Below, in pieces: positions 1 through 64,000 of a stretch of 64,000 nt of DNA; the stretch's first letter is position 1; each line of letters opens with the position of its first letter. The notes beneath the pieces were generated by a model, which was not told where the DNA came from, made no database searches, and saw only the letters and a list, made by a program, of their open reading frames with translations. Source of the stretch: an uncultured bacterium (GTDB lineage: Bacteria > Cyanobacteriota > Cyanobacteriia > CAZCXK01); contig CAZCXK010000003.1 in the NCBI GenBank assembly GCA_964502605.1, forward strand, positions 19,476 through 83,475, read 5' to 3'. The translations under genes were made by a program, and so were the position numbers.

Positions 1-80
1 TTGGCTTATCTGGCATGACTGGTGGCAAGATCACTTTCCCAAACTTTAATTTATTTAAAACTTAGTTTGCTTATCTAGCT

Positions 81-770
81 ATGAATACACCTCGCGTCAA
101 GCAAGATTCTCCGTCATTTCTACGTTTCGCTGGATATGGCTTATTGGTGGTAGGAATGATCCATATCGCTGATGTTTTTATTCCTCCCCAGTTTAGAAAT
201 GCAGCCTGGGAGATCGGCATGGTTTCCTTGCTGTTAGAGCGTATGCCCCTGGCCTTAATCGGTGTCGCTTTAGTTTTCCTAGGTGGAGCAACTGAGCGCA
301 GCAAGGTGGAGATGTTACTACTTAAAGTCATTTCCTGGCTGACCCTAATTGTCGGTGTATCATTTTTCTTGTTAATTCCACTGGGAGTATCGGCTTTTGT
401 AAGACTCAATGAACAGGCTAACGACCAAATTAATGCACAGTATGAACAGCAAATTCTTCAGCTTGGAGAAGCCCAGACTCGTTTAGACACCGCTGAATCA
501 AGTGACTTACAACTTCTTTTAGAAACTTTTAGAGCTCAGGATGAGTTTGCGAGCATAACTACTCCCCAAGCTCTTAAAAGTAGGCTCGGCGAAGAGATTA
601 AGCAGGCTCGACAAGAGGCTGCTGACAACCGGAAAGCAGCGCAAAAGAGGGAACGTCTAGGACTTCAGCAAACAGTTATAAAGTCTTCTTTCATTTCCTT
701 AGTATCTTCTTACATGTTTATTTATGTTTGGTATAAAACCATCTGGGCACGGAAATCGAAGCTGAAATAA
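81..770 (+). CDS. Hypothetical membrane protein: N-terminal transmembrane helices followed by a Gln/Glu-rich coiled-coil segment
   Basis: 229-aa ORF. Three hydrophobic stretches (LLVVGMIHIADVFI, LALIGVALVFLGG, LTLIVGVSFFLLIPLGV) are followed by a heptad-like, Q/E/A-rich region (QYEQQILQLGEAQTRLD...). No enzymatic motif recognised. Confidence 0.4.
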   Translation: MNTPRVKQDSPSFLRFAGYGLLVVGMIHIADVFIPPQFRNAAWEIGMVSLLLERMPLALIGVALVFLGGATERSKVEMLLLKVISWLTLIVGVSFFLLIPLGVSAFVRLNEQANDQINAQYEQQILQLGEAQTRLDTAESSDLQLLLETFRAQDEFASITTPQALKSRLGEEIKQARQEAADNRKAAQKRERLGLQQTVIKSSFISLVSSYMFIYVWYKTIWARKSKLK

Positions 771-789
771 GGCTATCTCGGATCTTACA

Positions 790-1900
790 CCTTTCCTGAT
801 AAGCCAAGCTAGGCAATGATTTGAGAGCAATTTCAAACCCATACCGTGCTGCAATATCTGTACTCATTCGGATCTGTTTGAGTAATTGAACCGTGGAGTC
901 TGTGTCAAGCTGAGCAAACGGGTGCCATTACAGTGGAGAAATGGCAACCATCATGCCCTCATAAACGCGTCGCACTTCATCAGCTAAATATATAGAGGGA
1001 GATTCCCGCTTCAATTTGTCGGCTCCATGTACACTGCGCATCGCGGCTTGAGCGACCACCAGCAGAAGGTGTGGTTGAAGACCAATTGAACCGATTGTTC
1101 AGACACCGCTCCAGTTTCGCTATGCCCCACAAACACCCGCTCATCGAGCGCTTGCCAGGGCAATAAACCATGCTGGCGAATTACCCAAGCAGCTCCTCGC
1201 CCATGCAGACCCAAGAGAAATCCCACCGTTGAGAAATTGTGGTCGGCAATCCACAAATCTTCCTCCGTCACCGTCGCCAACACCCGACGCAACAGCGCCC
1301 GCTCCTGAGCATGACCATCCTCACAGGCAAACACATCAATCGCCAACATTAAAGCCGGATCGAGAATCACTAGCGCATGACCCGGCAGGGGCGCACTGTT
1401 GATGGCACGCAGCATCTCCAGGCGGCGCTCGGTCGCTGCCAAATGATTGTCATCAAGGATTTTGACGCGCTATCCCGCCAGCAGCGGAGGGAGACTGCCA
1501 TCCAGCCGCTCCATCAATCCTTCAACCCGTGTGATCACATGCTGCAGTAAGGCTTCGACGATCTGAGGTTCCATCCCATTCAGCTTGTTATAAACCGACT
1601 GAATGCTCACACCGATGCCCTTCGCTTTGGCTTGATAAGCAGCGTTGACCGACGGTACAATGCTACAAACTACTAAGCTCATCAAATTCACTACCGTTGA
1701 AAACAGTAATTCCCGATGATATTGTCGTTGGGCTTGCGGCTCAAACAATTCATCGATTTCCTCGGCGGGCAGACTCTGTTCTAACAGCACCCTTAGCATC
1801 ACGCAGAACAGACTCTCGGTCATGAACCGCTCAAACACTTCCCCTAAGATTATGGCTCAAACGCGGGTCGTTAAACTTTCAGCTTCCAGGATAGAGGGCT
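790..1900 (-). mobile_element. Degenerate insertion-sequence remnant surrounding the transposase pseudogene
   Basis: Extent is inferred from the transposase fragments and the flanking non-coding sequence. The boundaries are approximate and no terminal inverted repeats were confirmed by eye. Confidence 0.35.
1011..1838 (-). pseudogene. Disrupted DDE transposase (IS4/IS5-like superfamily): N-terminal and central parts in the same frame but separated by an in-frame TAG, C-terminus missing
   Basis: ORFs 1470..1838 and 1011..1442 lie on the same strand. Reverse-complementing 1443..1469 reads ...LPPLLAG-TAG-RVKILDDNHLAATERRL..., so one nonsense codon splits a single reading frame. The central part carries an ILDPAL...DLWIADHNFST stretch resembling the DDE region of IS4-like transposases. 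The total length is far short of the roughly 400 aa typical for this class, and no full inverted repeats were identified. Confidence 0.5.
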
Positions 1901-2115
1901 GAAAGCCAACAATCACAGGCATGACAAAAATATTAAGAAGCTCTCAAATGACCTTTAGAGGGCTGGGCTACAGACCCAACTCGATGCATCCACATCTTTC
2001 TACATTTGCCAGCCCAGACTCCAAAGATGATGTGATTTTTGGCAGACTGTCCTGATGTAGAGGTTTGTGGCTGTCAAAGATAACATATGCATCAGGATGG
2101 AGCACCTCAAGACGT

Positions 2116-3225
2116 ATGAGTCAATTGTGTGTATTAGCAGGTCTGCTAGCGGGATGCGGACACCCTATTCAACATCAACGACACATCCAGCCACAGATTG
2201 ATGGTGATGTAGCACCGATGATGTCAGTTTCGTCTCGATTGCCGCTCTCATCTGAATCGTCTCCAGCCATGGCGATCGCCCCTCCAATCGCCCCGATCCT
2301 CAAGTCAGCACCATACCTTAAATCAGTGGAATGGTCTGATGTCACAGGTTTAGAATCAGCAGATTTTGGACCGCGATCGCCCCAGATCCGCGTCCTCAAG
2401 CCTCAAATGCCGTTGCCGAGCTTGCCTCACCCACAGTTGCCAGGGCCTCATCCGGCACCCCAACCATCGACACCCGAGACAATCCGTCTTACTCGGCGAG
2501 CCGTTAGCCCACCAACGGCTCGCCCTTATACCAATAGCCAGCTCTATCATCAGCGCGTTGCGGCGATTCGAGCCGGACGTACCTACACGCGTCTCCCCCC
2601 CGACAGCTTTCGAGCCGATTGGCTCAACGCCACCCAGCAGCCCAATTATCAACAGTGGATCAATCTATTGGGACATGAAGCTGAGGCGATGGCGCGAGGC
2701 CAAGGCCATAATCCTCTGACCGTATTAGTTGGCGATTCGCTCAGCATGTGGTTTCCGAGCGATCGCCTTTCGAGTCAGGGATTTGTGCTCAACCAGGGCA
2801 TCTCAGGCGACACCACCACAGGCGTTTTGCAGCGGCTCAACCGATTTAGCCAAACTCGCCCCCATAGAATTCACGTTATGGTCGGCATCAACGATTTGCG
2901 TCAAGGTGCCTCAGATCAGACCGTGCTCATCAATCTCCACCAGATTATGCGCCAACTGAAGCAAACGCATCCCCAAGCTCAGATTGTGGTTCACTCAATT
3001 TTGCCCACCCGGTTAGTCACTATTCCAGTGCGTCGAATTCAATCGCTAAATGCTCAGCTATCGACCATCACTCAGCACGAAGGCTTGCAATATCTCAACT
3101 TGCAGGTCTATTTTGCTGATGAGTCTGGTCAATTGCGCCAAGAACTGACTACAGATGGTTTGCATCTCAACCTCCATGGATACTCCGTTTGGCAGTCAGT
3201 CTGGCAGCAGTTCAGTTTGGTTTAG
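2116..3225 (+). CDS. Lipoprotein, SGNH/GDSL-family hydrolase (lipase/esterase-like) with a Pro-rich N-terminal linker
   Basis: ATG at 2116 gives MSQLCVLAGLLAGCG with an LAGC lipobox. A Pro-rich low-complexity region follows. The C-terminal half has the SGNH hallmarks: VLVGDSLS (block I Ser), GISGDTT (block II Gly), VMVGINDL (block III) and DGLHLN (block V Asp/His). The six-frame ORF starts at 2065; the lipoprotein start is preferred. Confidence 0.7.
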   Translation: MSQLCVLAGLLAGCGHPIQHQRHIQPQIDGDVAPMMSVSSRLPLSSESSPAMAIAPPIAPILKSAPYLKSVEWSDVTGLESADFGPRSPQIRVLKPQMPLPSLPHPQLPGPHPAPQPSTPETIRLTRRAVSPPTARPYTNSQLYHQRVAAIRAGRTYTRLPPDSFRADWLNATQQPNYQQWINLLGHEAEAMARGQGHNPLTVLVGDSLSMWFPSDRLSSQGFVLNQGISGDTTTGVLQRLNRFSQTRPHRIHVMVGINDLRQGASDQTVLINLHQIMRQLKQTHPQAQIVVHSILPTRLVTIPVRRIQSLNAQLSTITQHEGLQYLNLQVYFADESGQLRQELTTDGLHLNLHGYSVWQSVWQQFSLV

Positions 3226-3861
3226 CGATCGCTTTTATGATCAGAACCCTGATTGACGAACAAAGCTACTTATAACCCATATTCTGCATGGGGTCAGGTA
3301 TCCTGCATGAGATCAGGAGCTCTGCCCCCTACATCCGATGAAATACTGTAAGGGTGCAGTTTCCGCATCCCATGCAGTATTTTTTGTCAGACAACCAAGA
3401 GCAGAACCTAAGCGAGTAAAAACCGTGAACGTTGCCGAGTTGGCAACAGGCTTTAGTGGCAAGGTTCAAACCGATTCCCATTACAAACGCTTGGTCTGGT
3501 GTCTGCTTGATAAGCGAGGGAATTCCAACAGTGATGAACGCATGAGGTTGTTCAATCAGTTTCTAGTGCTGGGTTGGGTTGACGCTGTTAATGTTCTTAG
3601 AATTCTAAGCATATCGATGAACTTCATTTTTTTAAGGTGAAGCATAGAGAATTCCATGCCATCCTGACCTATCATGTGATTTATTAAAAATAGTTAAGTC
3701 CTTTTTATGTAGCCATTACGACCAGATGTAGCCTTTTAGAGGTTCATTTAAGTCATAAGACAACGCCTTTTATCTCGAAGTATGAGCCCTAAAATGCATA
3801 GCCTTCCGAGCGATGCTGTCAATGATGACGGTTCGCTATATGCCGACTTCCTGAGGTCAAA

Positions 3862-4380
3862 GTGGCTTGCTTTATCGTGGCTTTTTACTGTAAACCGTCT
3901 TCATCAATGCCCTTGAACTCCTACAGTAAGCACCCTCCGAAAACTCCGTCATCCTCATCCCTTAGCACCAGCCAACCGTCCTCTAAATTCGCCGAAGACG
4001 ACTCTGATCAGCAGCCCAATATTACCGAGGATGATTCTTCGAAACCTTCATCTCTTACATCTTTGCCATCGGCAACTCTGCCGACATTGCTATTTGAACA
4101 ACTTGCCCAGGCAGGACTGACTGATTATCAAGCAGGTAATTATCGTGAAGCGATCGCCATCTTTAATCAAGCCCTGCACCATAACCCCAAGGCGGCTGCC
4201 ATCTGGGCAGTTCGAGCTGAGTGTCTGGCACAGGTGCACCACTATGAGGCGGCACTGCGATCGATTCATGAGGCCGTTCGTCTAGAACCAGACAACAGCA
4301 GTTTTCAACGCGATCGCGAGCTTCTGATTAGCCTCCAGGGGATGTACATTACCAAAGACGCTGGCTCCAGAGGATCTTAG
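3862..4380 (+). CDS. TPR-repeat protein with a Ser/Pro-rich low-complexity N-terminus
   Basis: The C-terminal 100 aa show TPR-like helices (AGNYREAIAIFNQALHHNPKAAAIWAVRAECLAQVHHYEAALRSIHEAVRLEPDN). The true start may be the internal Met (MPLNSY, about 3907). Confidence 0.45.
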   Translation: MACFIVAFYCKPSSSMPLNSYSKHPPKTPSSSSLSTSQPSSKFAEDDSDQQPNITEDDSSKPSSLTSLPSATLPTLLFEQLAQAGLTDYQAGNYREAIAIFNQALHHNPKAAAIWAVRAECLAQVHHYEAALRSIHEAVRLEPDNSSFQRDRELLISLQGMYITKDAGSRGS

Positions 4381-4418
4381 CCATCGTGGTGAGTGTCTGA
4401 TCCTCAAACTAACCGCCC

Positions 4419-5114
4419 TTAGCTTACCAACAGTTGATCATATTTAGCCCGCACCTCTTGAATATCTTGCCACATCAGCCATTTAGGACTGCCCTTATCC
4501 CGCGACTGATTGCGTAATAGATAAGCGGGATGAAAGATGGGCATACATAGCCGACCATCCCATTCCATCCATTGGCCGCGAATTTTTGTGATGCCCCGCT
4601 TGTCTCCAATCAGGCCTTTGACGGACGACGCCCCAGTCAACAAAATGATTTTGGGGTCAACCATGCGAATTTGCTCAGTCAGATAGGGGCGGCAAGCATC
4701 CATTTCTGTCTGCGTCGGAGTGCGATTGTCGGGCGGACGGCATTTCACAATGTTACAAATGTAAACGTCTACTTCGCTGTCTAATTTAACCGACGCCAGA
4801 ATTTTTTCTAATAGTTGCCCTGCTTTTCCTACGAAGGGTAGCCCTGTTTCATCTTCATTTTGACCAGGGCCTTCACCAATAATCATAATTTTGGCGGCCA
4901 AATTACCCCGACCCACGACAGCATGAGTGCGCGTTGCCCCTAAGCCACACCGCTGACACTGATTGCAGTGCTGCTTCATCATCTCCATATCTGGATAGAT
5001 CCCCGGTGGAATGGGAACCTTGGCATCTGTGGGGATCAGGTTAATATCAATCTCGTCTGGAGAGGGGGATGCTTCCATCTCCCCAAACAGGTCAATCTGC
5101 TGGTCGTTTACCAT
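4419..5114 (-). CDS. Uracil-DNA glycosylase, family 4 (4Fe-4S type)
   Basis: CxxC...GEGPGQNEDETGLPFVGKAGQLL motif, IVKCRPPDNRTP and the HPAYLLRN C-terminal motif are classic family-4 UDG signatures. Confidence 0.85.
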   Translation of the reverse strand: MVNDQQIDLFGEMEASPSPDEIDINLIPTDAKVPIPPGIYPDMEMMKQHCNQCQRCGLGATRTHAVVGRGNLAAKIMIIGEGPGQNEDETGLPFVGKAGQLLEKILASVKLDSEVDVYICNIVKCRPPDNRTPTQTEMDACRPYLTEQIRMVDPKIILLTGASSVKGLIGDKRGITKIRGQWMEWDGRLCMPIFHPAYLLRNQSRDKGSPKWLMWQDIQEVRAKYDQLLVS

Positions 5115-5192
5115 GAATTCGAAGGCTGGAGAACGGCGTCAAACACCCTGAAATTAGCAAACTGAGGCACTTGAGGCTGAGGTTTGAATATC

Positions 5193-5429
5193 TCAGTCAG
5201 CATGCCAATGCAGCAGGGCACTATTTGCAAAGTGTATTGGATTCTGAATCGAATTGCCAGATCGAATTGCCAGGAAAAGATACTGCTTAATATCTTTCGC
5301 AGATCTAGCCATCTGAATAGCCACCTCATCCCACAATTTTTTGTCTGAGATGTATCTGATTGCATCAGCGATCTTGACTGCTTGTTGAAAACTTTGATAT
5401 CCCAAATGCTCTCTGACTTCACTTTCCAA
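5193..5429 (-). CDS. Small hypothetical protein (78 aa)
   Basis: Only ORF evidence between the UDG and glycosyltransferase genes. An overlapping alternative-frame ORF 5108..5422 also exists. No motif recognised. Confidence 0.2.
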   Translation of the reverse strand: MESEVREHLGYQSFQQAVKIADAIRYISDKKLWDEVAIQMARSAKDIKQYLFLAIRSGNSIQNPIHFANSALLHWHAD

Positions 5430-5567
5430 CCAAGAAGTATTATTGAGCCTGTCTAGGATGCTATTCGATACCCAACTACAGAGTGCAACGACTGGAGGCG
5501 GAGTCAGCTAAAGTATTCTACATTTGTTACATCTGTGTCGTGTTGTCGCATCTTACTGCTGCACATC

Positions 5568-6761
5568 TTACTGCTGCAAAAGAGTATGGTACGCCAGGAT
5601 TGTTTTCTGGGCGATCGCCTCCCAACTATAGTGGGCTTTGGCATAGGTCTGAGCATTTGCCCCTCGGTGCTGTCGTTCGGCCCCATCCGCTAGAGCTTGG
5701 TGCAACTGATCCACCAACGACTCGATCGCACAGGAGCACACCCACCCTGCTGATGCTTGCTGCACATCTTCATAGATATGCACCTGATCGGAAATTAAGA
5801 CGGGCACCCGAGCAACCATCGCTTCTGCAACCGCAATGCCAAAATTTTCGTAGTATGACGGCAACACAAACAAATCAGCAAGCTGTAGCAAAGCCGTTTT
5901 ACATTCTCCCGAAATAAATCCGGCGATTGTCGTATGGGGAGCCAGCGCCGATGTCTGAATCATGTGACCGATAAAGTCTTCATATGCCGGGTCTTGAAGA
6001 TTAGACCCCGCCAAGACGAAGTGGAACGGCAGCCCATCTGCCAGTAAGCGTTCCAATGCTGGCAAGAGTAAGTCTAGCCCTTTTTTGGGGTCGATGCGAG
6101 ACATATAGACCAGGATTGGCCCATTCGACTCAGGGATGACAAGGCCAGATGCAGCCAGAATTTGGCGAGGATCGGGAAGAGGCGTAGGCGGCACAACCCC
6201 CAACGGCAAAATTAGGTCTGGAGTTGAGGTGCCAAATCGCTCAGATATTTTAGCTTCTTGAGCACTGGTGAAATGAATTGCTGTTGCGCCTGCAAGATTT
6301 GGACGTTCCAACAGGGTTGCATAGATCTGCTTGAGGCGACGTTTTTTGCGGAGATCGGCCGGGTCAAGCGTCCCCAAGGGGCGCAACACATATGGCAGAG
6401 AGCGAGATCGGGCGATCGCCGCTGAGAAACTGCTAACCGGTGAAAACAAGGCATGAATGTGAGCAATATCGTAGCCGCTAGCATGACGGGCAAGCCACTG
6501 GAGCAGCCCCAGCGAAAACTTGTAGCGACGAAACGGAGAACAATGAAAATACCGAATGCAATATCCATGCTGTTCGACGGGGCGATCGAAAGGCACCTCT
6601 AATGGCGGCTGTCCGGTATCACCATTAGAATCGGTCGTCAGAATCGTCACCTCAACTGATTGAGCTGCCAGAGCCTGAGCAAACCCCAACACCATTTGGC
6701 TAGGGCCGCCATACACTAGAGAAATCGACGGCACGATTTGAAGAACTTTTAGCGGAGTCAT
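5568..6761 (-). CDS. Glycosyltransferase family 4 (GT-B, group 1)
   Basis: N-terminal VYGGPSQMVLGFAQALAAQSVEVTILT and C-terminal ENFGIAVAEAMVARVPVLISD (the E-x7-E region of GT4 enzymes). ATG at 6759-6761 overlaps the upstream gene stop in an ATGA junction. The six-frame ORF begins with GTG at 6773. Confidence 0.8.
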   Translation of the reverse strand: MTPLKVLQIVPSISLVYGGPSQMVLGFAQALAAQSVEVTILTTDSNGDTGQPPLEVPFDRPVEQHGYCIRYFHCSPFRRYKFSLGLLQWLARHASGYDIAHIHALFSPVSSFSAAIARSRSLPYVLRPLGTLDPADLRKKRRLKQIYATLLERPNLAGATAIHFTSAQEAKISERFGTSTPDLILPLGVVPPTPLPDPRQILAASGLVIPESNGPILVYMSRIDPKKGLDLLLPALERLLADGLPFHFVLAGSNLQDPAYEDFIGHMIQTSALAPHTTIAGFISGECKTALLQLADLFVLPSYYENFGIAVAEAMVARVPVLISDQVHIYEDVQQASAGWVCSCAIESLVDQLHQALADGAERQHRGANAQTYAKAHYSWEAIAQKTILAYHTLLQQ

Positions 6762-7984
6762 GCCGATAAACACTTGAATACAGCTTGTTCAAAAATGTCG
6801 CAAAATGTCGATTCTGTATAGGCCGTCGCTCTGCTTCTAGCGGCCTGTCGATACGCATGCAGCTGCTCAGGGTGAGTTGCCATCACTTCCATCGCCTGAG
6901 CCAATTGGCTAACGTTGCCACATTCAAATACGCGACCAGCCGAGGGGGGTGCCATCCAATCTGGATACGACCCGGTGCGATCGCTCAGTAGCAAAGCCGT
7001 GCCTGAAATGGCTCCATCGAGAATTGCATAGGGCCAGGGATCCATCTGGGATGCGTGCAGCAAGACATCTGACGCCTGTAAAATAGCTGGAATTTGGCTT
7101 TGATTCTGAAAGCCGAGCCATCTAATTTTCTCTTCGACGCCAAGGTGCTGGCTGAGCGTTTTTAACTCATCAGTCAGCACTCCAGACCCCAAAAACCAAA
7201 GTTTAATTGGCAAATGCCTCATCCGGGCGATCGCTTGAATAGCATCTGCAGGTCGTTTTCGCGGCTCAAGTTTTCCCGACATAACGAACACGATCTCATC
7301 AGGAGCAGATCCCAAACCAGCCCGAAACTGCTGGCGAGCATCCTCATGCTCAAATGCCGTTACTCGAAAGACTTGAGAATCTGACACGCATGGCACCCAA
7401 ACGAGCTGATCGCTGCGGGCTCCATTGGTTTCCCAAAAGTCTCGATTTTGCTGCCCTTGATACATCACCTTGGCCGCATTTGTCGTGATGGGACGCACCA
7501 ACTGCCGACGAATTGCAGACTTCCATCCCCTCTTTTTGCCAATATTATCGCCATCACAGCGAATCAGATAAGGCAATCGATGCCGCATCGCCCATACCCA
7601 TCCCTGGAGCTGAATGGCATTGGTATAACCGTTGAGATGCACCACATCAGGGTTAAACGTGGCCAGCGCACTGGAAAGATGGCGGCTACGGCTGTTGAGA
7701 AATGGCCCATGCGGACGTTGAGCCGAGTCAGGGAGCACTTCGTCGGCAAAGGTTGTCTCGGCTCGATTATCCCAACTAATCTTGCGCCCAAACCCCTTGT
7801 CTTGAAAATTAGCCGTTTCGTGGGCATAGATGGCTTTGACGTCTATGTTGCCTCGCTGGTGCAGCTCTTCCAGCAGATTGACAAAATACTGAATGCGATG
7901 GGTCAATAGCCAGACAACGCGAGGTTTATCCATGTTTATATCCTTCGTCTCACCTTCAGCTCGGTCGGTTGAACGGGGTTTCAT
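6758..7984 (-). CDS. Glycosyltransferase family 4-like (group 1 GT)
   Basis: 408-aa ORF with a GT-B C-terminal domain pattern (LKLWFLGSG...LLHASQMDPWPYAILDGAISGTALLLSD). An internal ATG at 7933 (MDKPRVVWLL) is an alternative start. The stop is coupled to the downstream GT4 by the ATGA overlap. Confidence 0.65.
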   Translation of the reverse strand: MKPRSTDRAEGETKDINMDKPRVVWLLTHRIQYFVNLLEELHQRGNIDVKAIYAHETANFQDKGFGRKISWDNRAETTFADEVLPDSAQRPHGPFLNSRSRHLSSALATFNPDVVHLNGYTNAIQLQGWVWAMRHRLPYLIRCDGDNIGKKRGWKSAIRRQLVRPITTNAAKVMYQGQQNRDFWETNGARSDQLVWVPCVSDSQVFRVTAFEHEDARQQFRAGLGSAPDEIVFVMSGKLEPRKRPADAIQAIARMRHLPIKLWFLGSGVLTDELKTLSQHLGVEEKIRWLGFQNQSQIPAILQASDVLLHASQMDPWPYAILDGAISGTALLLSDRTGSYPDWMAPPSAGRVFECGNVSQLAQAMEVMATHPEQLHAYRQAARSRATAYTESTFCDIFEQAVFKCLSA

Positions 7985-8011
7985 TCCAACCTCAACTCTA
8001 ATCTCAATTCT

Positions 8012-9067
8012 TTAGGACTGGCTCTCACGTTGCATCATACGGCTATAGATTTGCCCGTCGTCCCAGACAGACTGGATTAATGTCTTCAGAGCGCTGATCA
8101 GGCCCAAACAATAGAACATGCCTCGCGTCAAAATTTTAATCAGGGAACCACTTTTATGACAGGGAGGCCGCCCCAGCACATGGCAGTCAAATAGTCGCAA
8201 CGATAGCCACAACACTTGCAACGGGGATAGATTCTTGAAAGCCATTAAGAAGTGATTGTGATAAAACGTAACCTGATATTGAAGCGATCGCGTACTGATA
8301 TCGTGACAGCCACCGCTTTCTTCTCCCAGGTGAATCAAATATGCCTCTGGGTCGTACCAAATGATATACCCTGTTTGGCGAACACGAAGGCAGAAATCAG
8401 ACTCTTCACGCACGGCACTGCCCCGAAAGCGCTCGTCAAACCGCAAACCATGCTGGTCAAAGATCTCGCGGCGAAACGACATATTGCAGCCTCGGGCGGT
8501 CAAAACCTGCTGTGGTTTTATGGTGTGCACAAGGTTGATGTAATACCAGGCAATACCAGGATCCATGGCCTGGGGTGGCAGATCTGTGATTTCTAGATCA
8601 GGCTCAAAATCAGACAGCTTCATGCGATCTAACACCCGGCCTGCTACAACACCGACATCTGAACGGTGTTGGAACACGCGAACATGTGCTGACAGGCAGC
8701 TCTCTGGCATCTGCACGTCGTCATCAATGAACAAAATGATGTCACCGCGCGATCGCCCCACTGCATAATTGCGGGCTCCGGGCAAACTCGCCCAGCTTAA
8801 CCGCATCCACTGAATCTTGTGCTCAGTAGCAAGCTGTTCCAAAACAGCCTGCGTATCAGGCTCATGCGTCTGCGTTTGGTCGATGACCAGCACCTCAAAG
8901 TTAGGATAATCCTGCTTGAGAACATCCGTCAGCGTGTCGCACAAGACCTGCTCACGACCATAGGTAGGAACGATGACTGAAAGGAGAGGATAAGACACAG
9001 GAGTGAGGGTGTGAAGAGTGTGGAGAACCGTTACGAAATTGGATGGTGCCAATGTCAGGCACTGCAA
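8012..9067 (-). CDS. Glycosyltransferase family 2 (GT-A)
   Basis: LSVIVPTYGRE...NFEVLVIDQ near the N-terminus and ILFIDDDV (DxD-type) are the canonical GT2 motifs. Confidence 0.8.
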   Translation of the reverse strand: MQCLTLAPSNFVTVLHTLHTLTPVSYPLLSVIVPTYGREQVLCDTLTDVLKQDYPNFEVLVIDQTQTHEPDTQAVLEQLATEHKIQWMRLSWASLPGARNYAVGRSRGDIILFIDDDVQMPESCLSAHVRVFQHRSDVGVVAGRVLDRMKLSDFEPDLEITDLPPQAMDPGIAWYYINLVHTIKPQQVLTARGCNMSFRREIFDQHGLRFDERFRGSAVREESDFCLRVRQTGYIIWYDPEAYLIHLGEESGGCHDISTRSLQYQVTFYHNHFLMAFKNLSPLQVLWLSLRLFDCHVLGRPPCHKSGSLIKILTRGMFYCLGLISALKTLIQSVWDDGQIYSRMMQRESQS

Positions 9068-9143
9068 CCGTAACTGTAGAACATTGAAATTACCCGCTAT
9101 TTATCATTCATAGCTCAATCATTTAGAACCGAACTCCCAAAGC

Positions 9144-10811
9144 CTACGCAAAGCTCCTGGATCGTTTCAAGCGTCGCCGTTTTTTGCTGTGGCGCGCATC
9201 GGCCTCGTCGGCCTCAACGTCTTCTTGCTGATCAAGCGTCGGCAGTCTCAGTACAACCCCCGCGAAAAACCAGTAGTAAACCGCGACGGGGTCAACATCT
9301 AGGGGGTAATAGTAGGTGTTGTAACTAATAAAGAGCACATAAACCCAGAAGGATGCGCCATAGCTGCGGAGAGTCGGATCGCGCACAGACCGATAGGCCT
9401 TAAACGTTTGAATCGTCAACATGGTCACAAGTGCTAAGAAACACAGCACCCCCAATGGCCCAATTTCATAGAGGACTTTGGGATAGTAAGTTTCGATCAG
9501 CGTTGTTTCTCCCAGTGCCCGCGCCGAATTGGTGGCCCGACCTAAGCCATTGCCAAAAATGCCATTTTGCGATCGCGCCACCCACTCAAACTGACCAACG
9601 ATAAACTGCTGGGGTGGTGAGGCCGCCCAGCGAGATTGAAAGCTAGTAATCCGTTCTTGCATTACCTCTGGGTTGCGAGCAGCAGTGATGCTTAGCAAGA
9701 TCGTGAGAACAAATGCAATTGGCACAAAGCGCTTGAGATTGGCAATTTGCCCTGTCAAAATCAGCAGCAGCACAACCGCCACCGGCACCAGCGCCATCGC
9801 AATTCGCTGACCAGAGAGCACCGACATCACAAACACTGATCCCAGAGCTAATAGGCCCATCGTGCGCCATCGCGCCGTTGGGTCATTAAAGGCGCAGGCA
9901 AACGAGAGAAACCCGGCTGAGATTAGAAACCAACCCCATTGCCATGGAGCCACAAACGTTCCTGGCAAACGAATCTGATTATGTTGAGGGCTATAGAGCA
10001 GTGCGCCCCCGACTAGACAGCGTGCGTTGAGCGACGCCCTAAATAGTTCTGCGCCTTGCTCAAACTGAGTGCCTTCACATCGACCTGTTTTCAAAAATAG
10101 ATATTGGGCAAACCCAAGCGCACAGCAAATCAAAATCAACAAAACGGTGAGGCGCATCAAGAAAAATAAATCTCGTTTGCTGCGCAGGAGATAGTAGGCA
10201 CACACAATCAGGGGGACATAGCCAATCAAAACCTTAAAGCCTAAGATTCCTAATAAAATTGGCTGTTCGCCGCCAGCACTCAACTGTTGACTCCCATTGA
10301 CAACAAGCAGCGTAATCATGCAAACCGATAGCAGAGCCATGAGGGGCAGCATCAGTGGCTTACATACGATGATGGGCAGATTTTCTCGGCGACAATATTG
10401 AATGACACCAATCAGCGCCGGAATGTAGAAGCCATCTTTAGCTAGTTGCAATAATGGGCTGTTGCCGATGCTGTAAGTAATCGTGCCGCCAAAGGGCAAA
10501 TAAATCAAAAATGCCCACAATGCATGTCGGGGATAGCGAAACGATAGCGAGGTATAAAGCACGCCTACGGCTGTACCAAGGCCAGCTTTGGGTTCGGCTA
10601 CTAACCCAATCAAAAACCCGATCAAGGCTGAGAAGAAGACGGCAAAGGCTGTAAAGCTGATGATTTCTTTGCGCAGGCGATCGCGCTTTTTCTTTTCAGT
10701 CAATCGCTCTTTCAACGTCAGCGCTGGCTTCTCTGACTTATTCTGTGTTGTTTTGCTTGACTTTTTTGAGCGTAACCGTCGCCCTGAAGAACCTGACCCT
10801 GCGATCGCCAT
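9144..10811 (-). CDS. Polytopic membrane protein, O-antigen ligase/polymerase (Wzy/WaaL-like) family candidate
   Basis: 555 aa with at least 10 predicted transmembrane helices and a Lys-rich cytoplasmic N-tail. It sits at the end of a three-glycosyltransferase block. Assignment is by architecture and context, not by a strict motif. Confidence 0.5.
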   Translation of the reverse strand: MAIAGSGSSGRRLRSKKSSKTTQNKSEKPALTLKERLTEKKKRDRLRKEIISFTAFAVFFSALIGFLIGLVAEPKAGLGTAVGVLYTSLSFRYPRHALWAFLIYLPFGGTITYSIGNSPLLQLAKDGFYIPALIGVIQYCRRENLPIIVCKPLMLPLMALLSVCMITLLVVNGSQQLSAGGEQPILLGILGFKVLIGYVPLIVCAYYLLRSKRDLFFLMRLTVLLILICCALGFAQYLFLKTGRCEGTQFEQGAELFRASLNARCLVGGALLYSPQHNQIRLPGTFVAPWQWGWFLISAGFLSFACAFNDPTARWRTMGLLALGSVFVMSVLSGQRIAMALVPVAVVLLLILTGQIANLKRFVPIAFVLTILLSITAARNPEVMQERITSFQSRWAASPPQQFIVGQFEWVARSQNGIFGNGLGRATNSARALGETTLIETYYPKVLYEIGPLGVLCFLALVTMLTIQTFKAYRSVRDPTLRSYGASFWVYVLFISYNTYYYPLDVDPVAVYYWFFAGVVLRLPTLDQQEDVEADEADARHSKKRRRLKRSRSFA

Positions 10812-11056
10812 GACTTATCACCCAATGTGCCAACAGATTTGATGCGTTCCCGATTGGGGTCGTGTGGTCAGTAGTTTAGACACACCACATCACTCAACAC
10901 ATCCAACACTGTTGAGTCTATGAAATCTCACGTCAATAATTTCCCGCGATTGCAATATCTTTATCGACTCTTTGTAATCGACTTGTTAATTCACATGTCG
11001 CTCAGCGTGTTGATAGACTGATTTGATGCGGCGATCGGTTCCCGTAAGGGTGTGAA

Positions 11057-12340
11057 TTAGAGCATCTCTCGACCGAGATAGGGCTGCAAAGCGTCTGGAA
11101 TGTGCACGGTGCCATCAGCTTGCTGGTAGTTCTCTAGAATGGCCGACATGGTGCGGCCAACGGCTAACCCTGACCCATTGAGCGTGTGAACAAATTGTGT
11201 TCCTCTTTTGCCCGCTGCCTTAAAACGAATGTTGCCTCGACGCGCCTGAAAATCTTGACAGTTTGAGCAACTCGAAATTTCTCGATAGGTTCCAGATGAA
11301 GGCAGCCACACTTCTAAGTCGTAGGTTTTAGTGGCGGCAAAGCCTAAGTCGCCCGTGCACAGCTCAATCACCCGATAGGGTAACTTCAGCGCTTGTAAAA
11401 TGCCTTCAGCATCTTGAGTCAGGCGTTCGTGCTCATCGGCTGACGTATCGGGATGCACGAATTTATACATCTCGACTTTATTAAACTGGTGCAGCCGAAT
11501 CAGCCCCCGTGTGTCGCGGCCATAGCTCCCAGCTTCGCGGCGAAAACAGGGTGTAAATGCACAGTAATGAAGGGGCAAATCATCAGCAGTGAGAATTTCA
11601 TCACGATGGAAGCTCGTCAGTGGCACCTCCGCCGTTGGTGTTAGCCATAAATCATCGCGATCGCACTTAAAGCTTTCATCGGCAAACTTTGGCAGTTGCC
11701 CCGAAGCGGTTAATGACTCAGTGCTGACCAAAAATGGCGGCATGATCTCGGTATATCCAGCGGCCACATGGCGATCGAGCATAAACTGGATTAGCGCCCG
11801 CTCGAGCGCAGCCCCTGCACCCACCAGTGAGACAAAACGGCTTTGGGCAATCCGCGTTGAGCGTTCAAAATTGAGAATACCCAGTTTTTCTCCCAGATCC
11901 CAGTGGGGCAGCAGTGCCGCCGAATCGGCTGGCAGATACTCATCTCCCCAGCGCCGCACCTCAATATTCTCGGTTTCATCGCGGCCAGTGGGCGTCGTCT
12001 GGCCAGGAAGATTGGGCAATGCTAACAGTTTGGCTTCAAGCACCGCCTTCAGGTCTCGTTCTTGAGGTTCTAGCTGACTCAGTTGCGCTTTGATCTGGTT
12101 GCCTTCGGTTTTCAGCGCGGCGATTTCATCACTCTGAGGGCTAACACCTGACTTGATCTTCTGGCCTACGGCTTTGCCAATTTCATTGCTGCGAGCCTGA
12201 AGTTGCGATCGCATTCCTTCTAATTCTCGCTGGCGTTGGTCAAGCTCCAGGATGGGCTGCAACTCGTAGCCGGGGCCCCGCAGGTTGAGGCGGGTTTGCA
12301 TCTCGTCTGGCTGGTCTCGGATCTGCTTGATATCTAGCAC
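11057..12340 (-). CDS. serS: Seryl-tRNA synthetase
   Basis: 427 aa. The N-terminal coiled-coil arm ([22 protein letters not shown]...) and class-II core motifs ([30 protein letters not shown]) are typical SerRS. Confidence 0.9.
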
Positions 12341-12623
12341 GAGGGTTCTCTAATTGGCGATCGCTTACTCAATGTTTACAACACTATAATGCCGTCAGGC
12401 AACAAGTGGGAGCCCTGTACATCTTTGCTTTTCAGTGCAGATGTTTGCAGCGTAGATTCTGTTTATGGGAGGATGCCCATAAGCTGTGACGAAGACTGGG
12501 CAGTACTGTACTGCTGCTACCGGCGTTGTCTTTTTCGGTGACCATCTCCTGGCTCTACCTCAAACGCAACAGCACATTGGAAATGGGCTTCGTGCTCACG
12601 ACTCGTCCGCTGCTCTGAGTAGG

Positions 12624-13943
12624 CTACCCGCCCGTCAGCAAACGGGTTTGCCTCAACAGAAATTGTAAAAACGTTTCTTCTCGCGAGATGATGTTTGCCT
12701 CCGCCTGCATACCAGCCTGCAACTGACATGGCCGCCTGTTGCGGGGTGTCGTTTGGATCAGGGTAATAGCGTCAGGTTGCAGCGTCACTTCAAAGTAGCT
12801 GGCGAGACTCTCCGGGCGATCGCCCCCCACCTCTGATCGACTCACATCAGGGGCGATCGCGGAGACCGTTGCAGCTAACGTGCCATAGTCAGGAAACGGG
12901 CAGGCTTCGATGCGGAGCTGCGACAATTGTCCCACCTGCACCCGATCAATGTCTTGGGTGTCAACTCGGGCCTTAATCACTAAATTTTGGGTGTTGGGGG
13001 CAATTTGGGCCACCACGTCCCCTGCCTGCACCACTTGATTGGGATTGCGCAAATTGAGTTGAAACACCGTGCCCTCAGTCGCAGCTCGAATGATAGTCTT
13101 CACCAAATCGGCGTCTACTTGCTGCAAGTCTTGCTGGGCCTGCAGCAACTGGGCCTGCAGCTCAGCTTGATTTTGCAACAGCAGTTCTTGTTCGCGCTGC
13201 AAGGTCGCTAGGGTGGCCCGACCTCGCGACTCTTCATGCAAAATTTGCTGTTGGGCGATCGCCACTCCCGCATCAATTGGGTTTAACGCCGCCCGTGCCC
13301 GCCGCACCTGAGCCATTGCCGTTTGGACTGCTGCCCGCTTTTCGTCGAGTTGCAGTTGAGAAACCGCCCCTGAATCAACTAACTGCTGATATCGCTGCAC
13401 TTCAACAGTGGCCAGATCCAATGCAGCCTGTGCTTCTGCGAGGTCGGCCTCAGTGGTCGCCTGCTGTTCACTCAACTCGCGCTGATTGCGATCGAGTTCT
13501 GACTGAGCCGTTGCGACAGTTTGGGCGATCGCCCTGGATTCTGACGCCATCTGCGCCCGCATCAGCTGGATTTGAGTTTCCACCTGGGCTCGTTGAATCT
13601 GTAGTTGCTGAACACCGCCCTGCAACTGCTGCTGTTGTGAGTTGAGTTGGGTGGGGTCGAGGCGGGCGATCACATCTCCCTGCTGCACAGTTTGATTAGG
13701 CTGTATGTCAATACTGGCAACAGTTCCCGTTAGTGCAGACTGCACCACGCGCAGCTCTCCGGCTGGGCGAACAGTCGCAGGGGCTCTGACAGCAACGTTG
13801 TAGGTCACGATCGAGGCTAGCCCCACAGCCAACCCCACGGCACCGATGAGCAATCCCCCTCCGACAATTATCCAGCGGCTAACCGGGGGAAGAAACTCGT
13901 CAACTTGAAGCGATCGCAAGGGTGAAGGTTTGGGATTGAACAT
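12624..13943 (-). CDS. HlyD-family membrane-fusion/periplasmic adaptor protein of a type I (bacteriocin-type) export system
   Basis: ATG at 13943 (MFNPKPSPLRSL...) precedes one N-terminal transmembrane helix (WIIVGGGLLIGAVGLAVGLASIV). A very long Q/A-rich coiled-coil follows, then a C-terminal beta domain. It lies directly downstream of the C39-ABC transporter. The six-frame ORF extends to 14111 and would overlap the transporter gene. Confidence 0.8.
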   Translation of the reverse strand: MFNPKPSPLRSLQVDEFLPPVSRWIIVGGGLLIGAVGLAVGLASIVTYNVAVRAPATVRPAGELRVVQSALTGTVASIDIQPNQTVQQGDVIARLDPTQLNSQQQQLQGGVQQLQIQRAQVETQIQLMRAQMASESRAIAQTVATAQSELDRNQRELSEQQATTEADLAEAQAALDLATVEVQRYQQLVDSGAVSQLQLDEKRAAVQTAMAQVRRARAALNPIDAGVAIAQQQILHEESRGRATLATLQREQELLLQNQAELQAQLLQAQQDLQQVDADLVKTIIRAATEGTVFQLNLRNPNQVVQAGDVVAQIAPNTQNLVIKARVDTQDIDRVQVGQLSQLRIEACPFPDYGTLAATVSAIAPDVSRSEVGGDRPESLASYFEVTLQPDAITLIQTTPRNRRPCQLQAGMQAEANIISREETFLQFLLRQTRLLTGG

Positions 13944-14011
13944 GGGATGAAGCCAGGTAAAGTGGCGCGAAACAGGTGAGAAAGAAAGGGAAAGGGCGAG
14001 AGGGAGACGTT

Positions 14012-16153
14012 TTATACCATCAGAAACTCTAAGTGATCGCCCATGTGTTCCCGTAGTTGATCGGGTGTGCCTTGCCGTTGCAGTTTGCCATTGTCTAGAA
14101 AGACAATCCAATCTGCTAGCTTAATCACGTTGGGACGATGGCTGATCAAAATAGTGGTTTTGCCCTGGCGATATGCCAACACACTTTTTAGGACATGTGC
14201 TTCACTGACGGGGTCTAATCCAGCGGTCGATTCGTCTAGCAGCAGCACAGGTGGATGGTTGATCATGGCACGGGCGATCGCCAACCGCTGCTTTTGACCT
14301 CCTGATAGATTCGAGCCAAACTCTCCCAAAATAGTTTGATACTTTTCGGGCAACCGCCCGATAAACTCATCGGCTCCCGTCATTTCACAGGCTGCAACTA
14401 GATCCTCAAAGGTGAGATGCGGATTGCCCAACCGAAAGTTTTCAATGATAGATCGGCTCCAGAAGTGGGCGTCTTGTGGCACCAAAACAACCTGTTGTCG
14501 AATGCACTCTAGAGCCAGATCATCTAAGTTGTAGTGCCCCATACGAATGTTGCCCGACTGCAACGCATAGAGTCCGGCAATGACCTTGGCCAGAGTGCTT
14601 TTACCACAGCCCGACTTGCCAATCAATGCCGTCACCCGCCCCGCCGGAATGGTCAGCGAGAAGTCGTTCAGCAAATCTACCCGCCCTGGATAATGAAAGC
14701 GCAGATCAGTACAAACAATATTTGCCACCTGAATTTCTACCCAGGGCTTTTGGGAGTCATGCTGGGTTTCAGGGGTGGCTTTGATCACCTCATCCAGCCG
14801 GGTGCTGGCCGTTTGCACGCGAATCCAATCATCGACCACACCCACAAGTTCATCAATCAGCGCGGTAATATTGCGGTTGAGTGTCGTGAAGGCCAGCAAC
14901 TGCCCGATGCTGAGTTCTTGATTAATCACCAATAAGCCACCCAGCCCTAAAATCGCGGCACTGCCAATATCTGCAACGATTTCACTAAACGTGCTATTAA
15001 AAATGCTGATGCGCGTCGTGCTCAGCATCAAGTTGGCCAGCCGCCCAAAGCGGCTTTGCATCTCATCCCAAAACTGATGCTCGGCGGCAGTTGTTTTCAG
15101 CGTCAGTGCGCCCTTGAAGGTTTCTACTAAGACGCCCTGTGTCTCGGTTTCCAACACCATCTCACTGCGGGTTTTCTGTCGCAAGATGGGCTGAAACACG
15201 ATAGTTGAAAGAGTCATTAAGACGGCCACAACCAGCGCCACTGCGGTCAGTTTCCAACTATAAAACAGCATCAGCCCCAGTGAAACTAGAGCAATCAACA
15301 CCGTGCTGGGCAGATTAATGATCACGCCTGAAACTAGCCGATTAATTTCTTCAATATCGCGCAGGCGGCTGACCACTTCTCCACTGCGGCGTGTTTCATA
15401 ATAAGTGAGGGGCAGGCGCAAAATCTGCTGACCAAACTCCAACACAAAACCCAGTTCCAGTCGTTGAGCAAAGTGAGCAATCAGATTGTCGGCCACCAAG
15501 CCTAAGCCACTTCTCACCAGATACATCAGCACAACCGCCAGCACAATGCCCAGCAGCAGGCGCGTGTCGCCGCGAATCAACACATCATCCGTCAAGATTT
15601 GGATAAAGAAAGGGGACGCCAGTGACAGTAAGCCAATCAGCGTGACACATAGCAACGATTCTAGTAAGATGCTGCGATAAGGTAGCAGTCGCCAGAGAAA
15701 CTGCCCCACACCGGTTATCGGGTCATCAGACTGGTGATAAAAGCGGCTAGGGTCTGGCTCAACCAGCAAAATCACGCCATCATGCCAGTCTTCTCTCAGC
15801 TCGGCTTCAGAGAGATAGCGCACACCCACGGCAGGGTCGGCAATCACATAGGTTTTTCCCCGCTTGCCATATAAAATTACCCAATGTTTGCCCCGCCAGT
15901 GAATCACAGCAGGCAGCGCGATGTCATGGAGGCGATCGAGAATTTCAGGAGAGGCGATCGCCGATCGGGCAAAAAATCCTAAGGCTTCACTGCCGCGCCG
16001 CAAGCCCAGCAGTGTCGTACCCAACTGTCCTGTTCCCACGGCTTCACGGGCGCGGCTGAGGCTAAATGTGCGCCCATAGTGTTTGGCAATGGAGGCCAAG
16101 CACGCGGCTCCACAGTCTTCTTCGCTGTGCTGCAAAACCAAGGGATAACGCAT
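14012..16153 (-). CDS. Peptidase-C39-containing ABC transporter (PCAT; bacteriocin/RiPP processing and export ATPase-permease)
   Basis: N-terminal C39 domain with the catalytic Cys in EEDCGAACLASIAKHYG and His in GKHWVILYG. Six transmembrane helices follow. The C-terminal ABC ATPase has Walker A GKSGCGKST, signature LSGGQKQRLAIARA and Walker B LLLDE. Confidence 0.85.
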   Translation of the reverse strand: MRYPLVLQHSEEDCGAACLASIAKHYGRTFSLSRAREAVGTGQLGTTLLGLRRGSEALGFFARSAIASPEILDRLHDIALPAVIHWRGKHWVILYGKRGKTYVIADPAVGVRYLSEAELREDWHDGVILLVEPDPSRFYHQSDDPITGVGQFLWRLLPYRSILLESLLCVTLIGLLSLASPFFIQILTDDVLIRGDTRLLLGIVLAVVLMYLVRSGLGLVADNLIAHFAQRLELGFVLEFGQQILRLPLTYYETRRSGEVVSRLRDIEEINRLVSGVIINLPSTVLIALVSLGLMLFYSWKLTAVALVVAVLMTLSTIVFQPILRQKTRSEMVLETETQGVLVETFKGALTLKTTAAEHQFWDEMQSRFGRLANLMLSTTRISIFNSTFSEIVADIGSAAILGLGGLLVINQELSIGQLLAFTTLNRNITALIDELVGVVDDWIRVQTASTRLDEVIKATPETQHDSQKPWVEIQVANIVCTDLRFHYPGRVDLLNDFSLTIPAGRVTALIGKSGCGKSTLAKVIAGLYALQSGNIRMGHYNLDDLALECIRQQVVLVPQDAHFWSRSIIENFRLGNPHLTFEDLVAACEMTGADEFIGRLPEKYQTILGEFGSNLSGGQKQRLAIARAMINHPPVLLLDESTAGLDPVSEAHVLKSVLAYRQGKTTILISHRPNVIKLADWIVFLDNGKLQRQGTPDQLREHMGDHLEFLMV

Positions 16154-16173
16154 GGAATATGGAGAACCGAGAA

Positions 16174-17250
16174 CTAGATGAATTCATTGAGAACCGAATA
16201 GCGATCGCCCGAATCTGGGTTGAGATAGGGCTGAGCGAGATCAATCTGATGGTGCTCAAACTGCTGCATGATGCAGTGTAGGCGATGGGCTGGTGTTTCA
16301 TCCCCTAGGGCTCTAGCAACTAAGAGCCCTTGAGCAACTAGCTGGCAGCGCTGTAAGCCAAAGTCAAGCGTGTCGTCATCGTCGGGGTCTTCTGCTAAGC
16401 CGATACCAGGTGCTAGCGGTTTCATAAACAGAGGAATAGCGGCATCAAGGTGCGATCGCCCCTGGTGATAAAACTGCTGCAATGGCACATAAATATCTGC
16501 ATAGCGATCGCGTTCGATCTGCAAAATAACTGCATCGTAGCGCCCATACTCTGCCGGATCATAAAGCGCTTTTAAGCTAAACGGCAGATCAGCGGCATTT
16601 AAGGCGGCGGGAATGTGCTGCATCAGGGCGATCGCCCCCACAGCACTTAGATTGAAGCAAATCTCAAGGCTGCTAGCCTCTTCGGGCACGAGTCCGGCAT
16701 TGCCCACGGCCACATAAAACCCCGCCTCTAGCCGGTTTTTTGGTAAGCGAATGGCCACCCGCTCACCCACATGGGCGGTCTGTTGAGCAGGATGGAGGTG
16801 GCGATCGCGCTCAATATGCACCGTCAGGTCTTCTTTTTGCACCGCCAAACTGCCGTCAGACTCTTGCCGCACAATGCTCCAGTCTGGATCAAAATATCCC
16901 TGCCCCGGATTGGCCTCATGCAATTGGGCATAAAAGTCGCGATTGACGCCTCGCAGCAGCTCATTCTTGAGCGGCGGCACTGGAGCAGCATCGGCCTCTA
17001 GCTCTAGCTCATGGCTGAAGTAAATGTCGTAAAGATAATCCCGTAGCTTTTGCTGCTGCAAGCGCTGCTGAAACGGAGTCGGCAGTTGCCGATAACAGGC
17101 AAGGACAGTCTCCGGCAGGTCTAAGGGCGGATAGGAAGCCTGCCAGATCTGAAAATCGGCGGCAATTTGAAGATGGGTGGCAATCTCAGTCAACGTTGCC
17201 ATCGTGGGAGTGGGAGTTAACACAGCAGGGGGCGAGGAGAAAGGCATCAT
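16174..17250 (-). CDS. Hypothetical 358-aa protein co-operonic with the kinase-like gene; candidate peptide-modification partner (possibly HopA1-like lyase-type), function unverified
   Basis: No motif I can name with certainty. It is tightly packed between the kinase-like gene (57-nt gap) and the PCAT gene (20-nt gap). It is soluble and acidic, with a DPDDDD patch. Confidence 0.35.
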   Translation of the reverse strand: MMPFSSPPAVLTPTPTMATLTEIATHLQIAADFQIWQASYPPLDLPETVLACYRQLPTPFQQRLQQQKLRDYLYDIYFSHELELEADAAPVPPLKNELLRGVNRDFYAQLHEANPGQGYFDPDWSIVRQESDGSLAVQKEDLTVHIERDRHLHPAQQTAHVGERVAIRLPKNRLEAGFYVAVGNAGLVPEEASSLEICFNLSAVGAIALMQHIPAALNAADLPFSLKALYDPAEYGRYDAVILQIERDRYADIYVPLQQFYHQGRSHLDAAIPLFMKPLAPGIGLAEDPDDDDTLDFGLQRCQLVAQGLLVARALGDETPAHRLHCIMQQFEHHQIDLAQPYLNPDSGDRYSVLNEFI

Positions 17251-17307
17251 AAGACAGCAAGAACCATAAGACTATCAGAACTGGAGCGGGCGATCGCCCC
17301 TGACGGA

Positions 17308-18492
17308 TCAAACTGGGAGCAACGGAGAAACCAGTTCAGACGCAGAGAGGCCCAACACTGCTGGAATTGATGGCTCTGGTGTAGACAACAAGGTTTTTGC
17401 AACTTGCAGCAAACAAATGCCTCGGTTGCCAAAAGGTTCTAGATAATAGAGCCGGGCTCGAATCGACTCTATCAATGCTAGCCCCGCAAACTGCATTATC
17501 CGCGTTAGCACATCGGGGCGGGCATTGACCAACGCCGGAAACTGCGTGAAATATGCGCGCAAAAATGCAATCATCGACGACTGGAGTGTTTCGAGTGGTG
17601 TGGTGGCAGACCGCAGAGACGTTTGCATATCGAGATCAGGGCTTACTACTAAACTCTTGAGCCAAATTTTGAGAAAATCTGCAATAATCATGCCGACATC
17701 ACTAGCCGGATCGCCCCAAATCCATTTTTCCCAGTCAATGAAGCGAATCGCAGGCTGGGGTACCCCAGCCTGTAAGTGAGACGACAGACCATCCCAATCG
17801 GTGTGCAACAGAATGTTGGTAAACTTCAAATCATTGTGGGTCAGACAGCAGGGAGTAAACGCTTTATTTAGAGCGGCGATCGCCCCTCCTAAGCTGTCAT
17901 AGCGCTGATACAGTTCATAAAATTTCAGCCCATCAGTAGCCACATTGCCAAAGATTTCAGGCGTAATTCTAGCCAGCCCATGACTCAAATCGGGAGGCTG
18001 ATCGAGTGGGTCATCGTCAAGCTTGCTCAGCGTTGTCTGAAACGTGCCGTGGTGAAACGTGGCCCTATGAACGGTTGCTAAGGCAGTACCTAAGGCCTTA
18101 GCAACCGCATCTGGAAATATCTGGTTGTGTTCATAAAACTGGTCTAGGTCACTATAGTTGTTGAGATAGTGAAACACCAAAATGGCATTTTCCGCATCCG
18201 CATCAATTGCAACTGAAAGCAGGGATTGCAGCTTGGCCAAATCAACATGCGATCGCATCCCTCGATAAAGCTGCCATTCATGCTCCAAATCTCGACGGGT
18301 GTTGCCCGCTTGATCATGGGGCTCTTGCTTGACTAGAAGAGAGCGATCGCCCGCTAAATGGACGAGTAAATTGAAGTTCTTAAAGATTTTAGGCTCAATG
18401 GTCGCACCCCGAAGGTCTGCGTTCGTGCAAAGATTTCGAGTGATTAAATACTCTAAAACAGTATCAGTTCCAAGAATTAAAGGCATTTTCAC
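17308..18492 (-). CDS. Protein-kinase-fold phosphotransferase (APH / CotS / choline-kinase-like family)
   Basis: An N-terminal lobe with a conserved Lys context (LLVKQE) is followed by the catalytic-loop motif HNDLKFTNILLH (compare HGDLhpgNil) and the downstream IDWEKW (compare IDWE), as in aminoglycoside-phosphotransferase-type kinases. Confidence 0.65.
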   Translation of the reverse strand: MKMPLILGTDTVLEYLITRNLCTNADLRGATIEPKIFKNFNLLVHLAGDRSLLVKQEPHDQAGNTRRDLEHEWQLYRGMRSHVDLAKLQSLLSVAIDADAENAILVFHYLNNYSDLDQFYEHNQIFPDAVAKALGTALATVHRATFHHGTFQTTLSKLDDDPLDQPPDLSHGLARITPEIFGNVATDGLKFYELYQRYDSLGGAIAALNKAFTPCCLTHNDLKFTNILLHTDWDGLSSHLQAGVPQPAIRFIDWEKWIWGDPASDVGMIIADFLKIWLKSLVVSPDLDMQTSLRSATTPLETLQSSMIAFLRAYFTQFPALVNARPDVLTRIMQFAGLALIESIRARLYYLEPFGNRGICLLQVAKTLLSTPEPSIPAVLGLSASELVSPLLPV

Positions 18493-18657
18493 TCCAGTCG
18501 CCGTAACACCCAGATATCATTTAATACTAGATTGGTTCCGTTTTTTTACATAAAAAAGCAAGGTCTTGATCATAGCTTTTTACCGCGTGATCAGCCCTGC
18601 TTTATGATTAAACTAGCACTTAACACGCCCTCAATTGATCATCGAGAAATGCCTGAC

Positions 18658-18954
18658 TTAGGTGCTGCTATTGCTGCGGCTGCGACCCGCTCGTAGCCGA
18701 CGCAGCCTGCGACGACGACGAAGTCTCCTGCGGCGGCGGCGAAGTCTCTTGCGACGGCGATCGCTTCTGCTAATAGATTTTTTACCTCCACCAATCATAG
18801 ACTCATCTTCTTCAGATAAGTCTTTCAAAAGGCTATCAGCGCCTAACAATAACGCTGAGCCAATTGCATGCTGATCAAGATCTACAGTTTCAATCATGGC
18901 TATATCTCCACAATTACTAACAGCTTCGACCGATTTAGAAGCTGATTTATTCAT
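18658..18954 (-). CDS. Candidate precursor peptide: 57-aa leader ending in a double-glycine motif (LKDLSEEDESMIGGG) followed by a 41-aa hyper-basic Arg-rich core
   Basis: The ATG at 18954 begins the operon. The leader matches the LSxxE(L)xxIxGG consensus cleaved by C39 peptidases. The core (KKSISRSDRRRKRLRRRRRRLRRRRRLRRLRAGRSRSNSST) is about 60% Arg. The plus-strand ORF 18662..18874 is its antisense shadow. Confidence 0.5.
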   Translation of the reverse strand: MNKSASKSVEAVSNCGDIAMIETVDLDQHAIGSALLLGADSLLKDLSEEDESMIGGGKKSISRSDRRRKRLRRRRRRLRRRRRLRRLRAGRSRSNSST

Positions 18955-19042
18955 TGATTTTTTCTTCTTCTTTAAGAATAAACCTTAAACTTAGAGGCAT
19001 GTCTCTTCATGAGAAACTTCTCACAGTTTCCTAATCGTGATC

Positions 19043-19495
19043 TCATCTAAAAATGAGGCGTTGGTAAGAAGCAAGATGAATTAGGCAGGAACAGGGACAT
19101 CCCTGAACTTGAGGTAATGGATCAACAATCGGATAGAATGCTACAGTCCAGATCCAGATCTTATTTTGCTTTTTGCCTACAAAAGTCTCCAGTTCATCCA
19201 GTTCCCCCACTTGGGGGATTTCCTTTGGGTCATAGCTGTCCGGTAAGCGTTCCCCAGCCTGTGCAATCCAGTTCAAAATCGTGGTGTGGGCAATATTTGT
19301 CACACGGCTGATGCTGCGTACGCCCATACCATTGACATACATTCTCAAGCACAACTGTTTCACGTCATCGCTATAGCCTTGGCAGTCATAATGATCGAGA
19401 AACTGCCGTCCGCAGTTCACGCAAATGTAGTTCTGTTTCTGCTTTCGATGCCCATTTTTGCGAATATGTTCTCCACCACAATCAGGACATTTCAT
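19043..19495 (-). mobile_element. Truncated IS1-family transposase fragment (InsA-like zinc-finger/HTH part plus the first residues of the InsB-like catalytic part)
   Basis: CPDCGGEHIRKNG...YICVNCGRQF zinc finger, an HTH (GMGVRSISRVTNIAHTTILNWI) and then GELDELETFVGKKQNKIWIWTAV, which resembles the InsB N-terminus. The ORF ends after 150 aa, so the DDE domain is absent and the element is an inactive remnant. Confidence 0.6.
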
Positions 19496-19729
19496 CTGTG
19501 CTCCTCTCCTCTCGGTATGCTCCTCTCATGTTGTGGCTTTTGGGCTGCCTAAAACATTTAATTCATCTGTCAATTTACCAACGCCGATCAATGAGTAACC
19601 GCTCTGAGGCTTGAACAGGCTGCACATCCGTAAATAACCGATGGTCTTCCACGATCGCTAACCCAAATGTTGCCTGCACCTGAGCCAAGGTGAAATCGCT
19701 GTATGCCCTCCTCTTGTTCTCCTCAGTCG

Positions 19730-20386
19730 TTAAACACTGGCAGCGGGTTGAAACTGAGTCATCAACCAGGCTCCCACCTGGGATTGGTCTTGGCTGCGGC
19801 TGCGTTGCAGCGCTTCGTCTAGAGTCGCCATCTCCAGCCCTGGAAACATAAGAGAACTATCAATCCGCTGGCTACCGCGATCGCTCATCTGATAAGCCCA
19901 CACGTCTGCCGTTTCCACCTTCACAATCCAATATTCAGCAATGCCCATCTCTTCGTAGAGCACCCGCTTCACCGTGCGATCGTCCAACAGTGACGATTTC
20001 GCTACTTCTACCACCAAATCTGGCACTGGATACTGATCCAGATTGACAACATCGGTGCCACTAGGAATCGCATTCGCCTTAGCACCCACGTAATAGGCTA
20101 AGTCGGGCTGAAATTCTGCATAGCCCGTCCTCCGGAAAGAACAGTTATCTAACTCTGTAAATGCGATCGCCCGCAAAATGCTGAACAAGTTAATGGCCAG
20201 GGAAATTACACTGTGATCTTTACTGTGGTCAAATCCTACGGATAGTTGCATTTCTAATCGCATCCACCCATTGCTGTAATAGCCCTTAGATTTGGCATGG
20301 GCGGGGTCATCCAAGGCGCGGAGGTATTCTTCCCAGGTAGCAGGAATCCAAGTGTCGCTGGGAATCAAGGTAGAAGGTTGGTTCAT
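19730..20386 (-). CDS. Uma2-family (DUF820) putative restriction-endonuclease-like protein
   Basis: 218 aa with the common cyanobacterial Uma2 pattern (WEEYLRALDDP...GYYSNGWMRLEM...PDLAYYVG...PDLVVEV). Confidence 0.65.
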   Translation of the reverse strand: MNQPSTLIPSDTWIPATWEEYLRALDDPAHAKSKGYYSNGWMRLEMQLSVGFDHSKDHSVISLAINLFSILRAIAFTELDNCSFRRTGYAEFQPDLAYYVGAKANAIPSGTDVVNLDQYPVPDLVVEVAKSSLLDDRTVKRVLYEEMGIAEYWIVKVETADVWAYQMSDRGSQRIDSSLMFPGLEMATLDEALQRSRSQDQSQVGAWLMTQFQPAASV

Positions 20387-20442
20387 GACCGTCGTCTATC
20401 AGCGAAAATCTACCTTTAGTCTATGCCATTGCTTCTAGAGGC

Positions 20443-22284
20443 TCAAAAGCTAAACGTGGCTCTAAAGCTGCCGATGACACTATCGCTATTGCTGGCATCT
20501 TGATTGGGAGCGCTGATCCAGATGATGCCAGGAGTCACCGAAAGATAGTCAGATAGCCGCAGTTTGTAGAAGGCTTCTAAATGGAGTGAGGTGTCATTTT
20601 CGAGACTGAGATCCGCTCTATTGGTGCTTCCTAGATAGGGTTCTACCCCAAGCAAGAGACCGCCAAAACTGCCCGGTAGCAGGAGATCTGGAAAGCCAAA
20701 CCCAATGCCGTAATACCAGATTTCACCTGATCCGCCAGTTCCAAACGCAAGATCGGTATAGCCACCAAAGGTGTGCAGCATAAAGCGAGAGTTGACGCGA
20801 TATGCCGCCTGGATGCCGTAGGAGTTGGTAATCGCGGATGAGCCTAATTCAATGTGAGCTGCGTTAGCTGGACTCGTGCCCACGTAAAATTCACTATCGT
20901 CTCCCAAGTCGAAAATGCTATTGGTATCCGTGTGGTAACCGTGGACGTAGGTGACCCCAATCTGCAAGCGATCGCCCGGTGTAAACGAGATCTGCCCCAG
21001 GGCCGCATAGTCGCCATTGAGTAGCCCACTATTGGATGTGGGGCTAGCGGCTTCATCAGCAAGATAGCCAACCGTAAGCGACAGCATTTGTTGATCGTCG
21101 AGAAACACAGTCAGTCCGGCTCCGGTGCCGCCACCAATGCGATAAATCGGGCTTTGCTGACTAAATGCCGAGAGAGAGCCGTTGCCCCCGTCAAAATCTT
21201 CAAATAGCGGGCTAAACGTGCTAGGCACATAGTCACTGTGGATGCCTCCAGTGGCGCTGACATAGGCTGCAACGCGATCGCCAATGGGTAGGCTATAGGC
21301 CAGCCAATCGAGCCCGACTTCATTGTCGGTGTTGCCGCCGATCCGTGAAATCAGCGTGCCCTCAGCCGTGCCAGCTTCGACAGCGTCAAAGCCGCTAGAG
21401 GTGCGAAAGGGAGACGCATTCCCCGCTGCCAAGCGCAAATTGAGTCGATCTGAGCCGCTAAAACTAGTAACTAAATCAAGCCGCAGGCGATCGCGGAACA
21501 CCGTGCGGTTGGCCTCTCCATTGCTGAGCTGTCCTGCCAAGGAAAAAATTGCTTCTCCATGCAGCTTGGTGGTCGTAGAAAACTGATTGGTTTCAAGCTG
21601 GGTTGTTCGAGATTCGAGCGATCGCACTCGACCTCTGAGTAGTGCTAAGTCGGCAGAAAACTCCGTTTGGAGACGCAGCAGTGTGGCCAAGTCATCGCGC
21701 GCCACGGCATGATCGCCTAACCTCTGGTCAATGATTGCCTGAATGCGATCGAGCGCCGTCAGCAGCGCCGCCGCAAACTCAGAGCGACTGAGGACGCGAT
21801 CGCCACGAAAGGTGCCATCGGAGTAGCCTCCAATCACCCCATAGCGTTCGACTAGCGATCGCAACGCCTGATAGGCCCAATCGGTCGGCTGCACATCTGA
21901 TAGCTGATCGACCGAAGTGACTTGCCCCATTGCCTCTGGTGCGTTTCTAATCGTCGGTACGACGTGGGGCACATCAGCACTTGATGTAGTATTCGCGCCA
22001 GTATTCGAGCTAGCATAAGCGTCCCCCACGGGTGCAGCCGATCGCTGCAACAGCAACGGTTCTAGCGATGCAGCAGGCTGAGACTCGGGTGTAGTCGGAG
22101 TCACCAAAACAGAGATTGGATGCTGAACCAGCGCACCGGGCTGAAACGTCTCGACAGCAGACTCAGCCGTGCCCCGCGCATCAACCTGAGGAGTCGCTTG
22201 AAGAGCCTTATCAGGAAGAGCGATCGCCCCACTGCCCCATAAGGGCGCTGAGGCCAATAGCGTGATCGGCAGAGATTTAAGCAT
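20443..22284 (-). CDS. Outer-membrane porin with an N-terminal S-layer-homology (SLH) domain and a C-terminal OprB-like beta-barrel
   Basis: ATG at 22284 gives a signal peptide MLKSLPITLLASAPLWGSGAIA. An SLH motif (WAYQALRSLVERYGVIGGYSDGTFRGDRVLSRSEFAAALLTAL) and a coiled-coil linker follow. The C-terminal half is Gly/Ser/Thr/Tyr-rich with alternating hydrophobics and ends in ATFSF. This is the typical cyanobacterial SLH-OprB porin architecture. Confidence 0.8.
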   Translation of the reverse strand: MLKSLPITLLASAPLWGSGAIALPDKALQATPQVDARGTAESAVETFQPGALVQHPISVLVTPTTPESQPAASLEPLLLQRSAAPVGDAYASSNTGANTTSSADVPHVVPTIRNAPEAMGQVTSVDQLSDVQPTDWAYQALRSLVERYGVIGGYSDGTFRGDRVLSRSEFAAALLTALDRIQAIIDQRLGDHAVARDDLATLLRLQTEFSADLALLRGRVRSLESRTTQLETNQFSTTTKLHGEAIFSLAGQLSNGEANRTVFRDRLRLDLVTSFSGSDRLNLRLAAGNASPFRTSSGFDAVEAGTAEGTLISRIGGNTDNEVGLDWLAYSLPIGDRVAAYVSATGGIHSDYVPSTFSPLFEDFDGGNGSLSAFSQQSPIYRIGGGTGAGLTVFLDDQQMLSLTVGYLADEAASPTSNSGLLNGDYAALGQISFTPGDRLQIGVTYVHGYHTDTNSIFDLGDDSEFYVGTSPANAAHIELGSSAITNSYGIQAAYRVNSRFMLHTFGGYTDLAFGTGGSGEIWYYGIGFGFPDLLLPGSFGGLLLGVEPYLGSTNRADLSLENDTSLHLEAFYKLRLSDYLSVTPGIIWISAPNQDASNSDSVIGSFRATFSF

Positions 22285-22327
22285 TAGGGTTGCACTCGTC
22301 ACACCAAACCCATTTAAGCAGAAACTT

Positions 22328-22777
22328 TTAAGCAGAAATTGACAGAGGAACCTCACCACTGACTTGCAGCGATCGCCACGCCCGCCTGGAGCACTGGTCT
22401 GCCGTCAGCCGACAAATTGGCAGCCAACGAATGCCGTTAGGCCCAACTTCAGGATCATCACTGGTCAGGGCTTGCGGCTTGGGAGACACCGAGCACCGAT
22501 ACACAATGTTAATCGTATGCACCATGCAGCCAGCCTTCTCCGGAAAGAAGCTATCAAGCACCGTCAGCACGCCATCTACCTGAAAGTCGGTAAGGCCAGT
22601 CTCTTCTTGCACTTCGCGCCGCAGCCCGTCTAGTAGCGGTTCATGAGGCTCCAAGCCACCGCCGGGTAAATCCCAACAGTTGGGCTCGGGGAGGGTGGTT
22701 TGGTGCAGCAGTAAGACTTCACCCCCATCAACGAACAAGCCTACCACACTGACCAGGATGCGAGTTACAGGAGTCAT
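22328..22777 (-). CDS. NUDIX hydrolase
   Basis: Nudix box GGGLEPHEPLLDGLRREVQEETGL (Gx5Ex7REUxEExGU). Confidence 0.75.
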   Translation of the reverse strand: MTPVTRILVSVVGLFVDGGEVLLLHQTTLPEPNCWDLPGGGLEPHEPLLDGLRREVQEETGLTDFQVDGVLTVLDSFFPEKAGCMVHTINIVYRCSVSPKPQALTSDDPEVGPNGIRWLPICRLTADQCSRRAWRSLQVSGEVPLSISA

Positions 22778-22780
22778 CGG

Positions 22781-23458
22781 CTAAAACTCGATTCCAGCTT
22801 GGGCTTTGACCCCTTGCTCTCGAAACGGGTGTTTGATGAGTGTCATTTCTGTGACCAGGTCTGCAGCATCAATCAGCGCTGGAGGTGCGCCGCGCCCAGT
22901 CAAGATGACATGAGAATCGTCTGGTTTTTGGGCTAGCCCAGAGAGCACCTGATCAGCCGAAAGATAGTCGAGCTTGAGGGCAATGTTGATTTCATCGAGC
23001 AAAACCAGGCGAAACTCAGGATTGATGAGAAATGTCAGCGCTTTTTCCCATGCCTGCTGTGCCATTTGGATGTCGCGATCGCGATCTTGAGTTTCCCAGG
23101 TAAATCCTTCACCCATCGCGTGAAACTCAAGCTGATGCGACCATTGACTCAACACCGACTTCTCCGCAGGTTCCCATGCGCCTTTAATAAACTGCACAAT
23201 CGCCACCCGATAGCCATGCCCCAGCGATCGCATCACCATGCCCAAGGCGGCAGTCGTTTTGCCCTTGCCGTTCCCCGTATGGACAATGACTAGCCCTTTT
23301 TCTTGATTGCGCTGGCTCAGTCGCTGCTCTTGCACCTCTTTACGCCGCTGCATTTTGCGACGATATGAGTCATCTGTTGAGGATATCGTATCCGTTTCCA
23401 CGTCGATTGCACTCCTTTGGTTCGGGGCACTGGATTTCCTACTATACAGAGATACCAT
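22781..23458 (-). CDS. cobO: Cob(I)yrinic acid a,c-diamide adenosyltransferase (CobO/BtuR type)
   Basis: P-loop HTGNGKGKTTAALG, the conserved FIKG segment and LVLLDEINIALKLDYL, followed by the HPFREQGVKAQ C-terminal region of CobA/CobO-family ATP:corrinoid adenosyltransferases. An N-terminal extension of about 50 aa is also present. Confidence 0.8.
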   Translation of the reverse strand: MVSLYSRKSSAPNQRSAIDVETDTISSTDDSYRRKMQRRKEVQEQRLSQRNQEKGLVIVHTGNGKGKTTAALGMVMRSLGHGYRVAIVQFIKGAWEPAEKSVLSQWSHQLEFHAMGEGFTWETQDRDRDIQMAQQAWEKALTFLINPEFRLVLLDEINIALKLDYLSADQVLSGLAQKPDDSHVILTGRGAPPALIDAADLVTEMTLIKHPFREQGVKAQAGIEF

Positions 23459-23570
23459 GACGGCACGCGCTAAAACGGCTGTTGTGGAACTTGGGTTAGC
23501 GCCGCCATATCGCCCGCCTTTATAATTTTCGTCTAAGCAGTCTCTGTGGCCTTGCCCCGTTCAATCGAGA

Positions 23571-24026
23571 TTAAGTATGTGGGAATAGTGATGCAGACAG
23601 CTGATCCTTTAGGTATCGGATATGAGGGGTAACTACGTTTTTATCAAGGATATCATCTGACAGAAACCTCGCACCTTTAATGATTCCAAGGCACTGCTCT
23701 GCCCCACAGACGCATGTAAACGGGCGTTGCATTTCCCACTCTGTGCTGGGGTAAAAGAACGTCAATTCTTCGTGAGCATTAATATCTTTGAGTGCCCGTA
23801 GACCCATCATTTTTAGATCGATCATGATGTTGGGATCACAGGAATGATTCAGGTATATCACAGCATCTTCCCAAAGATGCTGGTCAGAACTAATTTGAAT
23901 ACTTTGATATGTAGGCTGATTCAGTATCATGTAGTTTTTAATTTGATAAAACAGCGTGTCCTTTTTAATAGTATTTAGAGAAATTAGACGCTTTCCTAGA
24001 GCCTGATCTTGTTGAACATAAATCAT
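23571..24026 (-). CDS. SET-domain protein (putative protein-lysine methyltransferase), 151 aa
   Basis: NHSCDPN motif, EELTFFY (ELxF/DY) and a post-SET Cys cluster CVCGAEQC. The gene is markedly AT-rich compared with its neighbours. Confidence 0.7.
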   Translation of the reverse strand: MIYVQQDQALGKRLISLNTIKKDTLFYQIKNYMILNQPTYQSIQISSDQHLWEDAVIYLNHSCDPNIMIDLKMMGLRALKDINAHEELTFFYPSTEWEMQRPFTCVCGAEQCLGIIKGARFLSDDILDKNVVTPHIRYLKDQLSASLFPHT

Positions 24027-24096
24027 GACCTTTACAACTCCTTAAACGTAATGTTTCTGACCTTCAGAATATCAGACTTTTCCTGCCACAGTATTA

Positions 24097-27000
24097 CTAG
24101 AAAGTTGTTCCAATCATGCTAAGTAGATATTTATGTACCAACGTTTCATCAACATTTGGACAGACGATTCCACTACCACGCAACGCTGTAAGAGTCTGTT
24201 GGCAATCAAATATCTGGCTACCAGATAGCCAACCTTCTAATCGACCTAGCTGCTGCTTTGAGATCGAGCCAGGGTCGGTGATCATTTGGGCTAATGGGCC
24301 AAGAGCAGAATCATGGGTCTGAATCAGAGCTTTCCAATGCTGATAGGGAACCTGCTCAACAGCGTAGCCCAAGCGATTCATCTGGTGAACAACATGATCA
24401 AACACAATCGGTTGAGGATTAACCAGATGAAATGACTGACGAAACGAGGTCGGCTGACGAGACAGATAGACCGTCGCTTGGCTGACATAGTCAACCGGAG
24501 TCATATCAACTTTAAAGTCGAGCTTGGGAGCCACCTTAAGCTCAAGAAAACTTTTGAGCAAGCGCCATAAGACATCGTCTGGATTGCAAATACCACTGGC
24601 TTGACTGCCGCTAATCATGCCAAGGCGATAAATACAGATTGGTAGCCCCGCTTCACCGGCACGGGAGACTAACTGTTCGGCAACCCACTTGCTTTGAGCA
24701 TAGCCTCCTGTAATTTTCTCTCCTTGGGCGATCGCCTCATGTTCATAAATGGTGGCATCACTTATTGCCATGCGAGCCTCAAAGACATCTAACGTAGACA
24801 TAAAATGTATTGGCTTGAGCTTGCCATGGTTAGCAAACGCCAAGATTGACCTAGTTCCGACCACATTCACAGCTTTGAGCGCAGCATAGGGAAGAACCAG
24901 GTTGACGTTAGCGCCGCTGTGATAGACCACATCGACCGTCGTAGCTAAGGTTTGAAATGTATTTCTCGGCAATCCGAAGAGCGGTTGCGCCAAATTGCCC
25001 ACAACAGGGATGATGCGAGAATAAAAGGGATTCAGATCAAGTTTATATTTCTGAGCGGTTTGGCGGAGCTTTTGATAAGCTTCCGTCAAATTTTGAGCCC
25101 GAATGAGGCAATAAATTGTAGCGTCTGTCTGCTGCAAGAGTTCCAACAAGATGGCAGCACCGATAAATCCAGTAGCCCCCGTTAGTAGAACTGACTGGGG
25201 AACCGTCCAGTGAGTTTGATCTGCGACCTTAGCCTTGAGGGTAAAATCTAACGTCGCCTCAGCCTGTAACTGAAGCAGCGTTACTTGCTTAGGGATAGCT
25301 GATACGGCGGGACTCTGAATTTGCTGAGCCAGACCACTGATGGTAGGTCTATGAAAAAATTCCTCCAGCGACAGGCTAACTTGATGAGTCTGTTCGACAT
25401 GAGAAACTAACTCCATCAACCGGAGTGAATTGCCGCCTAACTCGAAAAAGTTATCGTGTAGACCAATCGCTTCAATTTCTAGCACCGTTGACCAAATCAT
25501 CGAGAGGTCTTGCTCAAGAGGAGTGGTGGGCGCGACAAAGTCCACATCTAAGTCAGGCCTGACCTGACCCGGTGTAGGCAACGCCTGGAAATCGATCTTG
25601 CCGTTAGGTGTTAGAGGCACCGAGTCAAGCGTGACAAATGCCGAAGGCACCATATAGGCAGGTAGTTGCTGCAGCAAATAGGAGCGTAGTTCTCGGGAAA
25701 GGTAATGTGCTGCCTTTTCCTGGAGTGGATTATTAGCATAGGACTGCCAAGATCGTTGGGTTCGACAACTCTGAGGCGACAATGATGCGATTGGTAATAG
25801 TTGCACATCACCATCCAGTGGCGATCGCCGCTTAATCAAGACATCATACGATCCTTCTACTCCACCTGCGGCCCAACTCAGTGTGACGTCATATGGCACC
25901 TCTCCCAAGCGGTGCCATAGGTCTTCTGGATTAACTCCCTTAGAGGAAGTCTGGTGTGTGAGGGCTTGCCTGAGTTCTCCCACCGTTATGGGGCAAGCCT
26001 CCTGACGCAACATCTGCAATGCCCAGACAGCTGCTAACACCCGTGCATTTGGAACCTTGTGAATGCCCAAGACTGGAGGAGGGCATTCACCATTTAGCAG
26101 GTGGTGTAACGCGGGCACCGTCAGTTGATGTTGTTGCCAGTCTAGCCAGGGATACTCCTCTGGAATCAAAAGCTCAGCATCAATCCGCAGGATGGCGTCA
26201 TAGCGAAACTGAGTCAGCTCATTCTCAAACTCACCTCGTTTCAACAGCACTTGCACCTGGCTAACTTGCGGCAGATGCTGCTGAAGAGCACTAAAAAATT
26301 CGGGATCAAGGGTCAGTTCTCCTTCCTGATCAAGTCGCTTTTGAATGCGATCGCGCAGAACATCAGTTGACATATCATCAGGAGCTTGAAACAGCTCAAC
26401 GGACGCAGCAAAGGTTTCTTGCAAGACATAGTTGCGAATGTCTCCAATGAAAATGACGCCGCCCGGTTTAACTAGTTCGACCGCCTGCTTGATGACCCGT
26501 AGGAGATAGGCAACACTGGGAAAATATTGAATAACAGAGTTAATAATAACCGTATCAAACGACTGGGGTTCTAGCCCTTCTAAGCGATCAGCCATCCGCT
26601 GTTCCAGCACAACCTGAGGTAGATTTACAGACGGATGGTTGAGTTGCTGGTTGACATACTCTAATGCAGCTGTAGAGAAATCGATGCCAACATATCGCAG
26701 ACAAGAGGGGGCAATGCGAAAAAGCAAGAGCCCTGTGCCACAGCCAATTTCTAAAACCTGTTGAGGCCGATAGGTCAAAATTCGCTCGACTGTGTGGTTG
26801 ACCCATTCATGCATTTCACAGTCAGGGATGAGTGCTTCGGTATAGCTACTCATCCAGCCGCTGATGTTAAATGTACCGTCCCAGCCTGATTTAGCAGGAT
26901 TTAGATAGTCATCACTGTGAATGAAACGCCATTGCTTAATTTGCTCTGCTTCTAGTTGAGAAAGTCCAGCCTCGTTCAGGTGCTTCCGGTCAGTCAAAGC

Positions 27001-28401
27001 ATTCACAACATAGGCAACCAGATATTTGCCTCCCAAAGTATCGTCTCTGGCCACAACGATGGCCTCTTGCACAGCAGCATGTTGCGCTAGAACTAGTTCA
27101 ATTTCTCGCAGCTCAACGCGAAAGCCACGAATTTTTTCCTGGCGATCGCCCCGATCTAGAAACTCTAGATGCCCATCAGAGCGAGATCGCACCCGATCGC
27201 CAGTCTTATAAAGACGAACTGGAAGGTTGCCATGTAAACTCACAAACACAAACTGTTTGGCCGTCAGCTGCGGACAATTGAGATAGCCCCGAGCCAAACC
27301 GGCTCCGCCAATGTAGAGATCGCCAATTTCACCAGGACGAACGGGTCGTCTATCTACATTCAGAACATAGGTTTGAATATTGGAGAGCGGCAACCCAATT
27401 GGCACTAGTTCAGTATCAACAGCAACGGCATTGGAGCCAACTAAGTCGCAGCAGGTTGCAATCACTGTCGATTCGGTGGGGCCATAGGCATTGATCAGCC
27501 TTACCTGAGGGCTCACATAGGCCTTCCACAGGTCTAGCCATCGAGGCAGTGCTCGTTCTCCACCAATCAACACCAAACGAATCGTAGATGGAAAAGGGAT
27601 AGTTGTTAAGCCACCACACAGTTTGTGCCAGAAAGCTGTTGATAGGTCTAATACCGTTAGTTTTAAAGTATCGCACGCACTGAAAAAAGCAGACACAGAA
27701 TGGAGCATATCAGGAGAACGCAGCACAAGTGTCGCCCCTTGTGTCAGAGTAATGAAAATTTCCTCAACTGCGTGATCAAAACTAATTGACGAAAATTGTA
27801 AGACGCGATCGCCCGCTACAACCCCATAGGCATCTCCTGCGGCTTGGGCAAAATTGACCAAGGCTCGATGTTCAATCATCACGCCTTTGGGCCTGCCAGT
27901 GGAGCCTGAAGTATAAATAACATAGGCCAGATTGTCGGGAATTGCCAGCGGTTCAGGGTTTTGCGCGGGTTCTTGAGCAATGCGCTCCCCATCAGTTTCT
28001 AAACAAACAACCTTAGTTGGATACGCTGAAAACCATGAAGCCAAAGGATGCTGGCACAACATCACTGCAACTTGTGAATCACCCAGCATCACGGCTAAGC
28101 GTTCTTCAGGATAGTCAGGATCAAAGGGCACATATGCGCCACCCGCTTTGAGAATGGCTAGCACCCCTACAATCATGGCAGGCGATCGCTCAAAATGGAG
28201 ACCAACCAACACCTCTGGAGCAACATTTAATCGTCGCAAATAGTGAGCCAGACGATTAGCCTGCTGGTTTAACTCATCATAAGTCAGATGCGTATTACCG
28301 GAAATTAGGGCGATTGCATCGGGAGTTTCAGAAACCGTTGCTTCAAACCATTCGTGAATGCAAAAACTGTAATCCTTCGTAGGATGGGAGAAGATAGACA
28401 T
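24097..28401 (-). CDS. Single-module non-ribosomal peptide synthetase-like enzyme: adenylation domain with embedded SAM-methyltransferase, then PCP, then a C-terminal thioester reductase (A(MT)-T-R)
   Basis: A-domain core motifs YTSGSTGRPKG (A3), NAYGPTESTV (A5), GEIGDLYIGGAGLARGY (A6), YKTGD (A7) and GRxDxQxKIRGFRVEL (A8). An inserted methyltransferase carries VLEIGCGTGLLL. Motifs A9/A10 follow (LPAYMVPSAFV...NGKID), then PCP (FFELGGNSLRLMEL) and a reductase Rossmann motif (LLTGATGFIGAAIL) in an SDR-like domain. Confidence 0.85.
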   Translation of the reverse strand: MSIFSHPTKDYSFCIHEWFEATVSETPDAIALISGNTHLTYDELNQQANRLAHYLRRLNVAPEVLVGLHFERSPAMIVGVLAILKAGGAYVPFDPDYPEERLAVMLGDSQVAVMLCQHPLASWFSAYPTKVVCLETDGERIAQEPAQNPEPLAIPDNLAYVIYTSGSTGRPKGVMIEHRALVNFAQAAGDAYGVVAGDRVLQFSSISFDHAVEEIFITLTQGATLVLRSPDMLHSVSAFFSACDTLKLTVLDLSTAFWHKLCGGLTTIPFPSTIRLVLIGGERALPRWLDLWKAYVSPQVRLINAYGPTESTVIATCCDLVGSNAVAVDTELVPIGLPLSNIQTYVLNVDRRPVRPGEIGDLYIGGAGLARGYLNCPQLTAKQFVFVSLHGNLPVRLYKTGDRVRSRSDGHLEFLDRGDRQEKIRGFRVELREIELVLAQHAAVQEAIVVARDDTLGGKYLVAYVVNALTDRKHLNEAGLSQLEAEQIKQWRFIHSDDYLNPAKSGWDGTFNISGWMSSYTEALIPDCEMHEWVNHTVERILTYRPQQVLEIGCGTGLLLFRIAPSCLRYVGIDFSTAALEYVNQQLNHPSVNLPQVVLEQRMADRLEGLEPQSFDTVIINSVIQYFPSVAYLLRVIKQAVELVKPGGVIFIGDIRNYVLQETFAASVELFQAPDDMSTDVLRDRIQKRLDQEGELTLDPEFFSALQQHLPQVSQVQVLLKRGEFENELTQFRYDAILRIDAELLIPEEYPWLDWQQHQLTVPALHHLLNGECPPPVLGIHKVPNARVLAAVWALQMLRQEACPITVGELRQALTHQTSSKGVNPEDLWHRLGEVPYDVTLSWAAGGVEGSYDVLIKRRSPLDGDVQLLPIASLSPQSCRTQRSWQSYANNPLQEKAAHYLSRELRSYLLQQLPAYMVPSAFVTLDSVPLTPNGKIDFQALPTPGQVRPDLDVDFVAPTTPLEQDLSMIWSTVLEIEAIGLHDNFFELGGNSLRLMELVSHVEQTHQVSLSLEEFFHRPTISGLAQQIQSPAVSAIPKQVTLLQLQAEATLDFTLKAKVADQTHWTVPQSVLLTGATGFIGAAILLELLQQTDATIYCLIRAQNLTEAYQKLRQTAQKYKLDLNPFYSRIIPVVGNLAQPLFGLPRNTFQTLATTVDVVYHSGANVNLVLPYAALKAVNVVGTRSILAFANHGKLKPIHFMSTLDVFEARMAISDATIYEHEAIAQGEKITGGYAQSKWVAEQLVSRAGEAGLPICIYRLGMISGSQASGICNPDDVLWRLLKSFLELKVAPKLDFKVDMTPVDYVSQATVYLSRQPTSFRQSFHLVNPQPIVFDHVVHQMNRLGYAVEQVPYQHWKALIQTHDSALGPLAQMITDPGSISKQQLGRLEGWLSGSQIFDCQQTLTALRGSGIVCPNVDETLVHKYLLSMIGTTF

Positions 28402-28763
28402 GCAATCTAGTTGTCTCTCATCGAGACTCGATATATTAGCACCGCTGACATCTCAGTGTAATACCAAATTACAGACTTGGTGTCTGCTTCTAGCAGCTAT
28501 TGAGAGTCTTTCATTCTAAACTGCCTAATTAACGAGATGTTTCAACAGTTCCTGCACTCGCTTTTGCATCACGATCAGATGCAAACAGATCCCAATCACC
28601 CGAACTGACTTGACATCATTGGGCATCCAGCGCTCGTCTGAGCAGGTCTTAAATCTTTCCACCATTCCAACGACCGACATAGATGAGTATTGCGTCGATC
28701 TGAATCAGCACGCCCTGGCCAAAATTTTTGGTGTCATAGTATTAAGATTATTTACATTCGGTC

Positions 28764-28948
28764 TGTGGAAAAGCACCTATTCTCTGTGGAGAACTGGTGA
28801 ACAGGCCAGGGAAAACCTTTAAACTCAAGGGGGAAAGTTCTCATGAGTATTTATACTCTGTGAGAAACTCAATCAGTTATCCCCATGTTTTCCACAGGCT
28901 ACATGCGTTGTGATTTCCTTTCCGAAACTGATCCCCCACTTTTCCACA
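28764..28948. promoter_or_regulatory. Cluster of DnaA boxes (TTTTCCACA type) upstream of dnaN; candidate chromosomal replication origin core
   Basis: Two perfect TTTTCCACA boxes at 28888-28896 and 28940-28948. One perfect reverse box TGTGGAAAA at 28764-28772 and a one-mismatch reverse box TGTGGAGAA at 28785-28793. A 90-nt AT-rich stretch (28961-29050) follows before dnaN. Confidence 0.55.
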
Positions 28949-29182
28949 GTTTCCCCAGGCTCTACTACTACTCTTACTTTTAAATAGATTTTAAAGATTC
29001 CTTAGCTTTACAAACCAGATTTAGCAAAATTGAACCTTTTTTTCAGGAGTGATAGGATCTCGTTCCAGGCTGATTCATTGCATCAGTGCAACTCCACTGG
29101 TCTCCGATTGTCATCATCGAGCTGGGGGCGCTACGGATTCACCTGTTTCTCCGTGCTATTGTTTCATTGGTTTCTGAGCATT

Positions 29183-30364
29183 ATGAAATTCACCTGTGCC
29201 CAAAGTGAACTCAACACTCATCTTTCGCTTGTGAGTCGGGCGGTGCCCTCGCGCCCTAGCCATCCTGTTTTAGCTAACGTATTGCTCCGAGCAGACGAAA
29301 AAAAACAGCGCGTTAGTCTAACAGGGTTTGACTTGAGTTTGGGAGTTCAAACTAGTTTTCCTGCTGAGATTGAGTCAGGAGGCGATTTGACTCTTCCAGC
29401 TAAGCTATTGGGAGATATTGTTTCGCACCTATCTGAGGGAAACATCACCTTGAATGATGACGCTGGAGCGGCGATGGTCACGCTGACGTCTTCTTCTGGT
29501 CACTACCAGATTAGAGGTTTAGCAGCTGATGAATTTCCAGAACTCCCCATGATTGAAGATGGAGCTGTGGCCTACGTGTCTGTCGATGCGTTGCTAGATG
29601 GGTTGAAAGGTGCTTTGTTTGCGTCCAGTACTGACGAAACTAAGCAGGTTTTGACGGGTGTGCATCTGATGAGTGAGTCAGATAGCCTGGAATTTGCTGC
29701 GACGGATGGGCATCGGTTAGCCGTTGTCCAGACGCTTAATGTCCGAGATGACGAAGCTACACCTCCTGCATCGGCCAATGAAATGGCCAATGAGGCGAGT
29801 CAGGTTGCGGCACTCAATGTGACAGTACCTGGAAAGGCGCTACGTGAACTGGAGCGAATGTTGCAGATTCACCCGGCTTCAGAGGCGATCGCCCTTCAGT
29901 TTGATCCGAGTCAACTTGTGATTGAATGGGCTAATCAGCGGCTGACAAGCCGCCTATTAGAAGGTCAATATCCCAACTATCGGCAGCTGGTGCCCAAGCA
30001 GTTTTCTCGGCAAATGACAGTGGAGCGGCGATTGTTTATTAGTGCCCTCGATCGCATTGCAGTGTTAGCTGATCAAAAGAACGGTATCGTCAAGCTAAGC
30101 TTAGATTCGACTCGGCAAGCTCTTACCTTAAGTGTTGATGCGGCAGATGTAGGTAGTGGCGAAGAATCAGTTTCGGCGCAGATTTCTGGCGATGATTTAG
30201 ATGCGGCATTTAATGTACGGTATCTGTTGGACGGCCTCAAGGCGTTTAATACATCTGAAGTGCAAATGCAGTTTAATTCATCGACGAGTCCGTCGGTGCT
30301 GACTCCTCTCGGCGGGCTGAAGATTACCTATCTGGTGATGCCTGTTCAAATTAGAGGAAACTAA
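29183..30364 (+). CDS. dnaN: DNA polymerase III beta sliding clamp
   Basis: From ATG 29183: MKFTCAQSELNTHLSLVSRAVPSRPSHPVLANVLL... is the canonical DnaN N-terminus, with three-domain length. The six-frame ORF's upstream extension (29030-29182) is not supported. Confidence 0.85.
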   Translation: MKFTCAQSELNTHLSLVSRAVPSRPSHPVLANVLLRADEKKQRVSLTGFDLSLGVQTSFPAEIESGGDLTLPAKLLGDIVSHLSEGNITLNDDAGAAMVTLTSSSGHYQIRGLAADEFPELPMIEDGAVAYVSVDALLDGLKGALFASSTDETKQVLTGVHLMSESDSLEFAATDGHRLAVVQTLNVRDDEATPPASANEMANEASQVAALNVTVPGKALRELERMLQIHPASEAIALQFDPSQLVIEWANQRLTSRLLEGQYPNYRQLVPKQFSRQMTVERRLFISALDRIAVLADQKNGIVKLSLDSTRQALTLSVDAADVGSGEESVSAQISGDDLDAAFNVRYLLDGLKAFNTSEVQMQFNSSTSPSVLTPLGGLKITYLVMPVQIRGN

Positions 30365-30578
30365 TCCTGTCAATCGATGTGTCAAGTGCCGGTTTGCTGC
30401 TGAAATCAACGGTAAGTCTGAGTAACGAGCGTCGTGTATGCAGTGCCCTAGCTCAACCTTGCCAGGTGCGATCGCCACCCCATCATCCAAAGCGGCTAAA
30501 ACAGATCAAATTTAAAACTGACTTAGGATGGTGCGATCGCAGTCGCATAAAGAGATAACGTGGTGTTTGCTTCCAGCG

Positions 30579-32153
30579 TTAACTACGGTGCCAGTCGGTG
30601 ATGCCTCCGGGTTTATCGATCAGGGTGATGCCCTGGGCTGTGAGTTCATTGCGAATGCGGTCAGCTTCGGCAAAGTTTTTGGCTTGCTTGGCTACCTGGC
30701 GTTGTTGAATCAGAGCCTGAACCTTTTGATCGCTGTATCTAATGTCTGTGTTAGCGTCAGCAGAGGATTGACCTGTAACCGCTGCGGACATAGTGACAAA
30801 TTTACTACCTTTTAATCCAAGGACTTCTGCCAGGACAACGAGTGTTTGCCATTCGGTTCGCAAAGCCTGCGAACCCTTCGTTGTGTCTCCTTGATGGGTG
30901 ATCAAATTTCCAGCTTTTCGTAAATCTTTGGCGAGTTCAAACAGAACGGAGATCGCCCCAGGAGTGTTGAAATCATCGTTCATGGCCAGGGTAAACTGCT
31001 GTACGGCCTCACTCTCAGATGGAATTCGCATGAATTCTGGGTTGCCAAATGATTCGTCGTCGGTGTCGCTCCAGCCTAGACCTTTACCATGCTTATAGCC
31101 AAATTGCAGCCCCTCTTGCAGGGTTGCCCAACTGTTGGTGGCCGAGGCGATCGCCTCATCTGTAAAATCCATGGGTTTGCGATAGTGGGCTTGCAGCACA
31201 AAGAGCCGCAGCGCCATGGGGTGAATGCCAGATGCTAAGAAAGCCCGAATGGTGGTGAAGTTGCCGAGGGATTTCGACATTTTTTCTCCGCCCACATTGA
31301 CCATGCCGTTATGCATCCAGTAAGTCGCCAGCGGTTTACCCGTTGCTGCTTCTGATTGGGCAATTTCATTCTCATGATGCGGGAATACTAGGTCGCCACC
31401 GCCGACATGAATATCGATGCTGTCACCGAGGTGGTCATTGCCCTGGGAGGTGCCAAATGCCTCTCGAATCATGGCCGAGCATTCGATGTGCCAACCCGGA
31501 CGGCCCGCTCCCCAAGGAGAGTCCCAGGACGGTTCGCCGGGGCGAGCTGCTTTCCAAAGCGCAAAGTCAAATGGGTCTTTCTTTTTGGGAGCAGTTGAGT
31601 CGGCCTCAAGCCGCCCACTAGCTCCTGCTTGCAGGTCGTCGAGTTGGCGTCCTGATAGTCGCCCATAGGCCGGAAAGCTTCGCACTGCATAATAAACATC
31701 TCCACTGGCCGGATAGGCGACGCCTTTCTGCTCTAGCTCATGAATCAGGCGCTGGATGCCGTTGATGGTGTGCGTGGCGCGGGGATAGTCGTCGGCGTCG
31801 CGGATGTTGAGCTGCGCCATATCTTCAAAGTAGGCGTCGGTATATTTTTGGGCGATCGCCTCCATGGTCGAGCCTTCTTGCATGGCTCGATTCAAGATTT
31901 TGTCGTCGATATCGGTGAAGTTTTGTACATAGCGCACGGCATAGCCACTCCATTCGAGATAGCGCCGCACCGTATCCCAGATGATATAGGATCGTGCATG
32001 GCCGAGATGGCAGTAGTCGTAGACGGTGACTCCGCAGCAATACATCTTGACATGCCCCGGCACAAGCGGCACAAGCGGCTCTTTCTGACGGGTTAAGGTA
32101 TTGTAAAGACGCAAGGATGTTGGGGATTGGATATTGCGTGGGTCGCTGCTCAT
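30579..32153 (-). CDS. cysS: Cysteinyl-tRNA synthetase
   Basis: HLGHARSYIIWDTVRRYLEW (HIGH region) and KMSKSLGN (KMSKS). The zinc-binding Cys context is present. The true start is possibly a TTG a few codons in (LRLYNTLTRQKE). Confidence 0.9.
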   Translation of the reverse strand: MSSDPRNIQSPTSLRLYNTLTRQKEPLVPLVPGHVKMYCCGVTVYDYCHLGHARSYIIWDTVRRYLEWSGYAVRYVQNFTDIDDKILNRAMQEGSTMEAIAQKYTDAYFEDMAQLNIRDADDYPRATHTINGIQRLIHELEQKGVAYPASGDVYYAVRSFPAYGRLSGRQLDDLQAGASGRLEADSTAPKKKDPFDFALWKAARPGEPSWDSPWGAGRPGWHIECSAMIREAFGTSQGNDHLGDSIDIHVGGGDLVFPHHENEIAQSEAATGKPLATYWMHNGMVNVGGEKMSKSLGNFTTIRAFLASGIHPMALRLFVLQAHYRKPMDFTDEAIASATNSWATLQEGLQFGYKHGKGLGWSDTDDESFGNPEFMRIPSESEAVQQFTLAMNDDFNTPGAISVLFELAKDLRKAGNLITHQGDTTKGSQALRTEWQTLVVLAEVLGLKGSKFVTMSAAVTGQSSADANTDIRYSDQKVQALIQQRQVAKQAKNFAEADRIRNELTAQGITLIDKPGGITDWHRS

Positions 32154-32227
32154 GGCTTCGGTGCAGGTGCTGCTCTTGCCTTTTACTATGCCATGAAATC
32201 AAGGCTTCTCAATGGGTGTCTGGATCG

Positions 32228-33367
32228 CTAAGCGTTTGCAGCGATGAGCGCATAGACGTGCTGGGCGGTGGCTGGCGCGAGTAAGACGCCGTTGCGATAA
32301 TGCCCCGTTGCCAGAATGACGTGGGGATAGTCTGGCAACGGCTCGATAATCGGAGCTGACCGATTCCATGGGCGAGGCCGCAACCCTGACCACTGATAGA
32401 CTCGGTTGGCAGTTTTCAGGGGAGGACACATGGCGATCGCCCCAGCCAACACGGTTTCCAATTGAGTATCGTCTGCGGTAATCACATTGCCTTCGTCTGG
32501 AAACTCAACAGTGGCCCCGACCCAATAGTCGCGATCGCCCAAAGGCACAATATGAACATCATGGCCGCTAATAACTGGGTGAAACTGGGATAACCCCATG
32601 GGGTGCTCAACCTGAAGATGAATGGCCTGCCCCAAGACTGGGCGAATATCAATTGGATGATTGGCGTGCTGAGATAGGGGAGCCGCACCTAACCCTGCTG
32701 CCATGATTACCCAGTCGGCAATCAGCTCGTGCTCGTGATGGCACGATGTTAAATAGCGAAGGGTTGGATAGGTTTGAGTTGCATGGGGTGCTGATGCCGC
32801 ATCTAGCGGCTGCACCTCGGCGTTGAAGTGAAACGTAACGCCGTTTTGTTGGGCGGCTTTGACGAGCGCGTGGGTCAACGCAACTGGATGAATTTGCCGA
32901 TCGTGGGGTGAATAGACGGCACCCGTAATCGCCTGATCATCAAGTGAGTCGCCGATATATGGGCAGCGATCGCCCAGTTCAGATCGAGTCCACAGGTGCA
33001 GATCCCAGCCTTGAGTCTGGCGCAGTGCCCTCAGTCGCTGCCATTTGCCTGGGTCATCATGTTCACCTAACAGCATGACAATGCCATCCCGGTTGGCGGG
33101 AATGCGATCGCCCGTCTGAGCCTCAAGTTCAGGAATCAGCTCAGCATATCGGCGCAGACTGGTTTCTCTCAAGCTCCAGGCGCGACCTTTGGTTTTATGG
33201 CTGACCACCCCCATCAAGACGCCCAGAGCTGCCCCTGTTGACTCATGAGCTGGAGACTGGCGATCGAGCACCGTAACCTGGAGAGACTCTATGCGGCTAA
33301 GCTCATAGGCGATTGTTGCGCCAATGATACCGCAGCCCACAATCACGATCTGGTTCCTACCCATCAC
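32228..33367 (-). CDS. FAD-dependent oxidoreductase of the glycine-oxidase (ThiO) / D-amino-acid-oxidase family
   Basis: The N-terminus IVIVGCGIIGATIAYELS matches the GxGxxG dinucleotide fold. The C-terminal [16 protein letters not shown] is nearly identical to the corresponding segment of the ThiO half of the thiO-thiG fusion at 56804..58861. Confidence 0.65.
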   Translation of the reverse strand: MMGRNQIVIVGCGIIGATIAYELSRIESLQVTVLDRQSPAHESTGAALGVLMGVVSHKTKGRAWSLRETSLRRYAELIPELEAQTGDRIPANRDGIVMLLGEHDDPGKWQRLRALRQTQGWDLHLWTRSELGDRCPYIGDSLDDQAITGAVYSPHDRQIHPVALTHALVKAAQQNGVTFHFNAEVQPLDAASAPHATQTYPTLRYLTSCHHEHELIADWVIMAAGLGAAPLSQHANHPIDIRPVLGQAIHLQVEHPMGLSQFHPVISGHDVHIVPLGDRDYWVGATVEFPDEGNVITADDTQLETVLAGAIAMCPPLKTANRVYQWSGLRPRPWNRSAPIIEPLPDYPHVILATGHYRNGVLLAPATAQHVYALIAANA

Positions 33368-33453
33368 GCTCTATATCCCATAACAAACTCATGCCCGCCA
33401 GTAAGATGCGAGACGGTGATCCCAGAAATTAATGTGAAATGCTGACCTGAGAG

Positions 33454-34428
33454 CTATTCCTGGCTGCCGCTATCAGACGGAGATGACCCGCCATCGGGTT
33501 GCGGTTCGCCTTCAAAGAAGAACTGAGTGCCCGCATCGAGATCGCCAATGCGCCCTGGTGGCCAAAATCTAACCGCAGCGCGCCCGATAATGTTTTCGCG
33601 CGGGACAAATCCCCAAAAATGGCTATCGTAGCTATTGTTACGATTGTCTCCTAACACCAGATAGGAGTCATCTGGCACGACCTCTGGCCCCCACTGGTAT
33701 TCAGGCTCATCAAAGATATAGTTTTCTCGCAGTGGCTGATCATTGACGTAGACGCGCCCGCCCTGAACCTCAATAGTTTCACCTGGGAGGCCGATAATGC
33801 GCTTGATAAACGCATCTTTTAAGCTGGGGTTTTCCTCTTTCAGGCGCTCAGTGGGCCAGAAGACCACAATATCTCCGCGCTGGGGAGCATCAAAGCGATA
33901 GGTGACTTTTTCGACAATCAGGCGATCGTTGATCTCTAGAGTGGGTAGCATCGACTCCGATGGAATGTAGCGTGCCTCGGCGACAAAATGCCGAATGCCC
34001 AGCGCTAGAATGGCACTGAGTCCAACAACTTGAAGCCCCTCTAACCAAGGGTTTTCCCCGGACTTAGCAGCGGTTTCATGAGCCGTGGGTGTCGGCAGAG
34101 TTTCGGTTGGAGCCCCTACCTGTGGCAATGGTGACGAGCTGGGCGAGTCGTGAGCTGTGTTGGCCTCAGATGATGCTTGTAGGGAGTTAGAGACAGCCAA
34201 TTCAGGATCTACCTCTGACGCTGCAGTCTGAATTGGCTGATCTGATTCAATAGTGGAGTTGGCGGGGGAGTCGGCATTCTGCACGGCCTCATCCTGATGG
34301 TTTGGCAGAATTATTGCCGCTTCTGATGTGGGGTCAGAAGCGGGTGAGCCCTCAGCGTGAGTCGTTTCAGGGTTGAGATCGGGATTTTCTTCGAAGTTGT
34401 TAGGCACTGACTGATGTCCAAGACTCAT
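33454..34428 (-). CDS. lepB: Signal peptidase I (S26 family) with a disordered N-terminal extension of about 120 aa
   Basis: Catalytic Ser in IPSESMLPTL and Lys region (INDRLIVEK), plus GDNRNNSYDSHFWGFVP (box E). The N-terminal 120 aa are Ser/Pro/Glu/Ala-rich low complexity. Confidence 0.8.
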   Translation of the reverse strand: MSLGHQSVPNNFEENPDLNPETTHAEGSPASDPTSEAAIILPNHQDEAVQNADSPANSTIESDQPIQTAASEVDPELAVSNSLQASSEANTAHDSPSSSPLPQVGAPTETLPTPTAHETAAKSGENPWLEGLQVVGLSAILALGIRHFVAEARYIPSESMLPTLEINDRLIVEKVTYRFDAPQRGDIVVFWPTERLKEENPSLKDAFIKRIIGLPGETIEVQGGRVYVNDQPLRENYIFDEPEYQWGPEVVPDDSYLVLGDNRNNSYDSHFWGFVPRENIIGRAAVRFWPPGRIGDLDAGTQFFFEGEPQPDGGSSPSDSGSQE

Positions 34429-34596
34429 ATGATGACTATCAAAGGATAGTAGTGCGACTCGGCTAAAAGATACAGAGTATCTTTACTAAAATCAGGAAGC
34501 TGAGTCATGTAGTCAATTCTAGCGAGAGGACGCTGAATTGTTTAGCTAGAGTTGACACCCCTTGTCTCGGTTTACCTTAGCGAGTTGCTCTCAACG

Positions 34597-35928
34597 ATGT
34601 CTACCATGTCTATACTGCTTATTCGTCAAGCTCAAACGCGATTACCCGATGATCAAATTGCTCTCTGCGACGTTGAGATTCGAGATGGCCGCATTGCCAA
34701 TGTGGCGTCTGAGATTACTCTTGAGCCCAATGAAGCCGACTCTGCGCGAGAACTCGATGCCAGAGGGCTGACGCTGTTGCCGGGGGTGATTGATCCACAG
34801 GTTCATTTTCGAGAACCAGGATTGGAGCATAAGGAAGATTTATTCACCGCGAGTTGTGCCTGCGCTAGGGGTGGGGTGACGTCGTTTCTGGAAATGCCCA
34901 ATACCCGACCACTGACGACGACCCAAGCTGCACTCGATGATAAGTTGGCACGGGCGGCGCAGAAGTGTGTGGTCAATTATGGGTTTTTTATTGGGGCGAC
35001 GGCAGACAATCTGGAGGTTTTAAATTCGGCTGCTCCGACGCCAGGGATCAAAATCTTCATGGGGTCATCCCATGGGGCGCTATTGGTCGATGATGCTGAG
35101 GTGCTAGATCACATTTTTGCCCAAGGCGATCGCCTGATTGCCGTTCATGCCGAAGATCAGGCGCGCATTCGGCAGCGCCGCCAGGAATTTGCAGGCATCA
35201 CTGATCCGGTAATTCACTCGACGATTCAAGACAATCAGGCGGCATTGCTGGCCACCCAACTGGCTCTGTCGCTGTCTAAGAAATATCAGCGACGGCTGCA
35301 TATCTTGCATCTGTCTACTGCTGATGAAGCCGAGTTGTTGCGACATGACAAGCCTGCCTGGGTGACGGCTGAGGTTACCCCGCAGCACTTGCTGCTCAAT
35401 ACGAATGCCTATGCTCAGATTGGCACGCTGGCGCAGATGAACCCCCCCTTGCGATCGCCCCACGATAATGACGTGCTATGGCAAGCTCTGCTAGATGGGG
35501 TGATTGATTTTATTGCAACTGACCATGCGCCTCACACCCTAGAGGAGAAGGCCAAGGGCTATCCGCAGACGCCATCAGGGATGCCTGGTGTCGAAACCTC
35601 GCTGCCGCTGATGTTGACCCAGGCGATGCAGGGGCGCTGCACTGTGCAGCAAGTGTCTCACTGGATGTCTACTGCCGTAGCGCAAGCATACAAAATTCCC
35701 AACAAAGGGGCGATCGCCCCCGGCTATGATGCCGATTTAGTGCTGGTGGATCTCACAACCTACCGCCCCGTGCAACGACAGGAGTTGCTTACCAAATGTG
35801 GCTGGAGCCCGTTTGAAGGCTGGAGCCTGACGGGATATCCGGTCACAACGATTGTGGGGGGGCAGATCGCCTTTGAGCATGGCACAGTCAACTCCCAAGT
35901 TCGTGGTCAGGCGCTGCAGTTTGGCTAA
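34597..35928 (+). CDS. pyrC: Dihydroorotase (cyclic amidohydrolase superfamily; allantoinase/DHOase-like long form)
   Basis: Metal-binding HxH context (DPQVHFREPG), carboxylated-Lys region, and DHAPHT with the catalytic Asp in the C-terminal part. Start chosen at ATG 34597 (MSTMSILL). The six-frame ORF begins at 34552. Confidence 0.7.
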   Translation: MSTMSILLIRQAQTRLPDDQIALCDVEIRDGRIANVASEITLEPNEADSARELDARGLTLLPGVIDPQVHFREPGLEHKEDLFTASCACARGGVTSFLEMPNTRPLTTTQAALDDKLARAAQKCVVNYGFFIGATADNLEVLNSAAPTPGIKIFMGSSHGALLVDDAEVLDHIFAQGDRLIAVHAEDQARIRQRRQEFAGITDPVIHSTIQDNQAALLATQLALSLSKKYQRRLHILHLSTADEAELLRHDKPAWVTAEVTPQHLLLNTNAYAQIGTLAQMNPPLRSPHDNDVLWQALLDGVIDFIATDHAPHTLEEKAKGYPQTPSGMPGVETSLPLMLTQAMQGRCTVQQVSHWMSTAVAQAYKIPNKGAIAPGYDADLVLVDLTTYRPVQRQELLTKCGWSPFEGWSLTGYPVTTIVGGQIAFEHGTVNSQVRGQALQFG

Positions 35929-36061
35929 TGCCAGTTCTTCAGACTTATCATCTATCAAAAATCGATAGGGGCACAGCACACTGCGTCTCCCTTGGAGGCA
36001 TACCTTGTCCATACAACTGCTATCACCCCGAATGATTAGAGAGTTGGACGGCGTCAACCCT

Positions 36062-39000
36062 CTATGAGTCAGCAACCTCTGGAGTTACCAATACCTCACC
36101 TCGGAGCATTCGCTGAGCCGCATCTAGCAGCGCTTCTTCCAAATAGGGTTTCGTGAAATACCCCTTTGCACCCAACTGCACCGCCATTTGACGGTGCCGA
36201 TCGGCACCGCGCGATGTCAGCATGGCCACAGGTAAATCACTCAGATGAGGATCTTTTTGAATCCGAGAGAGCAGCTCCAGACCATCCATTCTGGGCATTT
36301 CAATATCACAGAACACAAGCTGACAGGGCAATCCCGATCGCAGTTTCTCCCAGGCTTCTTGACCGTCACGCGCTTGTTCAACGCGATATCCCACCTTAGT
36401 AAAGGTCATCGACAGCAACTCTCGCACCGTAATGGAATCATCCACAATGAGCACAGTGGGTTCACTCTTGGTGCCGGGAGTTTCTGCCGGGGGTTGGCTG
36501 TAGTCTTTTTCCCAAAGAGAACTGCCTGCTTCGCGGCGGAGGCGGCCCATTGACAGATCAATTAGCTCTAAAACATCGGCGATCGGCATAATGCGCCCAT
36601 CACCTAATACAGTGGCACCGGCAATGCCAATTGGCTTGGGCACTGGAGGTTCAAGCTGCTTGATCACAATTTCCTGTTCTCCCAGCACCTGATCGACTTG
36701 CAACGCCAGAAAGTTGCCCGCACTTCTCAACACAATGACAGAAACAATATCGTCTTCCTGATTGCCGCCATAGACGCTACCCCGTCCCAAGACACGGTTA
36801 TAGCGCAGTAAGTCAGCCAGCGGATGAAAAGGCAGCAGGATATCGCGCCACAAAATGCATGAGCGGCCTTGATCATCCGTTTGAATCCGCTCTTTGGGCA
36901 CGTCGAGCATGTCTTCGACTCCATCCATCGGGAACGCGATGCGAGCGCGATTGCTGACGCAGAGTAGCGCCTTAGAGATGCTGAGCGTTAATGGTAGTCG
37001 AATCGTAAACGTGGTGCCCTTCCCGACGCTGGAATCAATGTTGATGACACCCCGAATTTCATTCAAACTCGTGCGCACAACATCCATACCAACACCCCGC
37101 CCAGAGAAGTCGTCTGCCTTGTCTTTCGTGCTAAATCCATGATGGAACAGCAGATCGTAAATATCAAGTTGCGAGAGGGTTCGAGCTTCTTCTGGCGTAA
37201 TCAGGCCACGTGCAACGGCCTTTTGCGTCACCAAGTCTGAGTCAATGCCTGCCCCATCATCGGTGACAGAGATGACAGTTTGGTTGCCTTGGTGGAAGGT
37301 ACGAATCGTAATTTTGCCAGTGGGAGGCTTGCCCGATGCCAGACGTACCTCAGGGGGCTCAATGCCGTGAGTAATCGCATTGTTAACCAGGTGAGTCATT
37401 GGGTCATAAAGCTGCTCTAAGATCATCTTGTCAATCAGCGTGTCACGACCTTCGATGACTAACTCAGCCTGCTTACCACACTTAATCGAAATGTCTCGTA
37501 CAGCTCGAGGTAGACGGTCAGCGGCTTGACCGAATGGCACCATTCGTGATCGCGTCAGACCTTCTTGCAGCTGTGTTGTGACCTGACGAAACATGCGAGT
37601 GATTTGGTCATTTTCGTCAACTACAAAGTCAATGTCAGAGGCAGACTCTCGCACTCGAACAATCAGCTCAATCATTTCTTGTGAGAGCGTATGGAATCCA
37701 GTAAATCGATCCATCTCTAGAGCGTCAAAGCTAGCACCCGTCGAGTGCATACCCTGGCTAGGAATGTTGTGCAGATGGGACGACAGGTGATAGCTGCGCC
37801 GATTGGATAGCAGAGAACTCTCGAGGAGCGATCGCTCGTAAAGATCTCGCATGCGTTGCCCGACATCGCTCAACTGCTGCACTTGGTAAAGCAAGTTATC
37901 TAGAAACTGGCGCAACCGTTCCTGAGTTTGTTCAAGGCTATTGCGGTTGACCACCAACTCCCCGACCAAGTTGTTGAGGTTGTCAAGATGTTTAACCGAT
38001 ACACGCATTGTCTGGTCTGTCAGCACGCCTCGCCGCCCAGTTCGGCGGGCAGCAGGAGCCGAACTCCGACGACTCGTTAAGTTCGTTGGGGGGCCTCCTA
38101 AGGTTTTATCTGCATCTGCCAGTAGCCGTTCTAGATCATCAAACTCGTCTTCTCCGTGTTCTTCCTCAATCAGAGGGAGGCTGTCCAAGCCTGTCAGATC
38201 GACTAAATCAGAGTCATCGGCAGCAAACTCATTATCGAGTAGCGTCTCTAAATCGACAGCGGCGTCCTCTAGTTCGAAGGAGACGATATCAGCTTGAGGG
38301 GGGGCAGGCTCGGGAGTCTCGCCGTAAGACCCAAGCAACGCATCTAAATCTGCCAACTCGCTGCTCAAATTTGTGAATTCATTCCCTAAATCCGCTGTGG
38401 GGTCTGAGATAGGGTCAGAAGTCGTTGTTTCAGATGCTTCTGGCTCTGCGGCTCCCAACAGGGCATCTAAATCATCAAAAGCATCTATGTCATGAACTGG
38501 ATCAGATGTGGCTGTTTCAGGCATTGCAGATGATTCAAGAGGTTCTGCAGAAAAATCTGATGTGAGATCAGAGTCAGAGACCTGATCGGCCTCAACGTCT
38601 CCAGAATCCAATTCCAGGTCAAAGCCTGATAACTCCTCATTCCTAAATAACTCATCAGTTAAGTCGATATCAGCCTCTAACAGGAGATCCTCGGCTTCGG
38701 CATTTGGTTCACGGTCAAATAAGGCATTCAAATCATCAGCGGATGGGGAGGTCATCCGATCAGAGCTTCGATCGGAGCTTCGATCGGATGAAGATGCCGG
38801 GATTTCAGGTTCTGGTATCTTCAGATCATCGTCTGCGACAGCAGCAGCAGGACGAGATTCTTCAGGATCATGAATAGTAGATTCTGGGGCAATTTCTGGG
38901 GCAGTTTCTGGAATCAGTTGGGCACTGACCGCAGATGGCTCTTGGCTGAGATCTGGCTCTGGCAAGGCCTCAGGCTCGGCTTGTCCAGACTCGTCGATCT

Positions 39001-41302
39001 CCATTGAAGACAAGGCACCATCATCACTGGAGAGCTGCTCCCAGTCGAAATCTAAGTCAGCAAGATCTAAATCGTCCAAGGAAAGGTCTAACTCGGGGGC
39101 AGGATTTAATTCGTCTTCTGATGAGATGCAGTCAAAGGCGCTCTCGCTTGCCTGTGTGTCTAGAGGGCGATCGCCCTCTAAGCTATCCCAGAGGTCAGAG
39201 GTCACATCAGTATCGTCAACCTCAGATGCTGCGAACTCAGACGCTGCAACTTCAAAACTATCAAAAGCACTCTCATCAAAAGTTATACTCTCATCAGCCG
39301 TTGCAGACTGCTGATCCGGAGCCTCTAACTCGGAATTTACCTCAACAAATACCTCTCCACTCTCTGAGGGGTCTGGCTCTAACGCATCGAATGCTAGGTC
39401 ATCTAGCAGAGCGTCTGACAACTCCACTGGCTCTGGAGAAGTAGACTCATTGAAACTAGCCTCAGGCGTATCTGAGATCTCATTCAACAACGCATCAAAA
39501 TCATCGAGTTCGGGGTCGGCATTAAGTTCAACATCAGCACCTCCTGCGTTACCTCCCAGATTGGGAGTAGGCGCATCGACCTCTAGAACTTCCGGATCAG
39601 GCTGATCAAACCCCGACTGGGGATCGTTAAATTCGGAGAAAAACTCACCTAAACGATCAATATCCTCAGGGTCTGGGAGCGACTCCAGTGACATATCAGC
39701 AAAACTATCTCCTAGATTCTGAGTGGCAACGCTATCTAACTCAGTATCCAGTGTCTCTGAAATCGCAGGATCTAAAACAGAGTCCAGCGAATCGACCAAT
39801 TCATCTAGAGCAGCCAAATCCGTAAGCTCATTAGAGGTTGCCTCAGTATGATTGGCTTCAAATTCTGAATTGTTTAGCAACCCAGAGAGGTCATCATCAA
39901 TATCAGATTCGCTGGCAAAAAAGGGCTCCGCCCTATCATTGTCAAACAGCAGATCAGAAAAATCGTTGGATTCATCAAACTCCAAAGAATCCGCCCCGCC
40001 TTCACCGCTTTGCCCGATGGCATCATCGTCTTGCCAAGTCATATCCAGATCAGGCACTTCGCTTTCAAACAAGTCAGCCAGACTGTTAAGCTCCGCCATG
40101 CCGACTTCTGGACCTGACTGGCTAATCGGATGAGGCGTCGGAGTAGAGGGCTGGACGTCAGCATCGGAGGCAAAGAAATCGACAAACTGTGCGTTGTCGG
40201 GCGATTCATCAAGGGAGAATGTCGTGGCACTGTCAGTTAAGGAGAGGGCATCTGTAGACTCTGCCGGTGTGACTGGCTGAGAGGTCGCATCTAAGGCCGT
40301 TAGCCATGCCTCATCAAAATCATCTCCCTCGGCTGAGGGTAAGTCGGTCGCGACGTCAATATCAAGATCTGAAACTCCGCTGATCCAATCGTCATCAGCC
40401 ATCAGGCGATCGAAGTCAAAATCATCCAAATTGCCGCCCGAAGCTGCCGCGACTGGCAATAGGGCAAGAAGCACGTCGCTCGCTTGAATTGCGTCAAATC
40501 GTTCGGCTAAGACGAGTTCTTGAGCCTGTTTGATATCTTTGATGACTATGGGAGCCAGCACCCGAAAACTGTTATCAGAATGGGCGATCGCCTGTTGGGT
40601 TATTTGGATCAGATTAACCCAACTGCTAATCTGAAGCAGCTCCCCCCCCTGCACGAGCTGTTGGCAAATTGCATGTAGTTCTGATCGGCTAGTAGGCTGC
40701 TCGGGCTGCTTAAACACATGGAGCATTGCCCGTAAATGAGTCGGCACCTCAGTTAAGAAGAATGGCCGCCATGGATGACTAGCAGAAGCCGCAGCCTGAT
40801 TGGCAATTGCTTCCTGAGGAATAGACAGATCAACATCTGAGGGCAGAGTTTTGCCCCCTTGTGCCACTAGCACCGCTAAATGCTGATTGAGATCATTAAA
40901 GACAGGCTCAACGTCTGCCATAATTTCACGGGCCTTGTCGTCGGGCAACCCAAATGGCCCTTGCAGTTGTTCTAACAGGTCTTGCAGGGTATCAAAGACC
41001 CGCAGCAGAAACGTCTCTAATTTCTGATCGACTTGCAGCGGACACTCTTTCAAGACTTTGAAATAATCTTCTAGCCGATGGGATGTTTGCTGGATACTGT
41101 CAAGCCCCAGCATTGCAGCACCGCCTTTGACAGAGTGGGCAGCCCGAAAGACTTCGCTAATCATTTCTGAGTCTTCAATGGTGCGCTGCAAGTCTAGCAA
41201 ACCCTGCTCAATCGTACTGAGGTGGTCTTTTGCCTCCTCAATGAAGTAACCCATGATTCGCTGTTGTTGTTCTGACTGCATCACGGTTCCCCCCTTCTGC
41301 AT
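36062..41302 (-). CDS. pilL: Hybrid CheA-type histidine kinase (Hpt, long acidic disordered linker, dimerisation/HATPase, CheW-like domain and C-terminal receiver); PilL/HmpE-type kinase of the pilus-motility chemosensory system
   Basis: Hpt motif HSVKGGAAMLGL near the N-terminus. A linker of about 700 aa is extremely D/E/S-rich. The HATPase has the G1/G2 boxes (DDGAGID, GRGVGMDVV). A CheW-like domain follows, and the C-terminal REC domain has DD...D (LIVDDSITVRELL...FCDIEMPRMDGLELL...K). ATG at 41302 (MQKGG) was chosen; the six-frame ORF starts with TTG at 41335. Confidence 0.8.
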   Translation of the reverse strand: MQKGGTVMQSEQQQRIMGYFIEEAKDHLSTIEQGLLDLQRTIEDSEMISEVFRAAHSVKGGAAMLGLDSIQQTSHRLEDYFKVLKECPLQVDQKLETFLLRVFDTLQDLLEQLQGPFGLPDDKAREIMADVEPVFNDLNQHLAVLVAQGGKTLPSDVDLSIPQEAIANQAAASASHPWRPFFLTEVPTHLRAMLHVFKQPEQPTSRSELHAICQQLVQGGELLQISSWVNLIQITQQAIAHSDNSFRVLAPIVIKDIKQAQELVLAERFDAIQASDVLLALLPVAAASGGNLDDFDFDRLMADDDWISGVSDLDIDVATDLPSAEGDDFDEAWLTALDATSQPVTPAESTDALSLTDSATTFSLDESPDNAQFVDFFASDADVQPSTPTPHPISQSGPEVGMAELNSLADLFESEVPDLDMTWQDDDAIGQSGEGGADSLEFDESNDFSDLLFDNDRAEPFFASESDIDDDLSGLLNNSEFEANHTEATSNELTDLAALDELVDSLDSVLDPAISETLDTELDSVATQNLGDSFADMSLESLPDPEDIDRLGEFFSEFNDPQSGFDQPDPEVLEVDAPTPNLGGNAGGADVELNADPELDDFDALLNEISDTPEASFNESTSPEPVELSDALLDDLAFDALEPDPSESGEVFVEVNSELEAPDQQSATADESITFDESAFDSFEVAASEFAASEVDDTDVTSDLWDSLEGDRPLDTQASESAFDCISSEDELNPAPELDLSLDDLDLADLDFDWEQLSSDDGALSSMEIDESGQAEPEALPEPDLSQEPSAVSAQLIPETAPEIAPESTIHDPEESRPAAAVADDDLKIPEPEIPASSSDRSSDRSSDRMTSPSADDLNALFDREPNAEAEDLLLEADIDLTDELFRNEELSGFDLELDSGDVEADQVSDSDLTSDFSAEPLESSAMPETATSDPVHDIDAFDDLDALLGAAEPEASETTTSDPISDPTADLGNEFTNLSSELADLDALLGSYGETPEPAPPQADIVSFELEDAAVDLETLLDNEFAADDSDLVDLTGLDSLPLIEEEHGEDEFDDLERLLADADKTLGGPPTNLTSRRSSAPAARRTGRRGVLTDQTMRVSVKHLDNLNNLVGELVVNRNSLEQTQERLRQFLDNLLYQVQQLSDVGQRMRDLYERSLLESSLLSNRRSYHLSSHLHNIPSQGMHSTGASFDALEMDRFTGFHTLSQEMIELIVRVRESASDIDFVVDENDQITRMFRQVTTQLQEGLTRSRMVPFGQAADRLPRAVRDISIKCGKQAELVIEGRDTLIDKMILEQLYDPMTHLVNNAITHGIEPPEVRLASGKPPTGKITIRTFHQGNQTVISVTDDGAGIDSDLVTQKAVARGLITPEEARTLSQLDIYDLLFHHGFSTKDKADDFSGRGVGMDVVRTSLNEIRGVINIDSSVGKGTTFTIRLPLTLSISKALLCVSNRARIAFPMDGVEDMLDVPKERIQTDDQGRSCILWRDILLPFHPLADLLRYNRVLGRGSVYGGNQEDDIVSVIVLRSAGNFLALQVDQVLGEQEIVIKQLEPPVPKPIGIAGATVLGDGRIMPIADVLELIDLSMGRLRREAGSSLWEKDYSQPPAETPGTKSEPTVLIVDDSITVRELLSMTFTKVGYRVEQARDGQEAWEKLRSGLPCQLVFCDIEMPRMDGLELLSRIQKDPHLSDLPVAMLTSRGADRHRQMAVQLGAKGYFTKPYLEEALLDAAQRMLRGEVLVTPEVADS

Positions 41303-41368
41303 GCTCTGGGCGATCGCCCAACGACTATAGTTCAAACATTACCCACATCTCGAACTCAAGCAAGCACA

Positions 41369-44233
41369 TCACGGGTTTTCTGATTGCTCTACCTTAAACC
41401 GCTCAACAGAATTCAGTAGGTCGCGGGCAACCCCCACAAGGCTCTGGAGTGACCCAGACACCCGCTGAGCTTCTTGAGACGTCTCTTGAGCCGTTAATTC
41501 AACAGATTGCATCACTTGAGCCACAGCGCGAGACGTTTCGGTCTGCTCAACTGTATCAGCAGTAATCGATCGCACGAGCACGTCAATGCGATTTGACACT
41601 TGAATGATGTCTTCGAGCGATCGCTTGGCCTGTTCTGCCAACCGGGTGCCTTCAATTACCTGTTGCGTCCCTTCTTCCATTGCGGTCATCACAGATCCCG
41701 TTTCACTTTGGATTTGCAACACAATCTGCTCGATTTCTTTTGATGCTTTTGCAGCTCGATCGGCCAACTGGCGCACCTCATCAGCTACGATCGCAAACCC
41801 CCGTCCGGCTTCTCCAGCCCGTGCCGCCTCGATGCTGGCGTTCAGCGCCAGCAAGTTGGTGCGCGAAGCAATTTGGGAAATTAAGGCGACGATTTTAGAA
41901 ATTTCTTGTGACGACTCAGCCAACCGCTTAACCTTACGAGTCGTTTCTGCCACTGTTTCTCGAATTTCCAAAATACCCGATACCGTTCGTTCGACGGCTT
42001 CTCCTCCCTTGAGGGCAGTTGCAGAGGCCGACCGCGCCACCTCTTCGGCCTCGCGCGCGCTTTCGGCCACCCGCTGGATCGAGTTGGTCATTACCTGCAC
42101 TGAGTTAAGGGTGACAGCCAGTTCTTCAGCTTGGCGCAGGGCATCTGACGAGAGCGATCGCGCAAAAATCTCATTTTCTGCTGACCCTTTGCTCACTTGG
42201 CGAGCAGCCTGCTTGACCTGTAAAACGATTTCACGCAGATTTTGAATCGTCAGGTTAAAGGAGTCAGCCACCGCACCCAACACATCAGCCGTCACCTCAG
42301 CTTGAACAGTCAAGTCACCCCGCGCTGCGCCTTCCACATCATCTAAGAGTCGAATCACCTGCCGCTGGAGATCTTCTTTGGCCTGCTCCTGCTCTTCAGC
42401 CTTGCGCTGCGCCTCACTCGTCGTCGTTAAGATCACCCGCGCCATCTGGTTGAACTCATTAGACAGTTGCCCAAACTCATCTTCTGAAAAGACACTGGCA
42501 CGGGCGTTGAGGTTACCTCGCGTCACCGATGCAAACTGGGCATGCAGATCAGCCGTTGTCTTTTGCAACGGTCGGAACGCGACTCCTCCCATGGCTAATG
42601 AGGTGCCAAAGCCTGCCACTCCAGCCGCGATCGCCATGATGCCCCCCGTAGTCGCGACCACACTCTTTTGCTCCTGGTTGGCAGTAAAGAAGTTGGCAGA
42701 CCCATAACTCACAACCGCCACGGCGATCGCCGAAACGACACCCGTCACGCCAGCAATCACAAGTTTTTTGGCTCCCAACGAAGCATTTTCCAACGGAGCC
42801 AGCCATCCCTGCTCGACCGTCACCTCAGGCTCACTACTGCGAATATCAGACTGGGCAAACGTGGGGAGCTGATCCGCCGTTCCAGCGATACTAAAAATTT
42901 CGTCTTCCCGAATCACAGACTGGTCAACAAATTCATCCGTATCAAACCCGACGTCATCGGTTGGAATCGCCCCCCCACTCGAATGGGTAAAGCCCGATGA
43001 GCCCACTGTCGGGCTCGTGAAACCCGCAGAGTTGTCAGACAAGTCAAAATCTGGCAAGCTGCCAAGATCGTCAAACTCGTCAAATTCATCTAGAAAATCA
43101 ACACTACTTTGATCCGTCGGGTTAGACCCTCTTGCCTCTGGATAAAGATGCTCTTCACTCGTTGAAAAGCCATCACCGTCAATATCGTCAAAGCGATCAA
43201 AATCAAACTCTGAGCTATTACCAGAGACAAACGTCTGCTCTCCAGGATCAGAATAGCCATAGGCAGGCCTAGAGTCTTCGACATAACGCGACGACGCATC
43301 GACATCGGCACGAGGATACTCGCCATAATCCTCTGGATAAGTCTGTTGAGGAGACCCATAGCCATCTGGATATGCATCCGCCTCATCTGCCCCCATAAAT
43401 AGAGTCTCCTCGTCTCCTCGATGGGAGTGAGCAACGGGAGGATGTGCAGAAGAAGCAGACTCTTCACCCAACGACAGGTCAGCAAACGTTGCATCTCCTA
43501 GATCTGACACAGAGGCATCAGCATGCCCATAGCCACCATCCCTTTCTCTCTCATTCAGGGTCGCATTGCCTCTAGACTGGTCGTCATCAAAGGACGGTTC
43601 AAACGAAAACGGGTCTTCAAACGTGTCAGACGACTGCGCCGGGATCGGGTTGATCGGCTCGGCAACTGCCTCTGCCACTTCGTCAGCCGCAAATGGATCC
43701 GCAAACTCGTCATCAAACGGCGAATCCTGATTAAAAGTTGAGGCCAGCGAAGGATTTAACCCATGGCTGGTAACACTGTCTGCCGATGAATCCAGGTCAA
43801 GATCGGCAAAGTTAAAATCATCCCCAAAATCTGCGTTAGCCAAATCGTCCCATTTAGGATCAGCAGAACTAGGCGTACCATGATTGGCCTCAGCCTGAAC
43901 CCCAGTTAACTCCGCATAGTCAAACTCACCCTCGTATGCTGGCGAGTCTGGGTTCCCATGAAACTGACTGGCATAGGCAAGGCCATTATTGGCGTAGTCT
44001 ACATATTCCGGGTCAGAGGTCATATTCAGAACAGATTGATATTGCTCACTGGCAATGTCGTATCTCTGAAGGCCATAGCAGTAAATATGCCCTCTTAACA
44101 GTTGCACGTTGAGATCGGCAGGATTACTTTCCCGTAACCGATCAACAATTTGTGCTGCCTCTTCATAGTTGCCGAGCATGTAGGCCCGTTCAGCCTGTTG
44201 ATATTCTTGCGCGTAGTCCGTACCTGGTCCCAT
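41369..44233 (-). CDS. pilJ: Methyl-accepting chemotaxis protein (N-terminal TPR-like segment, acidic disordered region, 2 TM, HAMP, MCP signalling domain); PilJ/HmpD type
   Basis: A HAMP region ([11 protein letters not shown]...FNQMA) and the highly conserved MCP signalling segment [31 protein letters not shown]. Two hydrophobic helices lie around aa 490-550. Confidence 0.8.
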
Positions 44234-44276
44234 TTGCTATCTCCCGCCTGTGCGAGTGTTCAATCGAGGTATACAG

Positions 44277-44807
44277 TTATGCTGCCCATCGGGCTGATCG
44301 CAGAATTGAAACTTGGTCGAGTAGGCGAAGGTAGCGATCAGACGGGGGGTCTGCTGGCCACTCTCCTCTGATGAAGGGAGCCATCCCGTCGGGCATATTG
44401 CTTGGCATTTGCACATCATCGACATCTAGCCAGTCCATCCCAACAATGCGATCGACTGCCAAGCCTAACATCATGTCTTGATCTTCGACTGCAATCACTG
44501 GAATCTCAGCCCGATCGGTGCCCAACTGATTAAGATCGCCCAAAAATTGACCTAAATCTGCGACCCAAATCACGCGACCTCGAACATTGAGCGTGCCCAA
44601 GAGCAGAGGTGAAATATTGGGAATGGGGGTAATCCGTTCTGGAGGTGGCGAAATGACTTCTCGAATCCCAGTTGCAGGAAGAGCAAATTCTTCATCAGAC
44701 GAGGTGAAGAATCTCAGGTGCAGCTCACCTTCAGGGCTTTCTAGCTCCTGAAATTCAGGCACCTGCTCTTGCCCTTTATTCGTTAGAAAATCTGGATTAC
44801 CGACCAT
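44277..44807 (-). CDS. pilI: CheW-like coupling protein (PilI/HmpC type)
   Basis: 176 aa with the CheW-fold pattern (FALPATGIREVI...VRGRVIWVADLGQFLG...IAVEDQDMMLGLAVDRIVGM). Positioned between the MCP and CheY genes. Confidence 0.7.
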   Translation of the reverse strand: MVGNPDFLTNKGQEQVPEFQELESPEGELHLRFFTSSDEEFALPATGIREVISPPPERITPIPNISPLLLGTLNVRGRVIWVADLGQFLGDLNQLGTDRAEIPVIAVEDQDMMLGLAVDRIVGMDWLDVDDVQMPSNMPDGMAPFIRGEWPADPPSDRYLRLLDQVSILRSARWAA

Positions 44808-44830
44808 TACATCTAACCTTACTCACAACC

Positions 44831-45196
44831 TTATCCACGTAGTAGCTGCTTTACAGTTCCAACCAATTCAGTCGGTTGGAATGGTTTTGCAATGTATGCA
44901 TCCGCCCCTTGTTTCATGCCCCAGTAGCGATCGAACTCTTCTCCCTTAGACGAGCACATGACCACAGGCACGTTCTGGGTTTTGGGATCAGCCTTTAGCC
45001 TGCGACACACCTCATAGCCGTTCATTCTAGGCATTACAATGTCTAATATGACAAGATCAGGACAGTGACCTTTGATTTGTTCGAGCGCATCGACGCCATC
45101 ACTTGCTACTGTCACGTCGAGACCGCTGCATTTGAGGAGGTCTGTAATCATTTCCCGTTGGGTCACGCTATCTTCTACTACTAGAACTGTACTCAT
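44831..45196 (-). CDS. pilH: CheY-like single-domain response regulator (PilH/HmpB type)
   Basis: 121 aa with VLVVEDS, DLVILDIVMPRMNGYEV and the conserved Lys in YIAKPF. Confidence 0.85.
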   Translation of the reverse strand: MSTVLVVEDSVTQREMITDLLKCSGLDVTVASDGVDALEQIKGHCPDLVILDIVMPRMNGYEVCRRLKADPKTQNVPVVMCSSKGEEFDRYWGMKQGADAYIAKPFQPTELVGTVKQLLRG

Positions 45197-45265
45197 AACT
45201 GCCTACCTGTTAACCGTCCAAGGAAACGGGAAAGATGCTTGCCACTCATCCTCATGATTGTAGAG

Positions 45266-46585
45266 TCAGGATAGGATACTTTGCGATGCCCCGCTGTAAG
45301 ACTCGAATGGGATCGGCGTTGAGTCGGGGATATCAATTTCTAACTCATCTTCGAGTGCTTCTGCCAGTAGTTTGCTGGATCGAGTGGACTGTTGAGACGT
45401 ATCGAGGTGGCCTTGACCAATATATTTCTCTACTAATGTAAGCAATTCTTGCTCTCCAAAGGGTTTTGTTAAGTAGTCCGTGGCACCGACAATGCGGGCT
45501 TTGATGCGATCGATGAACCCATCTTTGCCTGTTAGCATAATGATAGGGGTCTGACGAAACGTTTTTGATTGCCGCAGCATGGCACAAATTTCGTAGCCAT
45601 CAAGTTCTGGCATGGCAATATCGCAGAGAATCAGATCTGGCTTGATTTTGAAAGCTAAGCTGAAGGTGTCTAACGGATTAGCGATCGCGGTGATCTGATA
45701 TCCACGATGATTCAAAATATATTCAACGGCCTTCCGAATCGTGACTCCATCATCAACGCAAATTATCGTCTTCAGGGCATTGGAGGCAGCAGCAGGGTGA
45801 TGAGTGGCCTGTAAACCCATTAAATTATTTGTTGGAGAATAAATTTGCACCAGCCCTTGCTGAACGTAGGGATAGAGTGCTCTGGCAATGGTTAAGATAT
45901 CTCGATTGAGATATCGAGCCATTTGTCTAATGGACGTTTTGCCATCAACCCAGCGCTCTAGTGCGTTAAATGTGCTCTCCTTGAGGCTCTCGCGCAGAGG
46001 ATCAGGATTAGCGATCGCCGGACAGTGATCTGGAGATTTGAGGTGGGGATGAAGCTGCTTCCATTCCTGGATTTGCTTCATAATAGTGCTGACTAGGGAG
46101 CTGATTTCAAGTGTGGTGAGCTGGGGCACAAGGGGTGGGCTAATCTCGAAGGTAAACGCCCCTTGATGCAGGCTCAGCAGATCAAATAGCGTTTCATGCA
46201 CCATCCCTTGAATTATGGTTCGCACCTGAGCAGGAGTAAGCACATGATTTTCTAACAGAGCCCACAGATGGCCATATTCGGGAGCATTGACAGTGGCAAT
46301 TGATGAGACGCTGATGTCATTGAGGTCGGCATGAAGCTGATACCGTCGGAGATAATCGCGCAGTCGGTCTAAGTTGCCGCTGTTTTCACCCGCATAGATG
46401 ATTTCTCCATTCAGAAAAAAGACAAACCATGACAATCCGCTAGAGGAAAGGCGAGAAGGGCGATCGCGATCTAAAGGTCGCCTAAGAGAGCTATAGGCTT
46501 CTACAAAAAGCTCCCCCGTCCTCTGGCCTAACTCAATGAGCTGCAAAATGCTGCGAATATCGATTTCGTTCAGCTCGCCTTGCAT
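45266..46585 (-). CDS. pilG: PatA-subfamily response regulator (N-terminal PATAN domain plus C-terminal receiver); PilG/HmpA type
   Basis: The C-terminal REC domain has TIICVDDG...LILCDIAMPELDGYEICAMLRQ...IIMLTGKDG...DYLTKPF. The N-terminal roughly 280 aa resemble the PATAN domain found in PatA/PixG/PilG regulators. Confidence 0.7.
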   Translation of the reverse strand: MQGELNEIDIRSILQLIELGQRTGELFVEAYSSLRRPLDRDRPSRLSSSGLSWFVFFLNGEIIYAGENSGNLDRLRDYLRRYQLHADLNDISVSSIATVNAPEYGHLWALLENHVLTPAQVRTIIQGMVHETLFDLLSLHQGAFTFEISPPLVPQLTTLEISSLVSTIMKQIQEWKQLHPHLKSPDHCPAIANPDPLRESLKESTFNALERWVDGKTSIRQMARYLNRDILTIARALYPYVQQGLVQIYSPTNNLMGLQATHHPAAASNALKTIICVDDGVTIRKAVEYILNHRGYQITAIANPLDTFSLAFKIKPDLILCDIAMPELDGYEICAMLRQSKTFRQTPIIMLTGKDGFIDRIKARIVGATDYLTKPFGEQELLTLVEKYIGQGHLDTSQQSTRSSKLLAEALEDELEIDIPDSTPIPFESYSGASQSILS

Positions 46586-48225
46586 GTAATTACAACACTC
46601 TCCTCAATATTGCTCCAGTTTGGTTGAGCGCAAGTCAGTTTTTTCTTAAGCAGTCATGATATCAACAGATTTAAGCAACAACTCAACCCTGAGCCGTTTC
46701 TAACCTTGATGCAAAAATCTAAATGCAGAAAATATTTAATCAATACAGTTTCATCTATGTGATAACACTATAGCTCTCTGATCGAGCCTGGATCGAAAAC
46801 CCGATCTTTTGTAATTTCTCACGTTGTGGTGAATGTCAATTTATATAGCCTCCAATCTCTACAAGGCTTAACATATTTTTTGCTCCATACAATTCTTAAG
46901 CTGATTGGGTCGATCCATTTACATTTTGTGACCAAAGATTCTGTCTGAGTTCTGGTTTTATGTGATACCAGGCATCAATAGACACAAATAAATCGGGCCA
47001 ATGTCAAGAAAGGAGTACGAGAGAAAGGAGTGCGAGAGAACAGATCCTGAATTTATTTTTTTTGCAGTATTTGCCGTCAACCGACAATTTTAGACTCGCT
47101 TGGGTGCGAAGAGAGGAAGAACCATCAAGAGGCTATTACAGAGGTGTCTTGCCCTGTGTTGCCAACACCCCTGTAGGTGGAAAACGACGCACTTATATCT
47201 GCCATGTTTACAACAGTCTAGAGAGACTAACATTGCATCCTACACAGCTTCAAACTGTTTAAGGTTGACTGCTCACTCAAAACATTTGTCTGTATAATGT
47301 TGCCCAATCGTCAATTTAGTGGGGCATAGAGCATTGGCAAGCTTCCATCAGTCCTGCATTATGGGGGGTCTGAACAGTCGATATCAACAGTATCAATGTC
47401 AATGTCGTCAGGCCAAACATGCTGAAAATCATATCTAGGGACGCCTGCGTTAATCTAGACAGGCTACCCCTGATTATGCGGATTCAGACGATGGGTTCCC
47501 ATATCATTTACAACAGTTGAGAGGTCACCGCACAACATGATAGATGACTGTATGATTGTGCGCCTTCTAAATAGGAAGCCTTAATTAAATAACGTCGTTA
47601 AGTGTACTGCTGGTTAACTGGCAAAACATGAGCCTCTCATCCCCCTACCCCTTCTCCCACAAGGGCGAGGAGGAGTCAGAGCGATTTAGTTCATCAAAGT
47701 CCTTCTACTGCTCTGGAAGAGGTTTGTAGGGCGAGGACAGAAGACTTTTATTAGTCGATCAGTAATGTACTGGGCTGTCGCCACAACACACTGTCGGGGT
47801 TAGCTGCGGTGCATTTAGCTTTACAAATAAATGAAGGCCATTTACTTAGGTTTACTATGATAATGCCTTTCCCCAAGTTGACTCCAGACTACTCTGATCG
47901 CTTAGAATTGGCGGATAGGGCAAGGTCAACAGAGCTATGTCAGGTAAGCTATGCTTTGCCAGTATCAAGAGTACGTTTCATTAATCTGATGATTCAGTAC
48001 AGCAACTTGAGGGCTAGTAGCGCAATAACACGAGTAGGTCAGCAACAATAGGGAAACATCGCCAATTGCTGCAGAATTTTGTCAGGCGATAAATAGTCTT
48101 TACATAGCTTTCAGGATGTTGTTTAGCCTGACATTATCTCCTTAAAACTGAATTCAAGCAGGTGAGCTTAATGCTCAAATGCTTATCTTGGGATCGAGCC
48201 ATAGACACGAAAGAGGATTATCAGC

Positions 48226-49977
48226 GTGCTGTATTTAGCAGAAGTACAGAAGAAGACCAGAGTAATTGGAAGCGGCAAAGTTGAATTCAAACTACTAGCT
48301 TGTCAGCGGTCTGAAAACAGCTGGAGTGCTATTGGCGAAGAAACAATTCCCGCTCCTGACGATGTGAACTATAACTCTGGAGCCTTGGTCATGGTCGATT
48401 TGTCTACTAATCGCCAAGTCCAGCGACATATGGAGGCAGGACGCCAACTCGTCAGTATCTTACAAAATTTTTCACGACTGCAGGAAAAGTTTAAAACTCA
48501 AGAAGAAGAAATCGAACAGTGGAAGCAGTCGCTAACTTATCAGAGTCAAGAACTTAATCGTCGGGAAATGGAGATGGAAGCCCGACAAGAGCAGCTTCAA
48601 CAAATGGAAGAAGACTTTGAACGCCTAGAGCAACAGCGCCAAGAGATTGAAGCAGCGCGTGAGGAAGCCAATCGGTTGCAAGAAGATTTTTCTCGAAAAA
48701 CGCAAGACCTTGAAGGTGCATGGGCCCATTTAGACGGCGAAAAACAGCGTCTAGAAGAACAACGGGAGCAAATTCAGCAGAAGCCAGGGTTAGACGGAGA
48801 ACAAGCCCGACATATTCAAGAATTGCTGTACCGGATTTCAAGTACTGTGGCTCCGACAGAATCTGTTCGAGATCACCTACGTATTTCCTTTGAAATTGTG
48901 GAACAGCAACAAGGAAATTTAGATCAATATTGGCATACTCTAGAGACGCAGCACGCTTCGGCTCAACAGCAGCAAGATGAGGTCAACCAGCAAGGGCAAG
49001 AGATCCACGAATGTTGGCAGCAATGGCATCAAGCGCAAGAATCTCTCGAACAGGCTCGTGCTGAATTGGGCTGGCAAAAGAGTGCTTTGGACGCAAAGCG
49101 CGATGCCGTCCAGGCATTGACGTCTCATGTTCAGCAACAGACCAATTTATATGAACAAACTCAGCAACTGGCCGACACTGGGGTTGGCTCCATTGCGCGG
49201 GTTGATGTGGAAGCGCTTGAGAAAAAGCCGCTTGGTCAGCTGCAGTCAACTGTTGAAGATCTAGAGCAAGAACTAGAGAAAAATTCTCGGTTTGTCAGTA
49301 GCCAAGAAGAAGAGTTATCACTTCAGCGAGAGGAGATAGAAAAGCTCCAGGTGAAGATGCAGCAAGCGAGTGAGTATGATCGGCTCAGCTTAGAGGCTCA
49401 GATTGCTGATGAGCAGGAGAGCTATCGCATGCTCAATGAGACGCTGGTTGGTCAGCGGCGCAACTTACAGGAGAGAGAAGCCGTTTTGAAGCAGCATCAA
49501 ATTATTCTCGCGCGTCGCCAAGGTCTGCCTCTAGAGACAGGCCAACCCAACACCATCAATGTAGACCCACTACTTAGACAAATTGATGCCATTCGGCAAC
49601 ATCAGATTCAAGAATTGCAAAAGTTGGAGGAGCAGGTGCGACAACTGCAGCTATCTGTGGATGAAGCGGAGCACCGGGTAACCCATCAAACGCAAGCTCA
49701 AGAATCTACTCTGAATGATTTGAAACAGCTAGAGCAAGATTGGAGGGCTAAGAATGTAGCGGTTGCAGAGTTGTGGAGCAAGCTCAACACGTATGAGGAG
49801 GTGCTACAGCCCGTTCAAGCGAGTCTCAATAGTCTCCGAGAGAAGCTAGATGCGATCGCCAATCTGATGGCTCAGTTTCAAGAGTCGAGTGACTACCAGT
49901 TGCAGTCGATCAATGAAATGCAGCAGCAAGTTCAGCAGTTGACTGATGCCGTATCCCCTGAGCTGGCAGCATCATAA
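48226..49977 (+). CDS. hmpF: Coiled-coil protein, HmpF-like (pilus/motility polarity factor encoded divergently from the hmp/pil chemosensory operon)
   Basis: A roughly 100-aa globular N-terminus (MLYLAEVQKKTRVIGSGKVEFKLL...) is followed by about 480 aa of Q/E/L-rich heptad coiled coil. It is divergent from the PatA-type regulator gene, the same arrangement as hmpA/hmpF in Nostoc punctiforme. The symbol is given on architecture and synteny only. Confidence 0.5.
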   Translation: MLYLAEVQKKTRVIGSGKVEFKLLACQRSENSWSAIGEETIPAPDDVNYNSGALVMVDLSTNRQVQRHMEAGRQLVSILQNFSRLQEKFKTQEEEIEQWKQSLTYQSQELNRREMEMEARQEQLQQMEEDFERLEQQRQEIEAAREEANRLQEDFSRKTQDLEGAWAHLDGEKQRLEEQREQIQQKPGLDGEQARHIQELLYRISSTVAPTESVRDHLRISFEIVEQQQGNLDQYWHTLETQHASAQQQQDEVNQQGQEIHECWQQWHQAQESLEQARAELGWQKSALDAKRDAVQALTSHVQQQTNLYEQTQQLADTGVGSIARVDVEALEKKPLGQLQSTVEDLEQELEKNSRFVSSQEEELSLQREEIEKLQVKMQQASEYDRLSLEAQIADEQESYRMLNETLVGQRRNLQEREAVLKQHQIILARRQGLPLETGQPNTINVDPLLRQIDAIRQHQIQELQKLEEQVRQLQLSVDEAEHRVTHQTQAQESTLNDLKQLEQDWRAKNVAVAELWSKLNTYEEVLQPVQASLNSLREKLDAIANLMAQFQESSDYQLQSINEMQQQVQQLTDAVSPELAAS

Positions 49978-50013
49978 TCTGTTCAGTATTCCCCAAAACA
50001 CATTCCTCAGCAG

Positions 50014-51027
50014 CTAAGCGTTAGTCATCACAATCCATTCATGATCCACTCGGGCGATCGCCCCACCAGGGAACGGATCGGTCTGGGTGCGCTGGGCGGC
50101 TGTAATCAGAGCGGTTAGCTTTTCAATATGGGCAAATGTCGGGGCTGCTGGCAAAATCTGGTATAGCCAGCGGCGGATAACTCGACGTTGCAGCGCCAGA
50201 GGTGCAGATTGCAATACAAGGCGGTTTAATCGTAATTGCGGTGCAGCGTCAGCAGATGAAGGGGGCATAGTCGCCTGTTGCCAGAGCGTTTGAGTTTGAG
50301 TTTCGAGGTAGTCTACCTCGGCCTGTAATATTTCAACGGTTTGGTTGAGCGCCTGCTCAACATGGGGATTCAAATGGCGTTGAAGATAGGGCAAGACATC
50401 ATGACGAATCCGGCTGCGGGCATAGCGGCGGTCATAATTAAACGGATCATCATAGACGGCTAGAGTGCGATGATGGCAAAAGGCGGCAGTCTGGTCGCGC
50501 GTGACGTCAAGCAGGGGGCGCACCAAGTGCACCGTTGGATGAAGGTGCCGCGTCCAACTCAAGGACTGGAGGCCATCGGCTCCGCTGCCTCGCACCAAGT
50601 TATGAATCAACGTCTCTGCCCGATCGCTCGCCGTATGCGCCGTCACAATAGCGGCATAGCCGTGGGCGATCGCCACTTGCAATAGAGCCTGATAGCGCCA
50701 CTGTCGAGCAGATCCCTCCCGATCATCAATTTCTGCGGCGGTCAGTCCATAAAACGGCACCTGCCACTGCTCAGCCCACACAGCCATGTGAGCCGCCACC
50801 CGATCTTCGTCTGGAGCCCATCGATGATTGCAGTGGGCGATCGCTATGTTCCACTGCCACTTAGGCTGCAAATCTAGCAGCAAGCGAATCAAGCAGACCG
50901 AATCTTGCCCACCCGATACTGCAACCAAAAGGCGATCGCTCTTGGTAAAAAGCTGCCGTTGACGAATGGTACGATGCAGACGAGCATGTAGATCAGTCCA
51001 CTCTGGAGCCATGCGCGTACGACACAC
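50014..51027 (-). CDS. tilS: tRNA(Ile)-lysidine synthetase
   Basis: PP-loop LLVAVSGGQDSVCL (SGGxDS) near the N-terminus, with a length and C-terminal domain typical of TilS. Confidence 0.8.
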   Translation of the reverse strand: MCRTRMAPEWTDLHARLHRTIRQRQLFTKSDRLLVAVSGGQDSVCLIRLLLDLQPKWQWNIAIAHCNHRWAPDEDRVAAHMAVWAEQWQVPFYGLTAAEIDDREGSARQWRYQALLQVAIAHGYAAIVTAHTASDRAETLIHNLVRGSGADGLQSLSWTRHLHPTVHLVRPLLDVTRDQTAAFCHHRTLAVYDDPFNYDRRYARSRIRHDVLPYLQRHLNPHVEQALNQTVEILQAEVDYLETQTQTLWQQATMPPSSADAAPQLRLNRLVLQSAPLALQRRVIRRWLYQILPAAPTFAHIEKLTALITAAQRTQTDPFPGGAIARVDHEWIVMTNA

Positions 51028-51032
51028 CTGCG

Positions 51033-52154
51033 TTAGAAAAACCAGCCGTAGCTATGCAGACCTTTGCCCAACAAGTTGACCCCGAGATAACACACCCAAA
51101 TCACTAAAAAGCCAGAGGCAGCAAGAATAGCAGGTCGTCGCCCTTGCCATCCTCGAGTAATCCGAGCGTGTAAATAGGCAGCAAATACTAGCCAGGTAAT
51201 TAACGCCCACGTCTCTTTCGGATCCCAACTCCAGTATGATCCCCAGGCTTCATTTGCCCATACCGCTCCAGCAATGATCCCAATTGTCAGCAACGGAAAT
51301 CCCAGGCCAATAATGCGATAGCTAACATTGTCGAGAGTGTCGGCTAGACTCAACCTCTGGGGCGAGAGTAGGGGCTCAGTTGCGTCATTGGGCTCAGCTT
51401 CGACTAATGTGGCCAGCGCCTCAGCAGGGGCTTCCGCCCGAAGCACGGCTGTTGACCACGCTGCAGAGGTCGTTTGGCTAGAAGCATTGCCCTCTGGGGC
51501 AGTTATAAACATGTTCGAGAGTGTCGTGCTGGAAATACTCGCAGCCGCTTGCCCGGATCGATACAAATGATAGCGCCCAGTGCGATAGGCACCCGTACCT
51601 ACCGAGCTGCCACGCAGTTCAATCGCTTGACCTCGCGTCACTACAAGAAAGGCGATCGCCACCAGAGCACCCACCATCAGAGCGGCATAACTCAACAGCA
51701 TAATGCTGACATGCATCATCAGCCAGTTTGACTTCAGCGCAGGCACCAATGGCTCAGAGTGCTGCATCGAGTCGGGTAACGCCAGAGCAGAAAATGCCGC
51801 AATCCCCATGGCGATGGGAGCCGTAACCACTCCCACCAAGCGACTCCGACTCAAATGCTCTGCAAAAAGATGAACAGCTGTAATGCCCCATGCCACGAAA
51901 AAGAGCGATTCGTAGAGATTGCTCAATGGAAAATAGCCCGCTTCTATCCAGCGCGCACCCAACAGCGCAGCTATGCAGAGATTGGCGATCGCCATACCAG
52001 TTGTGCCTAGCATTGTGAAGTAGGGCACCCTCGGGAAAGCCGCCCCACCCCAGTAAATTAGCATCGTCACCAACAAAACAGCGAACGAGGTATTATCAAG
52101 CCAGCCTTGAAGCGTCACAAGATCCATAACACAAGATTCACGAACAGATTGCAA
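51033..52154 (-). CDS. ccsA: Cytochrome c-type biogenesis protein CcsA (System II heme handling, WWD domain)
   Basis: Polytopic membrane protein with the Trp-rich motif [26 protein letters not shown] and conserved His residues. An insertion loop lies between the TM blocks, as in cyanobacterial CcsA. Confidence 0.85.
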
Positions 52155-52663
52155 ACAGGTTCTAAACGTTTTTTAGAGAATTTCTCAGAATCAAACTCAA
52201 TGCTTAACTGTTAAACAGAGACCAACAGATTAAGACTCAAGTGAGATAACACATCAAACCTTTATAGAAGATGGCATTGTGGTTTTGCATTAGCACAAAG
52301 CCTGCCATTGCCGCTCGATTGACTCTACACAGGTATGCGCTGATAGCGACTTAGAAACTGACTCCTGCATCTATTATCCTATCCAGTCTTGGCCCTTCTG
52401 GAGCACCCACGCACATGGTCTTATCAGAAAGAGTTATGGGGAGGCGCTCAAACTGCAGTGAAGTTTTATAACAAAAGAACTGTGTAGCTTGCTACACTGG
52501 TTTCCGGAAAAGGAATTAGCACTCATGTTGATATCCTTTAGGCCGACTGTCGATTTGGGAACGCACAGTTCGGGCTTCTTCCAATTGAGAACGCAACCTT
52601 TATCAAAGAACGACCTTAAACTGGTTCTACATGAGCCAGTTTTTTTATATGCTTCTCGATCGA

Positions 52664-55600
52664 CTAGAGCTTTGGCAAAATTTCAGGCAGCAACGACCCC
52701 GGAAGTAGCGAGAGCGCAATATTTTGTCCTTCCAGACCTCCTTTATTAAAGAAGGCACGAACCGTTTGAATGATGCACTGCAGCGCTGTTTGCCGCAGCT
52801 CTAACCGATGTTGCCAGCCTTGAAAAGCCACAATGTGGTTTTTCAGGGACGCTTTGAGACAGTCTGACCAGTTTGTGCCAACCAGAGTGATGTGAGCATC
52901 ATTAACGAGTTCATAATGAACTAGACCCAAATTATTATGCGTCGCTAAAACATCGAAATTGAGAGGTACAGGCCCTCCCGCTGCAGATGAGAGCTGGTGC
53001 ACCGCTGTTAGAGCACTGTCATAGGCGGCGATCGCCCGTTCGAGGTAATCTCGTTTCGTCTCAGGATTATCGTTTGTATGGGTAGCCATATGCCAATAGG
53101 CCGTGCCCAAGTTATTTTGCGTGGCGGCAAAGGCCAGCGGAGCCTGCTCCATCGTTCGATATTTCAGAGCCATCCGATAGGCACCCAGGGCTAGGGCCAG
53201 CCAATCTTGAGGCTGGTCATACTGAGCCAAGTTCCAGTAGGCGGTGCCCAGATTGTTTTGAATCATGGCATAGTTGAGCGGCTCTTGTTCTGGGCGATAG
53301 TATCTCAGAGCTTCGGCATAGGAGGCGATCGCCTGTTTGAGATAAACCCGAGGCTCATGATGTTGAGCCAAATTCCAGTAGGTGGTGCCCAGATTATTCT
53401 GCGTTGAAGCATATCGCATCGGATCATCTTCCGCTTTGCGGTAACGCAGGGCTTCTTGATAGGCTTGCGTCGAACGTTGAAGATTTTCCACAGGGTCTTG
53501 ATAGCGTGCCAAATCACCATGCGCTGCCCCCAAATTATTTTGAATCATGGGATAGGTTTGCGGATGAGTTTGGGGTGAAATTTTAGTTAGCGCCACTTGA
53601 TAAAACTGGATACCCTGCTGCAAATAGGGTAATCCTTGATCGGGGCTCGGCGACGATCGCGACAGCAGCCAGCATAGGTTGCCCATATCATTGAGCACTT
53701 CGGCCCAAAGCGGCGACCCATCATCGAGCCAGCGCAGCACTTGCTCATAGGCACTCATGGCCGCCATCAGCGTCTGGGGCGACGCATTGCCTTGTTCAAT
53801 GCGATCGCGATAGAGATTACCCAACGCTCGATACGCATGAGCCAACACCATTGGCTCTGCTCGACGGCGATGCAGCTGCTCAATCTGATTCAAAAAGCTC
53901 TGAGCTTGCGGATCAGATGGCATATCCTGCCGATGCAGGTCTGCATCCCCAGGGTCTGATCGGTTGGCCAACCGATCAGACGTTGCAGCCTCTTGAGTAG
54001 CCTTGACAGAACCTTGCAACGACCAATCTAAGAAATCCGGTTCTGCATCAACGATATCCAGCTCGTTCAGATCGAGTTCATCGAGAATGTCAGGCTCGTT
54101 AGCGCTGCCGCTGCTAAGTGGAGTCCCCATCGGCGCAGCATCAGCCGCTGCTGGAGGAGGGCTATATCCGGTGAAGTCAAGCTCATCCGCTTCAATCTCT
54201 TGACTGATGTTAAACCTCGATGAGACCACGTCTACCGCAGTGATATCCATCTCACCACCATCCCAGTCATATTCGAGGTTTAATCCAGCATCGACGGGAT
54301 CAATCTCGGTGATAGGCAGGGATTCGCCGCTCGCAGATGCTGCTTGAACCTGACTACTATCAGTTGGTGCAATTTCTAGACTATCTGGACTGTCTGAGTG
54401 GGCAGAATTGGCATTAGCACGATTGATATTGACATTTACACGAGATCCAGCGGTTCTATCCGTGCGACTCGGTGGCACAGATGTCACCGGAACTGACGAC
54501 GCAGCTTGGGGCGGAAGGGACAGCGTCTCGTCTGGGGTATCAGATGACACGAAAGACCGAGTCGGTTCTGGAGGCGGAGCCGACATCGGACTAGGGGCGC
54601 GCTCTGACTCCGACGGGGCAAAATCAATCTCATCGAATTCTGCGACATCGGCTTCGATATCCGACAACGAAATCGGCTCATGTGACTGCCCCGTGAGGTA
54701 GATCGCGTCACTCACTCTAGCTGCCGACACTGCATTCCGGCTGGGGCGATTTGCAGAAAACGACCGTACCGGAGACCCGACAGTCTCGTTCGAGGGCAAG
54801 GGTGGCGATATAGGTCGAGCCACGCGATCGCCAGAAGGATCTGGCAACCTTGCCTGAGAGTTTGGAGTCGGCAATTGCGAGTCTGCGACGGGCGGAGAAC
54901 TCGCTCGGGCTGGCTCGACAGGCTTCGACACTCCCATATCAGACGACGTGGGGAGTGGGGTGATAGCTGCAGACGGCTGACGGTCAGACGGTTTGCCTGA
55001 CTGGCTCTGGGAGTTTGACGGATGATTAGCAGACGGGGCTGGTGTAGACCGAGAGGGCGATGATTCTGAAGGGGACAGTGGATTGGATTGGGAAGTAGCC
55101 TTGGATGACAACGGAGTTTGAGTCTGGGGCTCGGCAGACAGAGAGTTGGATGGAGCAGCAGGAAGGCGATCGCGCTGAGATGAAATTGAAAGGCTGGGCG
55201 GCGGCGGCGGCACCGCTGCTGCTGGAGACGGAGCGGTCAGAGGTTGACGGGGTGCCACTGGTTGACGAGGCGATCGCGGCTGATGTGATGGCGCGGTCGA
55301 GGACAGCTGTTGGGGCTTTTGTCGCGCTACAGGCGTAGGTTCTCCCACAAAATCAAACAGTGCAGTGCGGCAGTGCCAAAATTCAGGCGCAGACTGAGGA
55401 ATAATCCGCACCCATGGACGGGGCATCCAAAACAAGATGCTCGATTCGAGTGCAGGAAGACTACGCTCAATGCCCTGTAAATAGGTGAGGAACAGCCACT
55501 GAACTGAGGCTGGCTGGCGGCTGAGCAACTCAATCCCCAAAATCTGAAAGGCTGGCATGGGCATTCGCACTCCACCCTGCTGAGGCGGAGGAAATTTAGC

Positions 55601-55963
55601 TAGCCAATGAGAAATCTGGATGATCGGGTTAGGATTTTGAATATCAAGATTGAGACTGACCAAACGCGAATAGCGGGCGATTTGTGGCGACGATTCAGGT
55701 TGGGGGATTTGAGCAGGATTGAAGAGGCCACCCAAATCGACCTGAAGCTGGTGAGCAATGCGATCGCGCAAGATCAAGTCATCGCAAACCGCAACAAAAA
55801 CCTGCCGTCTGAGATTTAAGCCAAGTGCAGCTTTTAATCGGATATAAGTTTCCTGATTCTGCCCTGATGGGGTGTGGGAGTCGGTATTGGCCACGGCAGT
55901 GCCTGCGGAAAAAGGAAGATCAGTCACGTTAGGAGACGTAAAAGCTCCAACAGAATTAACCAT
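52664..55963 (-). CDS. Large multidomain protein: unknown N-terminal domain of about 230 aa, Pro/Ser/Ala-rich disordered linker of about 450 aa, acidic segment, C-terminal array of at least 6 TPR-like repeats
   Basis: Repeated 34-40-aa units in the C-terminal third (e.g. AIASYAEALRYYRPEQEPLNYAMIQNNLGTAYWNLAQ and variants). The linker is dominated by P, S, A and Q. Confidence 0.5.
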   Translation of the reverse strand: MVNSVGAFTSPNVTDLPFSAGTAVANTDSHTPSGQNQETYIRLKAALGLNLRRQVFVAVCDDLILRDRIAHQLQVDLGGLFNPAQIPQPESSPQIARYSRLVSLNLDIQNPNPIIQISHWLAKFPPPQQGGVRMPMPAFQILGIELLSRQPASVQWLFLTYLQGIERSLPALESSILFWMPRPWVRIIPQSAPEFWHCRTALFDFVGEPTPVARQKPQQLSSTAPSHQPRSPRQPVAPRQPLTAPSPAAAVPPPPPSLSISSQRDRLPAAPSNSLSAEPQTQTPLSSKATSQSNPLSPSESSPSRSTPAPSANHPSNSQSQSGKPSDRQPSAAITPLPTSSDMGVSKPVEPARASSPPVADSQLPTPNSQARLPDPSGDRVARPISPPLPSNETVGSPVRSFSANRPSRNAVSAARVSDAIYLTGQSHEPISLSDIEADVAEFDEIDFAPSESERAPSPMSAPPPEPTRSFVSSDTPDETLSLPPQAASSVPVTSVPPSRTDRTAGSRVNVNINRANANSAHSDSPDSLEIAPTDSSQVQAASASGESLPITEIDPVDAGLNLEYDWDGGEMDITAVDVVSSRFNISQEIEADELDFTGYSPPPAAADAAPMGTPLSSGSANEPDILDELDLNELDIVDAEPDFLDWSLQGSVKATQEAATSDRLANRSDPGDADLHRQDMPSDPQAQSFLNQIEQLHRRRAEPMVLAHAYRALGNLYRDRIEQGNASPQTLMAAMSAYEQVLRWLDDGSPLWAEVLNDMGNLCWLLSRSSPSPDQGLPYLQQGIQFYQVALTKISPQTHPQTYPMIQNNLGAAHGDLARYQDPVENLQRSTQAYQEALRYRKAEDDPMRYASTQNNLGTTYWNLAQHHEPRVYLKQAIASYAEALRYYRPEQEPLNYAMIQNNLGTAYWNLAQYDQPQDWLALALGAYRMALKYRTMEQAPLAFAATQNNLGTAYWHMATHTNDNPETKRDYLERAIAAYDSALTAVHQLSSAAGGPVPLNFDVLATHNNLGLVHYELVNDAHITLVGTNWSDCLKASLKNHIVAFQGWQHRLELRQTALQCIIQTVRAFFNKGGLEGQNIALSLLPGSLLPEILPKL

Positions 55964-56276
55964 TGCATAACATTAGGGCGAATGATCGAAGCGGTTAGGT
56001 GTTACAGGTGACATGACAGCCTATCAGAGCAAGCAAATTGCTGTCCGCGTGAATCTATGCACCAATGTGCGGTTAGTCATGCGATCGCACACTAAAACCC
56101 CTTTCCTCAGAGGGTTACACCATGCTTACAACAGAATGAACACCTATCCAAAGGTCTTACCTCTCTCTTCACGTCATTCAGTTCAAAGTCAGGATGAAAT
56201 CAGGTGGGCTGAGTCTGCCTGAGAGCAGGTCATCTTCAGGGTAGGATTCAGATTTTAGAACTCCGCGCAAAAAGAA

Positions 56277-56303
56277 CAGGCGTCCCAAAGCCTGGGACAC
56301 CTG
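56277..56303 (-). terminator. Hairpin terminator (10-bp stem with one mismatch, 7-nt loop) flanked by an A/T run
   Basis: caggcgtccc-aaagcct-gggacacctg. The plus-strand caaaaagaa run immediately before it becomes a U-run after the stem on the minus strand. A T-rich run also follows on the plus strand, so it may act bidirectionally. Confidence 0.35.
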
Positions 56304-56446
56304 CTAATCGGGGTTAATTCTTTTGATGAATTACAACGTCTCAAAGTTCCGTCTAGCAGATGATCGTTACCTGGAAACGCACTTTAATAACGCACTTTAA
56401 TGCTGTAAGCGTTGAGGCAACAACTAAGCCATCCAATTAAGACACC

Positions 56447-56617
56447 TTAAGACACCGAAACCGCTACAACAATCAAACCGCTCAGAAGCACAATTGCACT
56501 GACACCAATCAGGATAAAATTGCGCTTTTGTGCGTTGGTTGGAGGTTCTGCCTGATACATCTTTGGCTCAACTGCAAAGTTGTTCAAGCGACCGCCCTCT
56601 TCGGTGGTGTATGGCAT
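56447..56617 (-). CDS. Small (56-aa) single-pass membrane protein with an N-terminus resembling high-light-inducible (HLIP/Scp) proteins but lacking the chlorophyll-binding ExxNGR motif
   Basis: Not in the supplied ORF track because it is under 60 aa. The translation is MPYTTEEGGRLNNFAVEPKMYQAEPPTNAQKRNFILIGVSAIVLLSGLIVVAVSVS. RLNNFAVEP matches the RLNNFAIEP segment of HliA/HliB-type proteins. A hairpin terminator lies about 140 nt downstream. Confidence 0.3.
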   Translation of the reverse strand: MPYTTEEGGRLNNFAVEPKMYQAEPPTNAQKRNFILIGVSAIVLLSGLIVVAVSVS

Positions 56618-56803
56618 CGTCAAAATCCTCTAATGTCTAGATCTAATTATTCAATCTTAACAAAAATTCATAAAGAATCAAAGATTTAAATAGAAGCTAG
56701 CATCAACCCAGGCAATCTGTAAACTTTTGGTTCATCCAATCGCAAACATCACCCTTGACCTCAGAAACCCAGTCTAACCCTTTATCCGCAGGCTGAGCGA
56801 GGC

Positions 56804-58861
56804 TCAAGGGGCGATCGTGCCTGTCAGTGGCGAACTCGCCATTGCATAGTTTTTTAATGGAATCCGACCTGCCAGATACGCCAAGCGCCCCGCTGTCGTT
56901 GCCAAACCCATTGCCTGCCCCATTTTAACCGGGTTTTTTGCCTGGGCGATCGCCGTATTGATCAGCAGCGCATCCGCACCCATTTCCATCGCTTGTGCAG
57001 CCTCACTGGGGGTGCCAATCCCGGCATCCACCACCACCGGAACCTTGGCATTTTCAATGATGATTTCAATGTTAGCGGCATTGCGAATTCCCTGGCCTGA
57101 CCCAATGGGAGATCCGAGCGGCATCACAGTAGCACAACCTGCCTCTTCGAGCCGTTTGGCTAAGATCGGATCGGCATTGATATACGGCAATACGGCAAAT
57201 CCCTCTTTAACCAACTGCTCAGCAGCTTCCAGCGTCCCGATGGGGTCAGGCAGCAAATATTTAGCATCCGGAATCACCTCCAGCTTGACGAAATTGTTGT
57301 CCTCTTGGCCAAGGAGTTTCGCCATCTCCCGCCCCAAACGAGCCACACGCACGGCTTCTTCAGCCGTTTTGCAGCCTGCTGTGTTGGGCAACATCCAGAG
57401 TTTAGCCCAATCAAGCGCCTCTGCCAGTCCTTCATGACCAGGTGCATTCGTTTGCACTCGGCGAACAGCTACAGTAACAATCTGCGATCCGCTAGCAGAA
57501 ATGCTTTGGCGCATGTGATCAAACGTCCGATATTTGCCTGTCCCCGTCATTAATCGGGAGTTGAATGTGCGACCCGCAATGATTAAAGACTGATCCAGCA
57601 TTGGGAGTGATTCAGGTGTCGCAGGCGTTGCAGGCGTTAACGATTGCATGGGTATAGATGAGGGGGGTGACAGAGCAGTAAGTGACAGATGACTAGCGGC
57701 ATCCAACATCGTGTTGTGAACAGCAGCATTTGGCGATGCATCAGCCGTATGGGGACTGTAAAACCGCTCCCAATGAAATGACGACAAGAGCGCATCAGCA
57801 GCTTGATTTTCTACCCAGTCTGCAATCAGCTGAGCCGTGGCAGGGGCTAGCAAAATGCCGTTGCGATAGTGACCCACGGCCACGGTGAGATTGCTACATT
57901 GACTGGGGCCTAAAATCGGCAGCTCATCAGGGGTAGCAGGACGAAATCCCCACCAGCAGTCGTGCAGTGGAAACTCTTGCAGCATCGGATACAAGCGCAT
58001 GGCCCGATTGAGCAGAGCTTGAACGCCAGATGCCGTATTGTGGGGCAAAAACCCCGCCGCTTCGACAGTGGCACCAATGAGGATACGTCCATCGCGCCGA
58101 GGCACGATGTAAATGTCTGGGCCGAAGAGCACGCGTCGCAGGGGCAAGTAATCAGAATATCCAGGGCGATCGCCCCCTGCAAAGCCGGGCACCTGAACCG
58201 AGATCATTTGCCCTTTGCGCGGCTGCACCGGCACCGGCAACAGCTCATGCGACCACGCTCCGGTTGCGAGCACATAGTGATCGGCATTCCAGTCACCGCG
58301 ATCGGTGATTACGTTGACAATGCGCCCCTCATGCTGACGCAAATACTCCACTGCGACACCCAATTGCACATCAACCCCAATACTTTGAGCCGCTGTTTGC
58401 AAGGCTGTCGCTAAGGCTCGATTATCAACTTGCCCATCTTCAGGAAACCACCATCCTCCGGCCACATCATCACCCAAACCAGTCTGAGCCTGATGGATTG
58501 AATCACGCCCCAGCCAGTGTGTTAAGGCTGTCGAGGGGGCTCCCATGCCTGTTTCGACGATTTCGTACACCGGAGCCAAAATGCCACAGGGCCAATAGCC
58601 CGTTGACAGCCCACTGACTTCTTCTAGTTTTCTGACCCAATCTGGATAAAGGCTGCGACTTTTGAGGCACAGTTCTAGCATGGCTCCTGGCGGAATCGCT
58701 TCTGCCTGGGGTGCCAACATCCCGGCTGCGGCCTGAGTAGCTGCCTGTTGCATGTCTCGACTCAACACCGTGACGGTTGCACCCCGCAACCGTAGCTCCA
58801 TGGCGATCGCTAACCCAATGACACCACCGCCAATAATTAGAATGTCAGATGCAGTCTTCAT
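56804..58861 (-). CDS. thiOG: Bifunctional glycine oxidase ThiO / thiazole synthase ThiG fusion protein
   Basis: N-terminal FAD fold [17 protein letters not shown] and [15 protein letters not shown] (ThiO). A Ser/Pro/Thr-rich linker follows. The C-terminal TIM-barrel ThiG region has the PYINADP-type and [10 protein letters not shown] segments. Confidence 0.85.
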
Positions 58862-58929
58862 GTCTGAACGGCGATTGTGCGAAATGAATTCAACAGAGCC
58901 CTAGGTCGCTCAAACCGCAGAGCCAAGAG

Positions 58930-59313
58930 CTACCAGAGCGCATTGACAGGTTCATCTTCCTGCCGCTGAGTGTCCGGTGATGGCGATTGCGAAGGGGGCT
59001 GCGTTGCTGATGGGTCTGACCCTGTGCCCTCTTGATTTGGTGGGGCTTCTCCATTTGGGATATCGCTGCCGTCGGTTGAGAATGGACTCGATTGGCCAGG
59101 AGCGTCTGGCGACATGTCCTCCGTGCCCGGAGACGGAAATGATGAGCCAAACATCGGAAACACGTTGATCCGCCCCGTCGCTTGGGCGATCGCCAAAACT
59201 GCGATCGCCGCCAAAATCGCATAACTAATCACTCGGACAGCGCCTTTAAGCACTGTGCCAACAATGACTGCAAGCAACAACCCTGCAATAAGTACGCCAA
59301 CAACCTGTTCCAA
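58930..59313 (-). CDS. Hypothetical small membrane protein with a Pro/Ser/Gly-rich C-terminal tail
   Basis: The N-terminal 45 aa are hydrophobic (LIAGLLLAVIVGTVL...AILAAIAVLAIA). It lies immediately upstream of thiO-thiG on the same strand. ORF evidence only. Confidence 0.3.
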   Translation of the reverse strand: MEQVVGVLIAGLLLAVIVGTVLKGAVRVISYAILAAIAVLAIAQATGRINVFPMFGSSFPSPGTEDMSPDAPGQSSPFSTDGSDIPNGEAPPNQEGTGSDPSATQPPSQSPSPDTQRQEDEPVNALW

Positions 59314-60053
59314 CCTTGATATTGCCTCCAGCCACTAACGAGATGACCTAACCCTGTCAAACATCCGCTCTGACTTTATCATCTAGCAGAGCCCTGGCTA
59401 ACCTCAAGCACCGTGTGAAAAATCAATAATTTTCCGTTGATTTTTCAATGTCCTGTTCCACCCTAACGAAAGATGGGGCAACCCTGCCGACCAGACGAAT
59501 CCCTCGGAGAGATGCGTGAGCTTTGAGGTCTCAGTTTTGAATTGCTCTACACACTCACCATTCAAGATGCAACGCTCAAAACTTAATTTAATTCCAGATC
59601 TTGGGATGCGCGATCCCGCACTACACGGTTCCTACATCGTATCGCTCCCAGTATCTGCTCCCAATATTTGCTCCCCCACCGCATCTTTTAACCGGGCTAT
59701 CTAGATTGGCAAGTCATCTAATCAGAGCCGCTTGATTGTTATAAGGGGCAATCCCTTGGTCTAATAGAATATGACGCAGATTGACCCCAAATGAGCAGAC
59801 AAATGTTTTTCCGTGAGCTGTTACCGTAGGCATATTGACCCAATTAATTGACGTAATCTGTGGCAAGTGAGCTATTAATCGTGAATTGAGTTGACGGTTT
59901 AATGCGACGCTAGCTCAGCCATAGTAAAAACTTAATCTAGATAGATATTAATACCCTTTCTTGGGTTACGTTTCTCACCGTTTCGAACGCCGCCACATGG
60001 CCAATCTGTCTGTCACTCATTCGATTTGGATTCTGATTCTTGATGGTTGACCT

Positions 60054-61724
60054 ATGACTGAGACGCTTCCTGGGACTGAAAATACGCTTTGGGTTTACGA
60101 CACCACCTTGCGCGACGGGGCGCAGCGTGAAGGCCTGTCCCTATCGACAGACGATAAGCTCCGAATTGCCCGCCAGTTAGATCGTCTGGGGATTCCATTT
60201 ATTGAAGGGGGATGGCCAGGAGCCAACCCAAAAGATGTCCAGTTCTTCTGGCAGTTACAAGAAGAGCCGCTGACCCAGGCCGAAATCGTGGCCTTTTGTT
60301 CCACCCGGCGTCCGGGGCAAGCAGCCGCCAATGACCCCATGTTGCAGCCGATTTTGTCAGCTGGAACACGCTGGATCACTCTATTCGGAAAATCATGGGA
60401 TCTGCATGTCACAGATGGCCTCAAGACAACACTAGATGAAAATCTGGCGATGATTCAAGACACGATCCAGTTTCTGGGTCACCGAGAGCGCCGCGTTATT
60501 TATGATGCTGAACACTGGTTTGACGGCTATAAACACAATCCGAGCTATGCCTTAGAAACCCTCAAGGTGGCGATCGCCGCTGGCGCTGAATGGGTAGTGC
60601 TCTGTGACACCAATGGGGGCACTCTGCCCTACGAAATTTCTGAGATTGTGCGGCAGGTAGCGCAGGCTATTGGCCTGACATCTCAGTCATCTGCGGCTGC
60701 GCCTACGGTACAGCTTGGCATTCATACTCACAATGATTCAGGGACAGCCGTAGCCAACGCGCTAGCCGCTGTCAGGGAGGGAGCCCGCATGGTGCAGGGC
60801 ACCATCAACGGCTATGGTGAACGCTGCGGCAATGCCAATCTTTGTACTCTGATTCCCAATTTGCAGTTGAAGCTAGGCTATCGCTGCATGAGTGACCAAC
60901 GGCTCGCCCATCTCACCGAATCCAGTCGCTTCATTAGCGAGGTGGTCAATCTAGCTCCTGATGATCATGCCCCGTTTGTAGGGCTATCGGCCTTCGCCCA
61001 CAAAGGCGGCATCCATGTTAGCGCCGTTGAGCGCAACCCCATCACCTATGAGCACATTCAGCCAGATGTGATTGGCAATTGCCGTCGCATCGTCATTTCT
61101 GACCAAGCGGGGCTGAGCAATGTGCTGGCCAAAGCCCGCAGTTTTGGCATTGATCTCGACAAGCAAGCCCCCACCTGTCGGCAAATTTTACAGCGGCTGA
61201 AAAGCCTGGAGAGCGAAGGTTACCAGTTTGAGGCGGCAGAGGCCAGCTTTGAGCTGCTGATGCGAGAAGCATTGGGCAAACGAGATGTCTGGTTTACCCT
61301 GAGAGGGTTTCAGGTGCATTGTGAAGTTGCTCAAGGTGGAGAACTCTGGCATTCTAATTCGCTAGCGACGATCAAGGTAACGATCAATCAGCAAGACTTT
61401 TTGGAAGTCGCTGAAGGCAATGGCCCTGTCTCAGCGCTCGATGCAGCTCTCCGTAAGGCCCTAATGAACTTTTATCCGGCGATTTCAGAGTTCTATCTCA
61501 CTGATTACAAAGTTCGAATTTTGGATGGCAAGACTGGAACCTCTGCTAAAACCCGCGTCTTGGTCGAGTCCAGCAATGGACATCAGCGCTGGACGACCGT
61601 TGGTGTCTCGACCAATATTCTAGATGCCTCCTATCAGGCCGTAGTGGAAGGCATTGAATATGGGTTGATGTTGCAGAGTCAGGCACAGGCAGCACTGGGT
61701 TCATCTCCAGCGGCAGCAAGCTAG
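60054..61724 (+). CDS. 2-Isopropylmalate synthase / (R)-citramalate synthase family enzyme (LeuA/CimA, DRE-TIM barrel plus LeuA-dimer C-terminal domain)
   Basis: N-terminal LWVYDTTLRDGAQ (the TTLRDGEQ signature of HMGL-like enzymes) and the His-x-His metal site region (GIHTHNDSG). The 556-aa length includes a C-terminal regulatory domain. I cannot discriminate leuA from cimA by eye. Confidence 0.8.
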   Translation: MTETLPGTENTLWVYDTTLRDGAQREGLSLSTDDKLRIARQLDRLGIPFIEGGWPGANPKDVQFFWQLQEEPLTQAEIVAFCSTRRPGQAAANDPMLQPILSAGTRWITLFGKSWDLHVTDGLKTTLDENLAMIQDTIQFLGHRERRVIYDAEHWFDGYKHNPSYALETLKVAIAAGAEWVVLCDTNGGTLPYEISEIVRQVAQAIGLTSQSSAAAPTVQLGIHTHNDSGTAVANALAAVREGARMVQGTINGYGERCGNANLCTLIPNLQLKLGYRCMSDQRLAHLTESSRFISEVVNLAPDDHAPFVGLSAFAHKGGIHVSAVERNPITYEHIQPDVIGNCRRIVISDQAGLSNVLAKARSFGIDLDKQAPTCRQILQRLKSLESEGYQFEAAEASFELLMREALGKRDVWFTLRGFQVHCEVAQGGELWHSNSLATIKVTINQQDFLEVAEGNGPVSALDAALRKALMNFYPAISEFYLTDYKVRILDGKTGTSAKTRVLVESSNGHQRWTTVGVSTNILDASYQAVVEGIEYGLMLQSQAQAALGSSPAAAS

Positions 61725-61822
61725 GGGGCGATCGCCTGCCCACAATCAACCTCACACTGGCACCCTGGCACCCATCGCCTCCGACAGAAGAACTGACTAA
61801 CAGCCAATCTCGCAAGCTAGCG

Positions 61823-62155
61823 CTAGCTTTCGTTGGCTTCAGGACGATGATTCCGGATTTGCTCTGCTTCAGGGCAATCATCTGAAACCAGTGGCTCCAC
61901 GTCACCCTTCGGCACAGTAGCCAGCTTTTGCATCACGGCTCCGATGCTTTCCAAGCGAATCATTTCTTCCCAGGAGCAGGTCTCATCTTCTTCTTCCGTT
62001 TCATAGCGAAGCGTGACTAAATCGCCTTCAATATCGAGAATGCGCGCACGCTCGATCCAGCGCTGTTGATCCCGCAAGAAGATCCAGACTTCGCGACCAT
62101 CACAACAGATTTGATAAATCTTGCGGTGTAGCATGGATAGATTCTCCTGAGCCAA
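61823..62155 (-). CDS. Hypothetical small acidic protein (110 aa)
   Basis: ORF only. It is acidic (many E/D) with two Cys pairs (CCDGREV..., CSWEE). No recognised motif. Confidence 0.3.
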   Translation of the reverse strand: MAQENLSMLHRKIYQICCDGREVWIFLRDQQRWIERARILDIEGDLVTLRYETEEEDETCSWEEMIRLESIGAVMQKLATVPKGDVEPLVSDDCPEAEQIRNHRPEANES

Positions 62156-62872
62156 TAGCCCTTCAAAACTTAAATATGCTTAGCCAAACAGCGATAACAC
62201 GGGTTATGCATGACCCAAGCCAACCCAATCACAGGGTCAGAGCAGGTATTTGCAGGTAGAACTTAGACTAAGCAGCGCACAAAACCCTGGGTAAAATCGA
62301 ATGCCAGATGACAAACCGCTTGATTTTGAAACGACTTTCACAAGCGGATTAAGGGTCGCAAATGCAGGTAACGGTTTAACCCGCGATGCCTTAGAGAACA
62401 ATGACCCGACGGACGCATAAAATATCTTCATGAGCATGAACGCCTTTGTCATCAGTGCTGTATCCACGGCTGCAAAACTTATCACTCAGTAAGCAAGCCT
62501 CAACTCAGGCAGATAGCGAAGACTCGTAATCGGAATTTAAGGCAATTAAAGCTTGAGTTGCAACAATTGTGAAGGGGGGATCAAGTAATCTTGCGCGAAT
62601 TATCGATGGGTAACGGCACTGAATCGCAGTCTTACTAGTCAATTGAGGAGTTGTCATTGAATCGTAATCATACAGGGATTTCACGATCATTCCAGGGTAC
62701 AAACATCGTATCCTGGAATACTGAATGTACTCATCATTCTAACCAGTGTCAAAGGTAGATTGGGGGACATGTTAGAGAATTCAGTAGAATTCATAATCAT
62801 AATGCTAAGCACACCCAATCTTAATGGGCAGGGTGCAGAAATTGATGTAAGGCGATCGCAAGTTGAGGACTC

Positions 62873-63616
62873 ATGCTGCTCCATCTCATGACTTGGTGCG
62901 AAGTGGAGACCTATCTAAACCAATCTCGCGGCATTATTCTGCCGATCGGCTCAACTGAGCAACACGGGCCGACTGGGCTGATTGGCACCGACGCCATTTG
63001 TGCAGAAGCGATCGCTAAGGGTGTGGGCGATATGACCCACGCAATTGTCGGCCCCACCATTAACGTGGGTATGGCGCTTCACCATACCGAGTTTCCCGGC
63101 AGCATCAGTTTGAGACCTAGCACGCTTATGCTAGTAGTCCGAGATTATCTCATCAGCCTCTCTAAAGCCGGATTCACCAAATTTTTCTTTATTAACGGTC
63201 ACGGCGGCAACATCGCCACTCTCAAAGCCGCATTTTCAGAATGCTATGCGGTGCTGGCTGACTTGCACATTGTGGACGCAGATCGGGTGCAGTGTCAGCT
63301 TGCTAACTGGTTTATGTGCGGCTCTGTCTATAGCTTGGCCAAAGAGCTATATGGACAGCAAGAAGGCGCTCATGCTACCCCAAGTGAAGTGGCGCTGACT
63401 CAATATGTCTACCCAGATGCCATCAAGCAAGCTGCACTCTCTGCCGAGGTGGCATCGGGGCATCCGATATACAGCGCGGTAGACTTTCGCCGCCATTACA
63501 CGGATGGTCGTATGGGGTCAAACCCTTCCCTGGCAACGCCTGAGCATGGCCAACAATTTTATGAGCTTGCTGTCAAGGACTTATCGGCACGATATCTAGA
63601 ATTTTTGAACGCCTGA
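62873..63616 (+). CDS. Creatininase-family amidohydrolase (creatinine amidohydrolase-like)
   Basis: LPIGSTEQHGP (the GSxEQHG motif) and FINGHGGN, both diagnostic of the creatininase fold. A possible true start is the ATG at 62888 (MTWCEV). Confidence 0.8.
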   Translation: MLLHLMTWCEVETYLNQSRGIILPIGSTEQHGPTGLIGTDAICAEAIAKGVGDMTHAIVGPTINVGMALHHTEFPGSISLRPSTLMLVVRDYLISLSKAGFTKFFFINGHGGNIATLKAAFSECYAVLADLHIVDADRVQCQLANWFMCGSVYSLAKELYGQQEGAHATPSEVALTQYVYPDAIKQAALSAEVASGHPIYSAVDFRRHYTDGRMGSNPSLATPEHGQQFYELAVKDLSARYLEFLNA

Positions 63617-63733
63617 TATAAAGTCTTAAAGACTCTGGTCTCTCGTTCTGTCCTTTCTCTGCACGATCTGCCTCTGTTCCATCCTGTACAATCAGGGCGT
63701 TGAATCAAGACAGGCAATGCCAGTTTAGTGTGC

Positions 63734-64000
63734 ATGAGCAACACCCTAGCCGAGTTTTTGACGGATCAGCAAATTCAATTTGTTCGAATCCTCTGGTGTG
63801 ATAATGCCAATGTGATTCGAGGCAAAGCCTTTCACACGGCATTTTTAAACGAGCATGACGAACATGGCATCGGCATTTCGATCGCCCAACAAGCGATTCC
63901 GGTGATGGCCGATATCGTAGTGCCGGAAGCTGGCTTGGGGCCTGTGGGTGAGGCTTGGCTGGTGCCAGATTGGTCAACGCTCAACCCGTTACCCTATGCA
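63734..64000 (+). CDS. Glutamine-synthetase-family protein (type I/III-like; GlnA or gamma-glutamyl-polyamine synthetase-like), 5' portion only. The ORF runs off the window end
   Basis: The N-terminal beta-grasp domain pattern FLTDQQIQFVRILWCDNANVIRGKAF matches the conserved GS N-domain. Truncated by the window boundary. Confidence 0.55.
   Translation, partial: MSNTLAEFLTDQQIQFVRILWCDNANVIRGKAFHTAFLNEHDEHGIGISIAQQAIPVMADIVVPEAGLGPVGEAWLVPDWSTLNPLPYA

What the first reader, a model, noticed from the sequence alone, without database searches (positions are those of the whole stretch)
23571..28401. Stand-alone A(MT)-T-R NRPS module next to an AT-rich SET-domain methyltransferase gene
The 1434-aa enzyme has one adenylation domain with a SAM-methyltransferase inserted between motifs A8 and A9, a carrier domain and a terminal NAD(P)H thioester reductase. 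There is no condensation domain. Such modules release a (methylated) amino aldehyde or alcohol rather than a peptide.

The neighbouring 151-aa SET-domain gene is unusual in bacteria. It is conspicuously AT-rich and contains no HIP1 site, which suggests more recent acquisition.

Whether the two cooperate is unknown. A second methylation step on the same product is conceivable.
Basis: partly seen in the sequence, partly recalled or inferred. Interest (0 to 1): 0.55.

Follow-up and report, generated by a model that had tools for sequence, protein, structure and literature searches.

The report
Lone NRPS reductase module with BurB-like methyltransferase
A cyanobacterial one-module peptide-synthetase-like enzyme that should turn a positively charged amino acid into an N-methylated aldehyde or alcohol sits next to a small SET methyltransferase. 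The SET's nearest characterised relative methylates a free amino acid rather than a protein, and in other cyanobacteria the same two genes are neighbours or fused, so they probably form an undescribed small-molecule pathway.

Summary
ORF 24097-28401(-) encodes a 1434-aa A(N-MT)-T-R enzyme with no C domain. All core A motifs, carrier Ser992, the NAD(P)H motif and the Thr/Tyr/Lys triad are intact. ORF 23571-24026(-) encodes a 151-aa SET protein.

- The lack of HIP1 is not significant.
- AT-richness is a trait of this SET family in cyanobacteria, even in a fused domain.
- The family is abundant in bacteria.

New evidence supports cooperation:
- Orthologues of the NRPS (55-58% identity) carry a SET next to them in two loci.
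- One form, seen in three independent sequences, has the SET fused to the C-terminus.
- The closest SET homologue flanks a different lone NRPS module.
- However, four other orthologous loci, including the two closest relatives looked up (70% identity), show no SET within the DNA examined. Eighty non-cyanobacterial SET loci have no NRPS.

The SET's best sequence and structure match is BurB, a free-methionine S-methyltransferase. The A-domain code DHEDLGAVIK is acidic, and the A and R domains best match lysine-activating MxcG.

Best reading: the SET methylates the side chain of a free basic amino acid, with lysine favoured and methionine to S-methylmethionine as the main rival. The module then loads it, N-methylates it and reductively releases it. 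This is a new variant of a known kind.

The parts
24097..28401 (-). Gene for the 1434-aa stand-alone NRPS-like enzyme, A(N-MT)-T-R, with no condensation domain
   Evidence: ORF, translation, Pfam, NCBIfam, PDB sequence matches. There are 60 full-length orthologues at 46-71% identity, and those that carry a source name are cyanobacterial.
26998..28347 (-). Adenylation domain, N-terminal part (residues 19-468, motifs A1-A8). The specificity code is D209 H210 E213 D252 L278 G280 A305 V313 I314 (+K935) = DHEDLGAVIK.
   Evidence: Pfam AMP-binding at 19-374. The code was extracted by alignment to GrsA, whose numbering was checked against 1amu. The family consensus is DAEDIGTVVK. The pocket region is closest to ApnA A1, 4d4g. 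The A domain alone best matches NCBIfam MxcG at 407 bits.
25702..26994 (-). N-methyltransferase domain inserted between A8 and A9 (residues about 470-900). SAM motif VLEIGCGTGLL starts at 549; NELTQFRYD lies at 727-735.
   Evidence: Pfam Methyltransf_12/11/25/31 at 548-665. A contiguous alignment of residues 14-941 to the TioS A-M-A structure 5wmm has E 1.4e-125. G553, G555 and G557 are invariant in the family.
25567..25701 (-). Adenylation domain, C-terminal remainder (residues 901-945, A9 LPAYMVP and A10 NGK with K935)
   Evidence: Translation. P914, Y916, P919, G934 and K935 are invariant. Pfam reports a split AMP-binding_C.
25321..25509 (-). Carrier (thiolation) domain, residues 965-1027. 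The phosphopantetheine site is Ser992 (GGNS).
   Evidence: Pfam PP-binding. G989, G990 and S992 are invariant.
24115..25194 (-). Terminal NAD(P)H thioester reductase domain, residues 1070-1429. Contains TGATGFIG (1074-1081) and the T1203/Y1234/K1238 triad.
   Evidence: Pfam NAD_binding_4. TIGR01746 scores 320-325 bits. MxaA 4u7w matches at E 7e-85. The triad is invariant in 60 sequences.
24027..24096 (-). 70-bp AT-rich spacer between the NRPS stop and the SET start. AAGGAG lies upstream of the SET ATG and no terminator-like site is found, so co-transcription is inferred.
   Evidence: Sequence. The terminator scan shows none in the spacer. GC is 0.371.
23571..24026 (-). Gene for a 151-aa minimal SET-domain methyltransferase of the 'FFYPSTEW' family, BurB-like
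   Evidence: Pfam SET. The best PDB sequence hit is BurB 9l4t at E 3e-13, with 41% identity over the 87-aa core. The AF2 model has pLDDT 93. Its top Foldseek hits are BurB over the full length: TM 0.74 and E 1.6e-10, against about 1e-6 for histone KMTs.

Best explanation
The two genes form a two-enzyme small-molecule pathway.

1. The SET protein uses SAM to methylate the side chain of a free amino acid, as BurB does. Here the target is most probably the terminal amine of L-lysine or a close basic analogue such as beta-lysine or ornithine.
2. The A domain has an unusually acidic pocket (Glu at position 239, Asp at 278, and the alpha-amine-binding Asp235 retained). It adenylates this cationic alpha-amino acid and loads it on Ser992 of the carrier domain.
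3. The N-methyltransferase embedded between A8 and A9 methylates the alpha-amine of the thioester.
4. The terminal reductase releases the product with NAD(P)H as an N-methyl amino aldehyde. It may reduce it further to the amino alcohol.

The product would be a small, multiply N-methylated, cationic lysine-derived aldehyde or alcohol.

What is shown: the domain order, the intact catalytic motifs, the homologies, and the recurrent SET linkage and fusion.

What is inferred: the identity of the amino acid, whether the SET acts before loading rather than on the tethered or released product, and whether reduction uses two or four electrons.

Related loci add a GntF-like amine N-methyltransferase and dCache sensor kinases. 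This hints at a signal or compatible-solute role, which is speculative.
For: Architecture and motifs.

Cooperation between SET and module:
- A(MT)TR-SET fusion, P0125, in L084. It is seen in three non-identical sequences from Logan, JGI and NCBI.
- A separate SET lies directly downstream of the orthologue in L090.
- A SET lies one gene upstream in L171.
- SET-linked enzymes fall in three different clades of the NRPS tree. Their SETs are only 34-49% identical to one another. The partnership therefore arose or was kept repeatedly.
- The closest SET homologue, P0002 at 50% identity, sits directly after another lone NRPS module, A-T-sulfotransferase-TE, which also has Glu at position 239.
- None of 80 unrelated NRPS loci has a SET.

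Small-molecule role for the SET:
- BurB, a free-Met S-methyltransferase, is the best sequence and structure match (PMC12542666, PMC7496086).
- Cyanobacterial SET homologues sit next to amino-acid enzymes. One neighbours a KamA-family (lysine-2,3-aminomutase-like) protein plus an amine oxidase. Another neighbours a DAP-decarboxylase-like protein.

Basic substrate:
- The code is DHEDLGAVIK; the family consensus is DAEDIGTVVK.
- The pocket region is closest to the Arg/Tyr-activating ApnA A1, which also has Glu at position 239.
- The A domain alone and the R domain alone each best match NCBIfam MxcG, the lysine-activating, reductively releasing myxochelin synthetase, at 407 and 284 bits.
- Two carboxylates with no aromatic residue in the pocket suit a protonated amine better than a sulfonium (general principle, inference).
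- From memory, the textbook Lys code DAESIGSVCK and the beta-Lys code DTEDVGTMVK are the nearest known codes.
- All four SET-linked enzymes have the smaller Ala322/Val330. The window's sister proteins without SET have Thr322/Ile330.
- A SET enzyme can methylate free lysine: Rubisco LSMT does so as a side reaction (PMC8085414).
Against: - Four of the eight orthologous loci examined (window included) show no SET in the DNA examined. These include the two closest relatives looked up, L085 and L086, at 70% identity. L086 is syntenic with the window on the dnaN side. For L173 only about 480 bp upstream was available.
- L172 has Ala322 but no SET. The pocket correlation rests on eight loci.
- The SET family at large is not NRPS-linked: none of 80 non-cyanobacterial metagenome loci, of which only 22 are 8 kb or longer.
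- The only characterised relatives of the SET (BurB, MSMT) methylate sulfur of methionine, not nitrogen of lysine. The SET + DAP-decarboxylase-like pair in L174 mirrors BurB + BurI (PMC11464771).
- No published A-domain code identical to this one was found. The Lys and beta-Lys code comparison rests on memory.
- NCBIfam holds few NRPS-specific models, so 'best match MxcG' is modest evidence. The score is far below the MxcG cut-off.
Confidence: 0.4

Rival explanations
1. Sulfonium route. The SET is a true BurB-type methionine S-methyltransferase that makes S-methylmethionine (SMM). SMM is a lysine- or ornithine-like cationic amino acid. The acidic A domain loads it, the module N-methylates it, and the reductase releases a sulfonium amino aldehyde or alcohol. 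The dimethylsulfonium could later serve as a leaving group or as an osmolyte head group.
For: - BurB is the best sequence hit (E 3e-13, 41% identity in the core) and the best full-length structural hit.
- BurB and its functional counterpart MSMT share only 35% identity (PMC7496086). The divergence seen here is therefore compatible with the same function.
- The Y-[A/P]-S-T-E ... F-x-C-x-C-G motif is shared with BurB but not with ASH1L, the only histone KMT aligned here.
- L174 pairs a SET with a DAP-decarboxylase-like enzyme. Bacterial SMM decarboxylases BurI and SMMDC are most similar to a DAP-decarboxylase-type candidate, and the plant SMM decarboxylase is an ornithine-decarboxylase homologue (PMC11464771).
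- L088 pairs a SET with an amine oxidase, as in the plant SMM to DMSP-amine to aldehyde route.
- There is precedent for a SET feeding an onium acid to an A domain that has an acidic pocket residue (PMC7496086).
Against: - The pocket has two carboxylates and no aromatic residue. The sulfonium- and betaine-binding A domains BurA-A and ATRR lack Asp235 and use a hydrophobic loop (PMC7496086).
- Orthologues without a nearby SET have the same acidic code. They would all need an unlinked SMM source.
- The A and R domains are most like lysine-specific MxcG.
- A KamA-family aminomutase neighbour in L088 points to Lys, Arg or Glu-type substrates.
Confidence: 0.25
2. No functional link in this genome. 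The SET gene is an independently inserted, widespread housekeeping or accessory methyltransferase that landed at a synteny break next to the NRPS gene. The module works alone on lysine or a similar amino acid.
For: - The closest orthologues looked up lack a SET. In the syntenic L086 a dCache histidine kinase occupies the downstream position.
- The window SET has no close relative, 50% identity at best.
- It differs in composition from its neighbours.
- The family occurs at unrelated loci in other phyla, 0 of 80 with an NRPS. The most frequent neighbour there is a radical-SAM/HhH protein, in 21 loci.
Against: - Fusion of the two proteins in another lineage, confirmed in three independent sequences.
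- Adjacency in L090 and L171.
- The nearest SET homologue also flanks a lone NRPS module.
- Same strand, a 70-bp spacer and no terminator-like site here.
- Low GC is a family trait rather than a mark of recent arrival.
Confidence: 0.15
3. The SET is a protein-lysine methyltransferase that modifies the synthetase itself, for example the catalytic A10 lysine or a carrier-domain lysine, or another protein. It would regulate the enzyme rather than build the product.
For: - The canonical chemistry of the SET superfamily is protein-lysine methylation.
- NCBI names family members 'protein-lysine N-methyltransferase'.
- A fusion to the enzyme would also fit an autoregulatory domain.
Against: - The protein is a minimal SET with no pre- or post-SET or peptide-binding extension. 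It superposes over its full length on BurB, which encloses a free amino acid (PMC12542666).
- Its cyanobacterial neighbours are amino-acid-metabolising enzymes.
Confidence: 0.05

Closest known systems
BurB (Burkholderia thailandensis) and MSMT (Streptomyces mobaraensis): minimal SET-domain L-methionine S-methyltransferases. In Burkholderia, BurB feeds the BurA NRPS-PKS via DMSP.
   Same: - A minimal SET protein of about 150-180 aa.
- Best sequence and structure match: 30% identity overall, 41% in the core, TM 0.74.
- Conserved NHSC, the catalytic-site Tyr (Y92 here, Y124 in BurB), the STE motif and the C-x-C-G...C tail.
- Encoded next to a thiotemplate enzyme whose A domain has acidic pocket residues.
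   Different: - BurB's product is decarboxylated, transaminated and oxidised to DMSP before loading onto an A domain that lacks Asp235 (PMC7496086).
- Here there is no decarboxylase, transaminase or dehydrogenase. The A domain keeps Asp235, so it should take an alpha-amino acid.
- The partner is a lone A(N-MT)-T-R module, not an NRPS-PKS.
- Substrate (Met or Lys) and target atom (S or N) are untested.
- The window protein belongs to a large separate 'FFYPSTEW' clade.
MxcG, the myxochelin synthetase (C-A-T-R; lysine-activating, reductive release)
   Same: - Best NCBIfam match for the whole protein, for the A domain alone and for the R domain alone.
- A basic amino acid thioester released by a terminal SDR-type reductase.
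   Different: - No condensation domain here, so no acylation by an aryl carrier.
- An N-methyltransferase is inserted in the A domain.
- The score of 778 bits is far below the 2300-bit cut-off, so this is not an MxcG equivalog.
TioS A4a-M4-A4b type interrupted adenylation domains (PDB 5wmm): backbone N-methylating NRPS modules
   Same: - The SAM methyltransferase is inserted between A8 and A9.
- A single contiguous alignment covers residues 14-941 at E 1.4e-125.
- The VLEIGxGxG and NELxxxRYD motifs are present.
   Different: - TioS is part of a multimodular depsipeptide assembly line and passes its product to a C domain.
- Here the module is free-standing and ends in a reductase.
Stand-alone A-T-R reductases (fungal Lys2, HqlA/LnaA tyrosine reductases, carboxylic acid reductases, ATRR glycine-betaine reductase)
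   Same: One-module adenylate-thioester-reduce logic that gives an aldehyde or alcohol without peptide-bond formation. Lys2 and CAR models match the R domain.
   Different: None of these carries an embedded N-methyltransferase or a SET partner (own knowledge). CAR and ATRR act on acids without an alpha-amine, whereas Asp235 is retained here.

Membership tests
NRPS adenylation domain (amino-acid activating) | Core motifs A3 (YTSGSTGxPKG), A5 (NxYGPTE), A7 (YKTGD), A8, A10 Lys, and Asp235 for the alpha-amine | tested here: met
   All are present and invariant in 60 orthologues. TIGR01733 scores 420 bits against a 317 cut-off. D209 aligns to GrsA D235.
Interrupted A domain with backbone N-methyltransferase (TioS type) | Class I SAM methyltransferase inserted between A8 and A9, with an intact glycine-rich SAM motif | tested here: met
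   Pfam MT models hit at 548-665, between A8 (417-435) and A9 (913-919). There is a contiguous match to 5wmm. N- versus O-methylation was not tested biochemically.
Thioester reductase (SDR) release domain | TGxxGxxG nucleotide motif and Thr/Tyr/Lys catalytic triad | tested here: met
   TGATGFIG at 1074-1081. T1203, Y1234 and K1238 are invariant. TIGR01746 scores 320 bits against a 213 cut-off.
Thioester reductase (SDR) release domain | Two-electron (aldehyde) versus four-electron (alcohol) outcome | not testable with these tools
   The closest relatives include both kinds. From own knowledge MxaA and MxcG can give alcohols and Lys2 gives an aldehyde (matches). Sequence alone does not decide.
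MxcG (myxochelin synthetase) equivalog | C-A-T-R architecture and a score above the NCBIfam cut-off | tested here: not met
   778 bits against a cut-off of 2300. There is no Condensation domain and an MT insert is present.
SET domain (PF00856) | Pfam gathering score, the NHSC motif and the catalytic-site Tyr | tested here: met
   39.8 bits against 22.4. N60, H61, C63 and Y92 are invariant in the family. The model is a confident SET fold.
BurB/MSMT-type free-methionine S-methyltransferase | Minimal SET fold that superposes on BurB over its full length | tested here: met
   The top three Foldseek hits are BurB: 146-150 aligned columns for a 151-residue query, TM 0.73-0.74, E 1.6e-10 to 1.9e-9.
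BurB/MSMT-type free-methionine S-methyltransferase | Methionine as substrate and sulfur as the methyl acceptor | not testable with these tools
   BurB binds Met through main-chain atoms (PMC12542666), so no diagnostic side chains can be compared.
BurB/MSMT-type free-methionine S-methyltransferase | Genomic company of an SMM decarboxylase, aminotransferase and aldehyde dehydrogenase (DMSP route) | tested here: not met
   None of these is among the 20 window ORFs run through Pfam. The neighbours are cobO, NUDIX, OprB and dnaN. A DAP-decarboxylase-like neighbour occurs only in L174.
A(MT)TR + SET gene pair (the unit proposed here) | Conserved linkage of the two genes across orthologous loci | tested here: inconclusive
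   Linked in 4 of 8 loci, including one fusion. Not seen in the DNA examined at the other four, within 8 kb for L085, L086 and L172. Whole-genome co-occurrence could not be computed.

The most novel reading that the evidence does not exclude
The 'FFYPSTEW' SET family are dedicated free-lysine (or free basic amino acid) N-methyltransferases. That activity was purified from Neurospora in 1977 and its gene is still unassigned. In cyanobacteria the family supplies methyl-lysine to a widespread, uncharacterised A(N-MT)-T-R family. The polymethylated cationic amino-alcohol or aldehyde product would be an extracellular signal or compatible solute read by the dCache sensor kinases and the GGDEF/EAL regulator that flank the gene in related loci.
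Probability: 0.15. Interest if true: 0.8.

Novelty: new variant of a known kind. Interest (0 to 1): 0.55.

Why it matters
SET-domain enzymes are almost always treated as protein (histone) lysine methyltransferases. BurB is so far the only biochemically and structurally studied case of a SET enzyme working on a free amino acid for a natural-product pathway, and it was thought confined to some Burkholderia (PMC9135737).

This locus and its relatives show a much larger BurB-like family. In cyanobacteria that family is repeatedly recruited, once by gene fusion, to lone NRPS-like modules with cation-binding pockets.

If confirmed, this would:
- define a new class of small methylated onium-type metabolites, and a family of at least 60 uncharacterised cyanobacterial enzymes;
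- give a testable candidate for free-lysine methylation, or for a new source of S-methylmethionine;
- suggest a metabolite-sensor pair (NRPS-like enzyme plus dCache kinases) worth testing as a signalling system.

Tried and rejected
1. The genome-contig scan with the family alignment was swamped by the generic motif YTSGSTGxPK. It returned mostly unrelated NRPSs and served only as a negative control, 0 of 80 with a SET.
2. Full-text searches for the specificity codes (12 strings) found nothing. The Lys and beta-Lys code comparison therefore rests on memory.
3. HIP1 absence as a sign of foreign origin was rejected: 47% of windows the size of the gene have none.
4. Low GC as a sign of recent acquisition was rejected: the same deficit is seen in six other cyanobacterial SET genes, including a fused domain.
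5. No riboswitch or RNA leader lies upstream of the NRPS gene. Rfam gave no hit at the gathering threshold in 64 kb, and only a chance lncRNA hit at E 0.58 in the leader.
6. The promoter and terminator scan was at background level. Its only use is that no terminator-like site lies in the NRPS-SET spacer.
7. The search for further A(MT)TR-SET fusions, using the fused SET domain as query, listed only stand-alone SETs of 125-205 aa. The fusion is confined to one 90% cluster.
8. The idea that Ala322/Val330 marks SET-linked enzymes is suggestive only. It holds for 4 of 4 linked enzymes and the window's sisters differ, but L172 is a counter-example and L173 is unresolved.
9. No dCache kinase was found in the 20 window ORFs run through Pfam. 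The kinase association seen in L084, L085, L086 and L171 does not apply here.
10. No paper describing a SET-NRPS pairing in cyanobacteria, or this enzyme family, was found.


Full report
**1. What is in the sequence**

The window is cyanobacterial. It has 100 HIP1 sites in 64 kb and a GC of 0.506. Identical DNA occurs in stromatolite metagenome assemblies. The nearest relatives of the large protein come from Elainellaceae MAGs.

Both ORFs are exactly as reported, on the minus strand: 24097-28401 (1434 aa) and 23571-24026 (151 aa).

The large protein has these domains:
- AMP-binding at 19-374, with a split AMP-binding_C
- SAM methyltransferase at 548-665
- PP-binding at 965-1027
- NAD_binding_4 at 1073-1309
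- no Condensation domain, and the A domain starts at residue 19, so there is no room for one

The methyltransferase lies between A8 (417-435) and A9 (913-919). Residues 14-941 align in one piece to the solved interrupted A-M-A domain of TioS, 5wmm, at E 1.4e-125. The insert carries the classical NRPS N-methyltransferase motifs VLEIGCGTGLL and NELTQFRYD.

I aligned 60 full-length orthologues at 46-71% identity. Those that carry a source name are cyanobacterial. The following are invariant:
- A3 and A5 residues and the A10 Lys935
- carrier Ser992
- T1074, G1075, T1077, G1078, F1079 and G1081 of the TGATGFIG nucleotide motif
- the reductase residues T1203, Y1234 and K1238

The enzyme therefore looks fully functional.

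No other NRPS or PKS domain was found in the 20 window ORFs run through Pfam, so the module appears to stand alone.

**2.

The SET assignment is sound (PF00856, 39.8 bits).

The gene is AT-rich. Its GC of 0.397 is within the lowest 1% of windows of equal size. Lack of HIP1 means nothing, because 47% of such windows have none.

AT-richness is not evidence of recent arrival. In six other cyanobacterial loci the SET gene is 5-10 GC points below its surroundings. This includes the SET domain fused inside one ORF, 0.355 against 0.447 for the rest of that ORF.

The family is not rare in bacteria:
- 419 homologues in the protein search
- more than 600 stretches encoding the family motif FFYPSTEW in metagenome contigs
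- many further members in cyanobacteria and Bacteroidota

The window's SET does sit at a synteny break. L086 encodes a 70%-identical orthologue and shares the S26 peptidase-DAO-cysS-dnaN-NRPS order. Downstream of the NRPS it has a dCache histidine kinase where the window has SET-cobO-NUDIX-OprB.

**3. Do the two genes cooperate?**

I looked up the genomic context of seven orthologues of the large protein.

SET present:
- L084 encodes an A(MT)-T-R-SET fusion of 1586 aa. The fusion occurs in three non-identical sequences from three sources, so it is not an assembly artefact.
- L090 is 81% identical to the L084 enzyme. It has a separate SET directly downstream, followed by an NNMT/PNMT/TEMT-family methyltransferase. 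The homologous methyltransferase in L084 passes the NCBIfam cut-off for GntF, the guanitoxin amine N-methyltransferase.
- L171 has the order SET, dCache kinase, A(MT)TR, dCache kinase, response regulator-GGDEF-EAL.

SET not found:
- L085, L086 and L172 have no SET within 8 kb.
- L173 has none on its contig. Only about 480 bp upstream of the gene was available.

SET-linked enzymes lie in three different clades of the family tree. Their SETs are only 34-49% identical to each other. The partnership has therefore been assembled or retained repeatedly.

From the SET side:
- The window SET's closest homologue, P0002 at 50% identity, lies directly after a different lone NRPS module, A-T-sulfotransferase-thioesterase, with EamA and a DdaF-like ATP-grasp ligase.
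- A Nostoc homologue is followed by a flavin amine oxidase and a KamA-family, lysine-2,3-aminomutase-like radical SAM enzyme.
- A Rhizonema homologue is followed by a diaminopimelate-decarboxylase-like enzyme.

Controls:
- 80 unrelated NRPS loci contain no SET.
- 80 metagenomic SET loci contain no NRPS domain. Almost all are non-cyanobacterial, and only 22 are 8 kb or longer. Their commonest neighbour is a radical-SAM/HhH protein.

The link is thus real but lineage-specific and facultative. In the window the two genes are co-oriented and 70 bp apart. An AAGGAG precedes the SET start and no terminator-like site lies between them. Co-transcription is inferred, not shown.

**4. What the SET is**

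Its best solved relative by sequence is BurB, 9l4t, at E 3e-13. Histone methyltransferases score about 1e-8. Identity is 41% over the 87-residue core.

An AlphaFold model built on 44 homologues is confident, with pLDDT 93. Its three best Foldseek matches are the BurB structures:
- essentially full-length alignment
- TM 0.73-0.74
- E 1.6e-10 to 1.9e-9, about three to four orders of magnitude better than any histone SET domain

BurB is a minimal SET enzyme that binds free L-methionine in a closed pocket, through main-chain contacts, and S-methylates it to S-methylmethionine. It starts the route to DMSP, which an A domain with an acidic pocket residue then loads onto the BurA NRPS-PKS (PMC12542666; PMC7496086).

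The window family shares with BurB the Y-[A/P]-S-T-E...F-x-C-x-C-G signature. ASH1L, the one histone enzyme aligned, lacks it.

Together with the amino-acid-enzyme neighbours listed above, this argues that the family acts on free amino acids rather than on proteins.

**5. What the A domain selects**

I checked the GrsA numbering against 1amu and aligned the window protein to it. The specificity code is DHEDLGAVIK. The family consensus is DAEDIGTVVK.

Features of the pocket:
- Asp235 is retained, so the substrate is an alpha- (or beta-) amino acid.
- Positions 239 and 278 are Glu and Asp.
- No pocket position is aromatic.

The pocket segment is by far most similar to ApnA A1, 4d4g, at E 1e-28 against 1e-11 or weaker for the others. 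ApnA A1 has Glu at position 239. From my own knowledge it is an Arg/Tyr-activating domain.

Among NCBIfam's curated families, the lysine-activating, reductively releasing MxcG is the best specific match:
- for the whole protein, 778 bits
- for the A domain alone, 407 bits
- for the R domain alone, 284 bits

These scores are far below the equivalog cut-off.

From memory, the nearest published codes are Lys (DAESIGSVCK) and beta-Lys (DTEDVGTMVK). Literature searches for the code strings found nothing.

I conclude that the substrate is cationic, with lysine-type favoured.

All four SET-linked enzymes have Ala322/Val330. The window's sisters without SET have Thr322/Ile330. A roomier pocket where a SET is present would fit a methylated substrate being loaded, meaning the SET acts first. 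The sample is small and L172 is a counter-example.

**6. Mechanism and rivals**

Best reading (confidence 0.4):
1. The SET methylates the side-chain amine of free lysine or a close analogue.
2. The A domain loads the product.
3. The embedded methyltransferase methylates the alpha-amine on the carrier.
4. The reductase releases an N-methyl amino aldehyde, possibly reduced further to the alcohol.

A SET enzyme can methylate free lysine. Rubisco LSMT does so as a side reaction, and a dedicated free-lysine methyltransferase purified from Neurospora still has no gene (PMC8085414).

Main rival (0.25): the SET is a genuine methionine S-methyltransferase and the module processes S-methylmethionine.
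- For it: BurB is the closest relative. The SET + DAP-decarboxylase-like pair in L174 mirrors BurB + BurI. SMM decarboxylases were recruited from Orn/DAP decarboxylases (PMC11464771). A 'lysine-like' A domain would therefore not exclude SMM.
- Against it: the pocket is carboxylate-rich and has no aromatic residue. Orthologues with no nearby SET have the same code.

Lesser rivals: no functional link in this genome (0.15), and protein-lysine methylation of the synthetase (0.05).

Sequence alone cannot decide two- versus four-electron reduction.

**7. Comparison with what is known, and novelty**

The pieces are known kinds: an interrupted N-methylating A domain (TioS type), a terminal thioester reductase (MxcG, MxaA, Lys2) and a BurB-like SET.

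The combination is not described in the searchable literature. It consists of:
- a free-standing A(N-MT)-T-R family of at least 60 cyanobacterial members with a cation-binding code
- repeated pairing, and once fusion, with a large BurB-related SET family
- frequent flanking by dCache sensor kinases

BurB itself has been regarded as restricted to some Burkholderia (PMC9135737).

I rate this a new variant of a known kind, with interest 0.55. The evidence for a partnership is good. The chemistry is testable with simple assays. The substrate, the product and its role remain inferred.

**8. Seen in passing**

The 628-781 bp gap between the NRPS start and dnaN is almost certainly oriC:
- About 340 bp are 85-90% identical to the syntenic spacer of L086, although the flanking proteins are only about 70% identical.
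- Three exact and one near-exact cyanobacterial DnaA boxes (TTTTCCACA) cluster at 28764-28948. Only one other exact copy occurs in the remaining 64 kb.
- Cumulative GC skew has its minimum, within the 18-34 kb stretch profiled, at about 29 kb.

Noticed in passing
window 28402-29182 (conserved block about 28736-29079; DnaA boxes at 28764-28948): Probable chromosomal replication origin between the NRPS gene and dnaN. About 340 bp of non-coding DNA are 85-90% identical to the syntenic spacer in L086, although the flanking proteins are about 70% identical. Three exact and one 1-mismatch TTTTCCACA DnaA boxes cluster there, with only one other exact copy in the window. Cumulative GC skew over the 18-34 kb stretch profiled has its minimum at about 29 kb.
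   Followed up: partly
L084 7496-10249; L085 12471-16652; L086 12463-16245; L171 5180-7906 and 12657-17447: Orthologues of the A(MT)TR enzyme are flanked by dCache_1-HAMP-HisKA hybrid sensor kinases in 4 of 7 related loci. In L171 there are kinases on both sides plus a response regulator-GGDEF-EAL protein. This suggests the product is sensed, or that its synthesis is signal-controlled. No such kinase was found in the window ORFs run through Pfam.
   Followed up: partly
L084 6539-7321; L090 6949-7710: An NNMT/PNMT/TEMT-family methyltransferase follows the SET in both loci. The L084 copy scores above the NCBIfam cut-off for GntF, the guanitoxin amine N-methyltransferase (108 bits against 60). 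These clusters therefore encode three methyltransferases.
   Followed up: partly
L087 3976-11120: A different lone NRPS module with A-T-sulfotransferase-thioesterase architecture (1285 aa, code DAECYGGIV-) is followed by the closest homologue of the window SET, an EamA exporter and a DdaF-like ATP-grasp ligase. It appears to be an unusual, uncharacterised cluster.
   Followed up: partly
L174 7633-9644; L088 1812-5578: Cyanobacterial SET homologues sit next to amino-acid enzymes. In Rhizonema the neighbour is a DAP-decarboxylase-like protein, the same pairing as BurB + BurI in DMSP synthesis. In Nostoc the neighbours are a flavin amine oxidase plus a KamA-family aminomutase.
   Followed up: partly
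L109 11358-12788: In a non-cyanobacterial metagenome locus, a 476-aa ORF with D-Ala-D-Ala-ligase-like sequence features at its N-terminus clustered by BLAST with the SET proteins, suggesting an ATP-grasp-like/SET fusion. It was read by eye and not scanned against domain models.
   Followed up: no
L091-L170 (21 loci, e.g. L095 1501-2805): In non-cyanobacterial members of the SET family, the most frequent immediate neighbour is a protein of about 385 aa with radical-SAM-like (CxxxCxxC) and helix-hairpin-helix-like sequence features. It was read by eye, and its relation to the SET is unexplained.
   Followed up: no
window 36062-46585: Chemotaxis-like operon on the minus strand: a CheA-type hybrid kinase (1757 aa), an MCP with HAMP (954 aa) and a DUF4388/PatA-like response regulator (439 aa).
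   Followed up: no
window 12624-16153: C39-peptidase ABC exporter (713 aa) with a HlyD-family partner (495 aa). This is a bacteriocin- or peptide-export-type pair.
   Followed up: no
window 52664-55963, 48226-49977 and 9144-10811: Three large ORFs (1099, 583 and 555 aa) have no Pfam match at E <= 1e-5.
   Followed up: no
window 56804-58861: A single 685-aa ORF combines a DAO-type oxidase (ThiO-like) with ThiG, a fused thiazole-synthesis protein.
   Followed up: no

Follow-up and report, generated by a model that had tools for sequence, protein, structure and literature searches.

A dnaN-linked cluster of DnaA boxes as the very probable chromosomal replication origin of an uncultured cyanobacterium

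Does the intergenic DNA directly upstream of dnaN in this uncultured cyanobacterium serve as its chromosomal origin of replication (oriC), or does DnaA bind there for another purpose? In Synechococcus elongatus, an origin near dnaN has been proven experimentally (PMC7198777), and the predicted oriC adjoins dnaN in 55 of 68 cyanobacteria (PMC4674748). The original prediction assigned the region to this S. elongatus type, in which the box cluster accompanies dnaN and not dnaA. The assignment is supported by the enrichment of the boxes, their conservation, an unwinding module, a minimum of duplex stability, the failure to find dnaA in the window (that is, the whole stretch of 64,000 nucleotides, or 64 kb, that was analysed) and the presence of housekeeping neighbours. 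Positions 28764-28999 very probably represent the chromosomal oriC of an Elainellaceae-like uncultured cyanobacterium, homologous to the dnaN-linked oriC of Synechococcus elongatus PCC 7942. The predicted element would be an ordinary DnaA-dependent oriC of a known kind and nothing conceptually new: for cyanobacteria, dnaN-adjacent origins, the TTTTCCACA box and an unwinding module of boxes plus trios have all been published. The region comprises the following features:

28764-28772, minus strand: DnaA box L1, perfect TTTTCCACA, about 90 % conserved in 46 aligned relatives
28785-28793, minus strand: DnaA box L2, TTCTCCACA, one mismatch, 21 bp from L1
28807-28815, minus strand: putative degenerate box L3, CAGGGAAAA on the plus strand, three mismatches
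28829-28837, minus strand: putative degenerate box L4, GGGGGAAAG on the plus strand, three mismatches
28845-28858, no strand: palindrome GAGTAT-TT-ATACTC between boxes L4 and L5
28859-28867, minus strand: DnaA box L5, TTTCTCACA, two mismatches
28877-28885, plus strand: DnaA box M1, TTATCCCCA, two mismatches
28888-28896, plus strand: DnaA box M2, perfect TTTTCCACA
28930-28933, no strand: GATC, 10 nt upstream of box R1
28940-28948, plus strand: DnaA box R1, perfect TTTTCCACA, upstream box of the unwinding module
28949-28957, plus strand: DnaA box R2, GTTTCCCCA, two mismatches, abutting R1
28958-28961, plus strand: G+C-rich 4-nt spacer GGCT between box R2 and the trios
28962-28982, minus strand: DnaA-trios, CTA CTA CTA CTC TTA CTT TTA on the plus strand
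28969-28999, no strand: putative duplex-unwinding element, TACTCTTACTTTTAAATAGATTTTAAAGATT, the least stable 31-mer of the intergenic region
29030-29058, plus strand: predicted dnaN promoter with -35 TTGAAC, 17-nt spacer and extended -10 TGATAGGAT
29183-30364, plus strand: dnaN, DNA polymerase III beta sliding clamp, 393 aa

The box cluster and its gene neighbourhood

The motif TTTTCCACA is the cyanobacterial DnaA box consensus (PMC4674748, PMC10225481). Three perfect copies (L1, M2 and R1) and one copy with a single mismatch (L2) occupy 185 bp upstream of dnaN, at a distance of 235-419 bp from the gene. These are the four boxes that had been predicted, all of them present where they had been placed, and their inverted arrangement is a convergent one, with two minus-strand boxes followed by two plus-strand boxes. 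As a total, four was too low: five more degenerate boxes are found where relatives hold perfect ones. The nine box positions form two convergent arrays, a minus-strand one with five and a plus-strand one with four; three positions carry the consensus and two have three mismatches. The spacings of 21, 22, 22, 30, 11 and 52 bp roughly follow the helical repeat, with 18 and 9 bp as exceptions.

Within the 64 kb, four perfect boxes occur, three of them inside the one 185-bp stretch and one elsewhere. In order-1 Markov simulations (n=200), 64 kb contained 0.6 perfect boxes on average, and two such boxes fell within 200 bp in 0 of 200 runs. Local enrichment of the box motif, which the original prediction had proposed as a check, is by these simulations of the 64-kb window far beyond chance. 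At one mismatch, an excess of the motif over the whole window was not found (14 observed vs 16.6 expected in 64 kb); the signal is therefore a local cluster and not a global excess.

For comparison, 80 related cyanobacterial species were used, with an aligned subset of 46 relatives. In these 80 species, the locus is syntenic with dnaN, and the density of perfect boxes is 4.6 per kb over the 1 kb preceding dnaN vs 0.018 per kb in 1.22 Mb of flanks, an enrichment of about 250-fold at the orthologous place. About 75 of the 80 species have the same box cluster, and the box positions are conserved base for base in the alignment of 46 relatives. Orientation and spacing (21, 11, ~54 and 9 bp) are conserved as well, and the window reproduces both; 21 bp is the commonest spacing among minus-strand boxes of relatives (64 pairs), while the 11-bp spacing of M1 and M2 recurs in 52 box pairs.

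The individual positions can be followed into the closest relatives, loci L084 and L085, in both of which L2 is perfect. At L3, GGAAAA is conserved and the same place in L084 reads CGTGGAAAA, with one mismatch; L3 is probably a low-affinity site. The position of L4 coincides with perfect boxes in other relatives (e.g. L058, L064 and L078, with spacings of 21, 43 and 30 bp), and the position of L5, 30 bp past L4 and 18 bp ahead of M1, is likewise conserved. The counterpart of M1 is TTATCCACA in L084 and TTTTCCACA in L085, and the R2 variant GTTTCCCCA is also present in L084. Between L4 and L5, the arms of the palindrome are invariant in the two closest relatives, and AGTAT-N1-3-ATACT is present at 10 related loci. 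The GATC upstream of R1 may be a methylation site; among the 52 relatives with the unwinding module, 20 carry one at -12 to -10 relative to R1. A clustering of GATC as in Escherichia coli oriC was discarded as a defining trait, the enrichment in relatives being only 1.5-fold; the window's origin holds two GATC sites.

The start codon of dnaN (ATG 29183, stop 30364) was fixed through alignment with homologues, and the product contains all three beta-clamp Pfam domains. No dnaA was found in the window, either by Pfam scans of ten ORFs of suitable size or by a six-frame scan for the GKTHL and DHTTV signatures. The cluster is intergenic and directly upstream of dnaN, with dnaA unlinked within 64 kb. 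Housekeeping neighbours in the window (cysS, serS, a leuA-like gene and a signal peptidase) argue for a chromosome and not a plasmid. Gene orientation does not switch at the site; minus-strand genes dominate both sides.

Unwinding module and dnaN promoter

The module consists, in this order, of the abutting boxes R1 and R2, GGCT, seven trios and the least stable duplex of the region. On the minus strand, the seven consecutive trios read 3'-GAT GAT GAT GAG AAT GAA AAT-5', and this strand is predicted to be the single strand bound by the DnaA filament. All four elements of a published search scheme for basal unwinding systems (PMC8287927) are found here. The scheme calls for a DnaA box with at most two mismatches to the species-specific motif, and R1 has none; the optional second tandem box, with at most four mismatches and 0-3 bp away, corresponds to R2, which has two mismatches and abuts R1. 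First box and first trio are to be at most 16 bp apart, 13 being commonest, and the R1-to-trio spacer is 9 (R2) + 4 (GGCT) = 13. At least three consecutive trios 3'-NAN-5' are asked for, with GAT preferred nearest the box; the window has seven, with GAT nearest the box. The combination of R1, R2, a 4-nt spacer and CTA trios is found once in the window, and for CTACTACTA the chance expectation is 0.08 per 64 kb. Among the 80 species, 52 have the module, always upstream of dnaN and on the same strand, and nowhere else in the loci. In 51 of these 52 relatives, the spacer between box and trios is 4 nt long, with GGCC, GCCC and GGCT as the commonest variants.

Adjoining the trios is the duplex-stability minimum. 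At 28969-28999, the nearest-neighbour dG is -30.7 vs a window mean of -42.7 (z 3.6, top 0.014 %), and stability is as low at only four places in 64 kb. The A+T content reaches 68-74 % in 50-nt windows over 28951-29050, and TTTTAAAG within the unwinding element is conserved in relatives. The original prediction had offered a 90-nt AT-rich segment (28961-29050) as a possible unwinding element; its AT-richness is real and the stability minimum lies inside it, but the segment actually comprises the trios, the unwinding element and the dnaN promoter. When the sequence left of L1, past the minus-strand boxes, was read by eye, nothing trio-like was seen, and so nothing there points to another unwinding site.

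The right end of the AT-rich element is predicted to be a conserved dnaN promoter (29030-29058), a call whose basis is conservation only (a phylogenetic footprint). Of 77 loci, 28 have its motif no further than 300 bp upstream of dnaN, vs 17 matches in ~2.5 Mb elsewhere. A generic promoter and terminator scan of 28300-29300 gave nothing relevant and missed this promoter because only 8 of 12 consensus positions match. Between the end of the last box (28957) and the start of the -35 (29030) is a gap of ~72-73 bp, and no boxes with two or fewer mismatches occur between 28958 and 29182. The arrangement looked for in a DnaA-regulated promoter, with DnaA boxes overlapping or flanking the -35 and -10 elements, is absent at dnaN. 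An Rfam search of the whole window returned no known RNA family, so the dnaN 5' leader (~29065-29182), which is not conserved among relatives, appears to be without a known riboswitch.

Drawing for every step on the sequence and on work in other species, initiation may be pictured as follows. DnaA would first bind the three consensus boxes L1, M2 and R1, and the six weaker boxes would then be filled by ATP-DnaA. From R1/R2, a DnaA filament could extend over GGCT and along the minus-strand trios (28962-28982); its stretching would open the neighbouring duplex of lowest stability (28969-28999), and the replicative helicase would be loaded there. The conserved promoter a little further on, at 29030-29058, would drive dnaN away from the origin, and dnaN expression would thereby be open to control through DnaA occupancy.

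Known origins and GC skew

The region closely resembles the oriC of S. elongatus PCC 7942/6301, an organism whose origin has been mapped and whose DnaA is essential. Both use the TTTTCCACA consensus and occupy the intergenic DNA immediately ahead of dnaN, dnaA being located elsewhere. In each, two plus-strand boxes abut and are followed by a 4-nt G+C spacer; the trios are CTACTACTACT, the box-to-trio distance is 13, and the DNA past the trios is AT-rich. The S. elongatus module reads 3'-AAAAGGTGT AAAAGGTGT CGGG GATGATGATGACTAG with a spacer of 13 (PMC8287927 supplement), and S. elongatus DnaA unwinds it in vitro only with both boxes and trios present (PMC8287927). The spacer is GCCC there and GGCT here. 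The two origins differ in the boxes, of which 7 of 11 are reported as perfect there vs 3 of 9 here, and the second tandem box is weakened to GTTTCCCCA in the window. Moreover, the window's origin lacks a GATC directly after the trios and has an NRPS-like gene as its upstream neighbour.

As at the oriC of Bacillus subtilis, tandem boxes would here nucleate an ATP-DnaA filament on 3'-GAT-5' trios beside a G+C spacer and so open AT-rich DNA. The basal unwinding system of B. subtilis reportedly consists of DnaA-boxes 6/7 and the DnaA-trios (Richardson 2016, Pelliciari 2021). The box of B. subtilis is TTATCCACA, and its bipartite oriC surrounds dnaA, the unwinding module lying in the dnaA-dnaN interval, whereas the origin here is a single block with dnaA unlinked. 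In E. coli oriC, with its left and right DnaA-oligomerisation regions and DUE, high- and low-affinity boxes likewise form two opposed arrays, their spacings are roughly helical, and one array has the unwinding element at its outer end (PMC10325909, PMC13643167). 13-mer repeats and an identified IHF site are missing from the window's origin, which contains trios instead of E. coli-type DUE motifs and lies among different genes. Cyanobacteria with irregular skew (Nostoc PCC 7120, Synechococcus PCC 7002 and Cyanothece ATCC 51142) also have dnaN- or dnaA-linked DnaA-box clusters, with TTTTCCACA boxes near dnaN, but weak or no GAT trios in contrast to the full trio module of the window; Nostoc PCC 7120 and Synechococcus PCC 7002 have been shown to be DnaA-independent (PMC7198777).

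In the window itself, GC skew changes from -0.034 to +0.014 at the site. This shift of +0.048 has the origin-like direction, and 25 % of window positions show an equal or larger one. The largest local shift lies near 45.8 kb and the cumulative minimum of the 64-kb window near 45-46 kb, for which reason the window's skew was set aside as origin evidence. A second origin near 45 kb was considered and rejected: the only other CTACTACTA, at 45175, is located in a small minus-strand gene for a CheY-like receiver (where it encodes VLVVED), with no DnaA box nearby.

Among trio-bearing relatives, skew changes from -0.039 to +0.035 at the site. The shift is positive in 86 % of those identified by pattern match (p = 4.6e-7, n = 37), and it amounts to +0.074, with 89 % positive (p = 4e-8, n = 38), if an independent trio score is used instead. 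Taken separately, plus-strand genes, minus-strand genes and non-coding DNA each show the shift. Relatives without trios have a shift of -0.020 (40 % positive, n = 20), and the two groups differ with p = 7e-5 in a Mann-Whitney test that ignores the kinship of the species. That relatives without trios show no skew switch is a by-product of the comparison that could outweigh the origin call itself.

Alternative readings and implications

An unlikely alternative role for the cluster is that of a relic or a purely regulatory site, at which DnaA tunes dnaN transcription while the chromosome replicates independently of DnaA, starting elsewhere or at several places, as is the case in Synechocystis PCC 6803, Synechococcus PCC 7002 and Nostoc PCC 7120. 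Several cyanobacteria that retain dnaA and DnaA boxes indeed replicate without DnaA, which can be a transcription factor (PMC7198777); a conserved dnaN promoter follows ~73 bp past the last box, and the window's own GC skew is not decisive. Furthermore, 19-29 related species have kept boxes although trios and a skew switch are both missing, so a box cluster can persist after the loss of origin function. A repressor site, however, would not need the complete module with tandem boxes, 13-nt spacing, seven trios and stability minimum, and boxes and dnaN promoter do not overlap. Relatives with the module switch skew strongly at exactly the site, and the known DnaA-independent species score weak or no trios in the published table.

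DnaA-box clusters outside oriC exist in other bacteria, and the region might by this established precedent be a DnaA-titration or recycling locus of the datA/DARS type, or else the origin of a plasmid or secondary replicon. Both are highly improbable in view of the synteny with dnaN in 80 species, the flanking cysS, serS, leuA-like and signal peptidase genes, the trios and the unwinding element, both of them absent from titration loci, and the lack of an adjacent replicon-specific initiator gene. Finally, a functionless chance cluster of T-rich and CCACA words, for which the missing enrichment of the one-mismatch motif over the window could be cited, has practically no probability left: the simulations, the enrichment across the 80 species and the alignment of the 46 relatives already refute it.

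The preferred reading as a DnaA-dependent oriC touches on a wider question. Published trio scores are 15-16 for S. elongatus, Thermosynechococcus, Gloeobacter and Prochlorococcus, and 7 for Nostoc 7120, 5 for Synechococcus 7002 and 3 for Cyanothece 51142, which belong to the same irregular-skew clade (PMC8287927). Tentatively, and with a chance that we put slightly below even, it is the trio module beside the dnaN-proximal tandem boxes, and not the boxes, that marks lineages still initiating at a DnaA-oriC, while trio-less lineages moved to DnaA-independent or multi-origin replication. By this marker, the window's organism would be a DnaA-dependent replicator. If the proposal is true, DnaA dependence would be predictable from ~45 bp of sequence, and if trios track the skew switch, they would provide a sequence-only marker for cyanobacteria that abandoned DnaA-dependent initiation, a loss so far approached genetically, species by species.

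For the uncultured stromatolite cyanobacterium itself, the assignment would place the origin within ~240 bp and anchor the contig on the replicon. The NRPS-like, SET-domain and other genes of the window would then be no more than ~35 kb away from the origin, in the part of the replicon with the highest gene dosage, and estimates of growth rate based on metagenome coverage could take the origin position as their reference.

DnaA boxes upstream of dnaN

The original prediction, a candidate oriC upstream of dnaN, was a correct call, as judged from conserved boxes and an unwinding module that matches Synechococcus elongatus. The accepted DnaA box of cyanobacteria is TTTTCCACA, first seen upstream of S. 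elongatus dnaN, where 7 of the 11 repeats match it perfectly; the predicted oriC adjoins dnaN in 55 of 68 cyanobacteria (PMC4674748; PMC10225481). Experimental mapping has placed the S. elongatus origin near dnaN; DnaA binds this origin, and dnaA is essential in S. elongatus (PMC7198777). In the window, perfect boxes are located at 28764-28772 (-), 28888-28896 (+) and 28940-28948 (+), and a TTCTCCACA box at 28785-28793 (-); all four boxes initially reported, three perfect and one with a single mismatch, were thus recovered. The anticipated local enrichment was borne out as well, with three of the four perfect boxes of the entire 64 kb lying inside 185 bp. Order-1 Markov simulations of the window (n=200) contained a mean of 0.6 perfect boxes, and none of the 200 placed two within 200 bp. 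Boxes with one mismatch are not enriched across the whole window (14 observed vs 16.6 expected), and the box signal is a local cluster. A lone perfect TTTTCCACA at 53484-53492 (+), within a 1099-aa ORF (52664-55963, -), could be a chance occurrence or a single DnaA site.

Box counts at dnaN in 80 related species gave 4.6 perfect boxes per kb for the 1 kb preceding the gene, compared with 0.018 per kb for the other 1.22 Mb of these loci. The order of the boxes recurs: minus-strand boxes, often with a spacing of 21 bp and supplemented in some species by more at +43 and +30, are followed by a plus-strand pair 11 bp apart and, ~54 bp beyond this pair, by two abutting plus-strand boxes. Aligning the window by MAFFT with 46 relatives sharing this layout, and separately with its two closest relatives, gave a sharp footprint, which projects onto nine box positions:

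L1: 28764-28772, -, 0 mismatches
L2: 28785-28793, -, 1 mismatch
L3: 28807-28815, -, 3 mismatches, site by homology only
L4: 28829-28837, -, 3 mismatches, site by homology only
L5: 28859-28867, -, 2 mismatches
M1: 28877-28885, +, 2 mismatches
M2: 28888-28896, +, 0 mismatches
R1: 28940-28948, +, 0 mismatches
R2: 28949-28957, +, 2 mismatches

The start-to-start spacings from L1 through R2 (21, 22, 22, 30, 18, 11, 52 and 9 bp) are nearly those of relatives whose boxes there are perfect, such as locus L058 (21, 43, 30, 18, 11, 54). A chance cluster is ruled out by the 80-species density, the alignment footprint and the simulations.

Between L4 and L5 lies a perfect palindrome, GAGTAT-TT-ATACTC (28845-28858), whose arms are invariant in a second alignment of the window with its two closest relatives (DnaN 84 % and 76 % identical). 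AGTAT-N1-3-ATACT is present in 10 related loci, and the palindrome may be a binding site of an origin-associated regulator. GATC occurs at 28930-28933 and likewise 10-12 nt upstream of R1 in 20 of 52 module-bearing relatives; a second GATC directly after the trios, found in 13 of these 52 and in S. elongatus, is absent from the window. Overall, GATC is enriched just 1.5-fold across origin regions.

A predicted unwinding module

With all loci anchored on their last pair of boxes, a conserved core emerged: TTTTCCACA, [G/T]TTTCCACA, a 4-nt G+C spacer, CTACTACTACT and, beyond it, AT-rich DNA. The window reads TTTTCCACA GTTTCCCCA GGCT CTA CTA CTA CTC TTA CTT TTA at 28940-28982, the only match to this pattern in its 64 kb. 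Of the 80 species, 52 carry the pattern, in every case upstream of dnaN and on the dnaN strand, with no match elsewhere in the loci; CTACTACTA alone would be expected 0.08 times per 64 kb. The sole other CTACTACTA of the window (45175-45183), with no DnaA boxes nearby, encodes VLVVED in a small CheY-like receiver gene (~44830-45196, -) that adjoins a DUF4388 and receiver gene (45266-46585).

In S. elongatus PCC 7942 the module reads, 3'-5', AAAAGGTGT AAAAGGTGT CGGG GATGATGATGACTAG (spacer 13; supplement of Pelliciari et al. 2021, PMC8287927), and the window module is the same element. It agrees with all four search criteria of that study: 0 mismatches in the first box, 2 in the second, a spacer of 13, and seven trios with a central A on the minus strand, the first three being GAT. 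Unwinding of its cognate scaffold by S. elongatus DnaA requires boxes and trios together (PMC8287927). In a nearest-neighbour stability scan, 28969-28999 came out as the intergenic region's least stable 31-mer (z = 3.6); it overlaps the distal trios, and the 64 kb has four places at this level, this one included. The AT-rich element originally proposed for unwinding (28961-29050) contains this minimum; its right end belongs to a conserved predicted dnaN promoter.

By analogy with work on B. subtilis and S. elongatus, DnaA would occupy L1, M2 and R1, before ATP-DnaA fills the weaker sites. The molecules bound at R1/R2 would then seed a filament on the minus-strand trios that opens 28969-28999, where the helicase would be loaded.

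dnaN, its predicted promoter and neighbouring genes

23571-24026, -, SET-domain protein gene, adjoining the NRPS-like gene
24097-28401, -, single-module NRPS-like gene (adenylation, methyltransferase, carrier and terminal reductase domains), divergent, left of the origin
29183 (ATG) to 30364 (stop), dnaN, right of the cluster, all three beta-clamp domains

The upstream neighbour gene of the origin varies among relatives. The nearest named DnaN proteins belong to Elainellaceae and Leptolyngbya-like cyanobacteria (70-76 % identity), and stromatolite metagenomes contain identical copies of this locus. The dnaN start codon was set by alignment with homologues; a long TTG-start ORF (29030-30364, 444 aa) begins inside the -35 element, and the DnaN homologue P0002, annotated with 446 aa, appears to be over-extended likewise.

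Directly downstream of the unwinding element, AAATTGAACC (29027-29036) and GGAGTGATAGGAT (29046-29058) are conserved in relatives and can be read as a predicted dnaN promoter (29030-29058; -35 TTGAAC, 17-nt spacer, extended -10 TGATAGGAT). Of 77 loci, 28 have this motif no more than 300 bp before dnaN, vs 17 matches in ~2.5 Mb elsewhere. A generic promoter scan made no call at 29030-29058 because just 8 of 12 consensus positions match, and conservation is therefore the whole basis of the assignment. The dnaN leader (~29065-29182) is not conserved in the alignment of relatives. No Rfam family matched anywhere in the window, and the ORFs 9144-10811 (-), 48226-49977 (+) and 17308-18492 (-) (555, 583 and 394 aa) had no Pfam match at E <= 1e-5.

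GC skew, trios and origin activity

Cumulative GC skew in the window dips locally near 29 kb, but reaches its global minimum near 45 kb. Across dnaN (10 kb left, 9 kb right) the skew changes from -0.034 to +0.014, a shift equalled or exceeded at 25 % of window positions. The stretch at ~45000-49000 combines the cumulative minimum with the lowest G+C of the window (0.44-0.45) and the largest local GC-skew shift (+0.12 at ~45.8 kb); no box cluster is associated with it. In pooled relatives, skew is -0.027 left and +0.027 right of the cluster (n=48, p = 4.6e-5, optimistic because the species are not phylogenetically independent, as for all skew p-values here), and the shift is present in plus-strand genes, minus-strand genes and non-coding DNA taken separately. 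Relatives classed by trio score as with or without trios differ (Mann-Whitney p = 7e-5, loci L004-L083).

Skew across the cluster in relatives grouped by trios
Trios by pattern match: n=37, -0.039 to +0.035, 86 % positive, p = 4.6e-7
Trios by trio score: n=38, change +0.074, 89 % positive, p = 4e-8
Tandem boxes, no trios: n=10, change -0.025, 30 % positive, not significant
No trios by trio score, boxes kept: n=20, change -0.020, 40 % positive, not significant

The cluster is very probably the DnaA-dependent oriC of this organism. Sequence and comparison provide the boxes with their conserved order and phasing, the tandem-box/spacer/trio module and the computed stability minimum, together with the predicted promoter's footprint and the skew switch in module-bearing relatives. 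Replication is DnaA-independent, and skew irregular, in Synechocystis 6803, Synechococcus 7002 and Nostoc 7120; V-shaped skew prevails in most of clades C-G (PMC7198777). A box cluster by itself is therefore no proof of firing, and such silent clusters constitute the main residual doubt; that this one has been kept after falling out of use, or has a purely regulatory role, is quite improbable. Against a role only in DnaA control of the dnaN promoter, the boxes lie 72 bp from the promoter and do not overlap it, and a repressor site has no need of trios or of an unwinding element. The synteny with dnaN across 80 species contradicts a role as titration locus or as plasmid origin, and so do the housekeeping genes nearby (cysS, serS, a leuA-like gene and signal peptidase).

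Published trio scores are high for S. elongatus, Thermosynechococcus, Gloeobacter and Prochlorococcus and low for Nostoc 7120, Synechococcus 7002 and Cyanothece 51142 (PMC8287927). Our literature search found no paper linking trio presence to the skew switch, which is no proof of novelty. Taken together, the very probable oriC is an example of a well-described kind from an uncultured Elainellaceae-like cyanobacterium, identical in almost every base to a module that has been published and tested biochemically. Alongside the published trio scores, the association of trio presence with the skew switch is the one point worth passing on: trio loss may mark lost DnaA-dependent initiation.
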